Of a stretch of 64,000 nt of DNA, positions 1 to 64,000 are shown piece by piece (the first letter of the stretch is position 1; each line of letters begins with the position of its first letter). The notes under the pieces are model-generated. The model did no database searches. It was not told the origin of the DNA and was given only the letters and a program-made list of their open reading frames with translations. A program made the position numbers and the translations under genes. This DNA comes from an uncultured virus (IMG/VR IMGVR_UViG_3300027749_003369) (lineage: Duplodnaviria; Heunggongvirae; Uroviricota; Caudoviricetes), in IMG/VR virus record IMGVR_UViG_3300027749_003369; one strand, written 5' to 3'.

Positions 1-117
1 TTTACTACTGGAACATTAATATCATTTCCTTCTTTTGTGTGGCATAAAGTAAATCCTGTTACGTTTGGTACAAGAAAAGTATTGGTGGGGTGGGCAGTTG
101 GTTCTCAATTTGTTTAA
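1..117 (+). CDS. 2OG-Fe(II) oxygenase, C-terminal fragment (5' truncated by window edge)
   Basis: Frame 1 reads FTTGTLISFPSFVWHKVNPVTFGTRKVLVGW...*; FPS..H.V.PV..G.R motif of prolyl-4-hydroxylase-like 2OG-Fe(II) oxygenases. Confidence 0.8.
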   Translation, partial: FTTGTLISFPSFVWHKVNPVTFGTRKVLVGWAVGSQFV

Positions 118-119
118 CC

Positions 120-1628
120 ATGACACTTACAAAATATATAATCATAGATAAAAAAAACGAAGTATATATTAAAATAGAAGCAGAAGATGCTATTCGTAGA
201 GATTTGTCTGAATATTTTACATTTGAGGTACCAGGTTATAAATTTACACCTCAGTTTAGAAATCGTTTTTGGGACGGTAAAATAAGATTATTTTCTTATG
301 CAACTGGTCAAATATTTGCTGGCCTTTATCCATATATTGTTAAATGGTGTCAAGATAATAAAATACAAATTGTAGATGGTGCAAAAATAAAAGACGTAGA
401 TGTTGATAAAACATTAGTGAATAAATTTGTATCTGGTTTAAAGATACCAATGGAAATAAGAGATTATCAAAAAGAAGCCTTTATACATGCGTTACAAAAA
501 AGTCGTTGTTTGTTATTATCTCCTACAGCATCTGGTAAATCATTAATAGTTTATCTATTAGTTAGGTTTAATATGTTAAGATTAAAAGATAAGACAAATA
601 ATAAAATATTAATTATAGTTCCTACTACATCATTGGTTGAACAATTATTTAAAGACTTTAAGGATTATGGTTGGAATCCTGATAAAAATGTTCATAGAAT
701 ATATCAAGGTCACGATAAAGAAACAGATAAAAATGTAGTTATATCAACTTGGCAGTCTGTTTATAATTTACCTAAAAAATGGTTTAAATCATTTGGTGTA
801 GTGATAGGTGATGAATGTCATTTATTTAAGGCCGTTTCTTTAACTAAAATAATGACTAAACTAGAAGATTGTAAATATAGAATAGGTCTTACAGGCACTT
901 TAGATGGCACTAAAACTAATAAACTTGTTTTAGAAGGTTTATTTGGTGCTGTTAATAAAGTTACATCAACTGCTGAACTACAAGAGAAAAAACAATTAGC
1001 GGATTTAAAAATTATATGTTTAGTATTACAACATGACCAATATTCAAAACACTTTTTAAAAGATAAAAGTTATCAAGAAGAAATGGATTTCTTGGTATCT
1101 AATGATAAAAGAAACAAATATATACGTAATTTATGTTTAGATTTAAAAGGTAATTCTTTAGTATTGTTTCAATATGTAGAAAAACATGGTGTTATATTAA
1201 AACAACTTGTAGAAGATAAAGCAGATGATAGAAAAGTATTTTTCGTTCATGGTGGTGTAGAGGCTGAAGAACGAGAAAAGATACGATTTATAACTGAAAA
1301 ATCTGATAACGCAATTATAATCGCCAGTTACGGAACGTTTAGTACTGGTATTAATATAAGAAATTTACATAATATTGTTTTTGCAAGTCCAAGTAAATCT
1401 CGAATAAGAAATTTACAATCTATTGGTAGAGGCCTTCGTTTAAAAGATAATAATTCGGCCGCTACTCTATATGATATAGCAGATGATCTTACATACAACG
1501 GTAAAGAGAATTATACATTACAACACTTCAGAGAAAGAATAAATATATACACTGGTGAAAACTTTAATTACGAAATTCATAACGTAGAATTAAACAATGG
1601 AACAAATAAAAATAATAAAACTAATTAA
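120..1628 (+). CDS. uvsW: UvsW-like SF2 DNA helicase
   Basis: WDGKIRL, SPTASGKS (Walker A), DECH, GLTGT and QSIGRGLR motifs; ATG at 120 preferred over GTG at 90. Confidence 0.95.
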   Translation: MTLTKYIIIDKKNEVYIKIEAEDAIRRDLSEYFTFEVPGYKFTPQFRNRFWDGKIRLFSYATGQIFAGLYPYIVKWCQDNKIQIVDGAKIKDVDVDKTLVNKFVSGLKIPMEIRDYQKEAFIHALQKSRCLLLSPTASGKSLIVYLLVRFNMLRLKDKTNNKILIIVPTTSLVEQLFKDFKDYGWNPDKNVHRIYQGHDKETDKNVVISTWQSVYNLPKKWFKSFGVVIGDECHLFKAVSLTKIMTKLEDCKYRIGLTGTLDGTKTNKLVLEGLFGAVNKVTSTAELQEKKQLADLKIICLVLQHDQYSKHFLKDKSYQEEMDFLVSNDKRNKYIRNLCLDLKGNSLVLFQYVEKHGVILKQLVEDKADDRKVFFVHGGVEAEEREKIRFITEKSDNAIIIASYGTFSTGINIRNLHNIVFASPSKSRIRNLQSIGRGLRLKDNNSAATLYDIADDLTYNGKENYTLQHFRERINIYTGENFNYEIHNVELNNGTNKNNKTN

Positions 1629-2004
1629 CGGAGACGACATTGTTTGTAGTCTTGCAAAAGAACAGTTGCCAGATAGAACTCCCTTATTGCGTTTAGAAAA
1701 GCCGTTACAAATTAAATACGTATCACAATTAACACCAAGAGGTCTTAAAGATTATATCGCATTAATTAAATGGGTCGGTTATACAAATGACCAAATTATA
1801 ACTATTCCAAAAGATAAAATTGTTACAATTACAAATGCCACTGACGAGATGTCTAAGAGTTATTTAGAGGTATCTAAAAAGTATGAGAAGATTGTAACAC
1901 CTAAACGAGGTGAATTAGAATATGAAGAATTGTCGGAAGAAGAAAATGATGAGTATAATAAACTGTGGGACTCATTTAGAGATCATAAAAAGTCCATCCA
2001 TTAA
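1597..2004 (+). CDS. Conserved T4-like phage hypothetical protein (Sm-like, IKLINGDDIV)
   Basis: ORF between uvsW and gene 55; N-terminus similar to that of ORF 19018. Confidence 0.6.
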   Translation: MEQIKIIKLINGDDIVCSLAKEQLPDRTPLLRLEKPLQIKYVSQLTPRGLKDYIALIKWVGYTNDQIITIPKDKIVTITNATDEMSKSYLEVSKKYEKIVTPKRGELEYEELSEEENDEYNKLWDSFRDHKKSIH

Positions 2005-2111
2005 CTTGGAGTATTACCATCAAAGAGGCTACACGCCTATTATATACAGAAAAGAGAAAAAGTCAATACATCCTGGAACGAAATTTTTTTTAACAATAAG
2101 TAGATAAGTGA

Positions 2112-2140
2112 TTGACAAATAACACAAACTATAGTATATT
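2112..2140 (+). promoter_or_regulatory. Sigma70-type promoter for gene 55
   Basis: TTGACA-17 bp-TATATT; ATG 6 nt after the -10. Confidence 0.75.
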
Positions 2141-2146
2141 TAAATT

Positions 2147-2731
2147 ATGACAACATCAAAAAAATCAAAAGAACATTACGTTAGTAATAAAGAATTTTTA
2201 GCGGCAATGATTGTTTATAAAAAAATGTGTAAACAAGCAAAAAAAAATGGACAATCAAATCCTAGAGTACCAGATTATATTGGAACTTGTTTTTTAAAAA
2301 TAGCAAATCATTTATCATATAGACCAAATTTTATTAATTATACGTTTAGAGACGACATGATATCGGATGGTATAGAAAATTGTTTACAATATTTGGATAA
2401 CTTTGATCCTGATAAATCAAACAATCCATTTGCATACTTTACACAAATTATCTATTATGCTTTTATAAGAAGAATACAAAAAGAAAAAAAACAAACGACA
2501 ATTAAACATAAACTATTGTTAGATTCTAATTTTGATGATATGGCTTTACAACCCGGTGAAGATAGAGAATTTCATAATCAGTTTACAGAGTTTTTAAAAA
2601 AGAATTTGCCAATTGAAGAACCTAAGATTGAAAGTTTAACAACATATAGGGAAATAAAAAAAGAAAAAGAAAAGTTGAAAAAAAAGAAAGATAATAAAAA
2701 AGGAAAATTAGATTATTTTTTATTAAGTTAG
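2147..2731 (+). CDS. 55: Late transcription sigma factor gp55
   Basis: HYVSNKEF, KIANHLSYRPNFINY, DMISDGIENC and NPFAYFTQI motifs. Confidence 0.95.
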   Translation: MTTSKKSKEHYVSNKEFLAAMIVYKKMCKQAKKNGQSNPRVPDYIGTCFLKIANHLSYRPNFINYTFRDDMISDGIENCLQYLDNFDPDKSNNPFAYFTQIIYYAFIRRIQKEKKQTTIKHKLLLDSNFDDMALQPGEDREFHNQFTEFLKKNLPIEEPKIESLTTYREIKKEKEKLKKKKDNKKGKLDYFLLS

Positions 2732-2732
2732 T

Positions 2733-3785
2733 ATGAAAATTGCGTTGATAAATGATACGCATTGGGGAGCCAGAAATGATTCTCCTGCGTTTATAGATTA
2801 TTTTAACAAATTTTACAAGGAAGTTTTCTTTCCTTATTTACAAGAGAACAATATCAAAACTATAATTCATCTAGGCGATGTGGTTGATAGAAGAAAGTTT
2901 ATTAATCACAATACAGCTTACAACTTTAAATTAAATTTTTGGAACAAGATAGAAGAATTAAATTTAAACATACATATTCTATTAGGTAACCACGACACGT
3001 ATTATAAAAATACAAATGAAGTAAACGCATTACAAAATTTAAATATACCAAAAAATACTAAAGTTTATACAAAATCAGAAACGGTTACATTTGATGGACT
3101 TGATATATTGTTTTTACCATGGATTTGTGATGATATTATGGAAGAATCTTTACATGCAATAGAAAGTTCTACAGCACAAATAGTTATGGGACATTTAGAG
3201 ATAAAAGGTTTCGAAATGCACAAAGGTCATGTTAACGAACAAGGATTAGATAAGTCTTTATTTAAAAGATTTGAAAAAGTATTATCAGGACATTTTCATA
3301 AGAAATCGGATGATGGACATGTTTACTATCTAGGTTCGCCTTATGAGATTACATGGTCTGATTATAAATGTCCAAAAGGTTTTCATATATTTGATACAGA
3401 GACAAGAGAACTTATAAGAGTGCCTAATCCATTAAGAATACACAAGAAATTAATTTACAATGATAAACAAGAAGATTATTCTAAAAAAGATTTAACGCAG
3501 TTTGAAAATACATTTGTTAAGTTGTTTATATCAAATAAAACAGATGTAGATATGTTTGATAAGTTGGCCGACAGATTTCATAACGAAATAAACGTATATG
3601 AATTAAATATTATAGAAGATTTAACTTCTGATATAACAGCCACAGTCAAAGAAGATATATTAGATCAAGGAGAAGATACATTAACATTTTTAGGTAATTA
3701 TATTGATCAAATAGATACAACATTAGATAAAACTAAATTAAAAAAATTTGCAAAAGAATTATATGTAGAGGCTAGTGAAACGTGA
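2733..3785 (+). CDS. 47: Recombination nuclease gp47 (Mre11/SbcD-like)
   Basis: DTHWG, GDVVD, GNHD and GHFH metallophosphoesterase motifs; synteny. Confidence 0.95.
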   Translation: MKIALINDTHWGARNDSPAFIDYFNKFYKEVFFPYLQENNIKTIIHLGDVVDRRKFINHNTAYNFKLNFWNKIEELNLNIHILLGNHDTYYKNTNEVNALQNLNIPKNTKVYTKSETVTFDGLDILFLPWICDDIMEESLHAIESSTAQIVMGHLEIKGFEMHKGHVNEQGLDKSLFKRFEKVLSGHFHKKSDDGHVYYLGSPYEITWSDYKCPKGFHIFDTETRELIRVPNPLRIHKKLIYNDKQEDYSKKDLTQFENTFVKLFISNKTDVDMFDKLADRFHNEINVYELNIIEDLTSDITATVKEDILDQGEDTLTFLGNYIDQIDTTLDKTKLKKFAKELYVEASET

Positions 3786-5497
3786 TAGTATTTAAAAAAA
3801 TTAAATGGAAAAACTTTTTATCCACTGGTAATACTCCAATAGAAATAGAATTGAACAAAGCACCAACAACACTTATTATAGGAACAAATGGTAGTGGCAA
3901 ATCAACATTACTTGATGCCTTATGTTTTGTTTTATTTAACAAACCATTTAGAATGATTAAGAAAGAACAGATAGTTAATACTATTAATGATGCTGATGCC
4001 GAAGTAACTGTAGAATTTACAGTAGGAACAAAGAATTATGTTATAACAAGAGGCATCAAACCAAATAAATTTGAAATATATTCAGATGGCGAATTAGTAA
4101 ATCAAGATGCTTCTAGTATTGATTATCAAAAATATTTAGAGGCTAATATAATGAAATTAAACTACAGATCGTTTATACAAGTTGTTATATTAGGTTCTTC
4201 TTCGTATGAACCATTTATGAAAATGAAACCAAGATACAGACGTGAGGTTGTAGAAGAAATTTTAGATATCAGAGTGTTTGGTTTAATGGATTTAATATTA
4301 AGAAGTCAACAATCAGATTTGCAAAAGAATATAACAGAGATAAGACACAAATGTGATTTAATTACTTCCAAATACGAATTAGAAACAAAACACTTTAAAG
4401 AATTACAAGGTCGTAACATAGATGATAAAGATTATAAAAAAAATACATTAGATAAAAATAATAAAGATTTACAAGAGTATCTTAAAAAAATTACTTTATT
4501 AAATGTTGAAATAGAGAACAATAAAAACAACTTGGTAGAAAGAGATACAGTTAATGCAAAAGCCAATCAATTATCTAAATTAGAAGCAAAAATTGAAAAC
4601 AATCTATTAAAACATAAAAGAACATTAGAGTTTTTTCATAATAATGATACATGTCCAGAGTGTACTCAATCTATTAATGAAGAATTTAAATCTACTAAAA
4701 TAGATAATGAAAGTAAAATAATACACAAATTAGAAGGTGGATTGAAAGATTTGTTATCTGAAATAATAAAAACAGAAACAAAAGTAAACGAACTAAATGA
4801 AGTATCACAAAAAGTAAATGAATTGAACGTAGAGATTGCAAAGATCAATACTTCTGTAGATGAACTTAAAAAATATAGTGATAAAATACATGAAGAAATA
4901 TTATTGTTAGAAAACAAAGAATCGGATGGTAAGAATATACAACAACAGTTAGATAAATTAAAGGTAGAACTAGAAGAATCAAAAGTATCGTTAGATAAAG
5001 TAACTGAAGAAAAACAATATGTAGATGTAGTAAGAGAGATATTAAACGACAAAGGAGCAAAAGCCAAAATTATTAAAAAGTATTTGCCTATTATGAATAC
5101 ATTAATCAATCAGTATTTACAATCAATGGATTTTTTTATATCTTTTCATTTGGATGAAGAATTTAATGAAACAGTCAAAAGCCGACATAGAGATACATTT
5201 GATTATAATAATTTTAGCGAAGGAGAAAAGATGAGAATAGATTTAGCATTACTATTTACATGGAGAACAATCGCTAAAATGAAAAATAGTACCAATACAA
5301 ATCTATTAGTACTGGATGAAATATTTGATGGTAGTTTAGATGGTCAAGGAACAGATGACTTTTTTAAGATTATCAAATCAATGCCAAAAGAAAACATCTT
5401 TATTATATCTCATAAAGGAGATATTTTATTTGATAAATTTACAAACATAATCCGCTTTGATAAAGAGCATAATTTTACGAGGTTACAGAATGCCTAA
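3782..5497 (+). CDS. 46: Recombination ATPase gp46 (Rad50/SbcC-like)
   Basis: GTNGSGKS, CPEC zinc hook, FSEGEKMRID signature and LDEIFD. Confidence 0.95.
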   Translation: MIVFKKIKWKNFLSTGNTPIEIELNKAPTTLIIGTNGSGKSTLLDALCFVLFNKPFRMIKKEQIVNTINDADAEVTVEFTVGTKNYVITRGIKPNKFEIYSDGELVNQDASSIDYQKYLEANIMKLNYRSFIQVVILGSSSYEPFMKMKPRYRREVVEEILDIRVFGLMDLILRSQQSDLQKNITEIRHKCDLITSKYELETKHFKELQGRNIDDKDYKKNTLDKNNKDLQEYLKKITLLNVEIENNKNNLVERDTVNAKANQLSKLEAKIENNLLKHKRTLEFFHNNDTCPECTQSINEEFKSTKIDNESKIIHKLEGGLKDLLSEIIKTETKVNELNEVSQKVNELNVEIAKINTSVDELKKYSDKIHEEILLLENKESDGKNIQQQLDKLKVELEESKVSLDKVTEEKQYVDVVREILNDKGAKAKIIKKYLPIMNTLINQYLQSMDFFISFHLDEEFNETVKSRHRDTFDYNNFSEGEKMRIDLALLFTWRTIAKMKNSTNTNLLVLDEIFDGSLDGQGTDDFFKIIKSMPKENIFIISHKGDILFDKFTNIIRFDKEHNFTRLQNA

Positions 5498-6047
5498 AGA
5501 ACTTAAATTAATACCGCCAACAGATCCAAGAGTACAATCAGCAATAGCACCATTTACAGATGATATGTTGAAAGAACACGATTTTAAAGATAGAAAAGAA
5601 TTAACAAATACCATGTTTGTTACTATGTTCAAGTACGGTGGATTAGGACTATCTGCCAATCAAGTTGGTTTACCTTTTAATATGTTTGTATTTGGAGGGC
5701 ATCCACAACTAGAACAAGGCAAAAAAGTTGCAGTATTTAATCCAGTCATTATTCAAAAAAGCGAAGAAGAAGTATTAATGAAAGAAGGTTGTTTAACTTT
5801 TCCTTTTCTATTTTTATCATTAAAAAGACCAAGAAAAATCGTTGCAAAATTTGAAGATGAAGATGGTGTATTAAAAGAAGCACATTTAGATGGTATGATG
5901 AGTAGAATTTTTCAACACGAATATGACCACATGTTTGGCTTTTTATTCACTGAAAAAGCAAGTAAGTTAAAATTGGATTTAGCTTATGAAAAAGCACAAA
6001 AAGAAATAACCAAAGTACAAAAAAGAAAGGAGAAGTCTAATGGCTAG
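5490..6047 (+). CDS. def: Peptide deformylase
   Basis: GLGLSANQVG, EGCLT and QHEYDH motifs. Confidence 0.95.
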   Translation: MPKELKLIPPTDPRVQSAIAPFTDDMLKEHDFKDRKELTNTMFVTMFKYGGLGLSANQVGLPFNMFVFGGHPQLEQGKKVAVFNPVIIQKSEEEVLMKEGCLTFPFLFLSLKRPRKIVAKFEDEDGVLKEAHLDGMMSRIFQHEYDHMFGFLFTEKASKLKLDLAYEKAQKEITKVQKRKEKSNG

Positions 6048-6261
6048 TTATACAGACGAGATAGGTAAACCTAAAATGTCGCAAGAAGAACGAGACAAAC
6101 TTATGCAAGAGTTTTTAGAAAAAGGCGGTAAAATTAAAGAACTAAAACCTGGTATTGCAAAAGGCGCTGCCTCTATAAACAGAAGTAAAAATTTACAATG
6201 GTCTGAAAAAGAAGTAATACGACAAGAGCATGGTGAAAATTTCATACCAAGTAAAGAATAA
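6040..6261 (+). CDS. Small protein with SutA-like RNAP-binding motif
   Basis: EERDKLMQEFLEKGGKIKEL resembles the SutA conserved segment. Confidence 0.5.
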   Translation: MASYTDEIGKPKMSQEERDKLMQEFLEKGGKIKELKPGIAKGAASINRSKNLQWSEKEVIRQEHGENFIPSKE

Positions 6262-6297
6262 TTTGACTTTTGAAATAAATTAGTATATACTTATATT

Positions 6298-7605
6298 ATG
6301 GCCGTTAAAAAAGAATTAGATCCATTTATAGAAAATCAATGGAAAGAATGGCAAGATACCAATCCACTTGATAAAATACCAGATATAGATACAGATAAAC
6401 TTAAAGATATAGTTATTAAAGATTTATCTTTTGTATCTGTTATGAATGTAAAAGAATATACACTATATCAAAAATGGTGTGAAATACATCAAAAATATCC
6501 TACTATAGAAACAAATAGTTTTTTTGATGACAGGCCAGCATTAGCAGATCCTGAACAAGGTGCCATCATACAAGAAGTAAAAAATAACTTTTGGAATCCA
6601 CAGGATCCAATGGAGTATTTAAATTTAGAACCAGAACTTATTTACACAGAGGTCAATAACGAGGGTAAAGTTGGTTCAGTAACAGGTAAGAAATTACCAG
6701 CCATTTGGAATACATTAAGAACATTTCTTTCTACAATGAAAAACAATAGTAACATTGGTAGAAATTTATACTTTATTATAAGAGATAAAAAAACAGAAAA
6801 GTATCTAGGCGTTACTTGTATGTCCTCAGACTTTTTAGATTTAACACCAAGAGATGATTATATAGGTTGGGATAGAGAAACAAAAACACAAAGAATGATC
6901 AATCATACTTGTATTGGTAGTACGATTGTACCTATACAACCACTAGGTTATAACTTAGTTGGTGGTAAATTATTAGCACTATTATGTTTATCAGATACAG
7001 TTGAGAAAACGTGGGAGAAACAATATGGTGATAAACTTGTAGGTGTTACAACAACATCTTTATATGGTAAAACAAAAACAATACCATTATCACAATACGA
7101 TAGATTAGATCATTGGAAGAAAATGGGTTGGACAGCAGGTTCAGTATCATTTGAAACAGAAAGATCAACAAGAAAACTTATACAACAATGGTTAATGAAA
7201 AATCATACTAGAAAATACTTTGAATGGTACATTGCAACGAAGCCAAGTGGACAACCACACAAAAGAGATCATAGAAATAGAAGTCATACTTTTACATATA
7301 GTCAATTAGGTATAGATAAGAAACTTATTAAATCAGAACATGCAAGAGGCATTTACTTTAGTGAACTATTTAAAAATACAAAAGAATATTTAAGAGAAGA
7401 AATTAAAGAAGATAAGTTAGTAAGAGCCTTTGATAACTCAACAGAAGCTTTAACGCATATATGGAAAACAAAATATGCAAAGAAAAGAATAGAATCTTTA
7501 ATAGCACAAGGTAGAGTATCAAAAGAAAGTCATTTCTATGATGACATTATTTACTTAAATTGGGAAGAAACCAAGAAAAAATACCTTTTTCAAGTAGGCC
7601 GATAA
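6298..7605 (+). CDS. DUF4338 / Druantia DruA-like protein (paralog 1)
   Basis: GRNLYFII, PLGYNLVGGKLLA and TTSLYG...SQYD motifs; own promoter TTGACT(6263)-17-TATACT. Confidence 0.75.
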   Translation: MAVKKELDPFIENQWKEWQDTNPLDKIPDIDTDKLKDIVIKDLSFVSVMNVKEYTLYQKWCEIHQKYPTIETNSFFDDRPALADPEQGAIIQEVKNNFWNPQDPMEYLNLEPELIYTEVNNEGKVGSVTGKKLPAIWNTLRTFLSTMKNNSNIGRNLYFIIRDKKTEKYLGVTCMSSDFLDLTPRDDYIGWDRETKTQRMINHTCIGSTIVPIQPLGYNLVGGKLLALLCLSDTVEKTWEKQYGDKLVGVTTTSLYGKTKTIPLSQYDRLDHWKKMGWTAGSVSFETERSTRKLIQQWLMKNHTRKYFEWYIATKPSGQPHKRDHRNRSHTFTYSQLGIDKKLIKSEHARGIYFSELFKNTKEYLREEIKEDKLVRAFDNSTEALTHIWKTKYAKKRIESLIAQGRVSKESHFYDDIIYLNWEETKKKYLFQVGR

Positions 7606-7638
7606 GCGACCTTGACACAATTTTGACACAATCTTCCG

Positions 7639-7709
7639 TAAGTCATTGATTTTAAAGCGTTTTAAATTTAATCATAACCATTGCGTTTTGTATTTAATGG
7701 TGTTATATT
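7639..7709 (+). promoter_or_regulatory. Early-type promoter with upstream IHF-consensus site
   Basis: TAAGTCATTGATT (7639), TTGCGT (7681), TG-n-TATATT (7704). Confidence 0.65.
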
Positions 7710-7715
7710 ATATGT

Positions 7716-9926
7716 ATGGTTAAAATTAATAAAGTAAATATCGAATCAAAGTCTCAATTAGCAAAATTATTCGCTACAGAAAATTTATCAGTAGAACATA
7801 ACAACGTAAAAACAGCTTCGTTTGATTTAGAAAATCGTATTGTTACTTTACCAATATTCAAAAAACCACAAGGTGATGTTTATGACATGTTAACAGCACA
7901 CGAATGTTCACACGCTTTACATACACCTATGAAAGCATGGTCTAAGTTAGAAGATCCAAAATACAGAGCTTACGTTAACGTTATTGAAGATACAAGAATT
8001 GATAAACTAATTCAAAAAAAATATCCAGGTATTATAAAAAATTATATTAATGCTTTTGAAGTATTAATGAAAGATAACTTTTTTGGTTTAAAAGGTAAAA
8101 ATTTAAATACAGATTTAATGTTGATTGATAAAATTAATATGTATTATAAATCTTCTAAAAAATTAAAAATTAACTTCTCAAAAGAAGAGCAAGTATGGGT
8201 AGATAAAATTGATAACATTAAAACATTTAATGATGTATTAAAAATTGCTAAAGAATTATATGGATGGCAAGAAAAACAATTACAACAATTATCTATGTTA
8301 CCAGAATTTGATAAACACACAATAGCTAAAAATTATAAACTAGATAAAAATGGCAAAAAAATTAAAGTACAAGAATCACAAAATGGTGAAGGAAACGAAT
8401 CAGATTTTAATAAAGATAAACAAGAAGGCAATTCTTCAGTTGGTAACCCTAACGGCGCTGGCGGCGATAATGTTAGAGTTGATACTGCTTTAGATTGTAT
8501 TACTGATAAAACATTTGAACAGTCAAAAGAACAATTATTAGATAAAACAAAATCTTACAGATACGCTACATTACCTGAACCTAATCTTAAAAACGCATTA
8601 GTATCTTACGAACAATTTTTAAAAGATATGAGAAATAATAATAATTTTTATTTTAAACAGCCTAACGCTAAACATTATCAAATGTATTGGAATTGGATTA
8701 AACAAGATTTCTTAAAATTTAAAAAAGATAGTTCAAAAACTGTAATGTATTTGGTTAAAGAATTTGAAATGAAAAAAGCAGCTACTGCTTATAAGAGAGC
8801 AACTACCGACAAAACAGGTGTTATTGATTCTCTTAAATTAAAAAACTATAAATTCAGCGATGATATCTTTAAAAGATTAACAGTACTACCTAATAGTAAA
8901 AATCATGGTATGATTATGTTACTTGATTGGTCAGGATCAATGTGTGATCTTATGAATAAGACAGTTCAACAATTATGTAATCTAGTTTGGTTTTGTCAAA
9001 AAATTAATATACCTTTTGAAGTGTATTTGTTTAAAGATGTACAAGACAAAAAAGATGATACAAAAGAATATTTTAAATTCAAAAATGGCAATATGTATGC
9101 TGAAAAGTCTCATTTAGTAAATGTTGCTAGTCATAGAATGAAAAAAACAGTATTACATGAAGCATTATTACACCTTTATAAAATGGCCAATTATTTTAAC
9201 AGAGGTTTTCTTACTGCAAGAAGCGAAATTGAAGATAAAGGTTATCCAATTCCTGTAGACCAAGAATATCATTTAACATCTACACCTTTAAATGAAGCTA
9301 TTATAATGTGTAATAAATTAGTACCTTTATTTCAATCAAAATATAAAGTAGAAAAACTTTCATTTATTACTCTTACAGATGGTGAAACTAATTCAGAAGG
9401 TGCTGCTTATAATATAGATAACACTAAACCAGCTGGTAAAATTCATATTGATAATTATAGAGCTATAACAATTATTAAAGATGGTAAGAAAAACTATACA
9501 ACAGCATGTAATGAAACTCGTTATACTTCTAATAGAACAGCAATTACATCTACCTTATTAAAAATAATGCAATCAAAATATAATGTTACTACGATTGGTT
9601 TTTACTTATCTAAAAGAGTTAATAGAAATTCTTTTGAACAATTTGTAAATGAATATATACAAGTTAATGGCAAATACCAACACAATCCAAATTTTGAAAA
9701 ACTTAGAAAACAATTTTTAAAAGATAAAGTAATAGAAATATCTAAAGATGGTTACAATTCTTATTATGTAGTTAATGCTAAAGATATGAATATTCAAAAC
9801 TCAGATTTAAGTTCTATCAATAGCGACAATACCGCTAATGAAATTAAAAAAATATTTACTCAATCTATGAAAGGAAGATTATATTCCAGAGTATTATTAA
9901 ACAAATTTATAGAACAAATTGCTTAA
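7716..9926 (+). CDS. CobT-like metallopeptidase/VWA protein
   Basis: HECSH zinc motif, NVIEDTRI, VWA MIDAS LLDWSGSM, TPL and LTDGE; partner of downstream AAA+ ATPase. Confidence 0.8.
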   Translation: MVKINKVNIESKSQLAKLFATENLSVEHNNVKTASFDLENRIVTLPIFKKPQGDVYDMLTAHECSHALHTPMKAWSKLEDPKYRAYVNVIEDTRIDKLIQKKYPGIIKNYINAFEVLMKDNFFGLKGKNLNTDLMLIDKINMYYKSSKKLKINFSKEEQVWVDKIDNIKTFNDVLKIAKELYGWQEKQLQQLSMLPEFDKHTIAKNYKLDKNGKKIKVQESQNGEGNESDFNKDKQEGNSSVGNPNGAGGDNVRVDTALDCITDKTFEQSKEQLLDKTKSYRYATLPEPNLKNALVSYEQFLKDMRNNNNFYFKQPNAKHYQMYWNWIKQDFLKFKKDSSKTVMYLVKEFEMKKAATAYKRATTDKTGVIDSLKLKNYKFSDDIFKRLTVLPNSKNHGMIMLLDWSGSMCDLMNKTVQQLCNLVWFCQKINIPFEVYLFKDVQDKKDDTKEYFKFKNGNMYAEKSHLVNVASHRMKKTVLHEALLHLYKMANYFNRGFLTARSEIEDKGYPIPVDQEYHLTSTPLNEAIIMCNKLVPLFQSKYKVEKLSFITLTDGETNSEGAAYNIDNTKPAGKIHIDNYRAITIIKDGKKNYTTACNETRYTSNRTAITSTLLKIMQSKYNVTTIGFYLSKRVNRNSFEQFVNEYIQVNGKYQHNPNFEKLRKQFLKDKVIEISKDGYNSYYVVNAKDMNIQNSDLSSINSDNTANEIKKIFTQSMKGRLYSRVLLNKFIEQIA

Positions 9927-10028
9927 GCTTATGAATTTAAAGCATTTTTTCTTTAAAAAAAGACATAATTTTGACACAATTGTGTGTTATATTATATGTA
10001 TAAACAATAAAAAAAGGACTATTATATT

Positions 10029-11219
10029 ATGCTAAACAATAAACAACGTGAGTACATTAAATACGCTTATAGCCTATTTAATAAAGATGTGTTAACTAAA
10101 AAAGAGTTGATACAAGCAAACAAAAAATTTGGTTGTAAATACGCTCCACAATGGTTAATTAAAGATAAACAATACAAAGTTGATAAGGCGACTTTTAGAT
10201 TACCTTTAGATGGTGATATTAAAAAAACTGTTGCCGTTGAATCAACTAATAATACTGAGATTAAAAAAGAAGCCGCTTATATTGTATCTTCTTTAACAGG
10301 CGACATTGTGCCTAAAAAAGATCCAGTGTTTGTTCCATTTGGTAACTACCCAGATATTAAATCTATTATTAAATCTGGTAAATTTTATCCTATATTCATT
10401 ACTGGTTTATCTGGTAATGGTAAAACAATGTCTGTAATGCAGGCATGTGCTGAGGCTAAAAAAGAATGTATCAGAGTAAACGTTACAATTGAAACCGACG
10501 AGGACGATTTACTTGGTGGTTACAGATTAAAAGACGGCCAAACTGTATGGCAAAACGGTCCAGTTATTGAAGCCATGGAGAGAGGCGCTCTTCTTTTATT
10601 AGATGAGATTGATTTAGCTTCTAATAAAATTATGTGTTTACAACCTATCTTAGAAGGATCAGGAGTGTTTGTTAAAAAAATTAACAAATTTGTAAAACCA
10701 AAAGACGGTTTTAACGTAGTGGCAACTGCCAATACTAAAGGTCAAGGTTCCGAAGATGGTAAGTTTATCGGTACTAATATCCTTAACGAAGCTTTCTTAG
10801 AGAGATTTCCGGTTACATTTGAACAAAGATATCCAAATGCTAAGACTGAGGAAAAAATTCTAAATAATACTTTAGAAGCTACTGGTAAAAAAGATACTAA
10901 CTATGTTAACAAACTTGTTACATGGGCGGATGTTATCAGAAAAACTTACTTTGATGGTGGTGTAGATGAGATTATATCTACCAGAAGATTAGTACATATT
11001 GTACAAGCTTACTCTATCTTTAGTAATAAACTTAAAGCAATTGAATTGTGTACAAATAGATTTGATGAAGATACTAAAACTTCATTTGTAGATTTATACA
11101 CTAAAGTTGATGCTGGCGCTACTGCTGATCAGATTATAGAATCTCAAAGACAGTCAGAAGTTGCGGCTCAATCTCAAACGGATTCCAATGATGGTGAGGA
11201 GGAAGCAGTAGCTATTTAA
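10029..11219 (+). CDS. cobS: CobS/MoxR-like AAA+ ATPase
   Basis: GLSGNGKT, LLLDEID, TANTKG and AFLERF; typical of marine T4-like phages. Confidence 0.85.
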   Translation: MLNNKQREYIKYAYSLFNKDVLTKKELIQANKKFGCKYAPQWLIKDKQYKVDKATFRLPLDGDIKKTVAVESTNNTEIKKEAAYIVSSLTGDIVPKKDPVFVPFGNYPDIKSIIKSGKFYPIFITGLSGNGKTMSVMQACAEAKKECIRVNVTIETDEDDLLGGYRLKDGQTVWQNGPVIEAMERGALLLLDEIDLASNKIMCLQPILEGSGVFVKKINKFVKPKDGFNVVATANTKGQGSEDGKFIGTNILNEAFLERFPVTFEQRYPNAKTEEKILNNTLEATGKKDTNYVNKLVTWADVIRKTYFDGGVDEIISTRRLVHIVQAYSIFSNKLKAIELCTNRFDEDTKTSFVDLYTKVDAGATADQIIESQRQSEVAAQSQTDSNDGEEEAVAI

Positions 11220-11255
11220 ATAGTTACTTTTCTAAAATCCATTAATAATAGTCCT

Positions 11256-11277
11256 GAGTGGCCAATAATGGCCACTC
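11256..11277 (+). terminator. Stem-loop GAGTGGCCA-ATAA-TGGCCACTC
   Basis: Perfect 9-bp inverted repeat after cobS; no strong U-tract. Confidence 0.5.
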
Positions 11278-11303
11278 TAAACACCCTAAGGAGGTATATT
11301 TAA

Positions 11304-11513
11304 TTGGGACTCAAAGTAGAAGTTAAGAATAACAATGTCGAAAAGGCAATGCGTATTCTTAAAAAGAAAATGCTTAAAGAGGGCGTTCTAAGACTGTACA
11401 AAATGAAACAGACTTATGAAAAACCATCTGAAAAAAGAGTTAGGAAAGCAAAAGAAATGCGAGCTAACTATTTAAAGAAGCAAAAAGAACTAAGAAATCT
11501 AAGAGGTTACTAG
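11304..11513 (+). CDS. rpsU: Ribosomal protein bS21
   Basis: [16 protein letters not shown]...[11 protein letters not shown] start preceded by TAAGGAGGT. Confidence 0.9.
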
Positions 11514-11547
11514 TTTTAACATTATATTTGAAACTAAATATATTATA

Positions 11548-11652
11548 GATTAGGCAACTCATAAGACCTGATCGGTGTTAAAAAGATTGATCCTACTTAA
11601 AGGATCAGCAAATCGGTGTTTGGTAGTTTACTCCGTGATAAACAAACTACCA
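11548..11652 (+). ncRNA. Candidate structured small RNA (three hairpins)
   Basis: Stems GATTAGG/CCTGATC, TGATCCT/AGGATCA and TGGTAGTTT/AAACTACCA in a non-coding gap. Confidence 0.35.
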
Positions 11653-11678
11653 CTTGACAAAGCATAGTCTAATGACTA

Positions 11679-11686
11679 TATAAATA
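11679..11686 (+). promoter_or_regulatory. T4-type late promoter TATAAATA (hsp20)
   Basis: Exact gp55 consensus upstream of hsp20. Confidence 0.6.
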
Positions 11687-11688
11687 AT

Positions 11689-11748
11689 ATTGAAAGTGCC
11701 AATAGTGGGCTTTTAATTTTAACTTGCTTAACAAAAGGAGAAAAAATG
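11689..11748 (+). promoter_or_regulatory. ROSE-like RNA thermometer leader of hsp20
   Basis: CTTGCT able to pair with the AGGAG Shine-Dalgarno with a bulged G; preceding hairpin. Confidence 0.55.
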
Positions 11749-12189
11749 ACAAACAGACAATTAAGCATATTCAATCAACTAAGACCCTTATCTATAGGTT
11801 TCAATAATGTATTTGACCACTTTGAGTCAATGCTAAATGATGACTTTGGATTAAGAGTTCCAACAGTAAATTATCCACCATACAATATTGTAGAAACATC
11901 TAAGAACAAATACGATATCGAAGTGGCTCTTGCTGGTTACGGTAAAAAAGATATAGACGTAACCTTTGAAGATGGACAGTTAACTATCAAATCTAAAAAA
12001 TCTGATAAAGAGGACGTTAAAGATAATACACTGTACAAAGGTATCGCTAAAAGATACTTTGAAAGATCATTTACAATTGCTGATGATGTAGAAATCAAAG
12101 GCGCTGAATTAAAAGATGGTCTATTGAAGGTATCGTTAGAGAAGATTATACCTGAAACAAAAAAACCAAGAACTATTGACATTCGATAG
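11746..12189 (+). CDS. hsp20: Small heat shock protein Hsp20/IbpA-like
   Basis: NYPPYNIV, IEVALAG, KGIAKRYFERSF and ELKDGLL alpha-crystallin motifs. Confidence 0.95.
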   Translation: MTNRQLSIFNQLRPLSIGFNNVFDHFESMLNDDFGLRVPTVNYPPYNIVETSKNKYDIEVALAGYGKKDIDVTFEDGQLTIKSKKSDKEDVKDNTLYKGIAKRYFERSFTIADDVEIKGAELKDGLLKVSLEKIIPETKKPRTIDIR

Positions 12190-12202
12190 TTATAATTCAC
12201 TT

Positions 12203-12228
12203 AAAGGCCGACTAAAATCGGCCTTTTT
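12203..12228 (+). terminator. Rho-independent terminator
   Basis: AAAGGCCGA-CTAAAA-TCGGCCTTT followed by further T residues. Confidence 0.85.
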
Positions 12229-12240
12229 GTGTTGTAAAAA

Positions 12241-12310
12241 TAAGTAATTGATTTTATTGCCTTATTTCTTTTCCACAAAGCTTGCATTTTTTAATAATGT
12301 ATGGTATATT
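12241..12310 (+). promoter_or_regulatory. Early-type promoter with IHF-consensus site
   Basis: TAAGTAATTGATT (12241), TTGCAT (12282), TG-n-TATATT (12305). Confidence 0.6.
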
Positions 12311-12423
12311 GGTATTATCACTATCTAAAAATAGTGGTAAATGTGCGTTGACTTATAGTAGTATAAGTTAACAAATTGAAACTGCTACCTACAGTAGCAA
12401 AAATAATATGAAAGGAGTTACCT

Positions 12424-13806
12424 ATGGTAATTCGTACAAATGGCCGTAGACCATTAATATCTACAAGCAAAGACTATACTCTAACAAGTTCTTTAGTTAG
12501 AGATTTAAAAAAACTAACAGCACTAGACCTAAGCTTTCAAAGTGAACAGCGATGGGATTTGGAACAAAAATCAAAATATATAAGCAGTCTAATACTAGGT
12601 ATGGCACCTAGTAAGGTTATTCTTGCTAATATAGATGAATGTTTAAAAAATTCTCAATCAGATAGTTGGGACTTTATATACTTTAATAATTGGAAACAAA
12701 AAGGATTCCAAAAGATATCAATTGATGGTAATAACAGAACAATTACTATTGATGAATATATGAATGGAAAAGTATCCATAATACATGATGATTATCAAAT
12801 GCCAAATGGACAGATAGTTGTTATCGACAAAAATAATGATACTTGGTTTAAACATCCTATTGTTTTTAGAAAATATATTGAAGAAAATATATTTTTAACA
12901 GTAACCGAATATACAAACGCAACAAGACAAGATTTAACTAACTTGTTTATTTGTATTAATGATGGTTTTACATTAAACGCACAAGAATTAAGAAACGCTA
13001 TCTTAGTTCCTTATGCTGAATGGGTAAGAAAAATGACTTTATTAACATATAATGATATGTTAGTAAAAGTATTTCCTACTATCAAACAAAAAGTGAGACG
13101 AGTTATTGATGATTATATAGTATCAATGTCTATTTTCACAACTTATGGTACAGAAAAATCAATTCAAGGTGCTGAAAAAAATGCAGCTTATGAAGATGAT
13201 TCTACCGTATCACAAAAAATATCTTTAGATAGAGCAGAAAAATTAATTAAATCTTTTGCTTCTTTTGTTAAAAAGAATTGTGGTGAAGAAATGAAAAACC
13301 ATAGTACTCTTTTTAATCTTTTTATGGTATATACTTATCTTTTTGATAATGAATATATTATAAAAAATGATAAAATTTTTTATGAATGGTTTATAAAAAG
13401 CGAAAATAAAAGAATATCTAATACTAATACTATAATGACAACTGCAGGAGGTGAAAGCAGAACTTACGAATCTTGTAATTCTACTATGTCATCACCTGAA
13501 TTAAAAGCAAGATATAAATTATTAATTAAAGAACTTGCTTTGGTGGTTGATGTTCATGCCGAGAAAAAAGACAAAATTCGTTTATTTTCTCCTCAAGAAA
13601 GGTATAAACTTTGGGAAAGACAAAATGGTATTTGTCCTGAAACAGGAAAAACTATACTCGAGTTTGAAATAAATGACGATACAAAATGGCATGCAGATCA
13701 TATTATTCCTTATTCTAAAGGCGGTAAAACTACTTTAGAAAATGGACAGTTGATCGATAAGTTATCAAACTTAAAAAAATCAAATAAATTATCAATTATA
13801 AGATAA
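12424..13806 (+). CDS. DUF262 (ParB-like) + HNH protein, GmrSD-like
   Basis: FQSEQRW, SIDGNNRT and INDGFTLNAQELRNA in the N-terminus; C-terminal ADHIIPYSKGG...N...N HNH. Confidence 0.75.
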   Translation: MVIRTNGRRPLISTSKDYTLTSSLVRDLKKLTALDLSFQSEQRWDLEQKSKYISSLILGMAPSKVILANIDECLKNSQSDSWDFIYFNNWKQKGFQKISIDGNNRTITIDEYMNGKVSIIHDDYQMPNGQIVVIDKNNDTWFKHPIVFRKYIEENIFLTVTEYTNATRQDLTNLFICINDGFTLNAQELRNAILVPYAEWVRKMTLLTYNDMLVKVFPTIKQKVRRVIDDYIVSMSIFTTYGTEKSIQGAEKNAAYEDDSTVSQKISLDRAEKLIKSFASFVKKNCGEEMKNHSTLFNLFMVYTYLFDNEYIIKNDKIFYEWFIKSENKRISNTNTIMTTAGGESRTYESCNSTMSSPELKARYKLLIKELALVVDVHAEKKDKIRLFSPQERYKLWERQNGICPETGKTILEFEINDDTKWHADHIIPYSKGGKTTLENGQLIDKLSNLKKSNKLSIIR

Positions 13807-13813
13807 TATAAAA

Positions 13814-13844
13814 GTGGCCAAGGATGCTTGACTTCCTTGGCCAC
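13814..13844 (+). terminator. Stem-loop GTGGCCAAGGA...TCCTTGGCCAC
   Basis: 11-bp inverted repeat after the HNH gene; loop contains TTGACT, a possible tRNA promoter -35. Confidence 0.55.
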
Positions 13845-13863
13845 CTATGTTAGGTTAATAATT

Positions 13864-13937
13864 GCGGATGTAGTATAAAAGTATTATTGTAGGTTTCCAA
13901 CTTACAGAAATTGGGGCAGTACCAGTCATCCGCTCCA
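13864..13937 (+). tRNA. tRNA-Gly (TCC), non-canonical D and T loops
   Basis: Acceptor GCGGATG/CATCCGC, U73, encoded CCA; anticodon arm GTAGG-TTTCCAA-CTTAC; T arm ATTGG-GGCAGTA-CCAGT. Confidence 0.8.
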
Positions 13938-13944
13938 AAATTAT

Positions 13945-14130
13945 ATGATGAAATTAATTCACAAATTAGGCCACTATCATTCTAAATTATTTGCATACGT
14001 TGGTAGAAGAGCACAAGAATCTAAAGTTTGGGCAATACTATTAACAGTAATAATTATATACGAATTTATAGAACATATAGTTTATCCTATATTAGTTCCT
14101 TATTTACTTTATATTCAATGGGTAAAATAG
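13945..14130 (+). CDS. Small membrane protein
   Basis: Hydrophobic C-terminal half. Confidence 0.5.
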   Translation: MMKLIHKLGHYHSKLFAYVGRRAQESKVWAILLTVIIIYEFIEHIVYPILVPYLLYIQWVK

Positions 14131-14166
14131 ATTGACTTTTAATAAAGTTTGTGATACATTAATATT

Positions 14167-14433
14167 ATGAAATACAATGAAGATAAAATTTTAAAAGAAA
14201 TCTTAGATTACATTCAAGGTACTTATGGTCAACATTACTCTACGGGTAAAGATGGCTTTCAAGTGCAAGATTTATTTAAAACTTTAAAAATTGGAAAAGA
14301 TTTTTGTCATGCAAACGCAATTAAGTATTTGTGTAGGTATGGTAAGAAAAACGGATATAACCGTGCTGACTTATTGAAGGCAGTACATTATGTTATATTA
14401 TTATTAAACTATGATAAGGAGAACGTGAAATGA
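14167..14433 (+). CDS. DUF3310-like protein
   Basis: HY...FC.ANAIKYL.RYGKK...DL.KA.HY pattern; promoter TTGACT(14132)-17-TACATT. Confidence 0.7.
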   Translation: MKYNEDKILKEILDYIQGTYGQHYSTGKDGFQVQDLFKTLKIGKDFCHANAIKYLCRYGKKNGYNRADLLKAVHYVILLLNYDKENVK

Positions 14434-15095
14434 ACCTAAGTACAGATACATTATCCATTTTAAAGAATTTTAGCGAGATCAATAACAACATTCTTTTTAA
14501 ACCGGGTAGCAAGTTAAATACAATATCTGCTATGAAAAATATATTAGCAGAAGCAACAATCACAGAAAAATTTGATACAGAATTTGGCATCTATGATCTA
14601 AATGAGTTTTTAAGAGCGGTAGAATTATTTGATAAACCTGCTGTTAAAGTCAATGGTGCAAACTACGCTTTAATCTCTGATGAAAAATCTAAACAAGTAA
14701 TTAAATATTTCTTTGCTGATAAATCAGTATTAGTATCACCTCAAAAAGGTATTAATATGCCAGATAAGACAGTAGCATTTACTTTGAAAAAAGAAGATTT
14801 TGCTAGAATACAAAAGGCAGCCACAACATTAAATTTACCAGATATCGCAATTAAAGGTAATGGTAAAATAATATCTTTTGTTGCAACAGATAAGAAAAAC
14901 AAATCTTCAAATGATTACTCTTTAAATGTAGGTGAAACAGACAAAACATTTACAGCTTACTTTAAAGCAGATAACTTCAAGATTATTTCTGATGATTATG
15001 ACGTTGCTATTTCTAAAGCAAAGATCAGCCACTTTATAAACAGAAGTAAACCAGTACAGTATTGGATAGCATTAGAGCCAGATTCGGAGTTCTAA
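14430..15095 (+). CDS. 45: Sliding clamp gp45
   Basis: LKNFSEINNNI, FGIYDLNEFL and YWIALE. Confidence 0.93.
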   Translation: MNLSTDTLSILKNFSEINNNILFKPGSKLNTISAMKNILAEATITEKFDTEFGIYDLNEFLRAVELFDKPAVKVNGANYALISDEKSKQVIKYFFADKSVLVSPQKGINMPDKTVAFTLKKEDFARIQKAATTLNLPDIAIKGNGKIISFVATDKKNKSSNDYSLNVGETDKTFTAYFKADNFKIISDDYDVAISKAKISHFINRSKPVQYWIALEPDSEF

Positions 15096-15096
15096 T

Positions 15097-15381
15097 ATGA
15101 AATTCTCCAGAACGGAATGGCATCAAGTCGCTTCTGAATTTCAATGTGATCTTCCTGATGAAGAAGTCATAAAGATATTTGGTTCAGTACAACGCTTAAA
15201 AGAAATCATATCACATCAAGAGCAACAATGGGGTAGTGATATAGAACCTATTGGCAAACCTCCAACAGAAGAAGAAAACGAGTTGTTAGACGAGGCTTGT
15301 GCTAATTATTCTGAAAGAGTTGATGATTGGTGGACAGATCGTAAAGGTGGTTACGAAGTTAGTTATAGTTATGAAAAATAA
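15097..15381 (+). CDS. Hypothetical protein
   Basis: ORF in operon context. Confidence 0.5.
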   Translation: MKFSRTEWHQVASEFQCDLPDEEVIKIFGSVQRLKEIISHQEQQWGSDIEPIGKPPTEEENELLDEACANYSERVDDWWTDRKGGYEVSYSYEK

Positions 15382-15396
15382 ATTGAGGATTATATT

Positions 15397-16341
15397 ATGT
15401 CAGACTTTTTGTGGGTTGAAAAATACCGACCAAAGAAGATACAAGATTGTATCTTATCAGAAGATTTAAAACAAACTTTCTTAGAGTTCGTTAAGAAAAA
15501 AGAAATACCTAATCTGTTATTATCAGGTACAGCAGGCACAGGTAAGACTACTGTAGCTCGTGCTTTATGTGATGAAATAGGTGCCGACTATATTATCATA
15601 AACGGTTCAGATGAAGGCCGCCAGATTGATACATTAAGAAACAAAATCAAAAACTTTGCTTCTACTATTTCACTTACCAAAGATGCCAATCATAAAGTTG
15701 TAATTATAGATGAGGCTGATTATATGAACGCCGAATCGGTACAACCAGCATTAAGAAACTTTATTGAAACGTTTTTTAATAATTGTAGATTTATCTTTAC
15801 TTGTAACTATAAAAACAAAATCATACCTGCTCTACATAGTCGTTGTACAGTAATTGATTTTAGAATTGTCAATGGTCAAAAGGTAAAAACGGCCACTCAA
15901 TTAATGGATAGACTATCTATTATATTAAAAGATGAAGGCGTTGAATTTGATAAAAAGGTATTGGCAGAAGTAATACAAAAATATTATCCGGACTTTAGAA
16001 GAACTATAAACGAATTACAAAGATATTCAGTCCGTGGTAAAATTGACAGTGGTATTCTTTTTAGTTTATCAGAAGAAAATAATAAAGACCTTATTGTAAA
16101 ATTAAAAGATAAAGACTTTAATGGTATGAGAAAATGGGTTATACAAAACCTAGACAAAGAACCTAGTGCTTTGTTTACAAGTATCTATGATGTACTTTAC
16201 GAACATTTAGAACCTAAATCAATACCTCAAGCAGTATTAATTATTGCTGGTTATCAATATAAGGCGGCCTTTGTTGCTGACCAAGAAATTAATATGGTGG
16301 CCTGCTTAACTGAAATAATGGCTGGATGTAAATTTAAATGA
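15397..16341 (+). CDS. 44: Clamp loader large subunit gp44
   Basis: WVEKYRP, GTAGTGKTT, IIDEAD and SRC motifs. Confidence 0.95.
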   Translation: MSDFLWVEKYRPKKIQDCILSEDLKQTFLEFVKKKEIPNLLLSGTAGTGKTTVARALCDEIGADYIIINGSDEGRQIDTLRNKIKNFASTISLTKDANHKVVIIDEADYMNAESVQPALRNFIETFFNNCRFIFTCNYKNKIIPALHSRCTVIDFRIVNGQKVKTATQLMDRLSIILKDEGVEFDKKVLAEVIQKYYPDFRRTINELQRYSVRGKIDSGILFSLSEENNKDLIVKLKDKDFNGMRKWVIQNLDKEPSALFTSIYDVLYEHLEPKSIPQAVLIIAGYQYKAAFVADQEINMVACLTEIMAGCKFK

Positions 16342-16583
16342 CAATTATATTAAAAAACCTCATAAACAATTGGAAATTAAATAAGTCAGAAACGCCATTA
16401 CGCAGTTTTGTTAAAGCTTACAGTTACAGATGTTGTGGTACCTTAGCAACAATAATAATATCATATTGTATTACAGGCAAATTTATAGTTAGTTTAGGAA
16501 TAGGAGCAGTTGAAATGATTGTTAAACCATTTATATATTGGTGCCATGAACGTGTATGGAACAGGATTAAATGGGGAAGATAA
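16338..16583 (+). CDS. DUF2061-like membrane protein
   Basis: RSFVKAYSYR...YWCHERVWNRIKWG. Confidence 0.7.
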   Translation: MTIILKNLINNWKLNKSETPLRSFVKAYSYRCCGTLATIIISYCITGKFIVSLGIGAVEMIVKPFIYWCHERVWNRIKWGR

Positions 16584-16589
16584 TAATAA

Positions 16590-16664
16590 GCGGGCATAGT
16601 TCAGTGGTAGAATAATAGTTTACCAAACTATAGGTCGTGGGTTCGAATCCCACTGCCCGCTCCA
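16590..16664 (+). tRNA. tRNA-Gly with anticodon ACC
   Basis: Canonical cloverleaf: GCGGGCA/TGCCCGC, D loop AGTGGTA, anticodon arm ATAGT-TTACCAA-ACTAT, GTGGG-TTCGAAT-CCCAC, U73, CCA. Confidence 0.9.
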
Positions 16665-16681
16665 AAATTATCCAAAATTAT

Positions 16682-17071
16682 ATGTACGAATTAAAAGATT
16701 ATTTAAAAGCGATTAATGAAACAAAAGAACCACTACTAGACAGTGATGATTCTACGTGGGAAAAGAAGTATCCACCATATATTATAAATCGTTGTCTTTC
16801 TATGTTTTGGGACACATTAATGCCGGCCAATGAAATGAACGGGCTACACTTCTTGGATAAAAAGTTACAATTTCATTTTTTAATAAATAGTATCAGAAAA
16901 AAGAAGCGATTTGGTGGTAAGTGGTTATCACAAACCAGGTTGAAAGATTTAGAGTATGTGAAAGAATACTATGGTTATAGCAATGAAAAGGCAAGAGAGG
17001 CCTTAACTTTATTGACCAAAGAACAACTTGAACATATTAAGAAAAAATTATACAAAGGTGGGAGAGAGTAA
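16682..17071 (+). CDS. 62: Clamp loader small subunit gp62
   Basis: YPPYIINRCLS, ANEMN and VKEYYGYSNEKA; true start after the tRNA. Confidence 0.9.
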   Translation: MYELKDYLKAINETKEPLLDSDDSTWEKKYPPYIINRCLSMFWDTLMPANEMNGLHFLDKKLQFHFLINSIRKKKRFGGKWLSQTRLKDLEYVKEYYGYSNEKAREALTLLTKEQLEHIKKKLYKGGRE

Positions 17072-17505
17072 TGGTAGATAATATTAAATGGTCAATAGAG
17101 GACATGTTAGAGGTAACAATCAAACAGCCTGATGACTTTTTAAAAGTAAGAGAAACACTTACTAGAATTGGTGTAGCATCAAGAAAAGATAAGACTTTAT
17201 TTCAGTCATGTCATATACTTCATAAACAAGGCAAATATTACATTGTACATTTTAAAGAGTTATTCGCTCTTGATGGTAAGACTGCTACATTATCTGAAAA
17301 CGATATTCAAAGAAGAAATACAATTGCAATATTATTAGCAGATTGGAATTTAATTAATATAGTTAAAAAAGAGGCGGCTGAAAACAAAGCACCTTTAAGT
17401 CAAATTAAAGTACTACCTTTCAAAGAAAAGAAAGATTGGATACTATCGGCAAAATATAATATTGGTAAAAAAGTTACTAAAGATAATGAAACAAATGGTG
17501 AATAA
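17071..17505 (+). CDS. regA: Translational repressor RegA
   Basis: DDFLKVRETLTRIGVA, QSCHILHKQG.YYIVHFKELF. Confidence 0.95.
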   Translation: MVDNIKWSIEDMLEVTIKQPDDFLKVRETLTRIGVASRKDKTLFQSCHILHKQGKYYIVHFKELFALDGKTATLSENDIQRRNTIAILLADWNLINIVKKEAAENKAPLSQIKVLPFKEKKDWILSAKYNIGKKVTKDNETNGE

Positions 17506-18993
17506 ATGCAAGTATCTAAGTTTAGAGACTTTATAAAAGAAGAAAGACAACAGGATGAAAAAGATCCTATTACTGTTGTTATTATTAGTAAATCTTCTCC
17601 TAAAGTAAGACGACAAAAAACAGGTAATAAAAAGACCAAAAAAGAAATTACCGTAAGTTTTGTACAGAAATCTTGTGCTAAAAGAAAAATACCGTGTTAC
17701 GTAATCAATACTAAATTCTCAATCATCACAGATAAAGACGAAGAAAAAAATACATTAACAATTTATAATTATGACGGTGAAGATGGTGAACACACATTCA
17801 TTGGTAAGAATACAGTAGTTATCACAAGAGCAGGTGCTATAGAGGACGAAGCAGGTCTTTCTTTGATATCAGCATTTCAAAATTCTGGTGCGTTTATGTT
17901 AAACACCAGATCAGCAATGTTAACATGCGATAACAAACTAACTTCAGCATTGTTATTTGAAAAGTTTAATATACCAACTCCAAAAACTGCCTTCATATCA
18001 AACGAAAAGAATTTAGATAACGCATTAAAACTAGTAGGTAATAAATTTCCAGTAATTGTAAAAACATTAACAGGCACACAAGGTATTGGTGTAGTTAAAG
18101 TAGATAGTTACGATTCATTAGTATCAGTAGTACAAGCATTGTTTAAACATGATGCTGAATTGTTATTACAAGAATACATGCCAACAGATTCAGATGTAAG
18201 AACATTCGTAGTAGATAATAAAATATTTGCATGTACTAGACGTGTTAAAAAATCTGGCGAATTTAGATCAAACGTTCATAGAGGGGCTATAGCAGAACCA
18301 TATAAACTTTCAGATGAAGAAATAGAAATTGTTTTAAGAACAGCAAGAGCATCAAAAGCATATCTTGTAGGTATAGATCATATAAAATATAAAGGTAAAA
18401 TTTACGTATTAGAAGCAAACGGTTCTCCAGGAACTGGTGCAGATTATGAAGGATATCATTACGAAGATTATATTGATACACCAGATACTACAGGCCCAAT
18501 TAAAGGTAGTCAATTGGTAGATAACGTTATAGAATATATTTCTGATAGAAAACATTGGGATAGACAATCAATTGTAGAAGTAGGTTATTTAGAAACAATA
18601 GAATTATCTACAGTAGGAAAAGTAAGAGCAAAATTAGATACAGGTAATGGTGCAGAAACATGTGCCTTACATGCAGAAGAAGTGGAAGTTGTTGATGGTA
18701 AAGTTGCATGGAAATATAATGGTAAAAAGCATACAAGCAAGTTAGAAGGTTACCATAAAATTTTTAGAGCCAATACAAATGATGGTGAAGGAGAAAAAAG
18801 ACCAGTTGTTAAATTAGATTTAACATTTAATGGATTTACATATAAAGATGTATTGTTTGGTCTTGATGAACGTAAAAGATCAGCGTCAGACGTATTATTA
18901 AACAGAGACATCATTAGAAAAATGAATGCTTCGGTAAATCCAAATAGAGAATTTGTATTAAGTAGAAGAATAAAACCTATTGACAAAAAGTAA
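17506..18993 (+). CDS. RimK-like ATP-grasp ligase fused to a C-terminal RimB-like (retropepsin-fold) protease
   Basis: PVIVK..GTQGIGV, LLQEY, DVR, FRSNVHRG and LEANGSPG; C-terminal AKLDTG...RPVV...VLLNR. Confidence 0.8.
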   Translation: MQVSKFRDFIKEERQQDEKDPITVVIISKSSPKVRRQKTGNKKTKKEITVSFVQKSCAKRKIPCYVINTKFSIITDKDEEKNTLTIYNYDGEDGEHTFIGKNTVVITRAGAIEDEAGLSLISAFQNSGAFMLNTRSAMLTCDNKLTSALLFEKFNIPTPKTAFISNEKNLDNALKLVGNKFPVIVKTLTGTQGIGVVKVDSYDSLVSVVQALFKHDAELLLQEYMPTDSDVRTFVVDNKIFACTRRVKKSGEFRSNVHRGAIAEPYKLSDEEIEIVLRTARASKAYLVGIDHIKYKGKIYVLEANGSPGTGADYEGYHYEDYIDTPDTTGPIKGSQLVDNVIEYISDRKHWDRQSIVEVGYLETIELSTVGKVRAKLDTGNGAETCALHAEEVEVVDGKVAWKYNGKKHTSKLEGYHKIFRANTNDGEGEKRPVVKLDLTFNGFTYKDVLFGLDERKRSASDVLLNRDIIRKMNASVNPNREFVLSRRIKPIDKK

Positions 18994-19017
18994 ATAATAG
19001 TATATAATGATTGTATT

Positions 19018-19329
19018 ATGTCAGAAGTAAAAATCTTTAGATTAAGTACAGGTGAAGATGTTATCGGTCAAAAATCAGAAGATAGCGATTCAAATTTAAC
19101 TAATATAAAACAACCGTTCGTGATTGTACCAATGCAATCAAAACCAGGTGGGCCAGTATCTTTGGCGCTAACACCATACATGCCTTATTCTGAATCTGAA
19201 ACTATCGTGTTAAAAACAAGTAACATTATAACAGAAGTACAACCAAAATTAGAAATCAAAAATTCTTATAATCAGCATTTAGGAACAGGAATAATTCAAG
19301 CAAAGAAACCTAAACTTATTATAGATTGA
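19018..19329 (+). CDS. Conserved hypothetical protein (Sm-like)
   Basis: RLSTGEDVIG; promoter TTGACA(18980)-17-TATAAT. Confidence 0.6.
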   Translation: MSEVKIFRLSTGEDVIGQKSEDSDSNLTNIKQPFVIVPMQSKPGGPVSLALTPYMPYSESETIVLKTSNIITEVQPKLEIKNSYNQHLGTGIIQAKKPKLIID

Positions 19330-19667
19330 TGATTACAGTATATTTTGTTAGAAACGGCCTGAAAATTAGGGTTGAAGTTCCTATTGGCATGACCTTAATG
19401 GAAGCCGCAAAGAAATATAGTAAAATAGATATACGAGAAATAACTGCTGATTGTGGTGGCTCTTGTGCTTGTGGTACTTGTCATGTTATAATAGATGATC
19501 GTTGGATTGGTAAGATTGCACCAATGAATGAAAATTATGCAGAATTGGATATATTAGAATTTGATAAACAATATAAAAAAGGATTGAGTAGATTAGCATG
19601 TCAAATACAATTAACAAAAGAACATGATGGTTTAATCGCTCATTTATTGGATGAAGATATTAGATAA
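19326..19667 (+). CDS. fdx: [2Fe-2S] ferredoxin, adrenodoxin/ISC type
   Basis: CGGSCACGTCHV and SRLACQI. Confidence 0.9.
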   Translation: MMITVYFVRNGLKIRVEVPIGMTLMEAAKKYSKIDIREITADCGGSCACGTCHVIIDDRWIGKIAPMNENYAELDILEFDKQYKKGLSRLACQIQLTKEHDGLIAHLLDEDIR

Positions 19668-22153
19668 TGAACTTTTACAAATCAGTTATAGAACATAGAG
19701 GTAAACTTCTTATTAGAGGTATACATAACGGCAAAGAATATAAAGAACGAATAGACTTTGGGCCTACACTTTATTCATTAACACAACAACAAACAGAATT
19801 TAAAACCTTACAAGATCAGTATTTAAAACCTATTACTTTCAAAACTATAGATGATGCTAGAAAATTTAGGAGAGAAGTAGTTACTGATAATTCTCCTATT
19901 TACGGCCTAGAACGATATCATTATCAATATATTAATAAATTTCATTCTGATAATATAGATTGGGATAAAAAATTTATTAAAATTTTTACATTAGATATAG
20001 AGACTAGTTGCGAAAGCGGTTTTCCAGATGTTCAAAATCCTATAGAAGAAATACTTTGTATTACAGTTAAAAATCAATCTAATAAACAAATATTAACTTG
20101 GGGAACTGGTGAATATAAAACAGATAGAACTGATATAACTTATGTAAGATGTAAGTCTGAAAAAGAATTGATGTTTGAGTTTATGAAGTTTTGGATTAAA
20201 AACTACCCAGATGTTACAACAGGTTGGAATACAAAGTTCTTTGATATACCTTATTTACTTAGTAGAATTATATTAATTGCAGGTGAAAAAGTTGCACAAA
20301 AGATATCGCCTTGGAATTTAATTCAAAAAGAAGAAATATTAGTCAGAGGTAGGCCACAAACAGTTTACAATATATTAGGTATTACAAACTTAGATTACTT
20401 AGACTTATATCAATGGTTTATTCCTACAAGGCAAGAAAGTTATAAGTTAGATTTTATTGGCGAATTAGAACTTGGTCGTGGTAAAGATGAAATGAAACAT
20501 GATACATTTAAAGATTGGTACACAAAAGACTTCCAATCATTTATAGATTATAATATTCAAGACGTTGAAATCGTTGACGCATTAGAAGATAAACTTGGCC
20601 TGATTGACCTATCATTAACTGTTGCTTATGAATCTAAAGTAAACTATGGTGATATCTTTTCACAAGTTCGAGTGTGGGATACCTTAATTGCAAATCATTT
20701 GTTAAGTAAAAATATTTGTATTCCTCCACGTGAAGATAATACTAAGGATGAAAAGTATGAAGGTGCTTATGTAAAAGATCCGATACTTGGCATGCACAAA
20801 TGGGTAGTTTCTTTTGATATCAATTCACTATACCCTCATATTATTATACAGTATAATATTTCACCAGAAAAGATTATTGGTTTAAATTCAGAAGGTATAT
20901 CTGTTAATAAGATGTTAGATAAGTCAACATCTTTAGATTATTTAAAAGATAAGAATGCTTGTATTACACCTAATGGTGCATTATTTAAAAACGATAGTCA
21001 AGGTTTTCTACCAGAGATGATGGAGACAATGTATAATGAACGTGTTATTTTTAAGAATAGAATGTTACTTGCAAAAAAAGAATATGAGAAAACAAAAGAT
21101 CCAAGTTTAGTTAGAGAAATATCACGTTGTCATAATATTCAATGGGCAAGAAAGATCGCCTTAAACTCAGCTTACGGTGCAGTAGGTAATGAATACTTTA
21201 GATATTATGATGTAAGACAGGCCAGTGCCATTACAACAGCAGGCCAATTTATTATTAGATTTATAGAAGAAAAGGTAAATAGTTATTTAAATAAAATATT
21301 ACAGACTGATAATATAGATTATATTGTGGCATCTGATACAGATTCTATCTATGTTACATTAGATAAACTTGTAGAACAAACTTGTAAAGACAAAACAGAA
21401 GATCAAATATGTAATTTTTTAAATAAAGTTGTTGATAGTAGAGTTGAACCATTTTTAAATAAATGTTTTGAAGAACTTGCAGACTATACAAACGCATTTA
21501 AAAACTGTATGGTAATGAAACGAGAAGTAATCGCTAACAAAGGTATTTGGGTTGCAAAGAAAAGATATATGTTAAATGTATTAGATGAAGAAGGCGTTAG
21601 ACTTTCGCAACCTAAATTAAAGATCATGGGTATAGAAGCGGTTAAATCTTCAACGCCACAAGTTTGTAGAGGTAGAATTAAAGAAGCCATTAAAATTATA
21701 ATGAGTAAAGACGAAGATACTTTACAAAAGTTTATTGCTGATTTTAAAAAAGAGTTCTTTACTATGTCGGCTGAACAAATATCTTTTCCAAGATCATGTA
21801 ATAACATGAAAAAATATTACGATAGTAATAATATCTTTATTAAAGGAACACCAATACATGTTAAAGGTGCTTTAATTTATAATTATCAAGTAAAAGAATT
21901 TAAACTTAAAAGTAAATATCCCTTAATACAAGAAGGAGATAAAATCAAGTTTCTTAAACTTGTAGAAGCAAATCCATTTAAGTTTGATGTGATAAGTTAT
22001 ATAACAACCTTACCTAAAGAATTTAATTTACAACAGTATATAGATTATGAAACTCAATTTGAAAAAACATTTTTAGATCCAATGAGATTTATATTACAAT
22101 CTATTGGTTGGTCGCAAGAAAAGAAAGCAAACCTAGAGGCATTTTTTGCATGA
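19667..22153 (+). CDS. 43: Family B DNA polymerase gp43
   Basis: DIET (exo I), SFDINSLYP, KIALNSAYG and SDTDS. Confidence 0.97.
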   Translation: MNFYKSVIEHRGKLLIRGIHNGKEYKERIDFGPTLYSLTQQQTEFKTLQDQYLKPITFKTIDDARKFRREVVTDNSPIYGLERYHYQYINKFHSDNIDWDKKFIKIFTLDIETSCESGFPDVQNPIEEILCITVKNQSNKQILTWGTGEYKTDRTDITYVRCKSEKELMFEFMKFWIKNYPDVTTGWNTKFFDIPYLLSRIILIAGEKVAQKISPWNLIQKEEILVRGRPQTVYNILGITNLDYLDLYQWFIPTRQESYKLDFIGELELGRGKDEMKHDTFKDWYTKDFQSFIDYNIQDVEIVDALEDKLGLIDLSLTVAYESKVNYGDIFSQVRVWDTLIANHLLSKNICIPPREDNTKDEKYEGAYVKDPILGMHKWVVSFDINSLYPHIIIQYNISPEKIIGLNSEGISVNKMLDKSTSLDYLKDKNACITPNGALFKNDSQGFLPEMMETMYNERVIFKNRMLLAKKEYEKTKDPSLVREISRCHNIQWARKIALNSAYGAVGNEYFRYYDVRQASAITTAGQFIIRFIEEKVNSYLNKILQTDNIDYIVASDTDSIYVTLDKLVEQTCKDKTEDQICNFLNKVVDSRVEPFLNKCFEELADYTNAFKNCMVMKREVIANKGIWVAKKRYMLNVLDEEGVRLSQPKLKIMGIEAVKSSTPQVCRGRIKEAIKIIMSKDEDTLQKFIADFKKEFFTMSAEQISFPRSCNNMKKYYDSNNIFIKGTPIHVKGALIYNYQVKEFKLKSKYPLIQEGDKIKFLKLVEANPFKFDVISYITTLPKEFNLQQYIDYETQFEKTFLDPMRFILQSIGWSQEKKANLEAFFA

Positions 22154-23253
22154 AAACTTTAACTAAAGAACAAGCACTATATTGTGTTAAAATATTTAAA
22201 GATTATTTTGGTAGTTTTAATCGTATAGATGATTACATGAGAGATCAAAAACTGGCCTCTATACAAAACATTCCTGCTGGATTACCAGGCATGAGTTTAG
22301 AAGATGACTTGTTTTCCGATTTTGCAATGTCTCCTAATGATATGAAGTTAGAAGTATTAGAAATAGATAATGTAACTTGGGACACTTGTATTAATATGAT
22401 ATCAAGCCATAGTAACATGGTAAGTATTCCTGGTAAAAATTTAAAACTAGCAGTTAAAGAAATGACAACAAATAAATTTGTAGGGTTTATAAGATTGGCA
22501 TCACCAGTTATTAATATGAAACCTAGAAACGAAATGTTAGGTAATGTTCCCGATCTAAGTCATTTTAATAAAACGGCCATTATGGGATTTGTAATAGTAC
22601 CATCTCAACCTTTTGGTTATAATTATCTTGGTGGTAAACTATTGGCAGCTATTTGTTGTAGTCATAAAGTAAGAGACATGATGAATAAGAAGTATGATAT
22701 GAACTTATGTTTATTTGAAACTACAAGTTTGTATGGTAACAGTAAATCATCAAGTCAGTATGATGGTATGAAACCTTATGTTAGATATAAAGGCCTAACT
22801 GATAGTGATTTTATTCCTATGTTACATGGTAAACCTTATGAACAATTAAGAGACTACGTTGAGAAAATAGTAGGCGATCTAGTAAAAGAAGATGCGTCAA
22901 GTAAGAAGTTAAAGTTAACCAATGCAATTATAGGGTTAATAAAACGATCTTTAAAAGATGACAAGACAGAATTGGAAGATTTTAATAAAGTTATCAACAA
23001 CGCAAAAGACTTGACGGAACAGAAAAGATACTATATAAGTCATTATGGTATCAAAAATTATATTGATATAGTAAATGGTAAGACAGATACTATAATTAAA
23101 GATGATACCTATGATAAATTTGAACTAGAAAGTATCATAGAATGGTGGAGAAAGAAAGCGGCCATTCGTTATGAGACTTTAAAGAAAGAAAATAAGATAA
23201 GAAATGAACTTGAACTTTGGACTAAAAATTCTTCAATACAAATTATTCGATAA
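22150..23253 (+). CDS. DUF4338 / DruA-like protein (paralog 2)
   Basis: PFGYNYLGGKLLA and ETTSLYG..SSQYD, shared with ORF 6298; overlaps the gp43 stop (ATGA). Confidence 0.75.
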   Translation: MKTLTKEQALYCVKIFKDYFGSFNRIDDYMRDQKLASIQNIPAGLPGMSLEDDLFSDFAMSPNDMKLEVLEIDNVTWDTCINMISSHSNMVSIPGKNLKLAVKEMTTNKFVGFIRLASPVINMKPRNEMLGNVPDLSHFNKTAIMGFVIVPSQPFGYNYLGGKLLAAICCSHKVRDMMNKKYDMNLCLFETTSLYGNSKSSSQYDGMKPYVRYKGLTDSDFIPMLHGKPYEQLRDYVEKIVGDLVKEDASSKKLKLTNAIIGLIKRSLKDDKTELEDFNKVINNAKDLTEQKRYYISHYGIKNYIDIVNGKTDTIIKDDTYDKFELESIIEWWRKKAAIRYETLKKENKIRNELELWTKNSSIQIIR

Positions 23254-23327
23254 AGATTTATTTTATATAAATAACTTTATATATATTGATGTGATTGTGA
23301 GTAGTTAATTTTAAAATTTATAGAGAG

Positions 23328-23780
23328 ATGGAACAGAATAAACTTTTAATACACAAACATTTAATTATTAGAGCCGAAGTGAAAAACCCACCAAAAAACG
23401 AAGAACAACTAACAAACTGGTTAAAAGACTTTATATCTTTTATTGATATGAAAGTTTTAATGGGACCTTATGTTAAGTATTGTAACACTGAAGGTAACAG
23501 AGGTATTACAGGTGTGGCCGTTATTGAAACAAGTCATATAGCAATGCACGTATGGGACGAGACAGATCCTGGTATTATGCAATTTGACGTTTATAGCTGT
23601 TCAGAATTTGACCCTTATAAGATTGCAGACAAACTACAAGCAGACTTTGATGTAGTTAAATTAGACTATAAGTTCTTAAACCGTGAAACTGAATTGAAAC
23701 CTATTAGATTAAAAAAAGATACTATGAATAAATATGCAAATAATTATATACAAGAGTCCTTCCAATTATCTAATACATAA
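23328..23780 (+). CDS. speD: S-adenosylmethionine decarboxylase (SpeD/SpeH-type pyruvoyl enzyme)
   Basis: GITGVAVIETSHIAMHVW and DVYSC; late promoter TATAAATA at 23266. Confidence 0.85.
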   Translation: MEQNKLLIHKHLIIRAEVKNPPKNEEQLTNWLKDFISFIDMKVLMGPYVKYCNTEGNRGITGVAVIETSHIAMHVWDETDPGIMQFDVYSCSEFDPYKIADKLQADFDVVKLDYKFLNRETELKPIRLKKDTMNKYANNYIQESFQLSNT

Positions 23781-23886
23781 TTTTCCTCCAGAACAGCTTG
23801 ACGAAATACGCCAAGTATGTTATAGTCTAGGAATAAAATATTATATAATTAATTATAGAAAAACAATGGAGAATGTGGATGAGTAA
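23734..23886 (+). CDS. Small hypothetical protein (50 aa, not in ORF track)
   Basis: MQIIIYKSP...ENVDE*; contains the uvsX promoter TTGACG(23798)-17-TATAGT. Confidence 0.4.
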
Positions 23887-24901
23887 TTTTTTAAAAGACA
23901 TAATTAAAGATGTAGGTAACGAGTATGCAACATTAGTATCAGATGGTGTTGACAGTGCAGATATAACAAGTTTCATAGATACAGGTTCATATTCTTTTAA
24001 CGCATTATTATCAGGCAGTATTTTTGGTGGTTTACCAAGTAATAAAATTACCGCAATTGCAGGCGAAGCGGCAACAGGTAAAACATTTTTTGCTTTAGGT
24101 ATTTGTAAAAATTTTTTAGATAAGAATAAAGAAGCAGGTGTAATTTATTTTGAATCTGAAAGTGCAATCTCAAAAGAAATGATTATTAGTAGAGGCGTAG
24201 ATGCAACAAGAATGGTAATAGTTCCTGTGGCTACAGTGCAAGAATTTAGAAATCAATCAATAAAAGTATTAGACAAATACTTAGAACAACCAGAAGATAA
24301 AAGAAAACCTTTAATGTTTGTATTAGATAGTTTAGGCATGTTATCTACAACTAAAGAAATGGAAGATACAGCAGAAGGAAAAGAAACACGAGATATGACT
24401 AGAAGTCAAATCGTGAAATCAACATTTAGAGTTTTAACATTGAAACTTGGCAGGGCAAAAGTTCCAATGATAATGACTAACCACACCTATGACGTAATAG
24501 GTTCTATGTACCCACAAAAAGAAATGGGTGGTGGTTCCGGTCTTAAATACGCTGCCTCATCAATCATCTATCTCGGCAAAAGAAAAGAAAAAGATGCCGA
24601 CAACGAAGTGATTGGTAATATTATCCACTGTAAAAACTACAAGTCAAGGTTAACAAAAGAAAATGCTCAAATAGATGTGAGACTAACATATAAAGAAGGA
24701 TTAGATCGTCATTATGGTTTGTTAGAAATTGCAGAAGAAGCAGGCATTTTCAAAAAAGTATCAACAAGATATGAAATGCCAGATGGTACAAAAGTATTTG
24801 GTAAGTCTATCAATGATGAACCTGAAAAGTATTTTACAAAGGAAATATTAAAACAGATAGATGAAACAACAAAGAAAAAATTCCTATACGGAGCAGAGTA
24901 A
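23879..24901 (+). CDS. uvsX: UvsX RecA-like recombinase
   Basis: [16 protein letters not shown] and [12 protein letters not shown]. Confidence 0.95.
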
Positions 24902-25181
24902 TATAAAATATCTCTTTGTACAAAAAGAAGGCGAAGAGCAAACTTATATTAAACTTGTAGAAGAAAAATACTTAGGTATTGTTTACAAGTATGGTAATGT
25001 ACAATTTGCTAGTGAACCTAAAGAAGATGGTACACTACCAATGAGATTTACCTATGAAATTATTAAGAATCCTGATGAAATCAAATTTGATGAACAAGAA
25101 TTTATTAATTACATTGGTGATATATTAGTAGAACTATTAGAAAAACAATTGACAGATGGAAAAGTTGAATTTAAACAATGA
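24861..25181 (+). CDS. gp40-like protein
   Basis: Located between uvsX and gene 41, as gene 40 is in T4; similar size. Confidence 0.45.
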
Positions 25182-26538
25182 ACGAATAGAGATTACAATA
25201 CTACGTAATTTTATATTCAATGAAGCTTTTACAAGAAAAGCCTTACCTTTTTGTAAAGAAGATTACTTTGCAAATCGTTCTGAAAGAATATTGTTTAGAG
25301 AAATAGATACATTTGTAAACAAATATAAAAACATTCCAACAAAAGAAGCATTACTTATAGAACTGGGTCAGAGAAAAGATATTAATGAAGATGAATTTAA
25401 ATCTATAAAAGAATTACTATTATCTATCAGTGAAGAAAAGGTAGACTTACAATGGTTGTTTGATACTACAGAAAAATTTTGTAAAGATAGAGCAGTACAT
25501 AATGCAGTATTAACTGGTATTAAAATATTAGATAAAAAAGATCCTAGACTTACACCAGAGGCAATACCTGGTATTCTTGCAGACGCATTGGCCGTTTCTT
25601 TTGATAACCATATAGGGCATGATTACATAGAAGATGCAACTAGAAGATTTGATTTCTATCATACTAAAGAAAAGAAATATGAATTTGATTTATCTTATAT
25701 GAATCGTATTACTAAAGGCGGCGTACCACCTAAAACTTTAAACATTGCATTGGCAGGTACTGGTGTTGGTAAATCTTTATTCATGTGTCATTGTGCATCC
25801 AGTTTCTTAACACAAGGTTTAAATGTATTATACATTACAATGGAGATGTCAGAAGAAAGAATTGCTGAACGTATTGATGCCAATTTACTAGATGTAAACA
25901 TGGACGACCTACACAGCATGCCTAGACAAATCTATGATGATAAGATTACTAAGATCAGAAACAAGACTGCTGGTAAATTAATTATAAAAGAATATCCAAC
26001 AGCATCAGCACACGCTGGCCATTTTAGAGCATTATTAAACGAACTTGCATTGAAGAAATCTTTTAGACCTAATGTTATCTTTATTGATTATTTAAATATA
26101 TGTTCTAGTAGTAGATTTAAAGGCGGAAATATATCATCATACTTCTTTATTAAAGCCATTGCAGAAGAATTAAGAGGATTGGCCGTAGAGTTTAATGTGC
26201 CAATCTTTAGTGCAACACAAACAACAAGAACAGGATTTGTAAGTACAGATATCGGATTAGAAGATACTTCAGAATCGTTTGGTCTTCCAGCAACTGCCGA
26301 TTTTATGTTTGCATTAATATCAAACGAAGAATTAGAAGCATTAGGCCAAATGAAGATTAAACAATTAAAGAATAGATATAATGATCCATCTATTAACCGT
26401 TCTTTTATAGTAGGTGTAGATAGAGCAAAGATGAAATTATATGATGTGTCCGTTAATGCACAAAATATAGTAGATAGCAACCAAAGGGAACCGACAGTTA
26501 AAACAAGTTATGATAAATTCTCGGACTTCAAAATATGA
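25156..26538 (+). CDS. 41: Replicative helicase gp41
   Basis: AGTGVGKS, IDYLNI, SESFGLPATAD and QLKNRY. Confidence 0.95.
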   Translation: MEKLNLNNERIEITILRNFIFNEAFTRKALPFCKEDYFANRSERILFREIDTFVNKYKNIPTKEALLIELGQRKDINEDEFKSIKELLLSISEEKVDLQWLFDTTEKFCKDRAVHNAVLTGIKILDKKDPRLTPEAIPGILADALAVSFDNHIGHDYIEDATRRFDFYHTKEKKYEFDLSYMNRITKGGVPPKTLNIALAGTGVGKSLFMCHCASSFLTQGLNVLYITMEMSEERIAERIDANLLDVNMDDLHSMPRQIYDDKITKIRNKTAGKLIIKEYPTASAHAGHFRALLNELALKKSFRPNVIFIDYLNICSSSRFKGGNISSYFFIKAIAEELRGLAVEFNVPIFSATQTTRTGFVSTDIGLEDTSESFGLPATADFMFALISNEELEALGQMKIKQLKNRYNDPSINRSFIVGVDRAKMKLYDVSVNAQNIVDSNQREPTVKTSYDKFSDFKI

Positions 26539-26792
26539 AAAGACAAAAAGTAAAGTTTCACAAGAGTGATAAGAGACCTGGTTTTCTAAGCGAAACATTA
26601 TCTTATGAAAAGAAAATGGTTAAAAAAGGCAGAAGTATATTTTGGCAAGTTATTGAAAAACCAACAGGCACTATAGTAAAACAATCATTCTTTGAAGAAG
26701 ATATAGAAGATTTAGTTAAGTTTCAAAATGAACACCGTCAATGGCAACGTAACGGTGGTATACCTAAATTTCTTTGCGACAATATTAAATAG
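26535..26792 (+). CDS. Hypothetical protein
   Basis: ORF coupled to gene 41. Confidence 0.5.
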   Translation: MKRQKVKFHKSDKRPGFLSETLSYEKKMVKKGRSIFWQVIEKPTGTIVKQSFFEEDIEDLVKFQNEHRQWQRNGGIPKFLCDNIK

Positions 26793-26827
26793 TTGACACT
26801 TTCTTATAAATATTGTAAAAGAGAGAT

Positions 26828-28249
26828 ATGTCATTTAATATAGACAAACATTCAGAATTAATAAGCCGTTTACCAAGCGAATTAAAAACCAACATAACAT
26901 CATTAATTAAAATGATGAAAGAAGGAAGTTTTTTTGCTGATGATAGTCCTATTAATAGAGGTTCAACATATCAAATAAAAGTATCTAAAGAAAATTTTGA
27001 TAAGATACAAACAACAATCAAAACAAAATTTAAAGGCATTATTAAATTAGGTGCCAAAAGACAAGCAGATTTTTTAGTTAATAATTATAGAATTAGATTT
27101 ATTGAAACAGGTAAGAAATCAGTAGGTCAATTAGATGCAGTTGCTACAGGTAAACAAGAAAGAGCATCTTTATGGATTATAAAAAGAGTATTAAAAGATA
27201 AAAGAAAATACACAACAGCAAATGATATTAGAAAAGATCCAAAATATAAAGAACTAGTTAGTATCTATCCTGAAGTTGATGATGATCCTGAATGGTTAGA
27301 TAACTTCTATGCACAACAAAAAAAAATGTTAGAAATATTTAGAAATATTAATTTCACAGAATATAATAGAGATGGTGGTTTTATGGATTACATTTCTAAA
27401 ATAATTAAAGATAAATTTAAGATTGCTAAAAAAGATAGTTGGAATCCAGCAGATATATGGTTAATTCAAAATGAACAACAAGTAAGAAATTCTATTAATG
27501 AAGCATTAGAAAGCAAAACATCATCTATATCAAAATTAAATGATATAATGAAAAATCTATTTGAAAAAAGAAAAGTAGTTGGTGTATCTTTAAAAAAAGT
27601 TTCAGGTAAAGAAGCCAGATGGGAAGAATTAAATACTAAAGATGCTCTAATGAAACAAGATAAGTTTACAATGTCTTTAAACAAATCTGTTATAAACTTT
27701 ACAAACAAAAAAGATGGTACATTAATTTCAGCTGATTGTAGAATAATAATTAAAGATAAAGATGATGAAGTAGAATTTCAGATTAGACAAAATGGTAAAG
27801 GATTTATGCAGAATTTAAAATTTGACGGTAAAAGAAAGAAATCGGGTGCTGCTCGTATAGGTAAAGTACCAGTTGATTTGATGACTACATTGTTTAGAGA
27901 GAATGGAATAGGCAGTAGTAATTTATCTTATGTTAATAACCATACTTTATATCCTAAATCTTTAGACGCATTTAAAAAAGTGGCCAAAAGATATGAAGCC
28001 AAATTTAATTTTATAAGATCAAAGGTACAAACAGATACATCAACAGTTAATTTTATTAAGAACATGATATCATCATATAATTCAGATGATTTAAAAAATG
28101 GTGTATCGCATACCAAACTAATGGAACTAGACTTTTTATTCTGTATCTATTCATTACCAGAGAAAAAAAGAAATAAGATGTTAACGGATATGGTCTATCT
28201 AGCTGAAAAAAGAGGTTCTCAGTTTGGTCCTTTTGGTAAATTATACTAA
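26828..28249 (+). CDS. Late protein, possible PD-(D/E)XK-fold nuclease
   Basis: QE..S, WNPADIW and GVSLKK motifs; TATAAATA at 26805. Confidence 0.5.
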   Translation: MSFNIDKHSELISRLPSELKTNITSLIKMMKEGSFFADDSPINRGSTYQIKVSKENFDKIQTTIKTKFKGIIKLGAKRQADFLVNNYRIRFIETGKKSVGQLDAVATGKQERASLWIIKRVLKDKRKYTTANDIRKDPKYKELVSIYPEVDDDPEWLDNFYAQQKKMLEIFRNINFTEYNRDGGFMDYISKIIKDKFKIAKKDSWNPADIWLIQNEQQVRNSINEALESKTSSISKLNDIMKNLFEKRKVVGVSLKKVSGKEARWEELNTKDALMKQDKFTMSLNKSVINFTNKKDGTLISADCRIIIKDKDDEVEFQIRQNGKGFMQNLKFDGKRKKSGAARIGKVPVDLMTTLFRENGIGSSNLSYVNNHTLYPKSLDAFKKVAKRYEAKFNFIRSKVQTDTSTVNFIKNMISSYNSDDLKNGVSHTKLMELDFLFCIYSLPEKKRNKMLTDMVYLAEKRGSQFGPFGKLY

Positions 28250-28348
28250 AATCTTGACATTAACCTAAAGATGTGATATAGTATAAATAATAGTATTGAT
28301 ATAGTTTATTGTAAGTTTGATTTTGTTTATGGGAACAATGAGAGAGAA

Positions 28349-29569
28349 ATGTTTAGTTTTAAAGGATTCGTAACAAAGGGTACTAATACCCATTTGGAAC
28401 ACTTAGAAGATAGTATTATAGACCAAGGCTCAAAAGGTGGTCGTAATGCAGTCAATTTTTTAAAATCAATAAAAAAAATGCTTACAGGTAATGTAGGCGG
28501 CCGACTTAACGTAACAGTTAAATGGGACGGTGCGCCAGCAGTTATCTGTGGAATTAATCCTGAAAATGGTAAATTCTTTGTAGCAACTAAATCTTTATTC
28601 AACGTAAATCCAAAAATCAATTATTCTACAGGCGACATTATGAAAAACCATGATGGCGTTTTAGCACAGAAACTTATTGTTTGTTTAAGAGAGTTATCTA
28701 AATTAGGTATCAATGGTATTTTACAAGGCGATCTTTTATTTACAAAAGGTGATGTTAAGACTACAACAATAGATGATAAAGAATATTATACATTTACACC
28801 AAATACAATTACGTATGCAGTACCAGTTAACAGTGTAATAGGTCAAAGAGTTGCACGTGCAAGATTAGGTATAGTTTTCCATACAATGTATTCAGGTAAA
28901 GATATTAAACATCTTTCAGCAAGTTTTGGAAGTGTTGCTGGGTTTCCTAAATCATCTTCTATTTTTATTACAGATGCAACATACAAAGATACGTCAGGGG
29001 CTGCTACATTTAACAAATCAGAAATGGGCCAGTTTGATAATATCATTTCAATGGCAGAAGGCTCATTACAGAAAGCGGCACCAATGTTAGATATACTTAA
29101 CGTTGCAGATTCTTTAGCAGTAGGTTATAAACTTAAATCATTTTTCAATCATTACATTAGAAATTCACAAGGCGATATGGCCAAAGTAAAAGATTTAGTA
29201 GATATGTTTAGAGTGTATTATAATAATATGTTGCAACAAGAAGTTGAAGCAGTAAGTAAAGAAGAAACAAAAAACAAATATAGAAAAATTAGAGATGATG
29301 GTTTAAACTTCATTGATAGGAATCAACAAGCATTATACTTTGCAATTGCAAGTTGGATATCATTACAACGTGCAAAGAATTTTTTAATAAGAAAAATGAA
29401 TCAAATACAAAGCATTGGCCAGTTTATAAGAACACCAGATGGATTTAAAGTAACTAATCCTGAAGGATATGTGGCTGTTGATAGAGTTAAGGGTGCAGTT
29501 AAACTTGTAGATAGATTAGAATTTAGTAGAGCAAACTTTACAATAGCAAAAGATTGGCTTAAAGGATAA
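28349..29569 (+). CDS. DUF6267-like protein with RNA-ligase-type nucleotidyltransferase motifs
   Basis: HLEHLED, TVKWDG (KxDG motif I), QGD, PEGYV (motif IV) and VKLV (motif V); TATAAATA at 28282. Confidence 0.65.
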   Translation: MFSFKGFVTKGTNTHLEHLEDSIIDQGSKGGRNAVNFLKSIKKMLTGNVGGRLNVTVKWDGAPAVICGINPENGKFFVATKSLFNVNPKINYSTGDIMKNHDGVLAQKLIVCLRELSKLGINGILQGDLLFTKGDVKTTTIDDKEYYTFTPNTITYAVPVNSVIGQRVARARLGIVFHTMYSGKDIKHLSASFGSVAGFPKSSSIFITDATYKDTSGAATFNKSEMGQFDNIISMAEGSLQKAAPMLDILNVADSLAVGYKLKSFFNHYIRNSQGDMAKVKDLVDMFRVYYNNMLQQEVEAVSKEETKNKYRKIRDDGLNFIDRNQQALYFAIASWISLQRAKNFLIRKMNQIQSIGQFIRTPDGFKVTNPEGYVAVDRVKGAVKLVDRLEFSRANFTIAKDWLKG

Positions 29570-29570
29570 T

Positions 29571-29780
29571 ATGATTAAACAATTGAATCCAGCTTTACCT
29601 ATAATAACTCCTAAAGGAGAAGCCTACGTTCATTTTTTAATCGATTACGGCATGGAAGAACATCTACTATGGGTATGTTTTATTAATGAAACTGGAGAAT
29701 GTTGGACTTTTAGAAATCCACAAATAAGATTAAAACCTAACGAGACTTTTAATAGATCAAAAACAACGGAGATAGTATGA
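29571..29780 (+). CDS. Hypothetical protein
   Basis: ORF in operon. Confidence 0.5.
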   Translation: MIKQLNPALPIITPKGEAYVHFLIDYGMEEHLLWVCFINETGECWTFRNPQIRLKPNETFNRSKTTEIV

Positions 29781-30064
29781 AAACATTTAAACAATTTATA
29801 AAAGAAGCTGCTGTAGATTCAAAAGGACTTAAAAGTTCTACAGGAGGATTAACACAAAAAGGTAGAGATTATTATAATCGTAAAGATGGTAGTAATCTAA
29901 AAGCACCTGTAACAAAAAAACCATCTGAATTAAAAAAAGGCAGTAAGGCATATAATAGACGTAAATCATTCTGTGCTCGTATGTCTGGTAATCCAGGCCC
30001 AATGAAAGATGATAAAGGAAGACCTACTCGTAAAGCATTGGCATTAAGAAAGTGGAATTGCTAG
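29777..30064 (+). CDS. DUF6321-like basic protein with capsid-targeting-like N-terminus
   Basis: MKTFKQFIKEA; GGLT.KG...RRKSFCARM...LRKWNC. Confidence 0.6.
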   Translation: MKTFKQFIKEAAVDSKGLKSSTGGLTQKGRDYYNRKDGSNLKAPVTKKPSELKKGSKAYNRRKSFCARMSGNPGPMKDDKGRPTRKALALRKWNC

Positions 30065-30750
30065 TGAAATCATTTGAACAAATACTTTCAGAAGGTTTAT
30101 ACGATCAAGGTATATTTAAAGCTTTCTTTTTAGCAGGTGGGCCAGGTTCTGGTAAATCATTTGTTACTAGAAATGTATTTGCTGGATCAGGTTTAAAGAT
30201 TGTCAATTCAGATATTATATTTGAAAAGAGTTTAAAGACTGCTGGTTTATCTTTATCTATGCCAGATGAAGAACAATATTTTAGAGATGTATTAAGAAAT
30301 AAAGCAAAAGCAATAACCGAAAATCAATTAGATTTATATATCAAAGGTAGATTAGGTTTAGTAATAGATGCAACAGGCAGAGATTTTAACATAATACAAA
30401 GTCAGGCAGGACTATTAAAACAATTAGGTTATGATTGTTATATGGTATTTGTTAATACCAGTTTACAAGTTGCAATGGAAAGAAATTCTAAAAGAGAAAG
30501 AGTTGTACCTGAATATATTACAAAAAAATCTTGGGAAGGTGTACAACTTAATATTGGTAAATTTCAAAACTTTTTTGGTATGCAAAACTTTATAGTAGTA
30601 GATAACAGCAGATCAGAACAAGAATTGGTTACATTAACAATGAATAAAATAAACAGTATTGTTAGAAGATTATTAAATACACCAATCAAAAGTTACATAG
30701 CAAAAAGATGGATGGCCAAAGAGAGAATGGCAAGGAGAACAAATGTTTAA
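30064..30750 (+). CDS. P-loop kinase (AAA_33/Pnk/zeta-toxin-like)
   Basis: AGGPGSGKS, VIDATG and ERNSKRER lid; GTG start MKSFEQILSEG. Confidence 0.75.
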   Translation: MKSFEQILSEGLYDQGIFKAFFLAGGPGSGKSFVTRNVFAGSGLKIVNSDIIFEKSLKTAGLSLSMPDEEQYFRDVLRNKAKAITENQLDLYIKGRLGLVIDATGRDFNIIQSQAGLLKQLGYDCYMVFVNTSLQVAMERNSKRERVVPEYITKKSWEGVQLNIGKFQNFFGMQNFIVVDNSRSEQELVTLTMNKINSIVRRLLNTPIKSYIAKRWMAKERMARRTNV

Positions 30751-33058
30751 ATTAATTAATGAAGCAGTTATAGATATACCTAGGCGTACTTACGCTAAAG
30801 ATGTATTTGATAATGCAGATACAGAAAATCCAAAACTAAAACAATCCGTATTAGATATCATTAATGCACAATTAAAAGAGTTTGAAAAACTTTATCCTAT
30901 TAAAAAATATAGTTTAGTTGGTTCTAGTATTACAAAAAATTATAGAGATGATGCAGACCTAGATGTAAACGTTTTATTTGACGTTGCACCTGCTGATAGA
31001 GAAGCAGTTAGAATTAAATTAGCACATCAATTAAAAGGTATCAACGGTAAATTAATTCCAGGAACAAAACATCCAATCAACTATTACATCATTACAGATC
31101 CAAATGTAAAAGAAACAAATGATAAAATGGCTGATGGTGTATTTGATATTAAAAACAATACTTGGATAAGAAAACCAAAAGAATTTAAATTTGATGCTAA
31201 TAGATATGCAGCTGATTTTGAAAAGAAAGTAAAAGAGATAGATGTGATAGAAGGAGAATTAAAAAGAGATATCATTGATTACAAAGAGTTAACAGAATTA
31301 AATCCTGATGATGTTTTAAATTTACAAGAAATTATAAATGAAAAAATATCTAAGATAGAAGATGATATTAAGCATTTAGTTTCAATTGGTAATACAGTAT
31401 TAAAAGATAGACAAGATGCTTTTGCTACTGATATGACACCAGAAGAAATAAGAACATTTGGTAAAAAGAATTTATTACCTAAAAATGTTATCTATAAGAT
31501 GTTAGAGAAATATCATTATCTAAGATTGTATCATCAATTAAAAGATATATTAAATGATGGTAAAATAACAGACGCAGAAATACGTTCTATTAAAACAGAA
31601 GGCGTAAACAAATCTATTGCATTTACTTTTGGTAGATTTAATCCACCAACAATAGGCCACGAAAAACTATTACAAAAAGTTGCAAGTTTAGGTTCAGACT
31701 ATAAAATATTTTTAAGTAGATCGCAAGACGCAGTTAAGAATCCATTATCGCCATCAGACAAATTAAAATGGATGCAAACAATATTTAAACGTTATGCTAG
31801 TCATATATTTGTAATGCCTACAAATATGGTATTAGAATTAGCAGCAAAAATTTATAGTTTAGGTTATACAAATGTAACTATGGTTGTAGGTAGTGATAGA
31901 GTAAGAGAATTTGATACTATACTAAACAAATATAATGGTGAAAGAAACAGACATGGTTTCTATAACTTTGAAAAGATAAATGTAGTATCAGCAGGCGAAA
32001 GAGATCCTGATGAAGAAGGTGTAACAGGAATGAGTGCAAGTAAATTAAGAAACTATGCTTCAAGAGGAGATTTAAAGAATTTCAAAAGAGGAATACCAGG
32101 CAATTTAACAGAGAAACAAAAGAACGAGTTATTCTTTGATGTTAGAAAAGGTATGGGTTTATCGATTAGTTTGGCCGCAGAATTTGAACCAACCGAAATG
32201 CCTAAAACTTTACAACAATTTGAAACACAACAAGTAAGAGACTTATACATTAGAGAAATGATATTCAATATTGGCGAACAAGCACATAACGTCAATTTAG
32301 ATGTAAAAGGAAAAGTAGTAAGACGAGGAACAAATTATATTGTATTAGAAGATACAAATAACAATTTACACAAATCATGGATATGGGATTGTATTCCTAT
32401 TGCCGCAGATAAAGAAGTAATGATAAGAGAATATAATTTAGATGTAGATTACGGATTTAAAGCAGTATCAGAAATTAAAGAAACAAAAGAAGAACCAAAA
32501 CTTATAGAAGAAAGACGCAAAAAAGTATTTGGTGAATTAAAAAAGGATTTGATTAAGATGACAAAAAAAGAAGCATACGATATAGGACATGATTATGCAC
32601 AACACACTTCTAAGATAACACCAGGCGAACCTGGTTACGACCCCAATTATCAAGGTGGTGAATATGTGCCTAGTAATGCAGAAGATAATAAAGAGTTAGT
32701 AGCAACAACTAGAGTATATCCAGACGGCAAAAAGATACCTAATTCATTACCACCAAAATATATGGCTGCCAATTCTAAAGAGGTACCAGAAGGACAACAT
32801 TGTGGTAATTGTGAATATTATGTAGAAAGTGATAGTTATTGTAAGAAATTTGACGCTAAGGTTAGAGATAATTATTGGTGTGCTAAATGGGAACCAAACA
32901 ATAAGAAAGTGTCCATGCAAGATATAGAAGAATGGGCTGGTTCAAATGATACAATAGATAAATATAGACAAAGATATGGTAATAACTATCAATCTAAGAT
33001 TGACGAAGTTAAACAAAAAATGATGTCTTTCAAAGAATATAATAAGGATAAGAAATAA
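30743..33058 (+). CDS. Multidomain protein: pol-beta nucleotidyltransferase + HxGH cytidylyltransferase-like + HiPIP-like Cys domain
   Basis: LVGS...DADLDV; FGRFNPPTIGH...GMSASKLR; HCGNCEYY...C...YWCAKW. Confidence 0.75.
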   Translation: MFKLINEAVIDIPRRTYAKDVFDNADTENPKLKQSVLDIINAQLKEFEKLYPIKKYSLVGSSITKNYRDDADLDVNVLFDVAPADREAVRIKLAHQLKGINGKLIPGTKHPINYYIITDPNVKETNDKMADGVFDIKNNTWIRKPKEFKFDANRYAADFEKKVKEIDVIEGELKRDIIDYKELTELNPDDVLNLQEIINEKISKIEDDIKHLVSIGNTVLKDRQDAFATDMTPEEIRTFGKKNLLPKNVIYKMLEKYHYLRLYHQLKDILNDGKITDAEIRSIKTEGVNKSIAFTFGRFNPPTIGHEKLLQKVASLGSDYKIFLSRSQDAVKNPLSPSDKLKWMQTIFKRYASHIFVMPTNMVLELAAKIYSLGYTNVTMVVGSDRVREFDTILNKYNGERNRHGFYNFEKINVVSAGERDPDEEGVTGMSASKLRNYASRGDLKNFKRGIPGNLTEKQKNELFFDVRKGMGLSISLAAEFEPTEMPKTLQQFETQQVRDLYIREMIFNIGEQAHNVNLDVKGKVVRRGTNYIVLEDTNNNLHKSWIWDCIPIAADKEVMIREYNLDVDYGFKAVSEIKETKEEPKLIEERRKKVFGELKKDLIKMTKKEAYDIGHDYAQHTSKITPGEPGYDPNYQGGEYVPSNAEDNKELVATTRVYPDGKKIPNSLPPKYMAANSKEVPEGQHCGNCEYYVESDSYCKKFDAKVRDNYWCAKWEPNNKKVSMQDIEEWAGSNDTIDKYRQRYGNNYQSKIDEVKQKMMSFKEYNKDKK

Positions 33059-34137
33059 TGAGTTTCATTAAAGAATCAAAAAACGCTTATAAACAAGTAC
33101 AAGAAAATCATATTGCTATTGCTATGGGTAAAATGTTAGATGATGAAGGCAGTATGGTATTAAATCAATTAGAAGAATTAGAACGTGCTATTAAAATGAT
33201 TCGTGATTACGTTGGTACCGATTATGAAAAACAATTGCCAGCATGGGTTCAAGCTAAAGTTACATTAGCAAGTGATTATATATCTACAGTAGGCAATTAT
33301 CTTTCTAGTAAAAATGAAAAAGTAACAGAAGAAGCTATTAAAGAAGAATTTGATTTAAAAGAAACATCATTAACAGCTATTCATAAAATGAAAGAAGATG
33401 GAAAAACAACAGAAGAAATAGCAAAAGAATTAAAACTAAACACAGGATTAGTTAAAAAAATTTTAGGTGAAGGAACAGAAAAAGATAATACAAAATATCC
33501 ACAACATATACACGACATTATTAAAAAAGCAAAAGATAAAGAAATAGAGTTAGCAAGACAAAAACAATTATCTAACATAAAAGCTAAAGTAACAGATGTT
33601 AAAGTTCCAGGTTATACTGTTGAAGAAAAACCTAAAGTTAAAAAACAAAAAGATCAAACAAATAACATACCTCAGAACATAGAACCTTCAAATGCAGGTG
33701 GCGCTAATACACAAATTGGCCTTTCTATGGGAGAAGAAATACAATTAAAACCAGTTCCTAGTTTAGAAGATAGTGCTAAGAAACATAATGTAGATATTGA
33801 AGCATTAAAGAAACAATTAGAAAAAGGTATCAAATCAGAATCAGAACATACTGATGATCCTAAAGTTGCTGAGAAAATAGCATTAGCCCATTTGGATGAA
33901 AGACCAGATTACTACGATCAATTGGATAAATTGGAAAACAAACCAGTTGAAAAAATAACAGAAGTAAAAGAACCTACAGGAGAATTAAAAGATGCTTGTT
34001 GGACTGGTTATGTAGCAGTTGGAACTAAAATGAAAAATGGAAAACGTGTACCTAATTGTGTACCAAAATCAGAAGCATATAAAGGTGCTAAATCTATAGT
34101 AGAAAAAGCATGGAAAAAATTAAAGGAGAAAAAATAA
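33058..34137 (+). CDS. Putative head-internal protein (DUF5661-like segment and CW.GY...VPNCV module)
   Basis: GIKSESEHTDD..AEKIALAHL.E.PDYY; many L/I-x-E sites. Confidence 0.55.
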   Translation: MSFIKESKNAYKQVQENHIAIAMGKMLDDEGSMVLNQLEELERAIKMIRDYVGTDYEKQLPAWVQAKVTLASDYISTVGNYLSSKNEKVTEEAIKEEFDLKETSLTAIHKMKEDGKTTEEIAKELKLNTGLVKKILGEGTEKDNTKYPQHIHDIIKKAKDKEIELARQKQLSNIKAKVTDVKVPGYTVEEKPKVKKQKDQTNNIPQNIEPSNAGGANTQIGLSMGEEIQLKPVPSLEDSAKKHNVDIEALKKQLEKGIKSESEHTDDPKVAEKIALAHLDERPDYYDQLDKLENKPVEKITEVKEPTGELKDACWTGYVAVGTKMKNGKRVPNCVPKSEAYKGAKSIVEKAWKKLKEKK

Positions 34138-35111
34138 TGTCAAGATATTTAGAAATTAAACCAGGTAGTATATCAGAAGTAGCTAAGAAATTGAGAGAAG
34201 ATTATGAAGCTTACTTTAAAAAAGAATTAGAAAAAGAAGGAAAATCTTTAGCATCAATGACTGATGCTGAAAAGAAGGCCTTCTTTAATAGAGTTGATAA
34301 AGGGTATAACGCTAAAGATGAAGCAACTTCACAAGACGTTTCTCCTAGTATAGCAAACAAACCAATTGCTACAAGTAAGACTACATTAGTAGCTGCACCA
34401 GGTGGTAAAGAAAAAGTAATAAGAATACCTGTAGAAAAATTAGCAGACTATAAATCAAAAGGTTATGTTGAAGCAGAAGAATTTGTACCAGAAGCAGCAA
34501 AAGAACCATACGCTATTGGAATGGCCGCTGCTATGAAAGCAACTGGTGATAAACCACCTTTAAAAAAATCTACAATTATTAAAGCACATGACATTGCTAA
34601 AAAAATTGAAAAGAATGAAGAATTAACAGCTGCACAAAAAAAATTACCACCAGCACTTCAGAAAGCTATAGAGAAAAAAGAAAAGAATGAAGAAGTAGAA
34701 TTAGATGAAGCTGGTATGAAAGCAATCGATACAGATAATCAAGAATTAAAAAGACTTAGAACAAGATTAACTCAATTAAGAGATTCTGAAAAAGCGGCTG
34801 GTGGTGCAGATACTACAAATATAGAAAAACAAATACATCAAACAAGAGGCGCAATATTGGATTTACAAAAGAAACAATTGCAAAAACAAGAAGATATTGA
34901 TGCTGATAAAATGAATAAAAAACAAAAAGAAGTTAAAGGTGAAAAAGAACCTATTAAAAAAATAGAAGAAGCTGCTAAGAAACCAAATTATAAAAAATAT
35001 AAGAAATCTTTAAAAAAAGAAGAAGAAAATCCTAAAAATATGAAAAGCACTTTGACTGGTAAACCTGTAACTAAAATTGATGTTGAACCTAAATTAGCAG
35101 GCCATAATTAA
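34137..35111 (+). CDS. Lys/Glu-rich putative head-internal protein
   Basis: Highly charged and modular with many xxE sites; PYAIGMA motif. Confidence 0.5.
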   Translation: MSRYLEIKPGSISEVAKKLREDYEAYFKKELEKEGKSLASMTDAEKKAFFNRVDKGYNAKDEATSQDVSPSIANKPIATSKTTLVAAPGGKEKVIRIPVEKLADYKSKGYVEAEEFVPEAAKEPYAIGMAAAMKATGDKPPLKKSTIIKAHDIAKKIEKNEELTAAQKKLPPALQKAIEKKEKNEEVELDEAGMKAIDTDNQELKRLRTRLTQLRDSEKAAGGADTTNIEKQIHQTRGAILDLQKKQLQKQEDIDADKMNKKQKEVKGEKEPIKKIEEAAKKPNYKKYKKSLKKEEENPKNMKSTLTGKPVTKIDVEPKLAGHN

Positions 35112-35128
35112 TAAGTATTTAAAGTATC

Positions 35129-35629
35129 ATGGATAAGTTACCTCGTATATATTGCGACATGGACGGAGTATTATGCGATTTTAAATCAGCAGCAATTAAA
35201 ACTACAGGCATGTCTATTGATAAGTGGATGGAAAATAATAGTGAACTTGATAAATGGAAACCAATCATAGACAAAAAAGATTTTTGGTATAATTTACCAT
35301 GGCAACCAGGTGGCCAACAACTATGGTCATACATCAACAATTATCAACCACATATACTATCTGCTTACGTAGAACACGCATCTGATCCAAATTGTATTCC
35401 TGGAAAAAGATCATGGGCAGTATCTCATCTAGGCATACCAGCAAACAGAATCAATCTAGTTAAAAGAAAAGAAAAACAAAACTATGCTAAAGTTAATGGA
35501 GAACCTGCTCTGTTAATAGATGATTATATTAAAAACGTTAATCAATTTAAGGCTCGTGGTGGTTATGGAATACTACACACCAGTACGGCCAACACCATAT
35601 CACAGTTAAAAAAACTAGGTTTCAAATAG
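35129..35629 (+). CDS. HAD-family 5'(3')-deoxyribonucleotidase-like phosphatase
   Basis: DMDGVLCDF and LLIDD. Confidence 0.85.
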   Translation: MDKLPRIYCDMDGVLCDFKSAAIKTTGMSIDKWMENNSELDKWKPIIDKKDFWYNLPWQPGGQQLWSYINNYQPHILSAYVEHASDPNCIPGKRSWAVSHLGIPANRINLVKRKEKQNYAKVNGEPALLIDDYIKNVNQFKARGGYGILHTSTANTISQLKKLGFK

Positions 35630-35685
35630 TAAGTTCTTATAAATAGTAACGTTATAACAAATCACTTATTAATAAGGAGAGACAA

Positions 35686-36180
35686 ATGAGTTTATGGGGA
35701 AATAAGGATGCTAAAACTGCAACAGGAACAGTAGCAATAAATGCTGGTGGTACTGTTACGGGGACATCAACTCTTTTCACTACACAAACTAAAGTAGGAG
35801 ACTACATTAGAGTAGCAGGAGAAGATTACGTAATTAAAAGTATTGCTTCAAACACATCAGCAGTTGTTACTGCAGGTGTAGTAGGTGCAACTTTATCAGC
35901 TGTAAGTCCAGCAGCTGCATATACATTATCAGAAAAACCAAAATATGTATCATATTCAGAATCATCAAATTCTAGCGGAACACAAGGTGATCCAACTAAA
36001 GTTTATGGTGTTGATACAACTGAAACAGCAGTTCAAGCAAGTAAAATTGCTCACGCTGGTTGGGTTAGACGTATTGCAGGTTCTGGTGGAAGAACTGGAA
36101 GAGTACAAACTGAAGTATTAGTAGCAAGTTCATCTATATCAGGTGATCAGTCTGACGATACTCAGTTCCCTGACGCATAA
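35686..36180 (+). CDS. Late virion structural protein (putative)
   Basis: Thr/Gly-rich; HAGWV; TATAAATA at 35638; strong SD. Confidence 0.55.
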   Translation: MSLWGNKDAKTATGTVAINAGGTVTGTSTLFTTQTKVGDYIRVAGEDYVIKSIASNTSAVVTAGVVGATLSAVSPAAAYTLSEKPKYVSYSESSNSSGTQGDPTKVYGVDTTETAVQASKIAHAGWVRRIAGSGGRTGRVQTEVLVASSSISGDQSDDTQFPDA

Positions 36181-36189
36181 TACATAGAT

Positions 36190-36217
36190 TTGTGGTGGGC
36201 TTAATCGCTCACCACAA
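36190..36217 (+). terminator. Stem-loop TTGTGGTGGGC...GCTCACCACAA
   Basis: Inverted repeat after the 35686 gene. Confidence 0.55.
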
Positions 36218-36294
36218 TGTATAAATATATAAACAAAGTGATCTAGGTATTACCTAGAGTAGCATTCCCGAAAGGGTTAATATAAGGAGTTAAA

Positions 36295-36744
36295 ATGGCA
36301 GATAAGAAAATCACGGCGCTTACCGATTTAGGTACAGCATTAGCAAATGCAGATTTGTTCCACGTAGTACAAGATCCATCTGGAACACCAATCAATAAAA
36401 AAGTATCAACTTCAAATGTATTTAACAATATACCAACATATATTGGTTTAAAACAAACAGCACAAACTTTAAGTGCTAGTGGAGCTGCAAACGTTACAAC
36501 AGCAGTTACATTGGTTGATGCAACATCAGGTACAAGAGCAATTACACTTGCTGACGGTACTGATGGTCAAATTAAAACAATTATAGATACTGCATCATCT
36601 GGTACAAATGCAATTACTATTACACCTACTAATTTAAGAGGTTTTACTAGTGTTGTGTTAAATGCACAAGGTGAAACTGTTACACTAATGTTCAAAAGTT
36701 CTAAATGGAACATTATTGGTGGACACGGTTATTCAGCATCTTAA
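36295..36744 (+). CDS. Putative fiber/decoration structural protein
   Basis: MADKKITALTDL N-terminus typical of phage fiber proteins; TATAAATA at 36220. Confidence 0.55.
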   Translation: MADKKITALTDLGTALANADLFHVVQDPSGTPINKKVSTSNVFNNIPTYIGLKQTAQTLSASGAANVTTAVTLVDATSGTRAITLADGTDGQIKTIIDTASSGTNAITITPTNLRGFTSVVLNAQGETVTLMFKSSKWNIIGGHGYSAS

Positions 36745-36760
36745 TAATTAGGAGTATAAT

Positions 36761-36985
36761 ATGAATATTGATGAAAAAACATTGTTATCTGAAAAAGAAT
36801 TATTAACAAAAGATTTTAATTCTATTTCAGAAAAAATTAAACAAGTTGAGTTTGAATTAGGCAACATGAAAAGTAATTTAAATGCTATTTATGGTGCTCT
36901 TCAGCAAACAAACAAACTTTTAAAAATGAGCGAGACAAAAATTACTTACTCAGAAGAAATAAAAGATTCAAATGAAAAGATTTAA
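36761..36985 (+). CDS. Coiled-coil hypothetical protein
   Basis: ORF with SD. Confidence 0.5.
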   Translation: MNIDEKTLLSEKELLTKDFNSISEKIKQVEFELGNMKSNLNAIYGALQQTNKLLKMSETKITYSEEIKDSNEKI

Positions 36986-37520
36986 GTCTTACATTATTGA
37001 AAAAGATTTAAATGAATTTGAAGAAGATTGTTTATTAAATGAAACTAAAAAGGAAAAAGAAATGAAAAGTTTTAAACAACATATAAAAGAAGCTCACTAT
37101 GAAGGTGATGCACAAGGTGTTGGTACAACAGATAATAATAATTCTGTTGAAGATAGCCACATTGGTGTTCACAACATAGAAAACGCAGAAGTGTTAAAAC
37201 AAGTTAACGCTTTTGTTGGTTCAATAGCTGCACGTGAATATTTGGTTCCACTTCATGCTGTAAGTGAATTAAGAGAAAAACTAGGTAGACTAGGTTTATC
37301 TTTTGATAACAACGTAGTATTACCTGAAAGTGGTAATGGTTCAGTTGTTGTTACACTTAAGCAATTTGGCGGTAGATACGGTAAAGATACCGATTCTAAA
37401 CCAGATGAAGTAATCAATGATGATGGTATCAGCCACAGAAAAGAAGGTGGATTGAAGCTTGAGTTTAACTTTGAAAAATTAAATAATAATAGTTCAAAGG
37501 TTTACGCTAAGCTAATCTAA
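36972..37520 (+). CDS. Hypothetical protein with two capsid-targeting-like motifs
   Basis: MKRFKSYIIE and internal MKSFKQHIKEA. Confidence 0.55.
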   Translation: MKRFKSYIIEKDLNEFEEDCLLNETKKEKEMKSFKQHIKEAHYEGDAQGVGTTDNNNSVEDSHIGVHNIENAEVLKQVNAFVGSIAAREYLVPLHAVSELREKLGRLGLSFDNNVVLPESGNGSVVVTLKQFGGRYGKDTDSKPDEVINDDGISHRKEGGLKLEFNFEKLNNNSSKVYAKLI

Positions 37521-37528
37521 GATTAGCA

Positions 37529-37891
37529 ATGTTTAAACAGATTACCAAAGAAAATTGGTTATTGTTTGCACAACATAATTATGATAATCCTACTCTGGAA
37601 CAAGAGAGAGAATTTTACGAAGATTTGAAAAGATTTAAATATCTTAAAAGATTGTTTCGTAAATACGTGTTTACTGGAGATTTAAATATTAGATTGGTAG
37701 TAAATCATATTATAGTGTTGCAAAATGTTTTTGGTGTAGAAGCCGCAGTTACATTATTGTTATATAAATTAGATTCTCGATTTTGGCCTGCTTTGAAATC
37801 TGTTTTAGATTATTTAAATTATTTGTATCCACATGAGTTACAAGAAGTGGATGCCGATAAAAAAGTTTTAGAAATACTAAAAGGACTATAA
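37529..37891 (+). CDS. Conserved T4-like hypothetical protein
   Basis: YDNP...EFYEDLKRFKYLKRL...NHIIVL.NVFG. Confidence 0.65.
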   Translation: MFKQITKENWLLFAQHNYDNPTLEQEREFYEDLKRFKYLKRLFRKYVFTGDLNIRLVVNHIIVLQNVFGVEAAVTLLLYKLDSRFWPALKSVLDYLNYLYPHELQEVDADKKVLEILKGL

Positions 37892-38361
37892 TGGCAAATA
37901 GATTAGTAGATTTATTAATTACTTATAGAATAGTAAAATTAATATCAACACCATGGGAACAACAAGAAGCCTATAAGTTTGGCATCATTGATCGTACTGG
38001 TAAAGTTTTAAGAAAAGCAAATAAGTTGAATACTGAAGCAGAGAAAGATTCTTATACAGTATTACACAGATTTTGTTTTAATTTAAAACGAATATTGCAA
38101 AAAATGGGGTTGGGATCTTCATTATCTTCTTTTGCAGTGGCATTAGCTTTTATTCTTAAAGAAAATAAAGAACTTCAAAAGCATAAATCCTTAATAGAAA
38201 GTACAGTAGTATCTTATCTTAAACAAATTAATGTATATGATAAGTTATTAAATGAAGTGAGAGTTATAAAAGAAAGTAATGAAGAACCTTTTATGACTTG
38301 TTTTGGAATAGACGTATATGAAAAAGATGGAGAATTAATATCAGAATATGAAAAAATTTAA
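37891..38361 (+). CDS. Conserved T4-like hypothetical protein
   Basis: AYKFGIID..GK.L...YT.LHR..FNLKR. Confidence 0.65.
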   Translation: MANRLVDLLITYRIVKLISTPWEQQEAYKFGIIDRTGKVLRKANKLNTEAEKDSYTVLHRFCFNLKRILQKMGLGSSLSSFAVALAFILKENKELQKHKSLIESTVVSYLKQINVYDKLLNEVRVIKESNEEPFMTCFGIDVYEKDGELISEYEKI

Positions 38362-38836
38362 AAATTTTAGAGAAACCAATCAAACTTGTAAAGCAGGAGA
38401 ATATTATTGCTATACAGATCAAAAATGTAAACCAATACCATTAAATTATAAAATAGATAATAGTGGAATGTTAGTAAAAGAAGATGACGGCGCTGCTGGT
38501 ATGATGGGGTCAGCTCCAACAAATAATGTAGGTGGTGGAGCAATTGCAGGTGTTGGTGTAGGACCTGCTGGTGAGCCTGGTGTCCAACCTAAAGACAATA
38601 TAACAGGCCAAGGTTTTGGTCTTAGAAAAAAGAAAAAGAATCCAGTTATGGGTATGTTGAAAAGAAAAGTTCAAGAAAATACCGATAACAATAACGTTAT
38701 GCTAAAACAAGTATTAGATAGTTTAGATAAAACAGATTTATTCATAGATAATATGAACGCACCTAAACAATCAGAAATTAAAATGGTTAAAGAAGAACCT
38801 AAAAAATCATTCAAAGAAAAATATAACATAAAATAA
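38348..38836 (+). CDS. Putative head-internal protein
   Basis: MKKFKNFRE; C..G.YYC....KC.PIP module; APTNNVGGGAIAG. Confidence 0.5.
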   Translation: MKKFKNFRETNQTCKAGEYYCYTDQKCKPIPLNYKIDNSGMLVKEDDGAAGMMGSAPTNNVGGGAIAGVGVGPAGEPGVQPKDNITGQGFGLRKKKKNPVMGMLKRKVQENTDNNNVMLKQVLDSLDKTDLFIDNMNAPKQSEIKMVKEEPKKSFKEKYNIK

Positions 38837-39399
38837 TGACTAAAAAAACATTCAAATCTTTTAAAGAATTTGCAAAAGATTATTTAAAAGAATATGACGA
38901 TGCTAACTTTTCTGGTATAGGGGGATTTTCTATTGGTAGTATGGATGCTATGAAACCTGAGGCAGATTTAGGAGATACTGCACCAAGAAATCAAGGTACA
39001 GGTGATAGTAGAGGTACTATGGCCGTCATGCCTTCTAAAAACATTCAACACAAATTAAATAGAAAAAACCATAATAAAAAAGACGACAAAGGTAAAACAA
39101 TGACAGGTCATTCTCTAACTAAAGTCGATACTACACCAACAATGACTGATACACAAGATACTAAAGATGTTGTAGATCACGTAATACCAAATTTACAGTT
39201 TGTAAACGAGAACGTTGCTAGAGAAAGCGTAACAAGAATAGAAACATCTAGTCATTCTATCGTTCATAAGATTCAGGCCGCTACTAATATGGCCGAGAGA
39301 GCCAAAGTAGCATCTGAAAGAAGTAGTGATACAGTTGTTAAGACTCAATTGAACGCTGCTTATAACATCTATAAGACTTATATAGATAAAACCAAATAA
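38836..39399 (+). CDS. Putative head-internal protein
   Basis: KTFKSFKEF...LKE N-terminus. Confidence 0.5.
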   Translation: MTKKTFKSFKEFAKDYLKEYDDANFSGIGGFSIGSMDAMKPEADLGDTAPRNQGTGDSRGTMAVMPSKNIQHKLNRKNHNKKDDKGKTMTGHSLTKVDTTPTMTDTQDTKDVVDHVIPNLQFVNENVARESVTRIETSSHSIVHKIQAATNMAERAKVASERSSDTVVKTQLNAAYNIYKTYIDKTK

Positions 39400-39413
39400 A
39401 AAGGAGTCAAGAA

Positions 39414-39548
39414 ATGATTAAAATGTTAGTATTAATTGCAATAGGTATAGTTATTGGTTGGTACATTCCAAGACCAGCAATAGTGGATACTGTTGTTAAT
39501 AAAGTAAAGAATAGTATAAATACTATTATAAACAAGTTTAGATCATAA
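39414..39548 (+). CDS. Small membrane protein (44 aa, not in ORF track)
   Basis: AAGGAG SD; MIKMLVLIAIGIVIGWYIP. Confidence 0.5.
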   Translation: MIKMLVLIAIGIVIGWYIPRPAIVDTVVNKVKNSINTIINKFRS

Positions 39549-39557
39549 GGTTATTAT

Positions 39558-40004
39558 ATGTTAAGTTTATTAGGCACATTATTAGGTTTTGGTACATCTA
39601 TCATACCCTCCATATTCGATATGTGGAAAGAAAAATCAAAAAGAGCCGCTGACTTAGAAGAATTAAAACTTCGAGCAGAACTTCAGCAAAGAGGAATAGA
39701 CCTTAACATTAAGATGATAGAAGCACAGGCCAATGCTGAAGAAGCAAAAGGTTTATATGATCAAGATGCTTCTTTAAAAGGAAGTCCTTGGATTGAAACA
39801 ATGAGAGCTTCAGTTAGGCCTGTGATTACATATGTTTTTTTTATACTTTTTGTTTTAATAAAAGTATGTGCGTTAATTGCATTATTGAGATTAGGCACTT
39901 CAGTAGTAGATTCAATACCTAAACTATGGGACGAAGAAACTGCAGGACTATTTTCTGCTGTTGTTGCTTTCTGGTTTGGTAATAGAGCATTTTCGAAAAA
40001 GTAG
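39558..40004 (+). CDS. Holin of 3TM (GTA-type) family
   Basis: RASVRPVITY...AFWFGNR; TATAAATA at 39515. Confidence 0.65.
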   Translation: MLSLLGTLLGFGTSIIPSIFDMWKEKSKRAADLEELKLRAELQQRGIDLNIKMIEAQANAEEAKGLYDQDASLKGSPWIETMRASVRPVITYVFFILFVLIKVCALIALLRLGTSVVDSIPKLWDEETAGLFSAVVAFWFGNRAFSKK

Positions 40005-40034
40005 AATGAATAAATAGTAGTATTAAAGGAACAA

Positions 40035-40697
40035 ATGAAAAGATTAACAGGTCTTTTATTATGTTTTATAATGGCTTTTACGCAAGTGATTTCGACAAGT
40101 GCTATAGCACAAAGTACCACACAGAATAATACAAGCGGAAGTAACACTTCAATTACAGGAGGTTATACTTCTTCTACTTCTGAAACATACCAGTCAGGTT
40201 CTAGTAATACTTCAAATACTACAACGACTTCTAATTCTACTGCATATTCAGGAGACACTAGAGTAGCTGCGGTTGCATCTGCTCCAAGCATGTCTGCCTA
40301 TTCACAAGATTTATGTTCTGTTGGTTACAGTGCAGGACTATCAACAGTAGGTTTAGGTTTTTCAGGAGGTTCTTATTACAGAGATGAGAATTGTGAAAGA
40401 ATTAAACTATCTAAAACATTAAACGACTTAGGCATGAAAGTGGCCGCAGTGTCTATTCTATGTCAAGACCCTAGAGTATTTTTTGCAATGGAACAATCAG
40501 GAACACCATGTCCTTTCGAAGGTAAAATTGGTGCTGAAGCTACACAACAGTGGGCAAAATACGATAAGTTAAGACCAGACTACAATCAATATGTAGATAA
40601 ACTTAAAGTAATAGAGGCAACTCAAAAAGAAGAAGAAATTAAAAAAATAGAGTTGCTAAAAAAACAACAAGAAAACAATACCCCTAAAACTAACTAA
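40035..40697 (+). CDS. Secreted Ser/Thr-rich protein with Cys motifs
   Basis: Signal peptide; D.C...DENCERIK...LCQD.RV...GTPCP. Confidence 0.6.
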   Translation: MKRLTGLLLCFIMAFTQVISTSAIAQSTTQNNTSGSNTSITGGYTSSTSETYQSGSSNTSNTTTTSNSTAYSGDTRVAAVASAPSMSAYSQDLCSVGYSAGLSTVGLGFSGGSYYRDENCERIKLSKTLNDLGMKVAAVSILCQDPRVFFAMEQSGTPCPFEGKIGAEATQQWAKYDKLRPDYNQYVDKLKVIEATQKEEEIKKIELLKKQQENNTPKTN

Positions 40698-40719
40698 TAC
40701 AACACCGAAAGGAGTGAGT

Positions 40720-40785
40720 ATGGATATTATAATATTAACAATACTTGTTACTATATGTTGTTATATTGTAATTACTAAAAGTTAA
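40720..40785 (+). CDS. Tiny hydrophobic peptide (21 aa)
   Basis: AAGGAG SD; MDIIILTILVTICCYIVITKS; TAATG coupling to the next gene. Confidence 0.35.
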   Translation: MDIIILTILVTICCYIVITKS

Positions 40786-42878
40786 TGACTAATAGATATA
40801 AAATTACATTAGCAATTTTCTTTATACTAAGTTTACTTGTAGGAGCTAGATATTCTTATGGTCAAATCAATACAAGCAATTCAAGTAATACAAAAACTGT
40901 ATCAACATACGTTACACAAAATGCTAATGGTTCAACTACAACTACAACTTCAAAAACAACCACACTTCCAATAGGTACAACAACAAAACAAACTAATACA
41001 CCAACTTTAGGAGATATTACTTACAGTTCTTTAAATCAAGTTACTACTGTAAATACTTCAATTACAAATAATCAAAACACAGGTAATGTATTAGCGAATT
41101 ATAATTTTTGTAGTACAATAGGTGGTTCACCGGTATGGACAGGAACAAACGTAACAGGCGGAACTAGTGATATGGGTTGTAACTATTTAACAGGTAAAGG
41201 CACAACTTCTTATGCTGAAACATCAGCACCATTAACAGGATTAGGAATAAATGTTGTATCTCAAGCCTATGGATTTACTCAATCAGCATCTGCTAAAACA
41301 GATTTTTGGTTTTCTAATCCTATGGGATTAACAATATCACAATCAGTTACTAACTTAGATACAGGAGAAATCATCACACAAAATAGAAGTATGTCTAGTA
41401 ATGGAATACCTAGTGGTAATGGCGCAGGAAATATTGCAGGCTTTATTGATAGACCATTAGATAATATTATTATAGGTCAAAAAACAAATTATGACGGTAC
41501 TTCTCAATTAACATTAGGTTATCAATCAAAGTTAAGATTTGATTTTGGTTCGTCAAGTAATAATTTTAGTGGTGTTGATGTTGCATCACCTAGTCTTAGT
41601 ATTTCTTATAACTATGTTGATCAAAATATAAGTTCAGTACTTGTAACTAATACAGCAGTTGTTTTATGTTGGCAAAATACTCCATCAACTTGTCCTCCAG
41701 ATTTAACGTCATTAAATTATGCACCCACATCATTACAAAATTTGCCTTTTTTAATAACAGATAAATCAATTTCTGCTAATCCTGATTTTGTAATTAGTAC
41801 ACTTCCGCCAGTATCGTTTGATAAATTTTTAACTGCACCAATTATGCAACAACAAAATGAAAAATTAGGAATTGCAACATTTGGTGATCCTATGGCATTC
41901 TCAGGTCCTATGATGGCACCACCTCCTCCACTTGCAAATTTTACAGGACCTATATCAAATTTATTTGGTGCTGATGGTAAATCTACAGGAGGTTATGTAG
42001 GCACCAATGACGATAAAGCATCTCTAGCATCAAAAGGTATTACAGCAGGAGATGGTTCATTAGGTCCAGGTAAATTTACTTACATTGCACCAGGTGCAAC
42101 AGCAACTTCAAATAATACACTAGATACTTCTAAACCAGTTGCAACAACTTCCACGACAGATGGACCAATGTCCACAACACCGGCGCCAACTAAAACAGTT
42201 TCTACAGCTGACGGACCAATGTCCGCAGCACCGACAAAAACCGCTTCTACTACTTCTAATGATACAACAACAGGAGGAACAAATGCTAACACTACGTCAG
42301 GTCCACAGAATACGACAACTAGTAAGACAACAGATTCGCCAACACAAACAACGCAAGCTCCAGCAGCTCAGCCTGGAACAACTCAAAGTGCGAAAACAGA
42401 AGGATCGCAGACGCAGACGACTAATGAAAAAAGTGTATCAGATTCAAAGACTACATCAACTTCAGCGGGGATTACTTCTACTGGAGATGCCAAGGCAGAT
42501 GCCAAATCAGCAAGCATAGATGCAAAAATAAAGTCTGAATTGGCAAAAGTTGATAGAACATTAATGACGGTAAGCGAAAGAACAAGGGCAATACAAGATA
42601 TAAAACTAGATGGTATGAAAGCAAGTGCAGCTGATTTATCGTCATATGAAAACAAAAGATTACAAGACGGTAAAACAATGGTTGGAATACCTAATTCAGA
42701 CTTCTACAAACAGATAAATATATCACAGCAACAAATATACAAAGACGCTACATTATCGGCGTATATAATTAAAGACCCTATTGCTGTAAAACAACGTCTC
42801 TTAAAGGAGATTGAAGATGAACAAAACAGTATTATATTAGAAATTGAAATGTTAAAAAAAGGAATAAAAAAAGGATAA
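40785..42878 (+). CDS. Large secreted/membrane-anchored Thr/Ser-rich protein
   Basis: N-terminal signal/TM segment, low-complexity linker with DGPMS repeats, C-terminal coiled coil. Confidence 0.6.
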   Translation: MTNRYKITLAIFFILSLLVGARYSYGQINTSNSSNTKTVSTYVTQNANGSTTTTTSKTTTLPIGTTTKQTNTPTLGDITYSSLNQVTTVNTSITNNQNTGNVLANYNFCSTIGGSPVWTGTNVTGGTSDMGCNYLTGKGTTSYAETSAPLTGLGINVVSQAYGFTQSASAKTDFWFSNPMGLTISQSVTNLDTGEIITQNRSMSSNGIPSGNGAGNIAGFIDRPLDNIIIGQKTNYDGTSQLTLGYQSKLRFDFGSSSNNFSGVDVASPSLSISYNYVDQNISSVLVTNTAVVLCWQNTPSTCPPDLTSLNYAPTSLQNLPFLITDKSISANPDFVISTLPPVSFDKFLTAPIMQQQNEKLGIATFGDPMAFSGPMMAPPPPLANFTGPISNLFGADGKSTGGYVGTNDDKASLASKGITAGDGSLGPGKFTYIAPGATATSNNTLDTSKPVATTSTTDGPMSTTPAPTKTVSTADGPMSAAPTKTASTTSNDTTTGGTNANTTSGPQNTTTSKTTDSPTQTTQAPAAQPGTTQSAKTEGSQTQTTNEKSVSDSKTTSTSAGITSTGDAKADAKSASIDAKIKSELAKVDRTLMTVSERTRAIQDIKLDGMKASAADLSSYENKRLQDGKTMVGIPNSDFYKQINISQQQIYKDATLSAYIIKDPIAVKQRLLKEIEDEQNSIILEIEMLKKGIKKG

Positions 42879-42881
42879 TTT

Positions 42882-43118
42882 ATGATAGGAAAAATTAAAG
42901 ATAATCTCAAGGAAATAATTGCTACAGTTGCAATCGTTGGCGCAATTGGTGGAGGCTTCATTAAATATGGAGAAATTATGTCTAAGATAGATAGTATAGA
43001 TCCATCAAAAGCAAGTCAAGTTAAACAAGAATTAGCATTAGTTCAAAAAGAAGTTGAACTATTAAAAGTTCAAATTAAAGAATTAAGAGCATTAAATTCT
43101 AATCCGTTAGCAAGATAA
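42882..43118 (+). CDS. Small TM + coiled-coil protein
   Basis: IIATVAIVGAIGGGF; C-terminal NPLA. Confidence 0.55.
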   Translation: MIGKIKDNLKEIIATVAIVGAIGGGFIKYGEIMSKIDSIDPSKASQVKQELALVQKEVELLKVQIKELRALNSNPLAR

Positions 43119-43121
43119 TAA

Positions 43122-43547
43122 ATGGAAAACGACAACTTAGATATAAGAGTAGAGTTAGAAGGCGTTAAAAAAGACCTTGAAAACATTAGTGGCATCAATA
43201 ATCGTTTAGATACGGCTATTGAGAAATTAACTGATGTTTCTTCTTGCATTAAATCTATGTTGGCCGTGCATGAAGAAAAGATTGAAAGACAAGAAAAAAC
43301 AGACGCAATTATATTTGAAAAGATTAAAGATAGAGCGGATGAAATTGATAATGTCTATAGAGAATTGCAAAGAGAAATTAATCAAGTTGAACGAAGATTG
43401 CTTACAGAGATAAAAGCATTACGAAATGATATAGGCAGTAGAGTTAGTATGCTTGAAAAGGCCAGATGGATTCTTTTAGGTGCGGCCATTGTAGTTATAT
43501 TTTTAATAACAAAAGATTTCAATAAACTATTAAGTATATTCGGTTAA
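43122..43547 (+). CDS. Coiled-coil protein with C-terminal TM
   Basis: RLD.AIEKL...MLAVHEEK...LEKARWILLG. Confidence 0.6.
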   Translation: MENDNLDIRVELEGVKKDLENISGINNRLDTAIEKLTDVSSCIKSMLAVHEEKIERQEKTDAIIFEKIKDRADEIDNVYRELQREINQVERRLLTEIKALRNDIGSRVSMLEKARWILLGAAIVVIFLITKDFNKLLSIFG

Positions 43548-43556
43548 TAAAATAGG

Positions 43557-43585
43557 TTGACAAACAACACAAACTATAGTATATT
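43557..43585 (+). promoter_or_regulatory. Sigma70-type promoter for primase, near-identical to the gene 55 promoter
   Basis: TTGACAAACAACACAAACTATAGTATATT. Confidence 0.75.
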
Positions 43586-43597
43586 AGTTCTTGTGTT

Positions 43598-44602
43598 ATG
43601 TCATCTTATATTGATTTAAAATTTATTAATTTATTATCGTCCAGGTTGAGTAAGTTCAAAAGAAAGAACGACAATTTATTTAATTTTAGATGTCCACATT
43701 GTGGAGATTCTCAAAAAAATAAAAGTAAAGCAAGAGCATATTTTTATAGAGTTAAAAATGATATGTTCTTTAAATGTCATAACTGTGGTATGGGTCAAAA
43801 CCTGGCCAATTTTATTAAGTTTATAGATACTAAATTGCATGATGAATTTGTATTAGAAAGATATAAAGGATCAGCACCAGCAACACCTAAACCAAACTTT
43901 AATTTTAAACCACCAGTATTTAAAGAGATTAATATTGTAGAAGAATTACCTACAATATCAGAATTACCTGATAAACACCCAGCCAAAAAATATATTATTA
44001 AAAGAAAAATACCAGATAAGTTTTTCGATATACTTTACTATACAGATGAATTTATGTCTTTAGTTAATAAGATAAAGCCAGATACATTTAATAATTTTAA
44101 AGGTGAACATCCAAGATTGATAATACCTTTCTATGATACAACTGGTAATTTATTTGCAATTCAAGGTAGAGCGTTTGGTAAAGAACAACCAAAATATTTA
44201 ACAATTAAGCTTGACGAAACTAAACAAAAGGTATATGGTTTAGAAAGAGTAAATTTTCAAAAACATATTTACATTACTGAAGGACCAATTGATAGTCTGT
44301 TTATAGATAATTGTTTAGCGGCCGCAGGCGCTGACTTGATATTAAAAGTTAGTCCAGAAAATGTAACATATATTTTTGATAATGAACCTAGAAATAAAGA
44401 AATAGTAAAACGCATGTATAAAATGATTGATAAAAATTATAATATTTTTATATGGCCAGAATCAATACAATCAAAAGATATCAATGATATGATTATATCA
44501 GGAAGATTAATTGATGAGGTTAAAAGTATTATAAGTAATAACACATATAACAAATTATCAGCGTTAACTAGATTAAATATTTGGAAGAAATGTAGTATAT
44601 GA
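43598..44602 (+). CDS. 61: DNA primase gp61
   Basis: CPHCGDS...CHNC zinc finger; TEGPIDS, DNEPRN and KDIND TOPRIM motifs. Confidence 0.95.
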   Translation: MSSYIDLKFINLLSSRLSKFKRKNDNLFNFRCPHCGDSQKNKSKARAYFYRVKNDMFFKCHNCGMGQNLANFIKFIDTKLHDEFVLERYKGSAPATPKPNFNFKPPVFKEINIVEELPTISELPDKHPAKKYIIKRKIPDKFFDILYYTDEFMSLVNKIKPDTFNNFKGEHPRLIIPFYDTTGNLFAIQGRAFGKEQPKYLTIKLDETKQKVYGLERVNFQKHIYITEGPIDSLFIDNCLAAAGADLILKVSPENVTYIFDNEPRNKEIVKRMYKMIDKNYNIFIWPESIQSKDINDMIISGRLIDEVKSIISNNTYNKLSALTRLNIWKKCSI

Positions 44603-46905
44603 CAATTGAAAAGATTTTAGTACAGAAAAGAAACTCCCGAGAAAAAGAACCTCTTAATATTGAAAAGATACACCAGATGGTGGAGTTTGCTTGTGAAGAT
44701 ATATCAGGCGTGTCAGCATCACAAGTTGAAATGAAAAGCGGTTTACAATTTTATGATGGTATAACTACAGATGAGATACAACAAATTCTTATTAAATCAG
44801 CTTCAGATTTAATTTCATTAGAAACTCCTAATTACCAATACGTTGCAGCCAGATTATTACTATTCAGTTTAAGAAAAAGTATTTTTAGAAAACTTTGGGA
44901 TCATCCACATTTATATGAACACACTAAAAAATGTGTAGATAAAAAAATTTATGATGCTGAAATATTAAAACAATACGACAAATCAGAATTTGATCGTATG
45001 AATATGTGGATAGACCATACAAGAGATTACAATTTTACATACGCTGGATTAAGACAAGTAATAGACAAATACTTAGTACAAGATAGAAGTTCAGGTGAAG
45101 TTTATGAAACTCCACAGTTTATGTATATGATGATATCAGCAACGATATTTTCAAAATACTCAAAAGAAAAAAGGATGACTTATGTTAAAAAGTATTATGA
45201 TGCTATTTCGAGGTTTAAAATTAATATTCCAACTCCTGTTATGGCTGGCGTTAGGACTCCTGTTAAGCAGTATGCTAGTTGTGTGCTTGTTGATATTGAT
45301 GATACTCTACCAAGTATATTTACTGGTGATATGGCTATCGGAAGATATATTGCACAGCGTGCCGGTATCGGAATTAACTCAGGCCGCATACGAGGAATTA
45401 ATTCACGCATACGAGGTGGTGAAGTTCAGCACACTGGTGTAATACCATTTCTTAAAAAGTTTGAGGCAACAGTCAAATGTTGTACACAGAATGGCGTAAG
45501 AGGTGGCAGTGCAACCGTACATTTCCCAATATGGCACCAAGAAATATCAGATATATTAGTTCTTAAAAACAATAAAGGTTCAGAAGATAATAGAGTAAGA
45601 AAATTAGATTACTCAATTCAATTATCTAAATTATTTTATCAAAGATTTATTAATGATGAACAAATAACATTATTTTCACCACATGATGTACCTGAATTAT
45701 ATGATACATGGGGTACAGATAAGTTTGATAAACTATATGAAGAATATGAAAAGAAAACTTCTATTAAAAAGAAAAAGATATCAGCACAAGAATTAATACA
45801 AAGTTTATTAAAAGAACGTGCAGAAACAGGCCGTATCTATATTATGAATATAGACCATTGCAATACACATTCATCATTTAAAGATACAATTACAATGTCA
45901 AACCTTTGCCAAGAGATTACATTACCTACTAAACCATTACAACATATAGATGGTGATGGAGAGATTGCATTATGTATATTATCAGCAATCAATTTAGGTA
46001 TATTAAGAGATTATGAAGAATTAGAACAGTTATGTGATTTATCAGTAAGATCGTTAGATGAAATTATAGATCACCAAGAATATCCAGTTAAAGCCGCAGA
46101 AGTATCAACTAAGGCCAGAAGAAGTTTAGGCATAGGGTATATTGGTCTAGCACACTATCTAGCAAAAAACAAATTAATGTACCATGAAAAAGGTGCGTGG
46201 AAATTAGTAGATGAATTAACAGAAGCATTCCAATACTATCTTTTAAAAGCAAGCAATACACTTGCAAAAGAAAAAGGTAAGTGTGAATACTTTAATAGAA
46301 CAAAATATTCTGATGGTATCTTACCAATTGATACCTACAAAAAAGAGGTGGATGAAATAGTAACCAGAAAACTATCATTTAATTGGGAGAAATTGAGGAA
46401 GGATATTGTTGAGCATGGCCTTCGACATAGCACACTCTCAGCTCAAATGCCATCAGAATCTTCAAGTGTTGTATCTAATGAAACAAATGGTATAGAACCA
46501 CCTAGAGATTACTTGTCAGTTAAAAAGTCTAAGAAAGGTCCATTAAAACAAGTAGTACCTAATTATAATCAATTAAAGAATTTTTATACCTTACTTTGGG
46601 ATATGAAATCAAATGAAGGATATATAAATGTAGTAGCAGTGATGCAGAAGTATTTTGATCAGGCAATTAGCGGCAACTGGTCATATAATCCTGAAAATTA
46701 CGACACAGGACAGGTACCTTTATCAGTAATGATAAATGACCTATTAACCACGTATAAGTATGGTTGGAAGACTTCCTATTATCAAAATACTTATGATGGT
46801 AAGAAAGATGAAGATGAACCGGCACATCCAATAGGATTTAAGGATAACGTTCCAGAAACGGTACCTTCAATTGATGATGATGATTGCGAATCTTGTAAAA
46901 TATAA
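44599..46905 (+). CDS. nrdA: Ribonucleotide reductase class Ia alpha subunit (with ATP cone)
   Basis: PTPVMAG, SNLCQEI, MPSESSS and C-terminal CESC. Confidence 0.97.
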   Translation: MTIEKILVQKRNSREKEPLNIEKIHQMVEFACEDISGVSASQVEMKSGLQFYDGITTDEIQQILIKSASDLISLETPNYQYVAARLLLFSLRKSIFRKLWDHPHLYEHTKKCVDKKIYDAEILKQYDKSEFDRMNMWIDHTRDYNFTYAGLRQVIDKYLVQDRSSGEVYETPQFMYMMISATIFSKYSKEKRMTYVKKYYDAISRFKINIPTPVMAGVRTPVKQYASCVLVDIDDTLPSIFTGDMAIGRYIAQRAGIGINSGRIRGINSRIRGGEVQHTGVIPFLKKFEATVKCCTQNGVRGGSATVHFPIWHQEISDILVLKNNKGSEDNRVRKLDYSIQLSKLFYQRFINDEQITLFSPHDVPELYDTWGTDKFDKLYEEYEKKTSIKKKKISAQELIQSLLKERAETGRIYIMNIDHCNTHSSFKDTITMSNLCQEITLPTKPLQHIDGDGEIALCILSAINLGILRDYEELEQLCDLSVRSLDEIIDHQEYPVKAAEVSTKARRSLGIGYIGLAHYLAKNKLMYHEKGAWKLVDELTEAFQYYLLKASNTLAKEKGKCEYFNRTKYSDGILPIDTYKKEVDEIVTRKLSFNWEKLRKDIVEHGLRHSTLSAQMPSESSSVVSNETNGIEPPRDYLSVKKSKKGPLKQVVPNYNQLKNFYTLLWDMKSNEGYINVVAVMQKYFDQAISGNWSYNPENYDTGQVPLSVMINDLLTTYKYGWKTSYYQNTYDGKKDEDEPAHPIGFKDNVPETVPSIDDDDCESCKI

Positions 46906-46914
46906 TGGAGAAAA

Positions 46915-48018
46915 ATGAGTAGATCAGTATTTAATAAAGCAAAAGGTTTAGATTTTACCAAAGCACAAATGTTTTTTGGTGACGATTTGGCCGTTCAAAG
47001 GTATGATACATTTAAGTATCCTATTTTTGATAAGTTAACACAACAACAGTTAGGTTTCTTTTGGAGACCTGAGGAAATATCATTACAAAAAGATCGTAAT
47101 GATTACCAAGAACTAAGACCAGAACAGAAAAATATTTTTACATCTAATTTAAAATATCAAACAATGTTAGATAGCGTACAAGGACGCGGACCTTGTTTGG
47201 CATTTTTACCGTTTTGTTCTTTACCAGAATTAGAAGGTTGTATTGTAACATGGGATTTTATGGAGACAATACATAGTCGTTCATATACTTACATTGTAAA
47301 AAATTTATATGCAAATCCAGGTGAAATTTTTGATACGATTATCGAAGATAAGAAAATTGAAGAACGTGCAGAATCAGTAACCAAGTGTTATGATGACTTA
47401 ATAGAAATGGGTTACAAGTATCAATTGACACCAGATAAAGTTGACATGTATGAATTAAAGAAAAGATTGTGGAAGGCATTGATCACAGTAAACATATTAG
47501 AAGGATTAAGATTTTATGTATCGTTTGCTTGTAGTTTTGCTTTTGGTGAATTAAAACTATTAGAAGGTTCAGCAAAGATAATCTCATTGATTGCAAGAGA
47601 TGAAAGTCAACATCTAGCAGTATCACAAAGAATTATTAATAATTATAAAGAAGTTGAAAATGATAAAGTAATGTTAAAGATTATAAAAGATACAGATGCA
47701 GAAGTTTATAAAATGTATGATGACGCTGTTAAGTCAGAAAAACAATGGGCAACTTATTTGTTCTCACAAGGTTCTATGATAGGTTTATCTGAAAAATTAT
47801 TACATCAATTTGTAGAATACACAGCAAATCGTAGAATGAAAGCAATTGGTTTAGAACCTAGATATGATACTAAGATAAATCCATTACCGTGGGTTGATCA
47901 CTGGTTAAATAGTAAATCAATGCAAAATGCACCACAAGAAACAGAAATAGAAAGTTATGTTATTGGCGGTATTAAACAAGATGTAACAAAGGATCAATTT
48001 AAAAAGTTTAAATTATAA
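46915..48018 (+). CDS. nrdB: Ribonucleotide reductase beta subunit
   Basis: FFWRPEE, ETIHSRSY, DESQH and APQETE. Confidence 0.97.
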   Translation: MSRSVFNKAKGLDFTKAQMFFGDDLAVQRYDTFKYPIFDKLTQQQLGFFWRPEEISLQKDRNDYQELRPEQKNIFTSNLKYQTMLDSVQGRGPCLAFLPFCSLPELEGCIVTWDFMETIHSRSYTYIVKNLYANPGEIFDTIIEDKKIEERAESVTKCYDDLIEMGYKYQLTPDKVDMYELKKRLWKALITVNILEGLRFYVSFACSFAFGELKLLEGSAKIISLIARDESQHLAVSQRIINNYKEVENDKVMLKIIKDTDAEVYKMYDDAVKSEKQWATYLFSQGSMIGLSEKLLHQFVEYTANRRMKAIGLEPRYDTKINPLPWVDHWLNSKSMQNAPQETEIESYVIGGIKQDVTKDQFKKFKL

Positions 48019-48028
48019 AAAAGGAAAT

Positions 48029-48802
48029 ATGGTTAAAAAAATATTAATAATGGGATTACCTGGTTCAGGAAAAAGTTATCTAGCGGACAAATTAGTATCA
48101 AAAATTGACGCTGTTTGGCTAAATGCAGATAGAGTTAGAGAAGAAGCTAACGATTGGGATTTTTCAATTGAAGGAAGACAAAGACAAGCTAAACGTATGA
48201 AAGATTTGGCTCAATCAGCACTTAATCAAAATAAAAATGTTGTAGCTGATTTTGTATGTCCAACAGAAAAAACTAGAAAAGATTTTGATGCCGATTATAC
48301 AGTATGGGTGGATACAATAAAAGAAGGTCGTTTTGAAGATACTAATAAAGTATTTGAAAAACCTAATGAATATGATTTTAGAGTTCCTACTCAAAATGCT
48401 GAATTATGGTCTATAAGAATAGCTGATGAAATAATTCCTTACACATGGGATAATCGTAAACCAACAGCACAAATGTTAGGCAGATGGCAACCATGGCATG
48501 AAGGACACCAAACATTATTTGAAGAAATAATTAAAAAAACAGGACAAGTTAATATACAAGTTAGAGATGTACAAGGTGTTGGTGATAATCCTTTTGATTT
48601 TGAAACTGTCAAAAGTAATATAGAACAAGCTTTAATTACTTATAAAAATAGAATTAAAATAACATTAGTTCCTAATATAACAAATATATGTTATGGTAGA
48701 GGTGTAGGATATAAAATAGAAGAAATAATTTTATCAGAAAATATACAAAAAATATCTGCTACCGAAATAAGAAAAAAAATGAGAGAAGAAGGTAAACTTT
48801 AA
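48029..48802 (+). CDS. Adenylyl-sulfate kinase-like P-loop domain fused to HxGH nucleotidyltransferase-like domain
   Basis: GLPGSGKS and LNADRVR; GRWQPWHEGH...ISATEIR. Confidence 0.7.
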   Translation: MVKKILIMGLPGSGKSYLADKLVSKIDAVWLNADRVREEANDWDFSIEGRQRQAKRMKDLAQSALNQNKNVVADFVCPTEKTRKDFDADYTVWVDTIKEGRFEDTNKVFEKPNEYDFRVPTQNAELWSIRIADEIIPYTWDNRKPTAQMLGRWQPWHEGHQTLFEEIIKKTGQVNIQVRDVQGVGDNPFDFETVKSNIEQALITYKNRIKITLVPNITNICYGRGVGYKIEEIILSENIQKISATEIRKKMREEGKL

Positions 48803-48960
48803 TGATCACTAAGCTTACAAAAAATTGTCCTCATTGTGAAACTAAATATATAGTAGCGTGGGATAATGATAAGTACGAAATGAATCCAATAACATGTCCG
48901 TTTTGTAGCCACGAAATAGATGAGGACGTAAGTGAAAAAGATAACGATAGTTGGGATTGA
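48802..48960 (+). CDS. Small zinc-ribbon protein (52 aa, not in ORF track)
   Basis: CPHC...CPFC with acidic tail. Confidence 0.6.
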   Translation: MITKLTKNCPHCETKYIVAWDNDKYEMNPITCPFCSHEIDEDVSEKDNDSWD

Positions 48961-49477
48961 TTTTAGTTTAAATTCTCCCGCCATATGTGTTAGTGATGGT
49001 AGTTTTAAGTTTGAAGATTGTTATTTTTACTATTTAACCAGTAAGAAAAAACATATTGGTAATATGATGAAGAACATACTAGGTACCGAACATACAGAGT
49101 ACACTAATCCTATAGAACGATTTGCCAATCTATCCACTTGGGCATTATCTATCATAAACAAATTAGAGAATCCACAAATTTTTATAGAAGGTTATTCATT
49201 TGGAAGTAAAGGTCAAGCAGTATTTCAAATAGCAGAGAACGGTGGTATATTAAAATATAGATTGAAACAATATGATTATAAGATATTAGTACCAAGTGTT
49301 ATTAAGAAATTTGCTACAGGCAAAGGTAACGCAGATAAACAAAAGATGTATGAACAGTTTACTACCGATACTGATACAAACATGATGAAAATATTTGATA
49401 TACCTACATTAAACAATCCAGTAACAGATATAATAGATGCTTATTATATTGCAAAGGCTGGCCATAGTAAATTATGA
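48932..49477 (+). CDS. RuvC-like nuclease/resolvase
   Basis: VGIDFS, FIEGY, KKFATGKGNADK and DIIDAY. Confidence 0.75.
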   Translation: MKKITIVGIDFSLNSPAICVSDGSFKFEDCYFYYLTSKKKHIGNMMKNILGTEHTEYTNPIERFANLSTWALSIINKLENPQIFIEGYSFGSKGQAVFQIAENGGILKYRLKQYDYKILVPSVIKKFATGKGNADKQKMYEQFTTDTDTNMMKIFDIPTLNNPVTDIIDAYYIAKAGHSKL

Positions 49478-50148
49478 TAAATGTTTGTTGTGTATTCTAC
49501 GGTAACAAATACACTAGTGATTACGTTCAAAACTTATATAATATGGTAAAAAAGCACTTGACTGTACCTCATAAGTTTTATTGTTTTACGGATCATACTA
49601 ATATGTTTGATCATGTTTATGGAGATATCATTTATAAAGACTTACCATTAAAAGGTTATAAGGGTTGGTGGAATAAACTACAACTATTTAATACTGATAT
49701 TGAACTTCAAGGTGTAAACCTATACTTTGATATAGATATAGTTATTACTAAAAACATTGATTGTTTTGCTACTTATGGAGACGACAAATCTTTTTGTATA
49801 ATTAGTGATTTTGAACCAAAATTTAAAGAATACAATTCAAGTATAATGAAATGGAATAATGATACGGCCTCTATTATATGGAAAAAATATATAGAATGGC
49901 AAGATCATTATAATAATTTTCATAACGATCAACAAGTTATTACAGATATAATACATGATAAAGATATATTAAAAATATATCCAGACGAATGGTCATTTTC
50001 ATACAAATGGTATAGTAGAGAAAAACCTAGATTTGATATTTCAGAACAAACTTATGAGGAAGATAAGAACGCAAAGATTGCCGTCTTTCATGGCAAACCA
50101 GACCCACACGAATCAAAACAAGAATGGGTTAAAAAACATTGGAGATAA
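49474..50148 (+). CDS. Glycosyltransferase (GT-A, GT8-like)
   Basis: WWNKLQLF, YFDID, NSSIM, DQ and VFHGKPDP. Confidence 0.75.
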   Translation: MINVCCVFYGNKYTSDYVQNLYNMVKKHLTVPHKFYCFTDHTNMFDHVYGDIIYKDLPLKGYKGWWNKLQLFNTDIELQGVNLYFDIDIVITKNIDCFATYGDDKSFCIISDFEPKFKEYNSSIMKWNNDTASIIWKKYIEWQDHYNNFHNDQQVITDIIHDKDILKIYPDEWSFSYKWYSREKPRFDISEQTYEEDKNAKIAVFHGKPDPHESKQEWVKKHWR

Positions 50149-50168
50149 TTCGTTCATTACCTTCATTA

Positions 50169-50274
50169 GAACAAAACGTGAACAATTATAATAATAAGTC
50201 ATTGATTATAAACACCTATTTCTTTTAAAAAACGTAAAATAACGCTTGTATTGTGTATTTTAGTATGTTATTAT
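50169..50274 (+). promoter_or_regulatory. Early promoter with GAAC-N7-GAAC box and IHF-consensus site
   Basis: GAACAAAACGTGAAC (50169), TAAGTCATTGATT (50195), TTGTAT (50246), TG-n-TATTAT (50269). Confidence 0.65.
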
Positions 50275-50305
50275 ATACGTATAAATTGAAACAAAGGACT
50301 ATAAT

Positions 50306-50497
50306 ATGAAAACTAAAGATTACGCAGTAGAAGTTGCAGAAACAAAAGCAGACGCTATTAAAGAGTTATTACTTAATAATGAAATATCTCAAGCTGAGGC
50401 AGCAGATATGTTAAGTAAAATTCAAAACATAGAATTAATTACAAATATGGATTATGATGATATTGCCTATGAGTGGATAATGGAAAGTAGAGGTTAA
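50306..50497 (+). CDS. Early hypothetical protein
   Basis: Acidic small ORF after the promoter. Confidence 0.55.
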   Translation: MKTKDYAVEVAETKADAIKELLLNNEISQAEAADMLSKIQNIELITNMDYDDIAYEWIMESRG

Positions 50498-50499
50498 TT

Positions 50500-50805
50500 A
50501 TGATATACTATAATAAAAATGATTTAGGTAAAAGTGTTTACAGAGTTGTACAAGATTATGTTGTACAAGTTGCTTATTATGTTAAAGCTAAAAGTGCTGA
50601 CGAAGCTAGAGATATTGCTTTAGATTTTGGTGGTATTAATAGTGATAATGTAAGAGACATGATTAAACAAGATTCAGATCAATTAGAATTAGATTGGTAT
50701 GATACTGGTTTTGATGATCAAACCGAAGAACATCTTGGTATAATTATCAATGATGAAAACGATCAAGATGAAGTTATGCTTGACAAATATGCAGAAGCAG
50801 TGTAG
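50500..50805 (+). CDS. Early hypothetical protein
   Basis: Acidic ORF. Confidence 0.55.
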   Translation: MIYYNKNDLGKSVYRVVQDYVVQVAYYVKAKSADEARDIALDFGGINSDNVRDMIKQDSDQLELDWYDTGFDDQTEEHLGIIINDENDQDEVMLDKYAEAV

Positions 50806-50834
50806 TATAATATTAACAACAAGGAGACTATATA

Positions 50835-51026
50835 ATGACAAACATTGAATTAATACAAATAGATATAATCAATCAAATAATTGCTAGTATTGACCATGGT
50901 GATTTAGAATCAGCAAGAGATACAGCTATTAGATTCAGAGATACATTACAAGAAGATGTGGATAAAGCAGAATCGGATATTGATATACAATTACAATTAG
51001 AAACTGAAAGTAAATTTGGTAAATAA
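50835..51026 (+). CDS. Early hypothetical protein
   Basis: AAGGAG SD. Confidence 0.55.
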   Translation: MTNIELIQIDIINQIIASIDHGDLESARDTAIRFRDTLQEDVDKAESDIDIQLQLETESKFGK

Positions 51027-51220
51027 TGAAACAACATTGGTTTAGAATTACATTTGAATCAAAAATAGTAGATGATAATGGCACTACAGAATTTACTGTT
51101 AAAGCTAAAAATTATGCAGAGGCCGAAAAGAAAGCATTATCACGATTTAATAAAAAAGAAACTTTAAATTGTATAATAGTTATTGAGAAGTTAAATAAGG
51201 AGAACAAACATGTGCGATAG
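51026..51220 (+). CDS. Hypothetical protein
   Basis: Coupled ORF. Confidence 0.5.
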   Translation: MKQHWFRITFESKIVDDNGTTEFTVKAKNYAEAEKKALSRFNKKETLNCIIVIEKLNKENKHVR

Positions 51221-51401
51221 AACTATAAAAATTAGAAAAGGATCATTATTAGATGTTAATTCTAATACAAATTCAATAGAGTTTACAGTAAAAGGTATTA
51301 ATACAAAAGCTTTTGGTAGACATATTGATAATTTACCACCTGATGTTAAAAATCAAAGGGAATGGGTTAAAAAAGAAGCAGAAACAAATGTTAACGAATA
51401 A
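51210..51401 (+). CDS. Hypothetical protein
   Basis: AAGGAG SD. Confidence 0.45.
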   Translation: MCDRTIKIRKGSLLDVNSNTNSIEFTVKGINTKAFGRHIDNLPPDVKNQREWVKKEAETNVNE

Positions 51402-51687
51402 ACAAAGATTAGAACTAGCCATGACACAATACCGTAAATGGTTAAAGTCATTAGGTTTAAAGTTAAATAAAAAAGGTAGAGTAATCAGTAATCATAAAGG
51501 CTTTGATATACCAGATTACAAAACAAAAGAATCTATACCTACAAGTGATAGAGTTGTTGGTGATACATTTAAAAGAACTTATGCAACAAAGTTACCTGCT
51601 GGTAAAACGATAGGCATCGCTTACAATAAAGGGGCATATCAAGTTATAGATAGTACAGATTTTAAAACAATGGGAAGAAAGATATAA
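51388..51687 (+). CDS. Conserved phage hypothetical protein
   Basis: AYNKGAYQVI motif; start at MLTNKQ. Confidence 0.55.
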   Translation: MLTNKQRLELAMTQYRKWLKSLGLKLNKKGRVISNHKGFDIPDYKTKESIPTSDRVVGDTFKRTYATKLPAGKTIGIAYNKGAYQVIDSTDFKTMGRKI

Positions 51688-51848
51688 TGACAAATAAAGA
51701 CTTATTTAAAAACGTAGATAAGAAAAAAAGAAGCAAAGAAATTGATGGATACTATTTTGATGGTAAAAAATCATATACTTTATATAAAAATGAAGATGGT
51801 GAAATATCATACAAAATAAACAAACAAAAGAAAGGAAAAAAGAAATGA
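51687..51848 (+). CDS. Small basic protein (53 aa, not in ORF track)
   Basis: MTNKDLF...DGYYFDGKK; TAATG coupling. Confidence 0.45.
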   Translation: MTNKDLFKNVDKKKRSKEIDGYYFDGKKSYTLYKNEDGEISYKINKQKKGKKK

Positions 51849-51949
51849 TCTGGTTTATGTTTATACTAGGATTAATAGTTGGAGTGTGGTTAGGATGGAA
51901 ATACGAACACGTGGTAAATGATTTTATTGAGTCTTGGAAAAGCTATTAA
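51845..51949 (+). CDS. Small membrane peptide (34 aa)
   Basis: MIWFMFILGLIVGVWLGWKYE; ATGA overlap. Confidence 0.45.
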   Translation: MIWFMFILGLIVGVWLGWKYEHVVNDFIESWKSY

Positions 51950-52031
51950 TATCAATAACTTGAAGTCATTGTTTTTAAATACTTATTTCTTTGATTTTAG
52001 GCTTGCAATTGACACAAAAAAGTATTACCTT
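51950..52031 (+). promoter_or_regulatory. Early-type promoter with IHF-like sites
   Basis: TATCAATAACTTG (51950), GAAGTCATTGTTT (51962), TTGCAA (52003)-17-TACCTT. Confidence 0.5.
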
Positions 52032-52066
52032 ATACAGTAAGACTAACTTAATTAAAAATATATATT

Positions 52067-52396
52067 ATGATAACTTATGATAAAGACACTCTTTTTAAAG
52101 AGTTCAGAGACGCCAAAGAAAAAGATGTTGCTCTTTCAACAAAGAAAAAAATAGAAGATAAAGAAGTTGATATCTATACAAATAGAATACAATTTTTCAA
52201 AGATCATATTAAAAATAAATCTGTAAACCCTAGAACTTACGACAATTTAGATATTAATTTTGAAGAATTGTTAAAAGCTTATGAAAGTGAAAATCCTCGT
52301 GATTACTTTTATTATTCTGTATTTGGTAAATCATATCAACAGAAAATGTGGGAAGAAGAAGCTGAATTAGAAGATGAGAAACTTGCGAATATTTAG
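52067..52396 (+). CDS. Hypothetical protein
   Basis: ORF after the promoter. Confidence 0.55.
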   Translation: MITYDKDTLFKEFRDAKEKDVALSTKKKIEDKEVDIYTNRIQFFKDHIKNKSVNPRTYDNLDINFEELLKAYESENPRDYFYYSVFGKSYQQKMWEEEAELEDEKLANI

Positions 52397-52868
52397 TTTA
52401 ATTTTACTTTTGTTTGTTGTTAATCAGTGTGCTAATAATCGTAGTTACACTGGCGCCACTCTTGGTGCAGTAACTACGACAGCCGCTTGTTTACAATTTA
52501 CAGATAATCCTATTGTTGCTGCTACGTGTGCTGTTGGCGGGGCTTTAGTCGGTGCTGATATAATGTATAAATCAGATTATGATGTTCATAACGCTGTATT
52601 TGTAGATCACCTAAACAAAGGTACTTCTTCATCTTACACAAATTGGCATAATGAAGCTACCAATAATTCAGGTAGTGTAAAGACATATTCAACATATATG
52701 GAAGGCCCGATTAAGTGTAAAGATTATGAATCAACTGTAGATATTACGAATCAATGGCCATTAATTGGTATTGGTGGTATTAATAGAAAAGTAGAGTTTG
52801 GAACTGCTTGTCAACAACCAGATGGAAGGTGGGTAGAAAAAGATGTCCTTAGACAAAGAACAAATTAA
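52374..52868 (+). CDS. Lipoprotein, 17-kDa surface antigen / glycine-zipper-like
   Basis: Signal + Cys; GA.LGA...GGALVGA; W.N...G...C..Y...GTACQQPDGRW. Confidence 0.7.
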   Translation: MRNLRIFSLILLLFVVNQCANNRSYTGATLGAVTTTAACLQFTDNPIVAATCAVGGALVGADIMYKSDYDVHNAVFVDHLNKGTSSSYTNWHNEATNNSGSVKTYSTYMEGPIKCKDYESTVDITNQWPLIGIGGINRKVEFGTACQQPDGRWVEKDVLRQRTN

Positions 52869-53016
52869 TATATTAAAACAAAGAGAAAAAGAAATAGTTG
52901 AAGAAATAAATTTTTTTGATCACAATTTTCATGCTAGAAAAGCTTTAGAAGAAGAATTGTATGAAATAGTAGATACATTAAAAAAATTAGAGGTGCAAAT
53001 TGAACAACAAGGGTAA
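52843..53016 (+). CDS. Small coiled-coil protein (57 aa, not in ORF track)
   Basis: MSLDKEQINILKQRE... Confidence 0.4.
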   Translation: MSLDKEQINILKQREKEIVEEINFFDHNFHARKALEEELYEIVDTLKKLEVQIEQQG

Positions 53017-53115
53017 ACAACCAATAAGATTAGTATCAGAAAAGTCTATCATTAGATTCTGTATAGTTGTATTGGTAATATTATTATGTGGTATACTACA
53101 ATTCAGAAGTTAACA

Positions 53116-53751
53116 ATGAAATCATTAAATATAACAGGTAAATTTTTAAAACCTTATGCAATAGAGTTATTAGATACTTTATTGTATATATTAAAAGAAT
53201 TATTCTTAACAATTAAATCATTACTGCCTAAAAAAAAATTAATATGGGATTGGAGAAAAGGTAGAGCAGAATTAAATTTCAAGAAATACTTTTTATATAT
53301 TCTTTTATTTTATTTTCTTTTACATGTTTTTATTTCAAAAGTAAGAGCAAATGAAACTTTTATTATGCCTAAAGTTGAGATGACTGAAGAAGAAAAACAA
53401 CATGATAATGCTTTATATCAAAAAGTTATTAAAGACATAGATGATTTAAATAATAAACAGACTTATGAATTAAGTAGAACTATTACACCTAAAGAAAGTG
53501 CTAATCAGAACTGTTATGTATCAGTAAAGATTACACAAGAAGGAGAAAGTGTTGTTAAAAAAGAAATTTTGGAGTGTGCTGACGGTAGAAAGGGTTTAAT
53601 TACACCTGGCTACTGGGAAATGTTTGCACAATTCTATTATAAAGATGTATCGGCACCAGAATATTGCAGATACTATAGTAGACCAGATCACGCCTTTAAA
53701 TCGTTCGGAAAGACGTGCCTAAACAAGAACGGTGAATGGAGAGTGCAATAA
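53116..53751 (+). CDS. Membrane-anchored hypothetical protein
   Basis: TM segment and Cys-containing C-terminal domain. Confidence 0.55.
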   Translation: MKSLNITGKFLKPYAIELLDTLLYILKELFLTIKSLLPKKKLIWDWRKGRAELNFKKYFLYILLFYFLLHVFISKVRANETFIMPKVEMTEEEKQHDNALYQKVIKDIDDLNNKQTYELSRTITPKESANQNCYVSVKITQEGESVVKKEILECADGRKGLITPGYWEMFAQFYYKDVSAPEYCRYYSRPDHAFKSFGKTCLNKNGEWRVQ

Positions 53752-53891
53752 TGTTTAAAAACATTATAATCGCCACTCTTATCTATATGCTAGTGTTTAA
53801 CGTGTCTTTTAAAGACCTTTTTAAAACAATTAGAAAAGGACTTGACAAAACAGAACAGATAGTATATGATGTAAATAGGAGTGTGAAATAA
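53751..53891 (+). CDS. Small membrane protein (46 aa)
   Basis: MFKNIIIATLIYMLVF; TAATG coupling. Confidence 0.4.
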   Translation: MFKNIIIATLIYMLVFNVSFKDLFKTIRKGLDKTEQIVYDVNRSVK

Positions 53892-53892
53892 T

Positions 53893-54516
53893 ATGATGAT
53901 AAGACTAATGACGATCACAATACTTGGCATGTTGCTAGGTGCTTGTGCTAATACTGGCTTAAACCAGAACTATGAAATTAAAGCAGAAAAGGATAATACA
54001 TTAACAGTTATCCCTGCTTGGTACGTTAATCAAATCAAACAAAAAGAAGTTTGTAACTTAAATTCTATTGAATCTAAAGGCACAGACAAACAATGTTTAT
54101 TTGGTACAGGTACCGCTGTATCGCCAGACTTAAATCTCGCAATTGAGAAAGCAAAGATGTTAGCGAAAGCTGATATTGCTGACGTTATAAAAGGCGAAAT
54201 GAATAAACAATCTAAACAGTTTATAACTGAATTAGGCAAAACCGAACAAAAGACTATAGTATCACAAGTAGAATCTACTTTAGTTAACGTAATACAAAAT
54301 ACACCTGTTAGAGGGTATGAAGTATTTGCTACAGAAGTATCAACTACAAATCAAGGTTACTATAGAGCATGGGTTGGTTTAAAACTTCCTTTAGGTGAAT
54401 ATAATAAGATGTATCACTACAATATTGAAGAAGTAGCGAACTCTTATAAACTAAAAGAAAAGGCCGATCTGGCGTTTAAAGAAACTGTTAAGAACGTTGA
54501 AAACAAAGCAAACTAA
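53893..54516 (+). CDS. Lipoprotein, LPP20-like
   Basis: Lipobox LGAC; P.W...G.G.S....A...A...A pattern. Confidence 0.65.
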   Translation: MMIRLMTITILGMLLGACANTGLNQNYEIKAEKDNTLTVIPAWYVNQIKQKEVCNLNSIESKGTDKQCLFGTGTAVSPDLNLAIEKAKMLAKADIADVIKGEMNKQSKQFITELGKTEQKTIVSQVESTLVNVIQNTPVRGYEVFATEVSTTNQGYYRAWVGLKLPLGEYNKMYHYNIEEVANSYKLKEKADLAFKETVKNVENKAN

Positions 54517-54800
54517 TGAGTGATATATCTAACATTTTATTATATTCTAAGAATAATTGTGGATATTGTGTTAAGGCTAAGTTGTTATTAAATAATCTTG
54601 GCCTTACTTACACAGAAAAAAAGTTCGAAGATTTTGCTTCAACCGAAGCATTATATGAAGAAATAGGTAAAAATGTTAGATCAATGCCACAAATTAAAAT
54701 AAATGGTCAACTTATTGGTGGTTATAATCAATTGGTTGAATATTTACACGATAAAGAATTAGTCAATTTTGAAGGTAAAATAATTAAATCAGATAATTAA
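54516..54800 (+). CDS. nrdC: Glutaredoxin
   Basis: CGYC, SMPQI and IGGY. Confidence 0.9.
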   Translation: MSDISNILLYSKNNCGYCVKAKLLLNNLGLTYTEKKFEDFASTEALYEEIGKNVRSMPQIKINGQLIGGYNQLVEYLHDKELVNFEGKIIKSDN

Positions 54801-54849
54801 TGACAAAAAATCAAATAGAATATTATTGGCTAAAATGGTTGTTGCTTAG

Positions 54850-55329
54850 ATGACCGATAATAATAAAGTAATTTTATTTCCAACAAATAGAATAGTTAAT
54901 AAAGAAACAGCAAAAAAAGATCCTGTTGCTTCTGAAAAAGAAAGAATAAAACAAACAAAAGAATTTGTTGAAGGAAACGTAGATGAAATTGCTTTAATGG
55001 TATTAAGAAAATTTGTAGAAATGTCTATATTGACAGAGAAACCAGAATTTACAAAAGATTTGGCATTATTGGTAGATATAATGAGAGGTTTAATTTATAG
55101 AGATTTTGATGTTAAACATCCTGCTCAAAAATTATCTGATAAAATAGTTAATGTTAATACGAGCAGATTTGGCCCTATTGCATCAATAGATTATAGTTTA
55201 GTTATAGATGAAAAACATAAACCACATAAACCTTTTAGTAAAGATATTAAAGATGAGATTAAAAAAACAAATGATGGATGGACAGATTTTGAAGCAGATT
55301 TTGATACACCAGATGATTGGGAGAAATAG
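54850..55329 (+). CDS. Hypothetical protein
   Basis: NKVILFP N-terminus. Confidence 0.55.
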   Translation: MTDNNKVILFPTNRIVNKETAKKDPVASEKERIKQTKEFVEGNVDEIALMVLRKFVEMSILTEKPEFTKDLALLVDIMRGLIYRDFDVKHPAQKLSDKIVNVNTSRFGPIASIDYSLVIDEKHKPHKPFSKDIKDEIKKTNDGWTDFEADFDTPDDWEK

Positions 55330-55402
55330 ATTTATGGAAATTCTTAATAGAATCGCCTTCGCAGGTTGTAAAATAGCAATTGAAAAACAAGGAGAAAATA
55401 TA

Positions 55403-55693
55403 ATGTTAAAAACATTGAAAAGAGCATTTACACGTGGTAATGCTTCAAAAACACAAAAAGTACTTAACCTATTGTCATCTGGGAAACCAGTGTCATGGAA
55501 AACTTTGAGAGACAGATTTGATCTAGTATCTCCAAGAGCTATGATTGACAAATTAAGATTAGAAGGAAATATGATTTATATCAATAAAACTTCTACAGGT
55601 ACTTCATATAGATTAGGAACACCATCTAAAGCAATTATTGCTGCTGGTATCAAAAAACTATATGGAAGATCGTTACAATCTTATAACGCTTAA
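55403..55693 (+). CDS. Winged-helix DNA-binding protein (putative)
   Basis: KTQKVLNLL..G...RF....PRA.I..LR.EG..IY...YRLG; AAGGAG SD. Confidence 0.6.
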   Translation: MLKTLKRAFTRGNASKTQKVLNLLSSGKPVSWKTLRDRFDLVSPRAMIDKLRLEGNMIYINKTSTGTSYRLGTPSKAIIAAGIKKLYGRSLQSYNA

Positions 55694-55703
55694 TTAGTGT
55701 TTT

Positions 55704-55737
55704 ATAGAGGCGAGAAATATATAACGCTCGCCTCTAT
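55704..55737 (+). terminator. Stem-loop ATAGAGGCGAG...CTCGCCTCTAT
   Basis: 11-bp inverted repeat. Confidence 0.65.
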
Positions 55738-55749
55738 TACTATAACAAA

Positions 55750-56595
55750 ATGATTTTAATAGACCTCAATCAAGTGTTAATATCAAACCTTATGGCACAG
55801 ACCAGAGGTAAGGCTGAAAACATGCCTAATAAAGAAATGATTAGACACATGGTAATCAATTCATTGAGAGGTTTTAATTTAAAATTCAAAAAAGAATATG
55901 GCGATAAAATAGTTTTATGTGCTGACGCTGGAGATCCTTGGCGTAGAGATATATTTCCTAATTATAAACATGCTCGTAGAAAAGGTAGAGTAGATTCTGC
56001 CACAGATTGGGATAATATATTTAATGTAATTACAGAAATTAAAAACGAGATAGCAGAAAACTTTCCTTATGTTATGATGTATGTAGAAAAGGCTGAAGCT
56101 GATGATATTATAGCAGTACTTGTAAAACATACAAAAGAACCTATTATGATTATAAGTGGCGATAAAGATTTTATACAACTACAATCAAAACCTAATGTTA
56201 AACAATACAGTCCTATACAAAAGGTATTTGTTGGTGAAGGATTAGATCCTAATAATTTTTTACATGAACAGATTATAAAAGGAGACCGATCAGACGGTAT
56301 ACCTAATATATTAAGTCCAGATGATATCTTTTTAACAGGTGAGAAACAAAGACCTATTAATAAGAAACGACTTGAAGAATGGGCCAAAGTTAGTAATATA
56401 CCTCTTGGCAGTGAAACCAGCAAATATTACGAGAGAAATAAGAGATTAATAGACCTTTCTTGCATACCAGAAGAACTAGAAAGAACTATTATAAATACCT
56501 ATAAGAACTATAAAGTGCCTAGTAGGTCCAAACTTCTACCGTATTTTATAGAACACAAACTAAAATCGTTAATGAGCAACATTGGTGATTTTTAA
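55750..56595 (+). CDS. rnh: T4 RNase H (5'-3' exonuclease)
   Basis: ILID, WRR..FP.YK, EADDII, SGDKDF.QL and GDRSDGIPN. Confidence 0.92.
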   Translation: MILIDLNQVLISNLMAQTRGKAENMPNKEMIRHMVINSLRGFNLKFKKEYGDKIVLCADAGDPWRRDIFPNYKHARRKGRVDSATDWDNIFNVITEIKNEIAENFPYVMMYVEKAEADDIIAVLVKHTKEPIMIISGDKDFIQLQSKPNVKQYSPIQKVFVGEGLDPNNFLHEQIIKGDRSDGIPNILSPDDIFLTGEKQRPINKKRLEEWAKVSNIPLGSETSKYYERNKRLIDLSCIPEELERTIINTYKNYKVPSRSKLLPYFIEHKLKSLMSNIGDF

Positions 56596-56620
56596 TATTC
56601 GAATATTGGAGTAAATAATT

Positions 56621-57136
56621 ATGGCAGAAATAGAACAAGCTAGACATTCTAGCTTAATGAGTAAAAAAGGAATGGCAGCAACGGCTCGTACGGCCACAAA
56701 TGCTAGACCATTAGCACACGAAATATTTACACAAGTAAATAACGCAAAAGACAAACCTTTAAAAATTGAAGTATTAAGAAAACACGACAGTCAAGGTTTA
56801 AGACAGATACTTAAAGCTGCTTTTGATCCTAAAATCGTTTTTGATGTACCTGAAGGAATTCCGCCATATATGGCAAATGAAGCTCCAGCAGGAACAGATC
56901 ATACCTCTTTATTAGATGAAGTAAGAAAACTTTATCTTTTCATTAAAGGTGGAAGCACAATACCTAAAATTAAAAAAGAAACTCTTTTTATACAAATGCT
57001 AGAAGCATTACATAAAGATGACGCTGAAGTTTTAATTAATATCAAAGATAAAAAATTAAATCTAGTTTATAAAGGCTTAACTGAGAACGTAGTTAAAGAA
57101 GCTTTTAACTGGAATGACGATTTTTTACGTAAATAA
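56621..57136 (+). CDS. Conserved T4-like hypothetical protein (DUF6433-like)
   Basis: PEG.PPY...KETLFIQMLE.LH..AE. Confidence 0.6.
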   Translation: MAEIEQARHSSLMSKKGMAATARTATNARPLAHEIFTQVNNAKDKPLKIEVLRKHDSQGLRQILKAAFDPKIVFDVPEGIPPYMANEAPAGTDHTSLLDEVRKLYLFIKGGSTIPKIKKETLFIQMLEALHKDDAEVLINIKDKKLNLVYKGLTENVVKEAFNWNDDFLRK

Positions 57137-57141
57137 TCAAT

Positions 57142-57252
57142 AATAGGGTGTTGTATATTTGCAACATCCTATTAAGTCATTGATTTTCATATCATATTTC
57201 TTTTTAAATAATCAAAATAACGCTTGTATTCATCAAGTTTAAATGTTATATT
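57142..57252 (+). promoter_or_regulatory. Palindrome + IHF-consensus site + early promoter
   Basis: AATAGGGTGTTG...CAACATCCTATT, TAAGTCATTGATT (57173), TTGTAT (57224), TG-n-TATATT (57247). Confidence 0.65.
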
Positions 57253-57282
57253 ATACCTATATTAACAACTATAAAATATAAT

Positions 57283-57651
57283 ATGAAAACATTTGAAACA
57301 TCCTTAATAGATAATTCTTTTGAAGATAAAATACAATCTAAATTAGACATACAAAAATTATTAAAAAAATTTAAAAATACATATTTTAAATATTCGTATT
57401 TTTCTAGTAAAGATAATAAAGAATATTTAGATTTTTTATATATTATAAAAGAAAGAATCATATACAAAACCAAATTTTCAGACATTGCTAAAAAATTAAA
57501 TTGTAGTAAACACCATGTTTTATATTTTTATTATAAAAATTTAGAACTTTTAAAACAAACAAAAAATGATGTTGATTTTAATACAGAATATAAAAAAATG
57601 AAATACTGGCAAAATATAGAAAAAACATTAACAAAAACAACGAAAAGATAA
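57283..57651 (+). CDS. Very AT-rich ORF, possible sigma region-4-like HTH
   Basis: IIKER...TKFSDIAKKLNCSKHHV. Confidence 0.4.
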   Translation: MKTFETSLIDNSFEDKIQSKLDIQKLLKKFKNTYFKYSYFSSKDNKEYLDFLYIIKERIIYKTKFSDIAKKLNCSKHHVLYFYYKNLELLKQTKNDVDFNTEYKKMKYWQNIEKTLTKTTKR

Positions 57652-57655
57652 ATAT

Positions 57656-57994
57656 ATGAGAAAATACTTGATTTTTTTAATAGCACTAGGTTTACTAGTG
57701 TATGGTCTTTTAACTGTTTTTATGAACTCAGTTAAGGCTAATGAATATAATACTGCTGTTATAGGCCATGTTATTACACAAAAGGTATCTGGCCAACCAG
57801 TTGATGCTTCTAAATTAATGGAACAAGAAATGGCACGTGCAGCTCATTTGTTTGCAATTGATGCTATTAATATATTCCAAAAGTATTTGCCTACTATCTT
57901 AGATAAGATGTCGGCAGAATTAAGAGCTGAAGCAGATAAACAATATAAATGTAGCCTGTTAAAAGATACAAAAATACAGGACGATTGTAAATAG
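57656..57994 (+). CDS. Secreted/membrane hypothetical protein
   Basis: Signal peptide. Confidence 0.55.
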   Translation: MRKYLIFLIALGLLVYGLLTVFMNSVKANEYNTAVIGHVITQKVSGQPVDASKLMEQEMARAAHLFAIDAINIFQKYLPTILDKMSAELRAEADKQYKCSLLKDTKIQDDCK

Positions 57995-58003
57995 TGGTGG
58001 TAT

Positions 58004-58417
58004 ATGGAACAGATAACAAAACAGAAAGTTTTGACAATTAGAAAAAAACTTATGCCATTGTTATCTCTAAAAAACAAATATATAACCACATATAAAGATA
58101 TAAAAAAATATTTCAAAATGTTAAATAAAGGTATCTTCGACAACAAATTACCACCATTCAACGACATACTAATTAAAGAACTTAAAAGACAGAATTGTTC
58201 AGGTCAAGTAGTTACTATTGACTGGAAAAGAAAAGGTACACAGATTATTGTATTGGAAATGGATAAACAATACGAAAGTAAAAAAGATTTCTTGGACACG
58301 TTAGCCCACGAAATGGTACATCTATATCAATTTACACATGTAAATGATACAGGTGCTCACAACAAACTATTTTATAGTTTTGAACCTAAACTTAAATACG
58401 TTGGTTTAAAGTTATAA
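58004..58417 (+). CDS. SprT-like zinc metalloprotease
   Basis: LAHEMVH..Q...H...F. Confidence 0.75.
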   Translation: MEQITKQKVLTIRKKLMPLLSLKNKYITTYKDIKKYFKMLNKGIFDNKLPPFNDILIKELKRQNCSGQVVTIDWKRKGTQIIVLEMDKQYESKKDFLDTLAHEMVHLYQFTHVNDTGAHNKLFYSFEPKLKYVGLKL

Positions 58418-58435
58418 ACAAAAGAAAGATATATA

Positions 58436-58765
58436 ATGACGCAAGTGATAACAAAAAAGTTCAAAGATGATTATCTTAAATCATCTATTTTTAATTCTAT
58501 TAAAGCAATAGAAGATTTTACCAAAAATAAAAGACGAGGTGATCAGATCGTTTATTATGAAGGTAATTTTCAAGAAGATGTTTTAAATAATTTCTCTAAT
58601 AAAGAATCAGAAGAAATATTTAATACTATGAAAAAATACTTGAACGATTACAGATTAATCTTTTTACAAAAGAAGATTAAACTTAATGATGTTAATGCTC
58701 AAGTTAGTGAATTGAATGAACCAAAACACTACTTTTCATACATTGTAAGTAAACGAATATTTTAA
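58436..58765 (+). CDS. Hypothetical protein
   Basis: ORF. Confidence 0.5.
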   Translation: MTQVITKKFKDDYLKSSIFNSIKAIEDFTKNKRRGDQIVYYEGNFQEDVLNNFSNKESEEIFNTMKKYLNDYRLIFLQKKIKLNDVNAQVSELNEPKHYFSYIVSKRIF

Positions 58766-58777
58766 TTATATAATTAT

Positions 58778-59476
58778 ATGAAAAGACCTTGTTATTGGTA
58801 CATCAGATATAGACTGCCTAGAAAAATAAAATATTATTTTAGACAAGCAATGGCAATTATTGGTATTACATTAATTGGATTTGGTATAGGTACATTTTTT
58901 CCTAACTTTATATCACAACATAGTGTAGAAGAAAAGGCCATAGATAGAACTATGAAATGGGCAAAAGAAATTGGTTTTATGGAACCAAGAATAGAAACTC
59001 ATAATGATGAGATTTTTATTAAAACTATGCAGAAATGTATCGCCTATTTAAATTTAGAGTTACATAAAGACGAACAAATACCTGATGAACTTATTATTGC
59101 ACAAGCCATAATTGAAAGTAATGCAGGCACAAGTAGATTTGCCAGAGATGGAAATAATTTATTTGGTGTTAGAGTATGGAATAAAGACAAAGGTATGTTA
59201 CCAGCAGGTTATAATGAAAACTTATCTTGGAGAGTTAAATCTTATCATAGTAAGTGTGCTTCAGTTCGTGATTATATCAAAATCTTAAATACTAAAGAAG
59301 CTTATGCTAGATTTAGAGAAATAAGAGCACAACAAAATAGATGGTGGGGCAGGGTTGATTCTATTGCTTTGGCAAAAGGTCTTGATAATTGGAGTACTAC
59401 AAAAGACTACAATCAACAAGTTATAAATATAATTAGAAAAATAAGAGAAGAAGGAAAGGTGGTTATTAAAAGATGA
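58778..59476 (+). CDS. Glucosaminidase (GH73/Bax-like) peptidoglycan hydrolase, membrane-anchored
   Basis: AQAIIESNAG.SRFA..GNNLFG, LNT..AY..FR. Confidence 0.8.
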   Translation: MKRPCYWYIRYRLPRKIKYYFRQAMAIIGITLIGFGIGTFFPNFISQHSVEEKAIDRTMKWAKEIGFMEPRIETHNDEIFIKTMQKCIAYLNLELHKDEQIPDELIIAQAIIESNAGTSRFARDGNNLFGVRVWNKDKGMLPAGYNENLSWRVKSYHSKCASVRDYIKILNTKEAYARFREIRAQQNRWWGRVDSIALAKGLDNWSTTKDYNQQVINIIRKIREEGKVVIKR

Positions 59477-59751
59477 ACGATCTATTATTCTTCGTAATAT
59501 CAGGCACTGTTATTGGTCTATCTTATTACCTTGGTTTTAAAAATGGTAATGATAAAAAAGTCAAGGAAGAAATAAGACAATTCTTACATGAAGTAACAGT
59601 ATCTAAAATGACACATGATATTTTTATGCAACGAGCTAAAAATGAAACAAGATTATTTTTAAAAGCTCTAGGTGCAGAAGATATTGATGCTAGAAAAATT
59701 AGAACTCCAAAGTTACCAAAACCAGAGGAATTTGATTCTAGTAACAAATAA
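59473..59751 (+). CDS. Small membrane protein
   Basis: N-terminal TM. Confidence 0.5.
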   Translation: MNDLLFFVISGTVIGLSYYLGFKNGNDKKVKEEIRQFLHEVTVSKMTHDIFMQRAKNETRLFLKALGAEDIDARKIRTPKLPKPEEFDSSNK

Positions 59752-59756
59752 TTAAT

Positions 59757-60755
59757 ATGTTGAATATATTACTATTTCTATCGGGTATTTCCGTATCTAT
59801 TATAGGTGCTGGTTATTCTATTATAGGATTAGCCTCATTATTTGCAGGTGCTTATTGGGCAGTTGTAACAATGGGTATCACATTAGAGATAGCAAAATTA
59901 GTAACCGTATCATGGTTATATAGAAATTGGGAATCTAAATTATTACCAAACGCAATAAGATATTATTTGACATCTGCTATATTGATGTTAATGTTTATTA
60001 CTTCAATAGGTATTTTTGGTTTTTTATCAAAGGCGCATTTAGATCAGGCCGCACCTAATACAGGTAATAGATTATTAGTTAAGAACATTGAAAGACAAAT
60101 AGAATCAGAAAAGAAATCATTAGAAGGCGCTCAAAAAATTGTAGATCAATTAGACAGAGCATTAGATAAAGTAATTGATAGAGACGCAGATAAAGGACTT
60201 TCAGAAAGACAAAAACAACAGAATGAACGAAATAGAGTTAATAACGTTATAGCAAGTTCATCAAAGAAGATTACAGAACTATCAAATCAAAAACTTAAAT
60301 TAGATAAAGACCAATTGGCCATAGATAAAGATATAGGGCCATTCAAATACGTTGCAGAATTAATATATGGCGATAGTATGGACGGCAACTTAGACAGAGC
60401 GGTTAGATTGGTTATTATATGCTTAATACTGGTGTTCGATCCGTTGGCAGTATTAATGTTAATAGCATTTAACGTATCTATTAGAGAAAAAGAACTTATT
60501 AATGGTATTGTTAAAAAACCTATTATAATAAAAGAACCTATAAAAGAATCGGATTTAGAAAGCAAAATAAGATCACATGCAATAAAAGAATTTATTGAAA
60601 AAGTAGATAAAAAAGAATCAAAAAAAGAACGTGAAAGAGATTACAAAGCATTAGTACAAAAAATAGGTGCTAAAGAATTGGAAGGTTTAAATCCAGATGA
60701 GATTAAAGTTAAATTAGATCAGATATACGACTGGAACGAGAACAGTAAAAAATAA
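59757..60755 (+). CDS. Multi-TM coiled-coil protein conserved in large phages
   Basis: LE.AKLV..SWLY..W, ITS.GIFGFLSKAH, GP.KY.A and FDPLA. Confidence 0.65.
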   Translation: MLNILLFLSGISVSIIGAGYSIIGLASLFAGAYWAVVTMGITLEIAKLVTVSWLYRNWESKLLPNAIRYYLTSAILMLMFITSIGIFGFLSKAHLDQAAPNTGNRLLVKNIERQIESEKKSLEGAQKIVDQLDRALDKVIDRDADKGLSERQKQQNERNRVNNVIASSSKKITELSNQKLKLDKDQLAIDKDIGPFKYVAELIYGDSMDGNLDRAVRLVIICLILVFDPLAVLMLIAFNVSIREKELINGIVKKPIIIKEPIKESDLESKIRSHAIKEFIEKVDKKESKKERERDYKALVQKIGAKELEGLNPDEIKVKLDQIYDWNENSKK

Positions 60756-60797
60756 TATTGACAAAAATTCAATTAAATGATATTATGATATTATATT

Positions 60798-60950
60798 ATG
60801 ACAAAATTAAATCTTACAAATAAACTACAACAAAAACTTATAAAAAACGCATTTAGAGCTTGTGAAAAAGCAGAATCTAAATGGGCACAAAAATTTTGGT
60901 TTGGTATTTGGAAAAAATTATGTCAAAAATATAAAAAAGGTATACATTAA
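60798..60950 (+). CDS. Small hypothetical protein (50 aa, not in ORF track)
   Basis: Promoter TTGACA(60758)-17-TATTAT; TAATG coupling. Confidence 0.45.
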   Translation: MTKLNLTNKLQQKLIKNAFRACEKAESKWAQKFWFGIWKKLCQKYKKGIH

Positions 60951-61495
60951 TGGAAAATGATATAAAATCTTTCATGTCTAAAATAGAAATAGATAAACTT
61001 GTTGAACATATAAAATTATTACCTAAAAATTCCTTAATAGTAGAATGGGGAAGTGGTGGCACAACAATAGAATTATTAAAAAATCTTAGAAAAGATCAAT
61101 CTATGATTTCAATTGAACATGACAAAACATGGTTTGATTTAGTATCAAACAAGACAAAACTTTTTAAAAATCATACGTATTTTCATAAACCAGAAACAAA
61201 TTTAATTCGCACAATAGGCCATCCAGAAGAAGAAAATCCGGCAGAGTTAAAAGATTACATATTGCCAAATGAAACGATATTAAATGCTAACATGTTTATT
61301 ATAGATGGTTTAGCTAGAGTAACAATAGCATTAATGTTATTAGCAAAAGCTAAAAGAAATTCGGTAATTTTTATACATGATTATGTTGGCAGAGAACAAT
61401 ATTATGATCTATTACCTAAACTTTTTAAAATAGAAAAATTGGAAGATTCTCATATAGGCAATCAAAGAACATTAACAAAGTTATATATAAAATGA
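60950..61495 (+). CDS. Class I SAM-dependent methyltransferase-like protein
   Basis: VEWGSGGTT, SIEHD..W, IIDG..R and IHDY. Confidence 0.7.
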   Translation: MENDIKSFMSKIEIDKLVEHIKLLPKNSLIVEWGSGGTTIELLKNLRKDQSMISIEHDKTWFDLVSNKTKLFKNHTYFHKPETNLIRTIGHPEEENPAELKDYILPNETILNANMFIIDGLARVTIALMLLAKAKRNSVIFIHDYVGREQYYDLLPKLFKIEKLEDSHIGNQRTLTKLYIK

Positions 61496-62061
61496 ATATA
61501 TTTTATCTACATAAAGATCCTATTAAAGCGGCAGAAATGTCTTGTGATAAACATGTTTGTAAAATGATTATAGAATCAGCACAAATGTTGTCTACCGCAC
61601 ACAGAGTATTAGACGGTCAAGAATTTACAGATAAAACTGCAAACGGTCGTAGTATAAAAAGATGGCGACACCCAGATAAAGACTTAGATAAAATTTTATA
61701 TAAAGCCAGTCATATTAAACATCCAAGCACACAGTGGGTAATGTATAACCTACACAACTATGTATGGTTATATAGACACATGATGGCATTACACAATCAA
61801 TTTAAATTAAGATATAATAAATCTGAAGATCACATGACAATACAAAAACTAGGCAATGTATTAAAAGATGCACCTAAAAGATTGCCTGTAAGAGATCAAA
61901 AAGAACCTACACCAGCAATGCCAGATGAATGTAAAGTACCAGGCGATGCAGTGGCCAGTTACAGAAAATATTATATAATGAAGAAAAGAGATTTTGCTAC
62001 ATGGAAAAGTCCAGCAATAATGCCAGACTGGTATAAAAAAGGAATTGAAAATGCAAGATAA
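61492..62061 (+). CDS. Pyrimidine dimer DNA glycosylase / DenV-like family
   Basis: MNIFYL, DKHV.KMI.E.AQML.TAH, HPS..W, AMPD and YR.YY. Confidence 0.75.
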   Translation: MNIFYLHKDPIKAAEMSCDKHVCKMIIESAQMLSTAHRVLDGQEFTDKTANGRSIKRWRHPDKDLDKILYKASHIKHPSTQWVMYNLHNYVWLYRHMMALHNQFKLRYNKSEDHMTIQKLGNVLKDAPKRLPVRDQKEPTPAMPDECKVPGDAVASYRKYYIMKKRDFATWKSPAIMPDWYKKGIENAR

Positions 62062-62305
62062 TGATTCTAAAGAATTAAAAGAAGTTTACAATACTGTATT
62101 TCAGGAAGTTGCTAGACTTATATTGGTAGAAAAAAGACAAACACAGATAGTTGCCGCAACCTTATTAGCACAAGCATTAAGATTATACAAATCATCTTTA
62201 AATGATGCTGATTTTTTAAGAATGTTAAAATCAATACCTGAATCGGTTGATAATATAAGACCTTATGACGAATTTGAACCTAAAGATAAACAAACAATAA
62301 ATTAA
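62051..62305 (+). CDS. Hypothetical protein
   Basis: ORF. Confidence 0.5.
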   Translation: MQDNDSKELKEVYNTVFQEVARLILVEKRQTQIVAATLLAQALRLYKSSLNDADFLRMLKSIPESVDNIRPYDEFEPKDKQTIN

Positions 62306-62511
62306 TGAAAATAACAAGAAAAAGAAGTTTTGTAAAAGCACTAATATATAGAATTTGGATATTCACATGTACCTTTGTAATGTTATTATTAACAGGACAA
62401 AAATTTAAAGATGCGATATGGACAACAATAGGTTTTAATTTTGTTTTAACTTTTACATATTATAGTTATGATAGATTATGGCAGCATATTAAATGGGGTA
62501 TAGAGAAATGA
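62305..62511 (+). CDS. DUF2061-like membrane protein (second copy)
   Basis: RSFVKALIYR...YY.YDRLW..IKWG. Confidence 0.65.
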   Translation: MKITRKRSFVKALIYRIWIFTCTFVMLLLTGQKFKDAIWTTIGFNFVLTFTYYSYDRLWQHIKWGIEK

Positions 62512-62906
62512 AAAAAATATTTTTAATTATTTTATTTTTTATAGAAAATGCTTATGGTAATAATACTTCTACAACTATGACGGTAAATGTTAAAGTAATT
62601 GAAAATTACGAAAAAAATAAAATTATTAATGCTAATTATTTAATAAATGAAAATAAAATAACTATTACTAATAATCAACCAATAGTTTTATTTTCTGAAA
62701 AAAATGGTACAACCACAACAAATATAATAAGAGAAATTGATTATAATTGTTGTTATTGTACACAAAAATATAGTGATGGCACCTATATAGATGAAGAAAA
62801 AAATTCTTACTTATTTGATAAAAGAACAAACAAGATAGCTATAAATTATTTAAATCAGAATACTGGTAAAGTTATATTTTGTCCAAAGATAAATATTAAG
62901 AAATAA
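62508..62906 (+). CDS. Secreted hypothetical protein
   Basis: Signal peptide; Asn-rich. Confidence 0.45.
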   Translation: MKKIFLIILFFIENAYGNNTSTTMTVNVKVIENYEKNKIINANYLINENKITITNNQPIVLFSEKNGTTTTNIIREIDYNCCYCTQKYSDGTYIDEEKNSYLFDKRTNKIAINYLNQNTGKVIFCPKINIKK

Positions 62907-62907
62907 T

Positions 62908-63234
62908 ATGCCAATATATAGCTTTGAAAATATTAAAACAGGTAAAGAATATACAGAACACTTGTCAATGTCTGAATTAGATGCCTATTTAAAAAAAAAT
63001 AAAAATATAAGACAAATATTTACATCTCTAAATATTGTTGGTGGAGTATCTGGTTTAACTCATAAAACAGATAGTGGTTGGCAAGACAATCTACAACGTA
63101 TTGCTGAAGCTCATCCTTCTTCTCCATTAGGTCAAAGATTTAAGAAAAAAGGTATTAAAGAAATTAGAACACAACAAGTTTTAGAAAAACATAAAAAAAG
63201 ACAAAAGGATTTAAAAAAGAATGGCAAACGATAA
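62908..63234 (+). CDS. FmdB-like hypothetical protein
   Basis: MPIYSF.N..TG N-terminus. Confidence 0.55.
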   Translation: MPIYSFENIKTGKEYTEHLSMSELDAYLKKNKNIRQIFTSLNIVGGVSGLTHKTDSGWQDNLQRIAEAHPSSPLGQRFKKKGIKEIRTQQVLEKHKKRQKDLKKNGKR

Positions 63235-63619
63235 AATACCAGATTACATGAAGGGGTTTGACCTTGCTCAAGATGATTGGGGATTTGAAACCACACCTAC
63301 AGCAACTACAATACAACAACCTACTATAGATCCTAAAGTTATAGAAACCAGTGGTGCAGATATTACAAATATTAAAAAAGATATAACTTCAATTAATTTA
63401 ATGATCAACGAGATCATGGATATATTAAATGAAGAAAACGCAAACAAAAATAAAGACGTTGATGTTGATGTACAACAAAGATTCAAAGATATAGAAAAAA
63501 TTATATTACCTTTCTTATACAATTTAAGTAAGAGTAATGAACCATATATACATTGGCCAAATAGGGGTCCAATTATTAAAGCTCAGATAGAAAAAATATT
63601 AAAATTAACTAGAGGATAA
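63221..63619 (+). CDS. Conserved hypothetical protein
   Basis: DDWGF; ILPFL.NL...PYIHWPNR. Confidence 0.55.
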   Translation: MANDKIPDYMKGFDLAQDDWGFETTPTATTIQQPTIDPKVIETSGADITNIKKDITSINLMINEIMDILNEENANKNKDVDVDVQQRFKDIEKIILPFLYNLSKSNEPYIHWPNRGPIIKAQIEKILKLTRG

Positions 63620-63622
63620 TAA

Positions 63623-64000
63623 ATGAACATAGTACAATTAAGAGAACAATTAAAAATTGATGAAGGTGTTAAATATGAAATTTATAAAGACCATTTAGGT
63701 TACGATACATTTGGTATTGGTCATTTAGTAGTTAAAGAAGATGAAGAATTTGGTAAACCAGTTGGAACAAAAGTTAGTGAAGATAGAGTAAATGCGGTAT
63801 TTACTAGAGACGTATTAAAAATGATATCAGAAGCAAAATTATTATTTCCAAAATTTGATACTCTACCAGAAGAAGCTCAACAAGTTATAACTAACATGAT
63901 TTTTAATATGGGTAGACCAAGATTATCTAACTTTAAGAAGTTTATAACATATATTAACGAAAGTAAGTGGTTAGAAGCATCAAATGAAATGTTAAATAGT
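63623..64000 (+). CDS. e: T4-type lysozyme (GH24), 3' truncated
   Basis: MNIVQLREQLKIDEG...YKDHLGY.TFGIGHL...MIFNMG with E-D-T catalytic triad. Confidence 0.85.
   Translation, partial: MNIVQLREQLKIDEGVKYEIYKDHLGYDTFGIGHLVVKEDEEFGKPVGTKVSEDRVNAVFTRDVLKMISEAKLLFPKFDTLPEEAQQVITNMIFNMGRPRLSNFKKFITYINESKWLEASNEMLNS

What the first reader, a model, noticed from the sequence alone, without database searches (positions are those of the whole stretch)
16590..16664. tRNA-Gly with the very rare ACC anticodon
Seen: a perfect cloverleaf with Gly identity elements (G1-C72, C2-G71, U73, C35 C36) but A34. Known: bacteria essentially restrict A34 to tRNA-Arg(ICG), and Gly(ACC) is nearly absent. GGT appears to be the dominant Gly codon in these genes. 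Inference: codon-tuned supply for GGU (unmodified A34 or I34), or evasion of anticodon nucleases.
Basis: partly seen in the sequence, partly recalled or inferred. Interest (0 to 1): 0.7.

Follow-up and report, generated by a model that had tools for sequence, protein, structure and literature searches.

The report
Phage glycine tRNA with ACC anticodon
A freshwater virus related to the viruses of SAR11 bacteria carries an intact glycine tRNA whose anticodon, ACC, is one that reviews call missing from all cells; related viruses have evolved the same oddity several times, most likely to read their favourite glycine codon, GGU.

Summary
Window 16590-16664 (+) is a canonical tRNA-Gly with anticodon ACC (A34 at 16622), found by ARAGORN and by Rfam (73.6 bits). 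An independent DNA run and identical copies in IMG/VR contigs support the A. The window is a T4-like pelagimyophage from freshwater metagenomes.

ACC is not a one-off. All 21 window-type tRNAs in IMG/VR have it. The cultured Pelagibacter phage HTVC008M carries an unannotated ACC tRNA on an unrelated, non-canonical body. A general pattern scan found 97 viral loci with 37 distinct sequences. The same pattern hit 0 of 401 Pelagibacterales genomes.

A syntenic sister phage has GCC in the same gene slot, so G34 and A34 versions both circulate.

The window also holds a second tRNA-Gly (UCC, 13864-13937), which ARAGORN misses and which cmscan on larger stretches (the whole window, 11000-17000) does not report.

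Phage genes use GGU/GGC far more than a SAR11 host does (75-84% against 52% of Gly codons).

Best reading: an unmodified-A34 decoder that prefers GGU. Inosine is unlikely because C36 breaks the TadA motif. Evasion of a nuclease is untested. Expression and charging are not shown.

Earlier notes of this scan report ACC glycine tRNAs in other phage genomes.

The parts
16590..16664 (+). tRNA-Gly(ACC), canonical body, with CCA encoded
   Evidence: ARAGORN. Rfam RF00005 at 73.6 bits. Sequence read. Cloverleaf covariation across 29 related sequences.
16622..16624 (+). Anticodon ACC; A34 is at 16622
   Evidence: Sequence. DNA run X5 shows no other letter at this place. The anticodon loop of a SAR11 tRNA-Gly(GCC) is TTGCCAA against TTACCAA here.
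13864..13937 (+). Second tRNA-Gly, anticodon UCC (13896-13898). The elbow is non-canonical: D-loop AAAAGTA without GG, T-loop GGCAGTA without TTC.
   Evidence: RF00005 at 38.4 bits (gathering score 29), E 3.9e-7, when 13820-13980 is searched alone. Missed by ARAGORN, and not reported by cmscan on the whole window or on 11000-17000. Identical in G001. Family covariation.
13828..13856 (+). Promoter-like TTGACT, 17 nt, TAGGTT, ending 7 nt before the UCC tRNA. It overlaps an inverted repeat, GTGGCCAAGG..CCTTGGCCAC.
   Evidence: Read. TTGACT is conserved at the same place in G004. This is inference only.
16510..16539 (+). Promoter-like site TTGAAA, 18 nt, TATATT, about 50 nt upstream of the ACC tRNA
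   Evidence: Best consensus match in 15300-17300, 10 of 12 positions. The region gave 16 sites against 10.4 +/- 3.3 in shuffles, so this is weak.
15397..16341 (+). gp44-type clamp-loader large subunit, upstream flank of the tRNA slot
   Evidence: Pfam AAA and Gp44_lid. 84% identical to the G004 homologue.
16338..16583 (+). Small DUF2061 membrane-protein ORF that ends 6 nt before the tRNA
   Evidence: Pfam PF09834, 61.1 bits.
16682..17071 (+). gp62-type clamp-loader small subunit, starting 17 nt after the tRNA
   Evidence: Pfam Phage_clamp_A. 77% identical to the G004 homologue, which follows a tRNA-Gly(GCC).

Best explanation
This is a functional phage-encoded elongator tRNA-Gly whose wobble base is a genomically encoded and probably unmodified adenosine.

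It is transcribed with the clamp-loader genes and cut out by host RNase P and 3' nucleases. CCA is already encoded. Host GlyRS charges it, since GlyRS does not read position 34. It then decodes GGU by a Watson-Crick A-U pair and GGC less well.

It fills the GGY-reader slot that a GCC tRNA fills in sister phages. Together with the phage's own tRNA-Gly(UCC) it gives the phage a full set of glycine decoders, weighted towards its dominant codon GGU.

Shown: the gene, its conservation, the recurrence of ACC, the codon statistics, and the lack of the TadA motif.

Inferred: expression, charging, the unmodified state of A34, and the decoding preference.
For: 1. It is a real, canonical tRNA with G1-C72, C2-G71, G3-C70, U73, C35 and C36. 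That these are the bacterial Gly identity elements is recalled. Passages of PMC4928997 say position 34 is not read by GlyRS and that an ACC tRNA-Gly can be charged.

2. It is under selection as a tRNA. In 29 sequences, 97.2% of pair cells are standard pairs against 44-48% with slid partners, and 15 of 21 pairs change on both sides.

3. ACC is stable within the lineage. A scan with the 5' half only (no anticodon in the pattern) gave 22 loci. Of these, 21 are window-type tRNAs, all ACC, in 6 variants; 1 is an unrelated TCC tRNA.

4. ACC recurs on unrelated bodies.
- HTVC008M-type non-canonical body: 15 ACC (5 variants) and 18 GCC (1 variant) of 33 loci.
- A second non-canonical body occurs with UCC (window, G004) and with ACC.
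- A general scan found 97 viral loci: 76 called by ARAGORN, and the other 21 are non-canonical tRNAs. They give 37 distinct sequences, in 22 clusters at 90% identity.

5. ACC sits in the slot that GCC occupies elsewhere. The syntenic phage G004 has tRNA-Gly(GCC) between gp44 and gp62, where the window has ACC. Within 1.5 kb of 76 ACC genes, the other Gly isoacceptors seen were tcc (2 loci) and ccc+tcc (1 locus), and never gcc.

6. Codon demand favours a GGY reader.
- GGT+GGC share of Gly codons: 75% in the window, 83% in Mosig, 84% in HTVC008M, 68% in Melnitz.
- The share is 52% in 92,450 codons of Pelagibacter G002, which has one GCC and one UCC tRNA.
- GGT ranks 2nd of 61 codons by phage-minus-host excess in HTVC008M, G004 and Mosig, and 9th in the window.

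7. A34 is probably left unmodified.
- The loop is UUACCAA. Published TadA sites are UACG/YUACGAA, or UAMG in S. pyogenes (passages of PMC11472039).
- An ACC tRNA in E. coli showed no inosine. It read GGU against GGC at 76:24, read GGG detectably, and did not read GGA (passages of PMC11066159).
- No PF00383 deaminase was found in HTVC008M, Mosig, G001, G004 or G008, and none among the window's Pfam hits.
Against: - No RNA evidence exists here that the tRNA is made, charged or unmodified.
- Carrying a Gly tRNA does not track codon use among relatives. GGT share is 0.69 in Mosig and 0.59 in Melnitz, which have no Gly tRNA, against 0.73 in HTVC008M and 0.59 in the window, which have ACC.
- The expected drop of GGC in ACC carriers is seen only in the HTVC008M type (0.09-0.11, against 0.16-0.19 in GCC carriers). 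It is not seen in the window type (0.16-0.18). The GCC carriers are one phage population.
- The phage also carries a UCC tRNA, although GGA ranks 58-60 of 61 in phage excess. Codon supply alone therefore does not explain the pair.
- The host used for comparison is a marine Pelagibacter, while the window comes from freshwater, and the window covers only a replication module.
- Molecular dynamics in PMC4928997 (passages) suggests that A34 distorts the tRNA-Gly anticodon loop.
- The MFE fold of the bare sequence is not a cloverleaf.
Confidence: 0.55

Rival explanations
1. Inosine tRNA. Host TadA deaminates A34 to I34, so that one phage tRNA reads GGU, GGC and GGA.
For: The loop shares U33-A34-C35 and A37-A38 with the host tRNA-Arg(ACG) loop CUACGAA. 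TadA-like ORFs exist in many Pelagibacteraceae: by my count of the rows, 34 of 61 genomes have a short CDA-fold ORF. Of the 3 I checked, all hit TadA best, at 73-145 bits, under the cut-off of 150. The window's true host is unknown.
Against: C36 replaces the G36 that is invariant in the published TadA consensus UACG/UAMG. The ACC tRNA tested in E. coli was not modified. Human ADAT barely deaminates tRNA-Gly(ACC). Two large Pelagibacter genomes (G002, G003) show no TadA: their only CDA-fold gene is RibD. The phage already has a UCC tRNA for GGA.
Confidence: 0.08
2. Counter-defence or independence from the host. The phage brings its own pair of glycine tRNAs (UCC and ACC) so that translation continues when host tRNA-Gly is cleaved, depleted or degraded. 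The G34A change makes the GGY reader invisible to an enzyme that reads the GCC anticodon.
For: Both of the window's tRNAs are for glycine, including one for codons the phage uses less than the host does. The anticodon loop differs from the host's at position 34 only. Phage tRNAs with anticodon-loop changes that escape host nucleases are a published idea (PMC10264068, seen only as title and abstract in the listing). The tRNA is an accessory gene, gained and lost among relatives.
Against: No tRNA-Gly-specific nuclease is known to me (recalled), and none was searched for in SAR11. Sister phages keep GCC in the same slot. Nothing in the window links the tRNA to a defence or anti-defence gene.
Confidence: 0.17
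3. Tolerated drift. In very AT-rich phages a G-to-A change at position 34 is nearly neutral, because all GGN codons mean glycine and the host still supplies GCC. On this view ACC has no adaptive value.
For: All ACC carriers lie in AT-rich flanks, GC 0.27-0.47. The stems of the window tRNA are AT-enriched relative to the SAR11 GCC tRNA. There is no consistent codon-use difference between ACC and GCC carriers. The window-type variants have too few variable sites to prove constraint on the loop (my estimate).
Against: ACC is fixed in all 21 window-type genes and all 15 HTVC008M-type ACC genes, while the stems keep compensatory pairing. It arose on at least three different bodies. No intermediate or decayed copies were seen.
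Confidence: 0.12
4. Non-translational glycine donor. The tRNA delivers glycine to a phage transferase rather than to the ribosome.
For: The related non-canonical phage Gly tRNAs lack the G18G19 and T-loop consensus. A review says the same of the S. aureus cell-wall tRNA-Gly, which binds EF-Tu poorly (passages of PMC8007984). Earlier notes of this scan report a Mom-like transferase beside ACC tRNAs in other phages (untested here).
Against: The window's ACC tRNA has a fully canonical D-loop and T-loop. No Fem-, Mom- or aminoacyl-transferase family is among the window's Pfam hits. Its neighbours are clamp-loader genes.
Confidence: 0.05

Closest known systems
Phage-encoded tRNAs of T4-like phages (T4 tRNA-Gly(UCC) and the tRNA genes of cyanomyophages and pelagimyophages)
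   Same: A small accessory tRNA gene inside a T4-like genome, with CCA encoded, matching a codon the phage uses more than its host does. One ACC lineage (L299 type) is 76% identical to the tRNA-Gly of phage T2.
   Different: The anticodon is ACC. That T4's tRNA-Gly is UCC is recalled, not tested here. Among the phage relatives I read, Gly tRNAs are ACC (HTVC008M), or GCC and UCC (G004). Mosig and Melnitz have none.
Laboratory tRNA-Gly(ACC): the E. coli mutant of Boren et al. 1993 (known to me only through citing passages) and the M. jannaschii tRNA(ACC) of PMC11066159
   Same: The same anticodon. Those tRNAs are active in elongation, keep A34 unmodified, and prefer codons in the order U > C > G > A.
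   Different: Those are engineered or mutant molecules. This one is a natural, conserved gene that has evolved repeatedly.
Natural bacterial A34 tRNAs: tRNA-Arg(ACG)/I34, and tRNA-Leu(AAG) in Streptococcus and Oenococcus
   Same: A genomically encoded A34 in a four-codon box.
   Different: Those carry G36 and are TadA substrates. This one has C36 and is probably not.
The unannotated tRNA of Pelagibacter phage HTVC008M (KC465899.1 91140-91213)
   Same: tRNA-Gly(ACC) with the identical loop TTACCAA, in a related pelagimyophage with a cultured host.
   Different: It has a different body (D-loop AGAAGTA, T-loop AGCGTTA) and a different locus, between CobS and S21. It has no feature in GenBank and is counted as 0 tRNAs in Table 1 of PMC7029224.

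Membership tests
tRNA (Rfam RF00005), elongator tRNA-Gly | Cloverleaf scoring above the family's gathering score | tested here: met
   73.6 bits against a gathering score of 29. ARAGORN calls tRNA-Gly.
tRNA (Rfam RF00005), elongator tRNA-Gly | Conserved core nucleotides: U8, A14, G18G19, U33, T-loop TTCRANY | tested here: met
   T8, A14, D-loop AGTGGTA and T-loop TTCGAAT are read. The list of core positions is recalled.
tRNA (Rfam RF00005), elongator tRNA-Gly | Bacterial GlyRS identity set: G1-C72, C2-G71, G3-C70, U73, C35, C36 | tested here: met
   All are present in the sequence. The set itself is recalled. One search supports that position 34 is not read.
tRNA (Rfam RF00005), elongator tRNA-Gly | Expressed, processed and aminoacylated | not testable with these tools
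   This needs tRNA sequencing of infected cells.
I34 tRNAs (TadA substrates) | Anticodon loop fits the TadA consensus UACG / UAMG | tested here: not met
   The loop is UUACCAA, with C36. The consensus comes from passages of PMC11472039.
I34 tRNAs (TadA substrates) | A TadA-type deaminase is available in the host or the phage | tested here: inconclusive
   None in 5 phage records or in the window. None in Pelagibacter G002 and G003. TadA-like ORFs are present in other family members. The window's host is unknown.
Codon-compensating phage tRNAs | The tRNA reads a codon used more by the phage than by the host | tested here: met
   GGT excess ranks 2nd of 61 codons in HTVC008M, G004 and Mosig, and 9th in the window. 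GGY is 75-84% of Gly codons against 52% in the host. The host is a marine stand-in.
Codon-compensating phage tRNAs | Presence of the tRNA tracks codon use among relatives | tested here: not met
   Mosig and Melnitz lack a Gly tRNA and have a GGT share of 0.69 and 0.59. The carriers have 0.59-0.75.
Nuclease-evading phage tRNAs | An anticodon-loop difference from the host isoacceptor | tested here: met
   TTACCAA against the host's TTGCCAA; only position 34 differs.
Nuclease-evading phage tRNAs | A host enzyme that targets the corresponding host tRNA | not tested
   No search for anticodon nucleases in SAR11 or LD12 genomes was made.

The most novel reading that the evidence does not exclude
Phages of AT-rich, streamlined aquatic bacteria have repeatedly turned GCC-type and UCC-type glycine tRNAs into ACC. 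ACC is the one four-box anticodon that reviews call universally missing and structurally incompatible with tRNA-Gly. On this reading the phages use it with an unmodified A34 as a working GGU decoder. In marine SAR11 Ia hosts, which appear to lack TadA altogether, this would be a natural and culturable test (HTVC008M on Pelagibacter HTCC1062) of why cells avoid A34. A phage-owned UCC+ACC pair might also make glycine decoding independent of the host.
Probability: 0.35. Interest if true: 0.8.

Novelty: new variant of a known kind. Interest (0 to 1): 0.65.

Why it matters
Two papers read here treat tRNA-Gly(ACC) as absent: PMC8007984 from all life and PMC4928997 from eukaryotes. They explain its absence by a structural clash of A34 with the glycine anticodon loop (passages).

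A conserved ACC tRNA-Gly that has evolved repeatedly in abundant aquatic phages shows that the molecule can persist in nature. One carrier has a cultured host, so the open question of why cells avoid A34 in the glycine box becomes testable.

It also matters for annotation. The HTVC008M gene and the window's second Gly tRNA are missed by standard tRNA finders, so phage tRNA censuses undercount this class.

My searches of the held library found no paper on a phage Gly(ACC) tRNA. That library lacks most subscription journals.

Tried and rejected
**RNA evidence.** The three metatranscriptome runs laid (X15, X16, X17) gave no contig of this tRNA. The short pieces on 16596-16628 and 16633-16664 run on into other tRNAs; one is a cellular Gly(GCC). 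So there was no test of expression or of A-to-I editing. All runs were kept as contigs, which cannot show rare variants.

**Codon-anticodon co-adaptation.** GGC share is halved in HTVC008M-type ACC carriers but not in window-type carriers. I rejected this as a general rule.

**Recent capture from the host.** The best match among 401 Pelagibacteraceae genomes is 77-78% identical (337 of 401 genomes have any match). The body is SAR11-like but not recently acquired.

**Named phages.** There is no near-identical window-type tRNA in 50,697 phage records. Only HTVC008M holds a relative of the non-canonical type.

**Sequencing error.** Rejected.

**Own genome.** It is not held, so tRNAs and deaminases outside the 64-kb window are unknown.

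**Thermodynamic folding.** The MFE structure of the ACC tRNA is not a cloverleaf. I relied on the covariance model and on covariation instead.

**ACC against GCC counts in IMG/VR.** The ACC scan returned 97 loci.

**Earlier notes on this genome.** None.

Full report
**1. What is there**

ARAGORN finds one tRNA in the 64-kb window: tRNA-Gly with anticodon acc at 16590-16664 on the + strand. Rfam's tRNA model matches 16590-16661 at 73.6 bits (gathering score 29, E 3.2e-14) with no non-standard pair.

The sequence gives:
- a 7-bp acceptor stem, GCGGGCA/TGCCCGC
- a D arm with the usual AGTGGTA loop
- an anticodon stem, ATAGT/ACTAT
- the loop TTACCAA, with A34 at 16622
- a canonical T arm, GTGGG-TTCGAAT-CCCAC
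- T73 and an encoded CCA

The features I recall as the bacterial glycine identity set are all present: G1-C72, C2-G71, G3-C70, U73, C35 and C36. The minimum-free-energy fold of the bare sequence is not a cloverleaf. The support for the cloverleaf comes from the covariance model and from covariation (section 3).

The A is real. Contigs of DNA run X5, which is not flagged as the possible source, cover 16586-16655 and 16293-16615 without a difference, and no other letter is listed at 16622. The identical 75-nt gene is in 8 of the loci held from IMG/VR and G001.

**2. Whose genome**

The window has 27-33% G+C, and all 76 accepted ORFs lie on the + strand. It encodes a T4-type replication module: UvsW, gp45, gp44, gp62, RegA, family-B DNA polymerase, RecA/UvsX-like, DnaB-like helicase, RNase H and ribonucleotide reductase.

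The nearest named records are Pelagibacter phage Mosig (73.9% nucleotide identity over 77% of 16000-17400), the Methylophilales phages Melnitz, and Pelagibacter phage HTVC008M.

The DNA is held by freshwater, lake and aquatic metagenome runs. The window also carries an AdoMet-decarboxylase (speH-like) gene at 23328-23777. Section 8 of PMC7029224 (read) names speH as particular to the freshwater 'fonsimyophages'. A freshwater SAR11 (LD12) host is therefore an inference, not a result.

**3. ACC is conserved and recurrent**

*Window-type lineage.* A scan of IMG/VR with only the first 23 bases of the tRNA, so without any anticodon constraint, gave 22 loci. Of these, 21 carry the window-type tRNA, all with ACC, in 6 sequence variants. 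One is an unrelated tRNA-Gly(TCC) that shares the 5' end.

*HTVC008M.* HTVC008M has a single tRNA, and it is also Gly(ACC), with the same loop TTACCAA. Its body is quite different: the D-loop is AGAAGTA without GG, and the T-loop is AGCGTTA without TTC (RF00005, 49.5 bits). It lies between cobS and the S21 gene. It has no feature in the GenBank record. HTVC008M is listed with 0 tRNAs in Table 1 of PMC7029224 (passage).

*Both anticodons on one body.* A scan with that body's D arm gave 33 loci: 15 ACC (5 variants) and 18 GCC (1 variant).

*General scan.* The pattern GCGGG, 23-29 nt, TTACCAA, 27-42 nt, CCGCTCCA gave 97 viral loci. ARAGORN calls Gly(acc) in 76 of them. The other 21 all hold non-canonical-body ACC tRNAs. 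Together they give 37 distinct sequences, in 22 clusters at 90% identity and 13 at 80%, all in flanks of 27-47% G+C.

*Covariation.* On 28 ACC sequences plus the host GCC tRNA, 97.2% of pair cells are standard pairs, against 44-48% when partners are slid. Fifteen of 21 pairs change on both sides. The invariance of the loop in this set follows from the search pattern and is not evidence.

*Cells.* The same ACC pattern hit 0 of 401 Pelagibacterales genomes. The GCC version of the pattern hit 31 of 61, so the pattern can see cellular Gly tRNAs.

*Named phages.* Among 50,697 named phage records, I found no other carrier with the queries I used.

**4. The slot, and a second glycine tRNA**

The IMG/VR phage G004 (with G005-G007, one population by shared 21-mers) is syntenic with the window. 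Protein identities are 84% for gp44, 77% for gp62, 85% for RegA and 83% for the polymerase. Between gp44 and gp62, exactly where the window has ACC, G004 has a tRNA-Gly(GCC) of the non-canonical body. So the slot for a GGY reader is shared, while the tRNA body and the wobble base differ.

Both phages also carry a second glycine tRNA about 2.7 kb upstream, between an HNH-domain gene and gp45. In the window it is at 13864-13937. Its loop is TTTCCAA (anticodon UCC), its D-loop is AAAAGTA and its T-loop is GGCAGTA.

ARAGORN misses it. cmscan on the whole window, or on 11000-17000, does not report it. It scores 38.4 bits (E 3.9e-7) when 13820-13980 is searched alone, and the identical copy in G001 was found by the genome search.

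The non-canonical family contains UCC, GCC and ACC members. Over 16 sequences, 96.1% of pair cells are paired, against 34-51% when slid, and 13 of 21 pairs change on both sides.

ACC therefore occurs on at least three different bodies in and around this phage family: the canonical window type, the AGCGTTA type (with a GCC twin), and the GGCAGTA type (with UCC twins).

**5. Codon use and the host**

In the window, 575 of 973 Gly codons are GGT. GGA has 211, GGC 159 and GGG 28. By contrast, Ala, Thr, Val and Pro prefer the A-ending codon.

To reach a host genome I used the SAR11-441R probe, which hit only Pelagibacteraceae records. I took Pelagibacter HTCC8051 (handle G002).

In G002, all 33 RF00005 matches lie in 16 stretches of 20 kb. 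ARAGORN tRNAs there. They include one Gly(GCC), one Gly(UCC), and Arg(ACG), Arg(UCG) and Arg(UCU).

| Genome | Gly tRNA carried | GGT | GGC | GGA | GGG |
|---|---|---|---|---|---|
| Host G002 (5,523 Gly of 92,450 codons) | GCC, UCC | 0.44 | 0.08 | 0.41 | 0.06 |
| Window | ACC, UCC | 0.59 | 0.16 | 0.22 | 0.03 |
| HTVC008M | ACC | 0.73 | 0.11 | 0.15 | 0.02 |
| Mosig | none | 0.69 | 0.14 | 0.16 | 0.02 |
| Melnitz | none | 0.59 | 0.09 | 0.27 | 0.05 |

By phage-minus-host excess per 1000 codons, GGT ranks 2nd of 61 codons in HTVC008M, G004 and Mosig, and 9th in the window. GGA ranks 58-60. A GGY reader is therefore the tRNA these phages would gain most from, second only to a reader of ACA.

Results against a simple tuning story:
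- Mosig and Melnitz lack any Gly tRNA yet have the same GGT bias.
- GGC share is lower in HTVC008M-type ACC carriers (0.09-0.11) than in the GCC carriers (0.16-0.19). It is not lower in window-type ACC carriers (0.16-0.18).
- A UCC tRNA is carried although GGA is under-used.
- The host is a marine stand-in for a freshwater phage.

The host tRNA-Gly(GCC) is colinear with the window tRNA. Both are 75 nt, the acceptor stem is the same, and the loop is TTGCCAA against TTACCAA. Even so, the best identity among 401 family genomes is only 77-78% (337 genomes have a match). The body is SAR11-like but not recently captured.

**6. A or I at position 34?**

*Published evidence (passages only).*
- TadA editing sites in E. 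coli and Klebsiella share UACG/YUACGAA, and those in S. pyogenes share UAMG (PMC11472039). G36 is constant, and the phage tRNA has C36.
- An M. jannaschii tRNA given the ACC anticodon and expressed in E. coli showed no inosine. It read GGU against GGC at 76:24, read GGG detectably, and did not read GGA. The order U > C > G > A is credited to Boren et al. 1993 (PMC11066159).
- Human ADAT barely deaminates tRNA-Gly(ACC), and GlyRS charges it (PMC4928997).

*Searches here.*
- No PF00383 deaminase is found in HTVC008M, Mosig, G001, G004 or G008, and none among the window's Pfam hits.
- In Pelagibacter G002 and G003, the only CDA-fold gene found with PF00383, PF14437 or NF008113 is a 394-aa RibD next to nrdR.
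- By my count of the rows, 34 of 61 other family genomes have a short CDA-fold ORF. Of the 3 I checked, all match TadA best, at 73-145 bits, under the curated 150.

Inosine is therefore unlikely, above all for HTVC008M on a subclade-Ia host. It is not excluded for the window's unknown host.

**7. Reading**

Most likely (0.55), the gene makes a charged glycine tRNA with an unmodified A34. That tRNA serves as the phage's GGY reader, weighted to GGU. It does the job of the GCC tRNA of sister phages, beside a phage UCC tRNA.

| Rival | Confidence |
|---|---|
| Counter-defence, or independence from host tRNA-Gly | 0.17 |
| Tolerated AT drift | 0.12 |
| Inosine | 0.08 |
| Non-ribosomal glycine donor | 0.05 |

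Expression, processing, charging and modification state are all inferred. The RNA runs I could lay gave no contig of the tRNA (see Tried and rejected).

**8. Novelty**

Reviews call tRNA-Gly(ACC) universally missing (PMC8007984, passages). One paper attributes its absence from eukaryotes to a structural conflict (PMC4928997).

My five searches of the held library found no paper describing a phage Gly(ACC) tRNA. Supplements and subscription journals were not seen.

Earlier notes of this scan describe ACC glycine tRNAs in other marine phage genomes, including UCC-to-ACC twins and a Mom-like transferase neighbour. The first two agree with what I found independently. I saw no such neighbour here.

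I class this as a new variant of a known kind: phage-encoded tRNAs.

Noticed in passing
window 13864-13937 (+): A second tRNA-Gly (UCC) with a non-canonical D-loop and T-loop. ARAGORN misses it and cmscan on larger stretches does not report it; it is found only when a 161-nt stretch is searched alone (38.4 bits). A hairpin and a TTGACT, 17 nt, TAGGTT promoter-like site lie just upstream (13814-13856).
   Followed up: yes
L006:1501-1574 (HTVC008M 91140-91213); L282:5974-6047 and 8814-8887 (G004); loci: A family of phage glycine tRNAs that lack G18G19 and the TTC of the T-loop (T-loops AGCGTTA or GGCAGTA). It occurs with UCC, GCC and ACC anticodons and shows strong stem covariation. Standard tRNA finders miss many members, and the HTVC008M copy is unannotated.
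   Followed up: partly
G002 and G003 (Pelagibacter HTCC8051 and HIMB4); L515:1393-2577: These two large SAR11 genomes show no TadA-like gene: the only CDA-fold hit is RibD. Yet they keep tRNA-Arg(ACG) together with Arg(UCG). By my count, 34 of 61 sampled Pelagibacteraceae genomes do have a short CDA-fold ORF; the three I checked hit TadA best. The host's own A34 may therefore be unmodified.
   Followed up: partly
window 16341-16682 (gp44/gp62 junction): The junction is variable among close relatives. A minor X5 contig replaces 16358-16587 with 379 other letters but keeps the tRNA. An X17 contig (92% alike) ends at 16589 and runs on into the gp62 start, as if lacking the tRNA; only 30 loose letters support this, one short of the tool's bar. 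Mosig, HTVC008M and Melnitz have other small ORFs here and no tRNA.
   Followed up: partly
window 6298-7602 and 22150-23250 (+): Two phage ORFs match the Pfam family DruA (Druantia defence protein), at 78.4 and 32.6 bits.
   Followed up: no
window 17506-18993 (+): A RimK-like ATP-grasp fused to a putative zinc-protease domain, directly after regA. It is conserved in Mosig (annotated as glutathione synthetase), in Melnitz and in G004 (67% identical).
   Followed up: no
L008 (Melnitz 74645-74718): Methylophilales phage Melnitz carries a tRNA-Arg(ACG), another A34 tRNA encoded by a phage of this family.
   Followed up: no
window 11349-11513 (+): A short ORF 56% identical to the G004 ORF that follows cobS. 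By position it corresponds to the S21 gene, which in HTVC008M lies directly after the ACC tRNA. The window has no tRNA at that site (87-nt gap, 11217-11303).
   Followed up: partly
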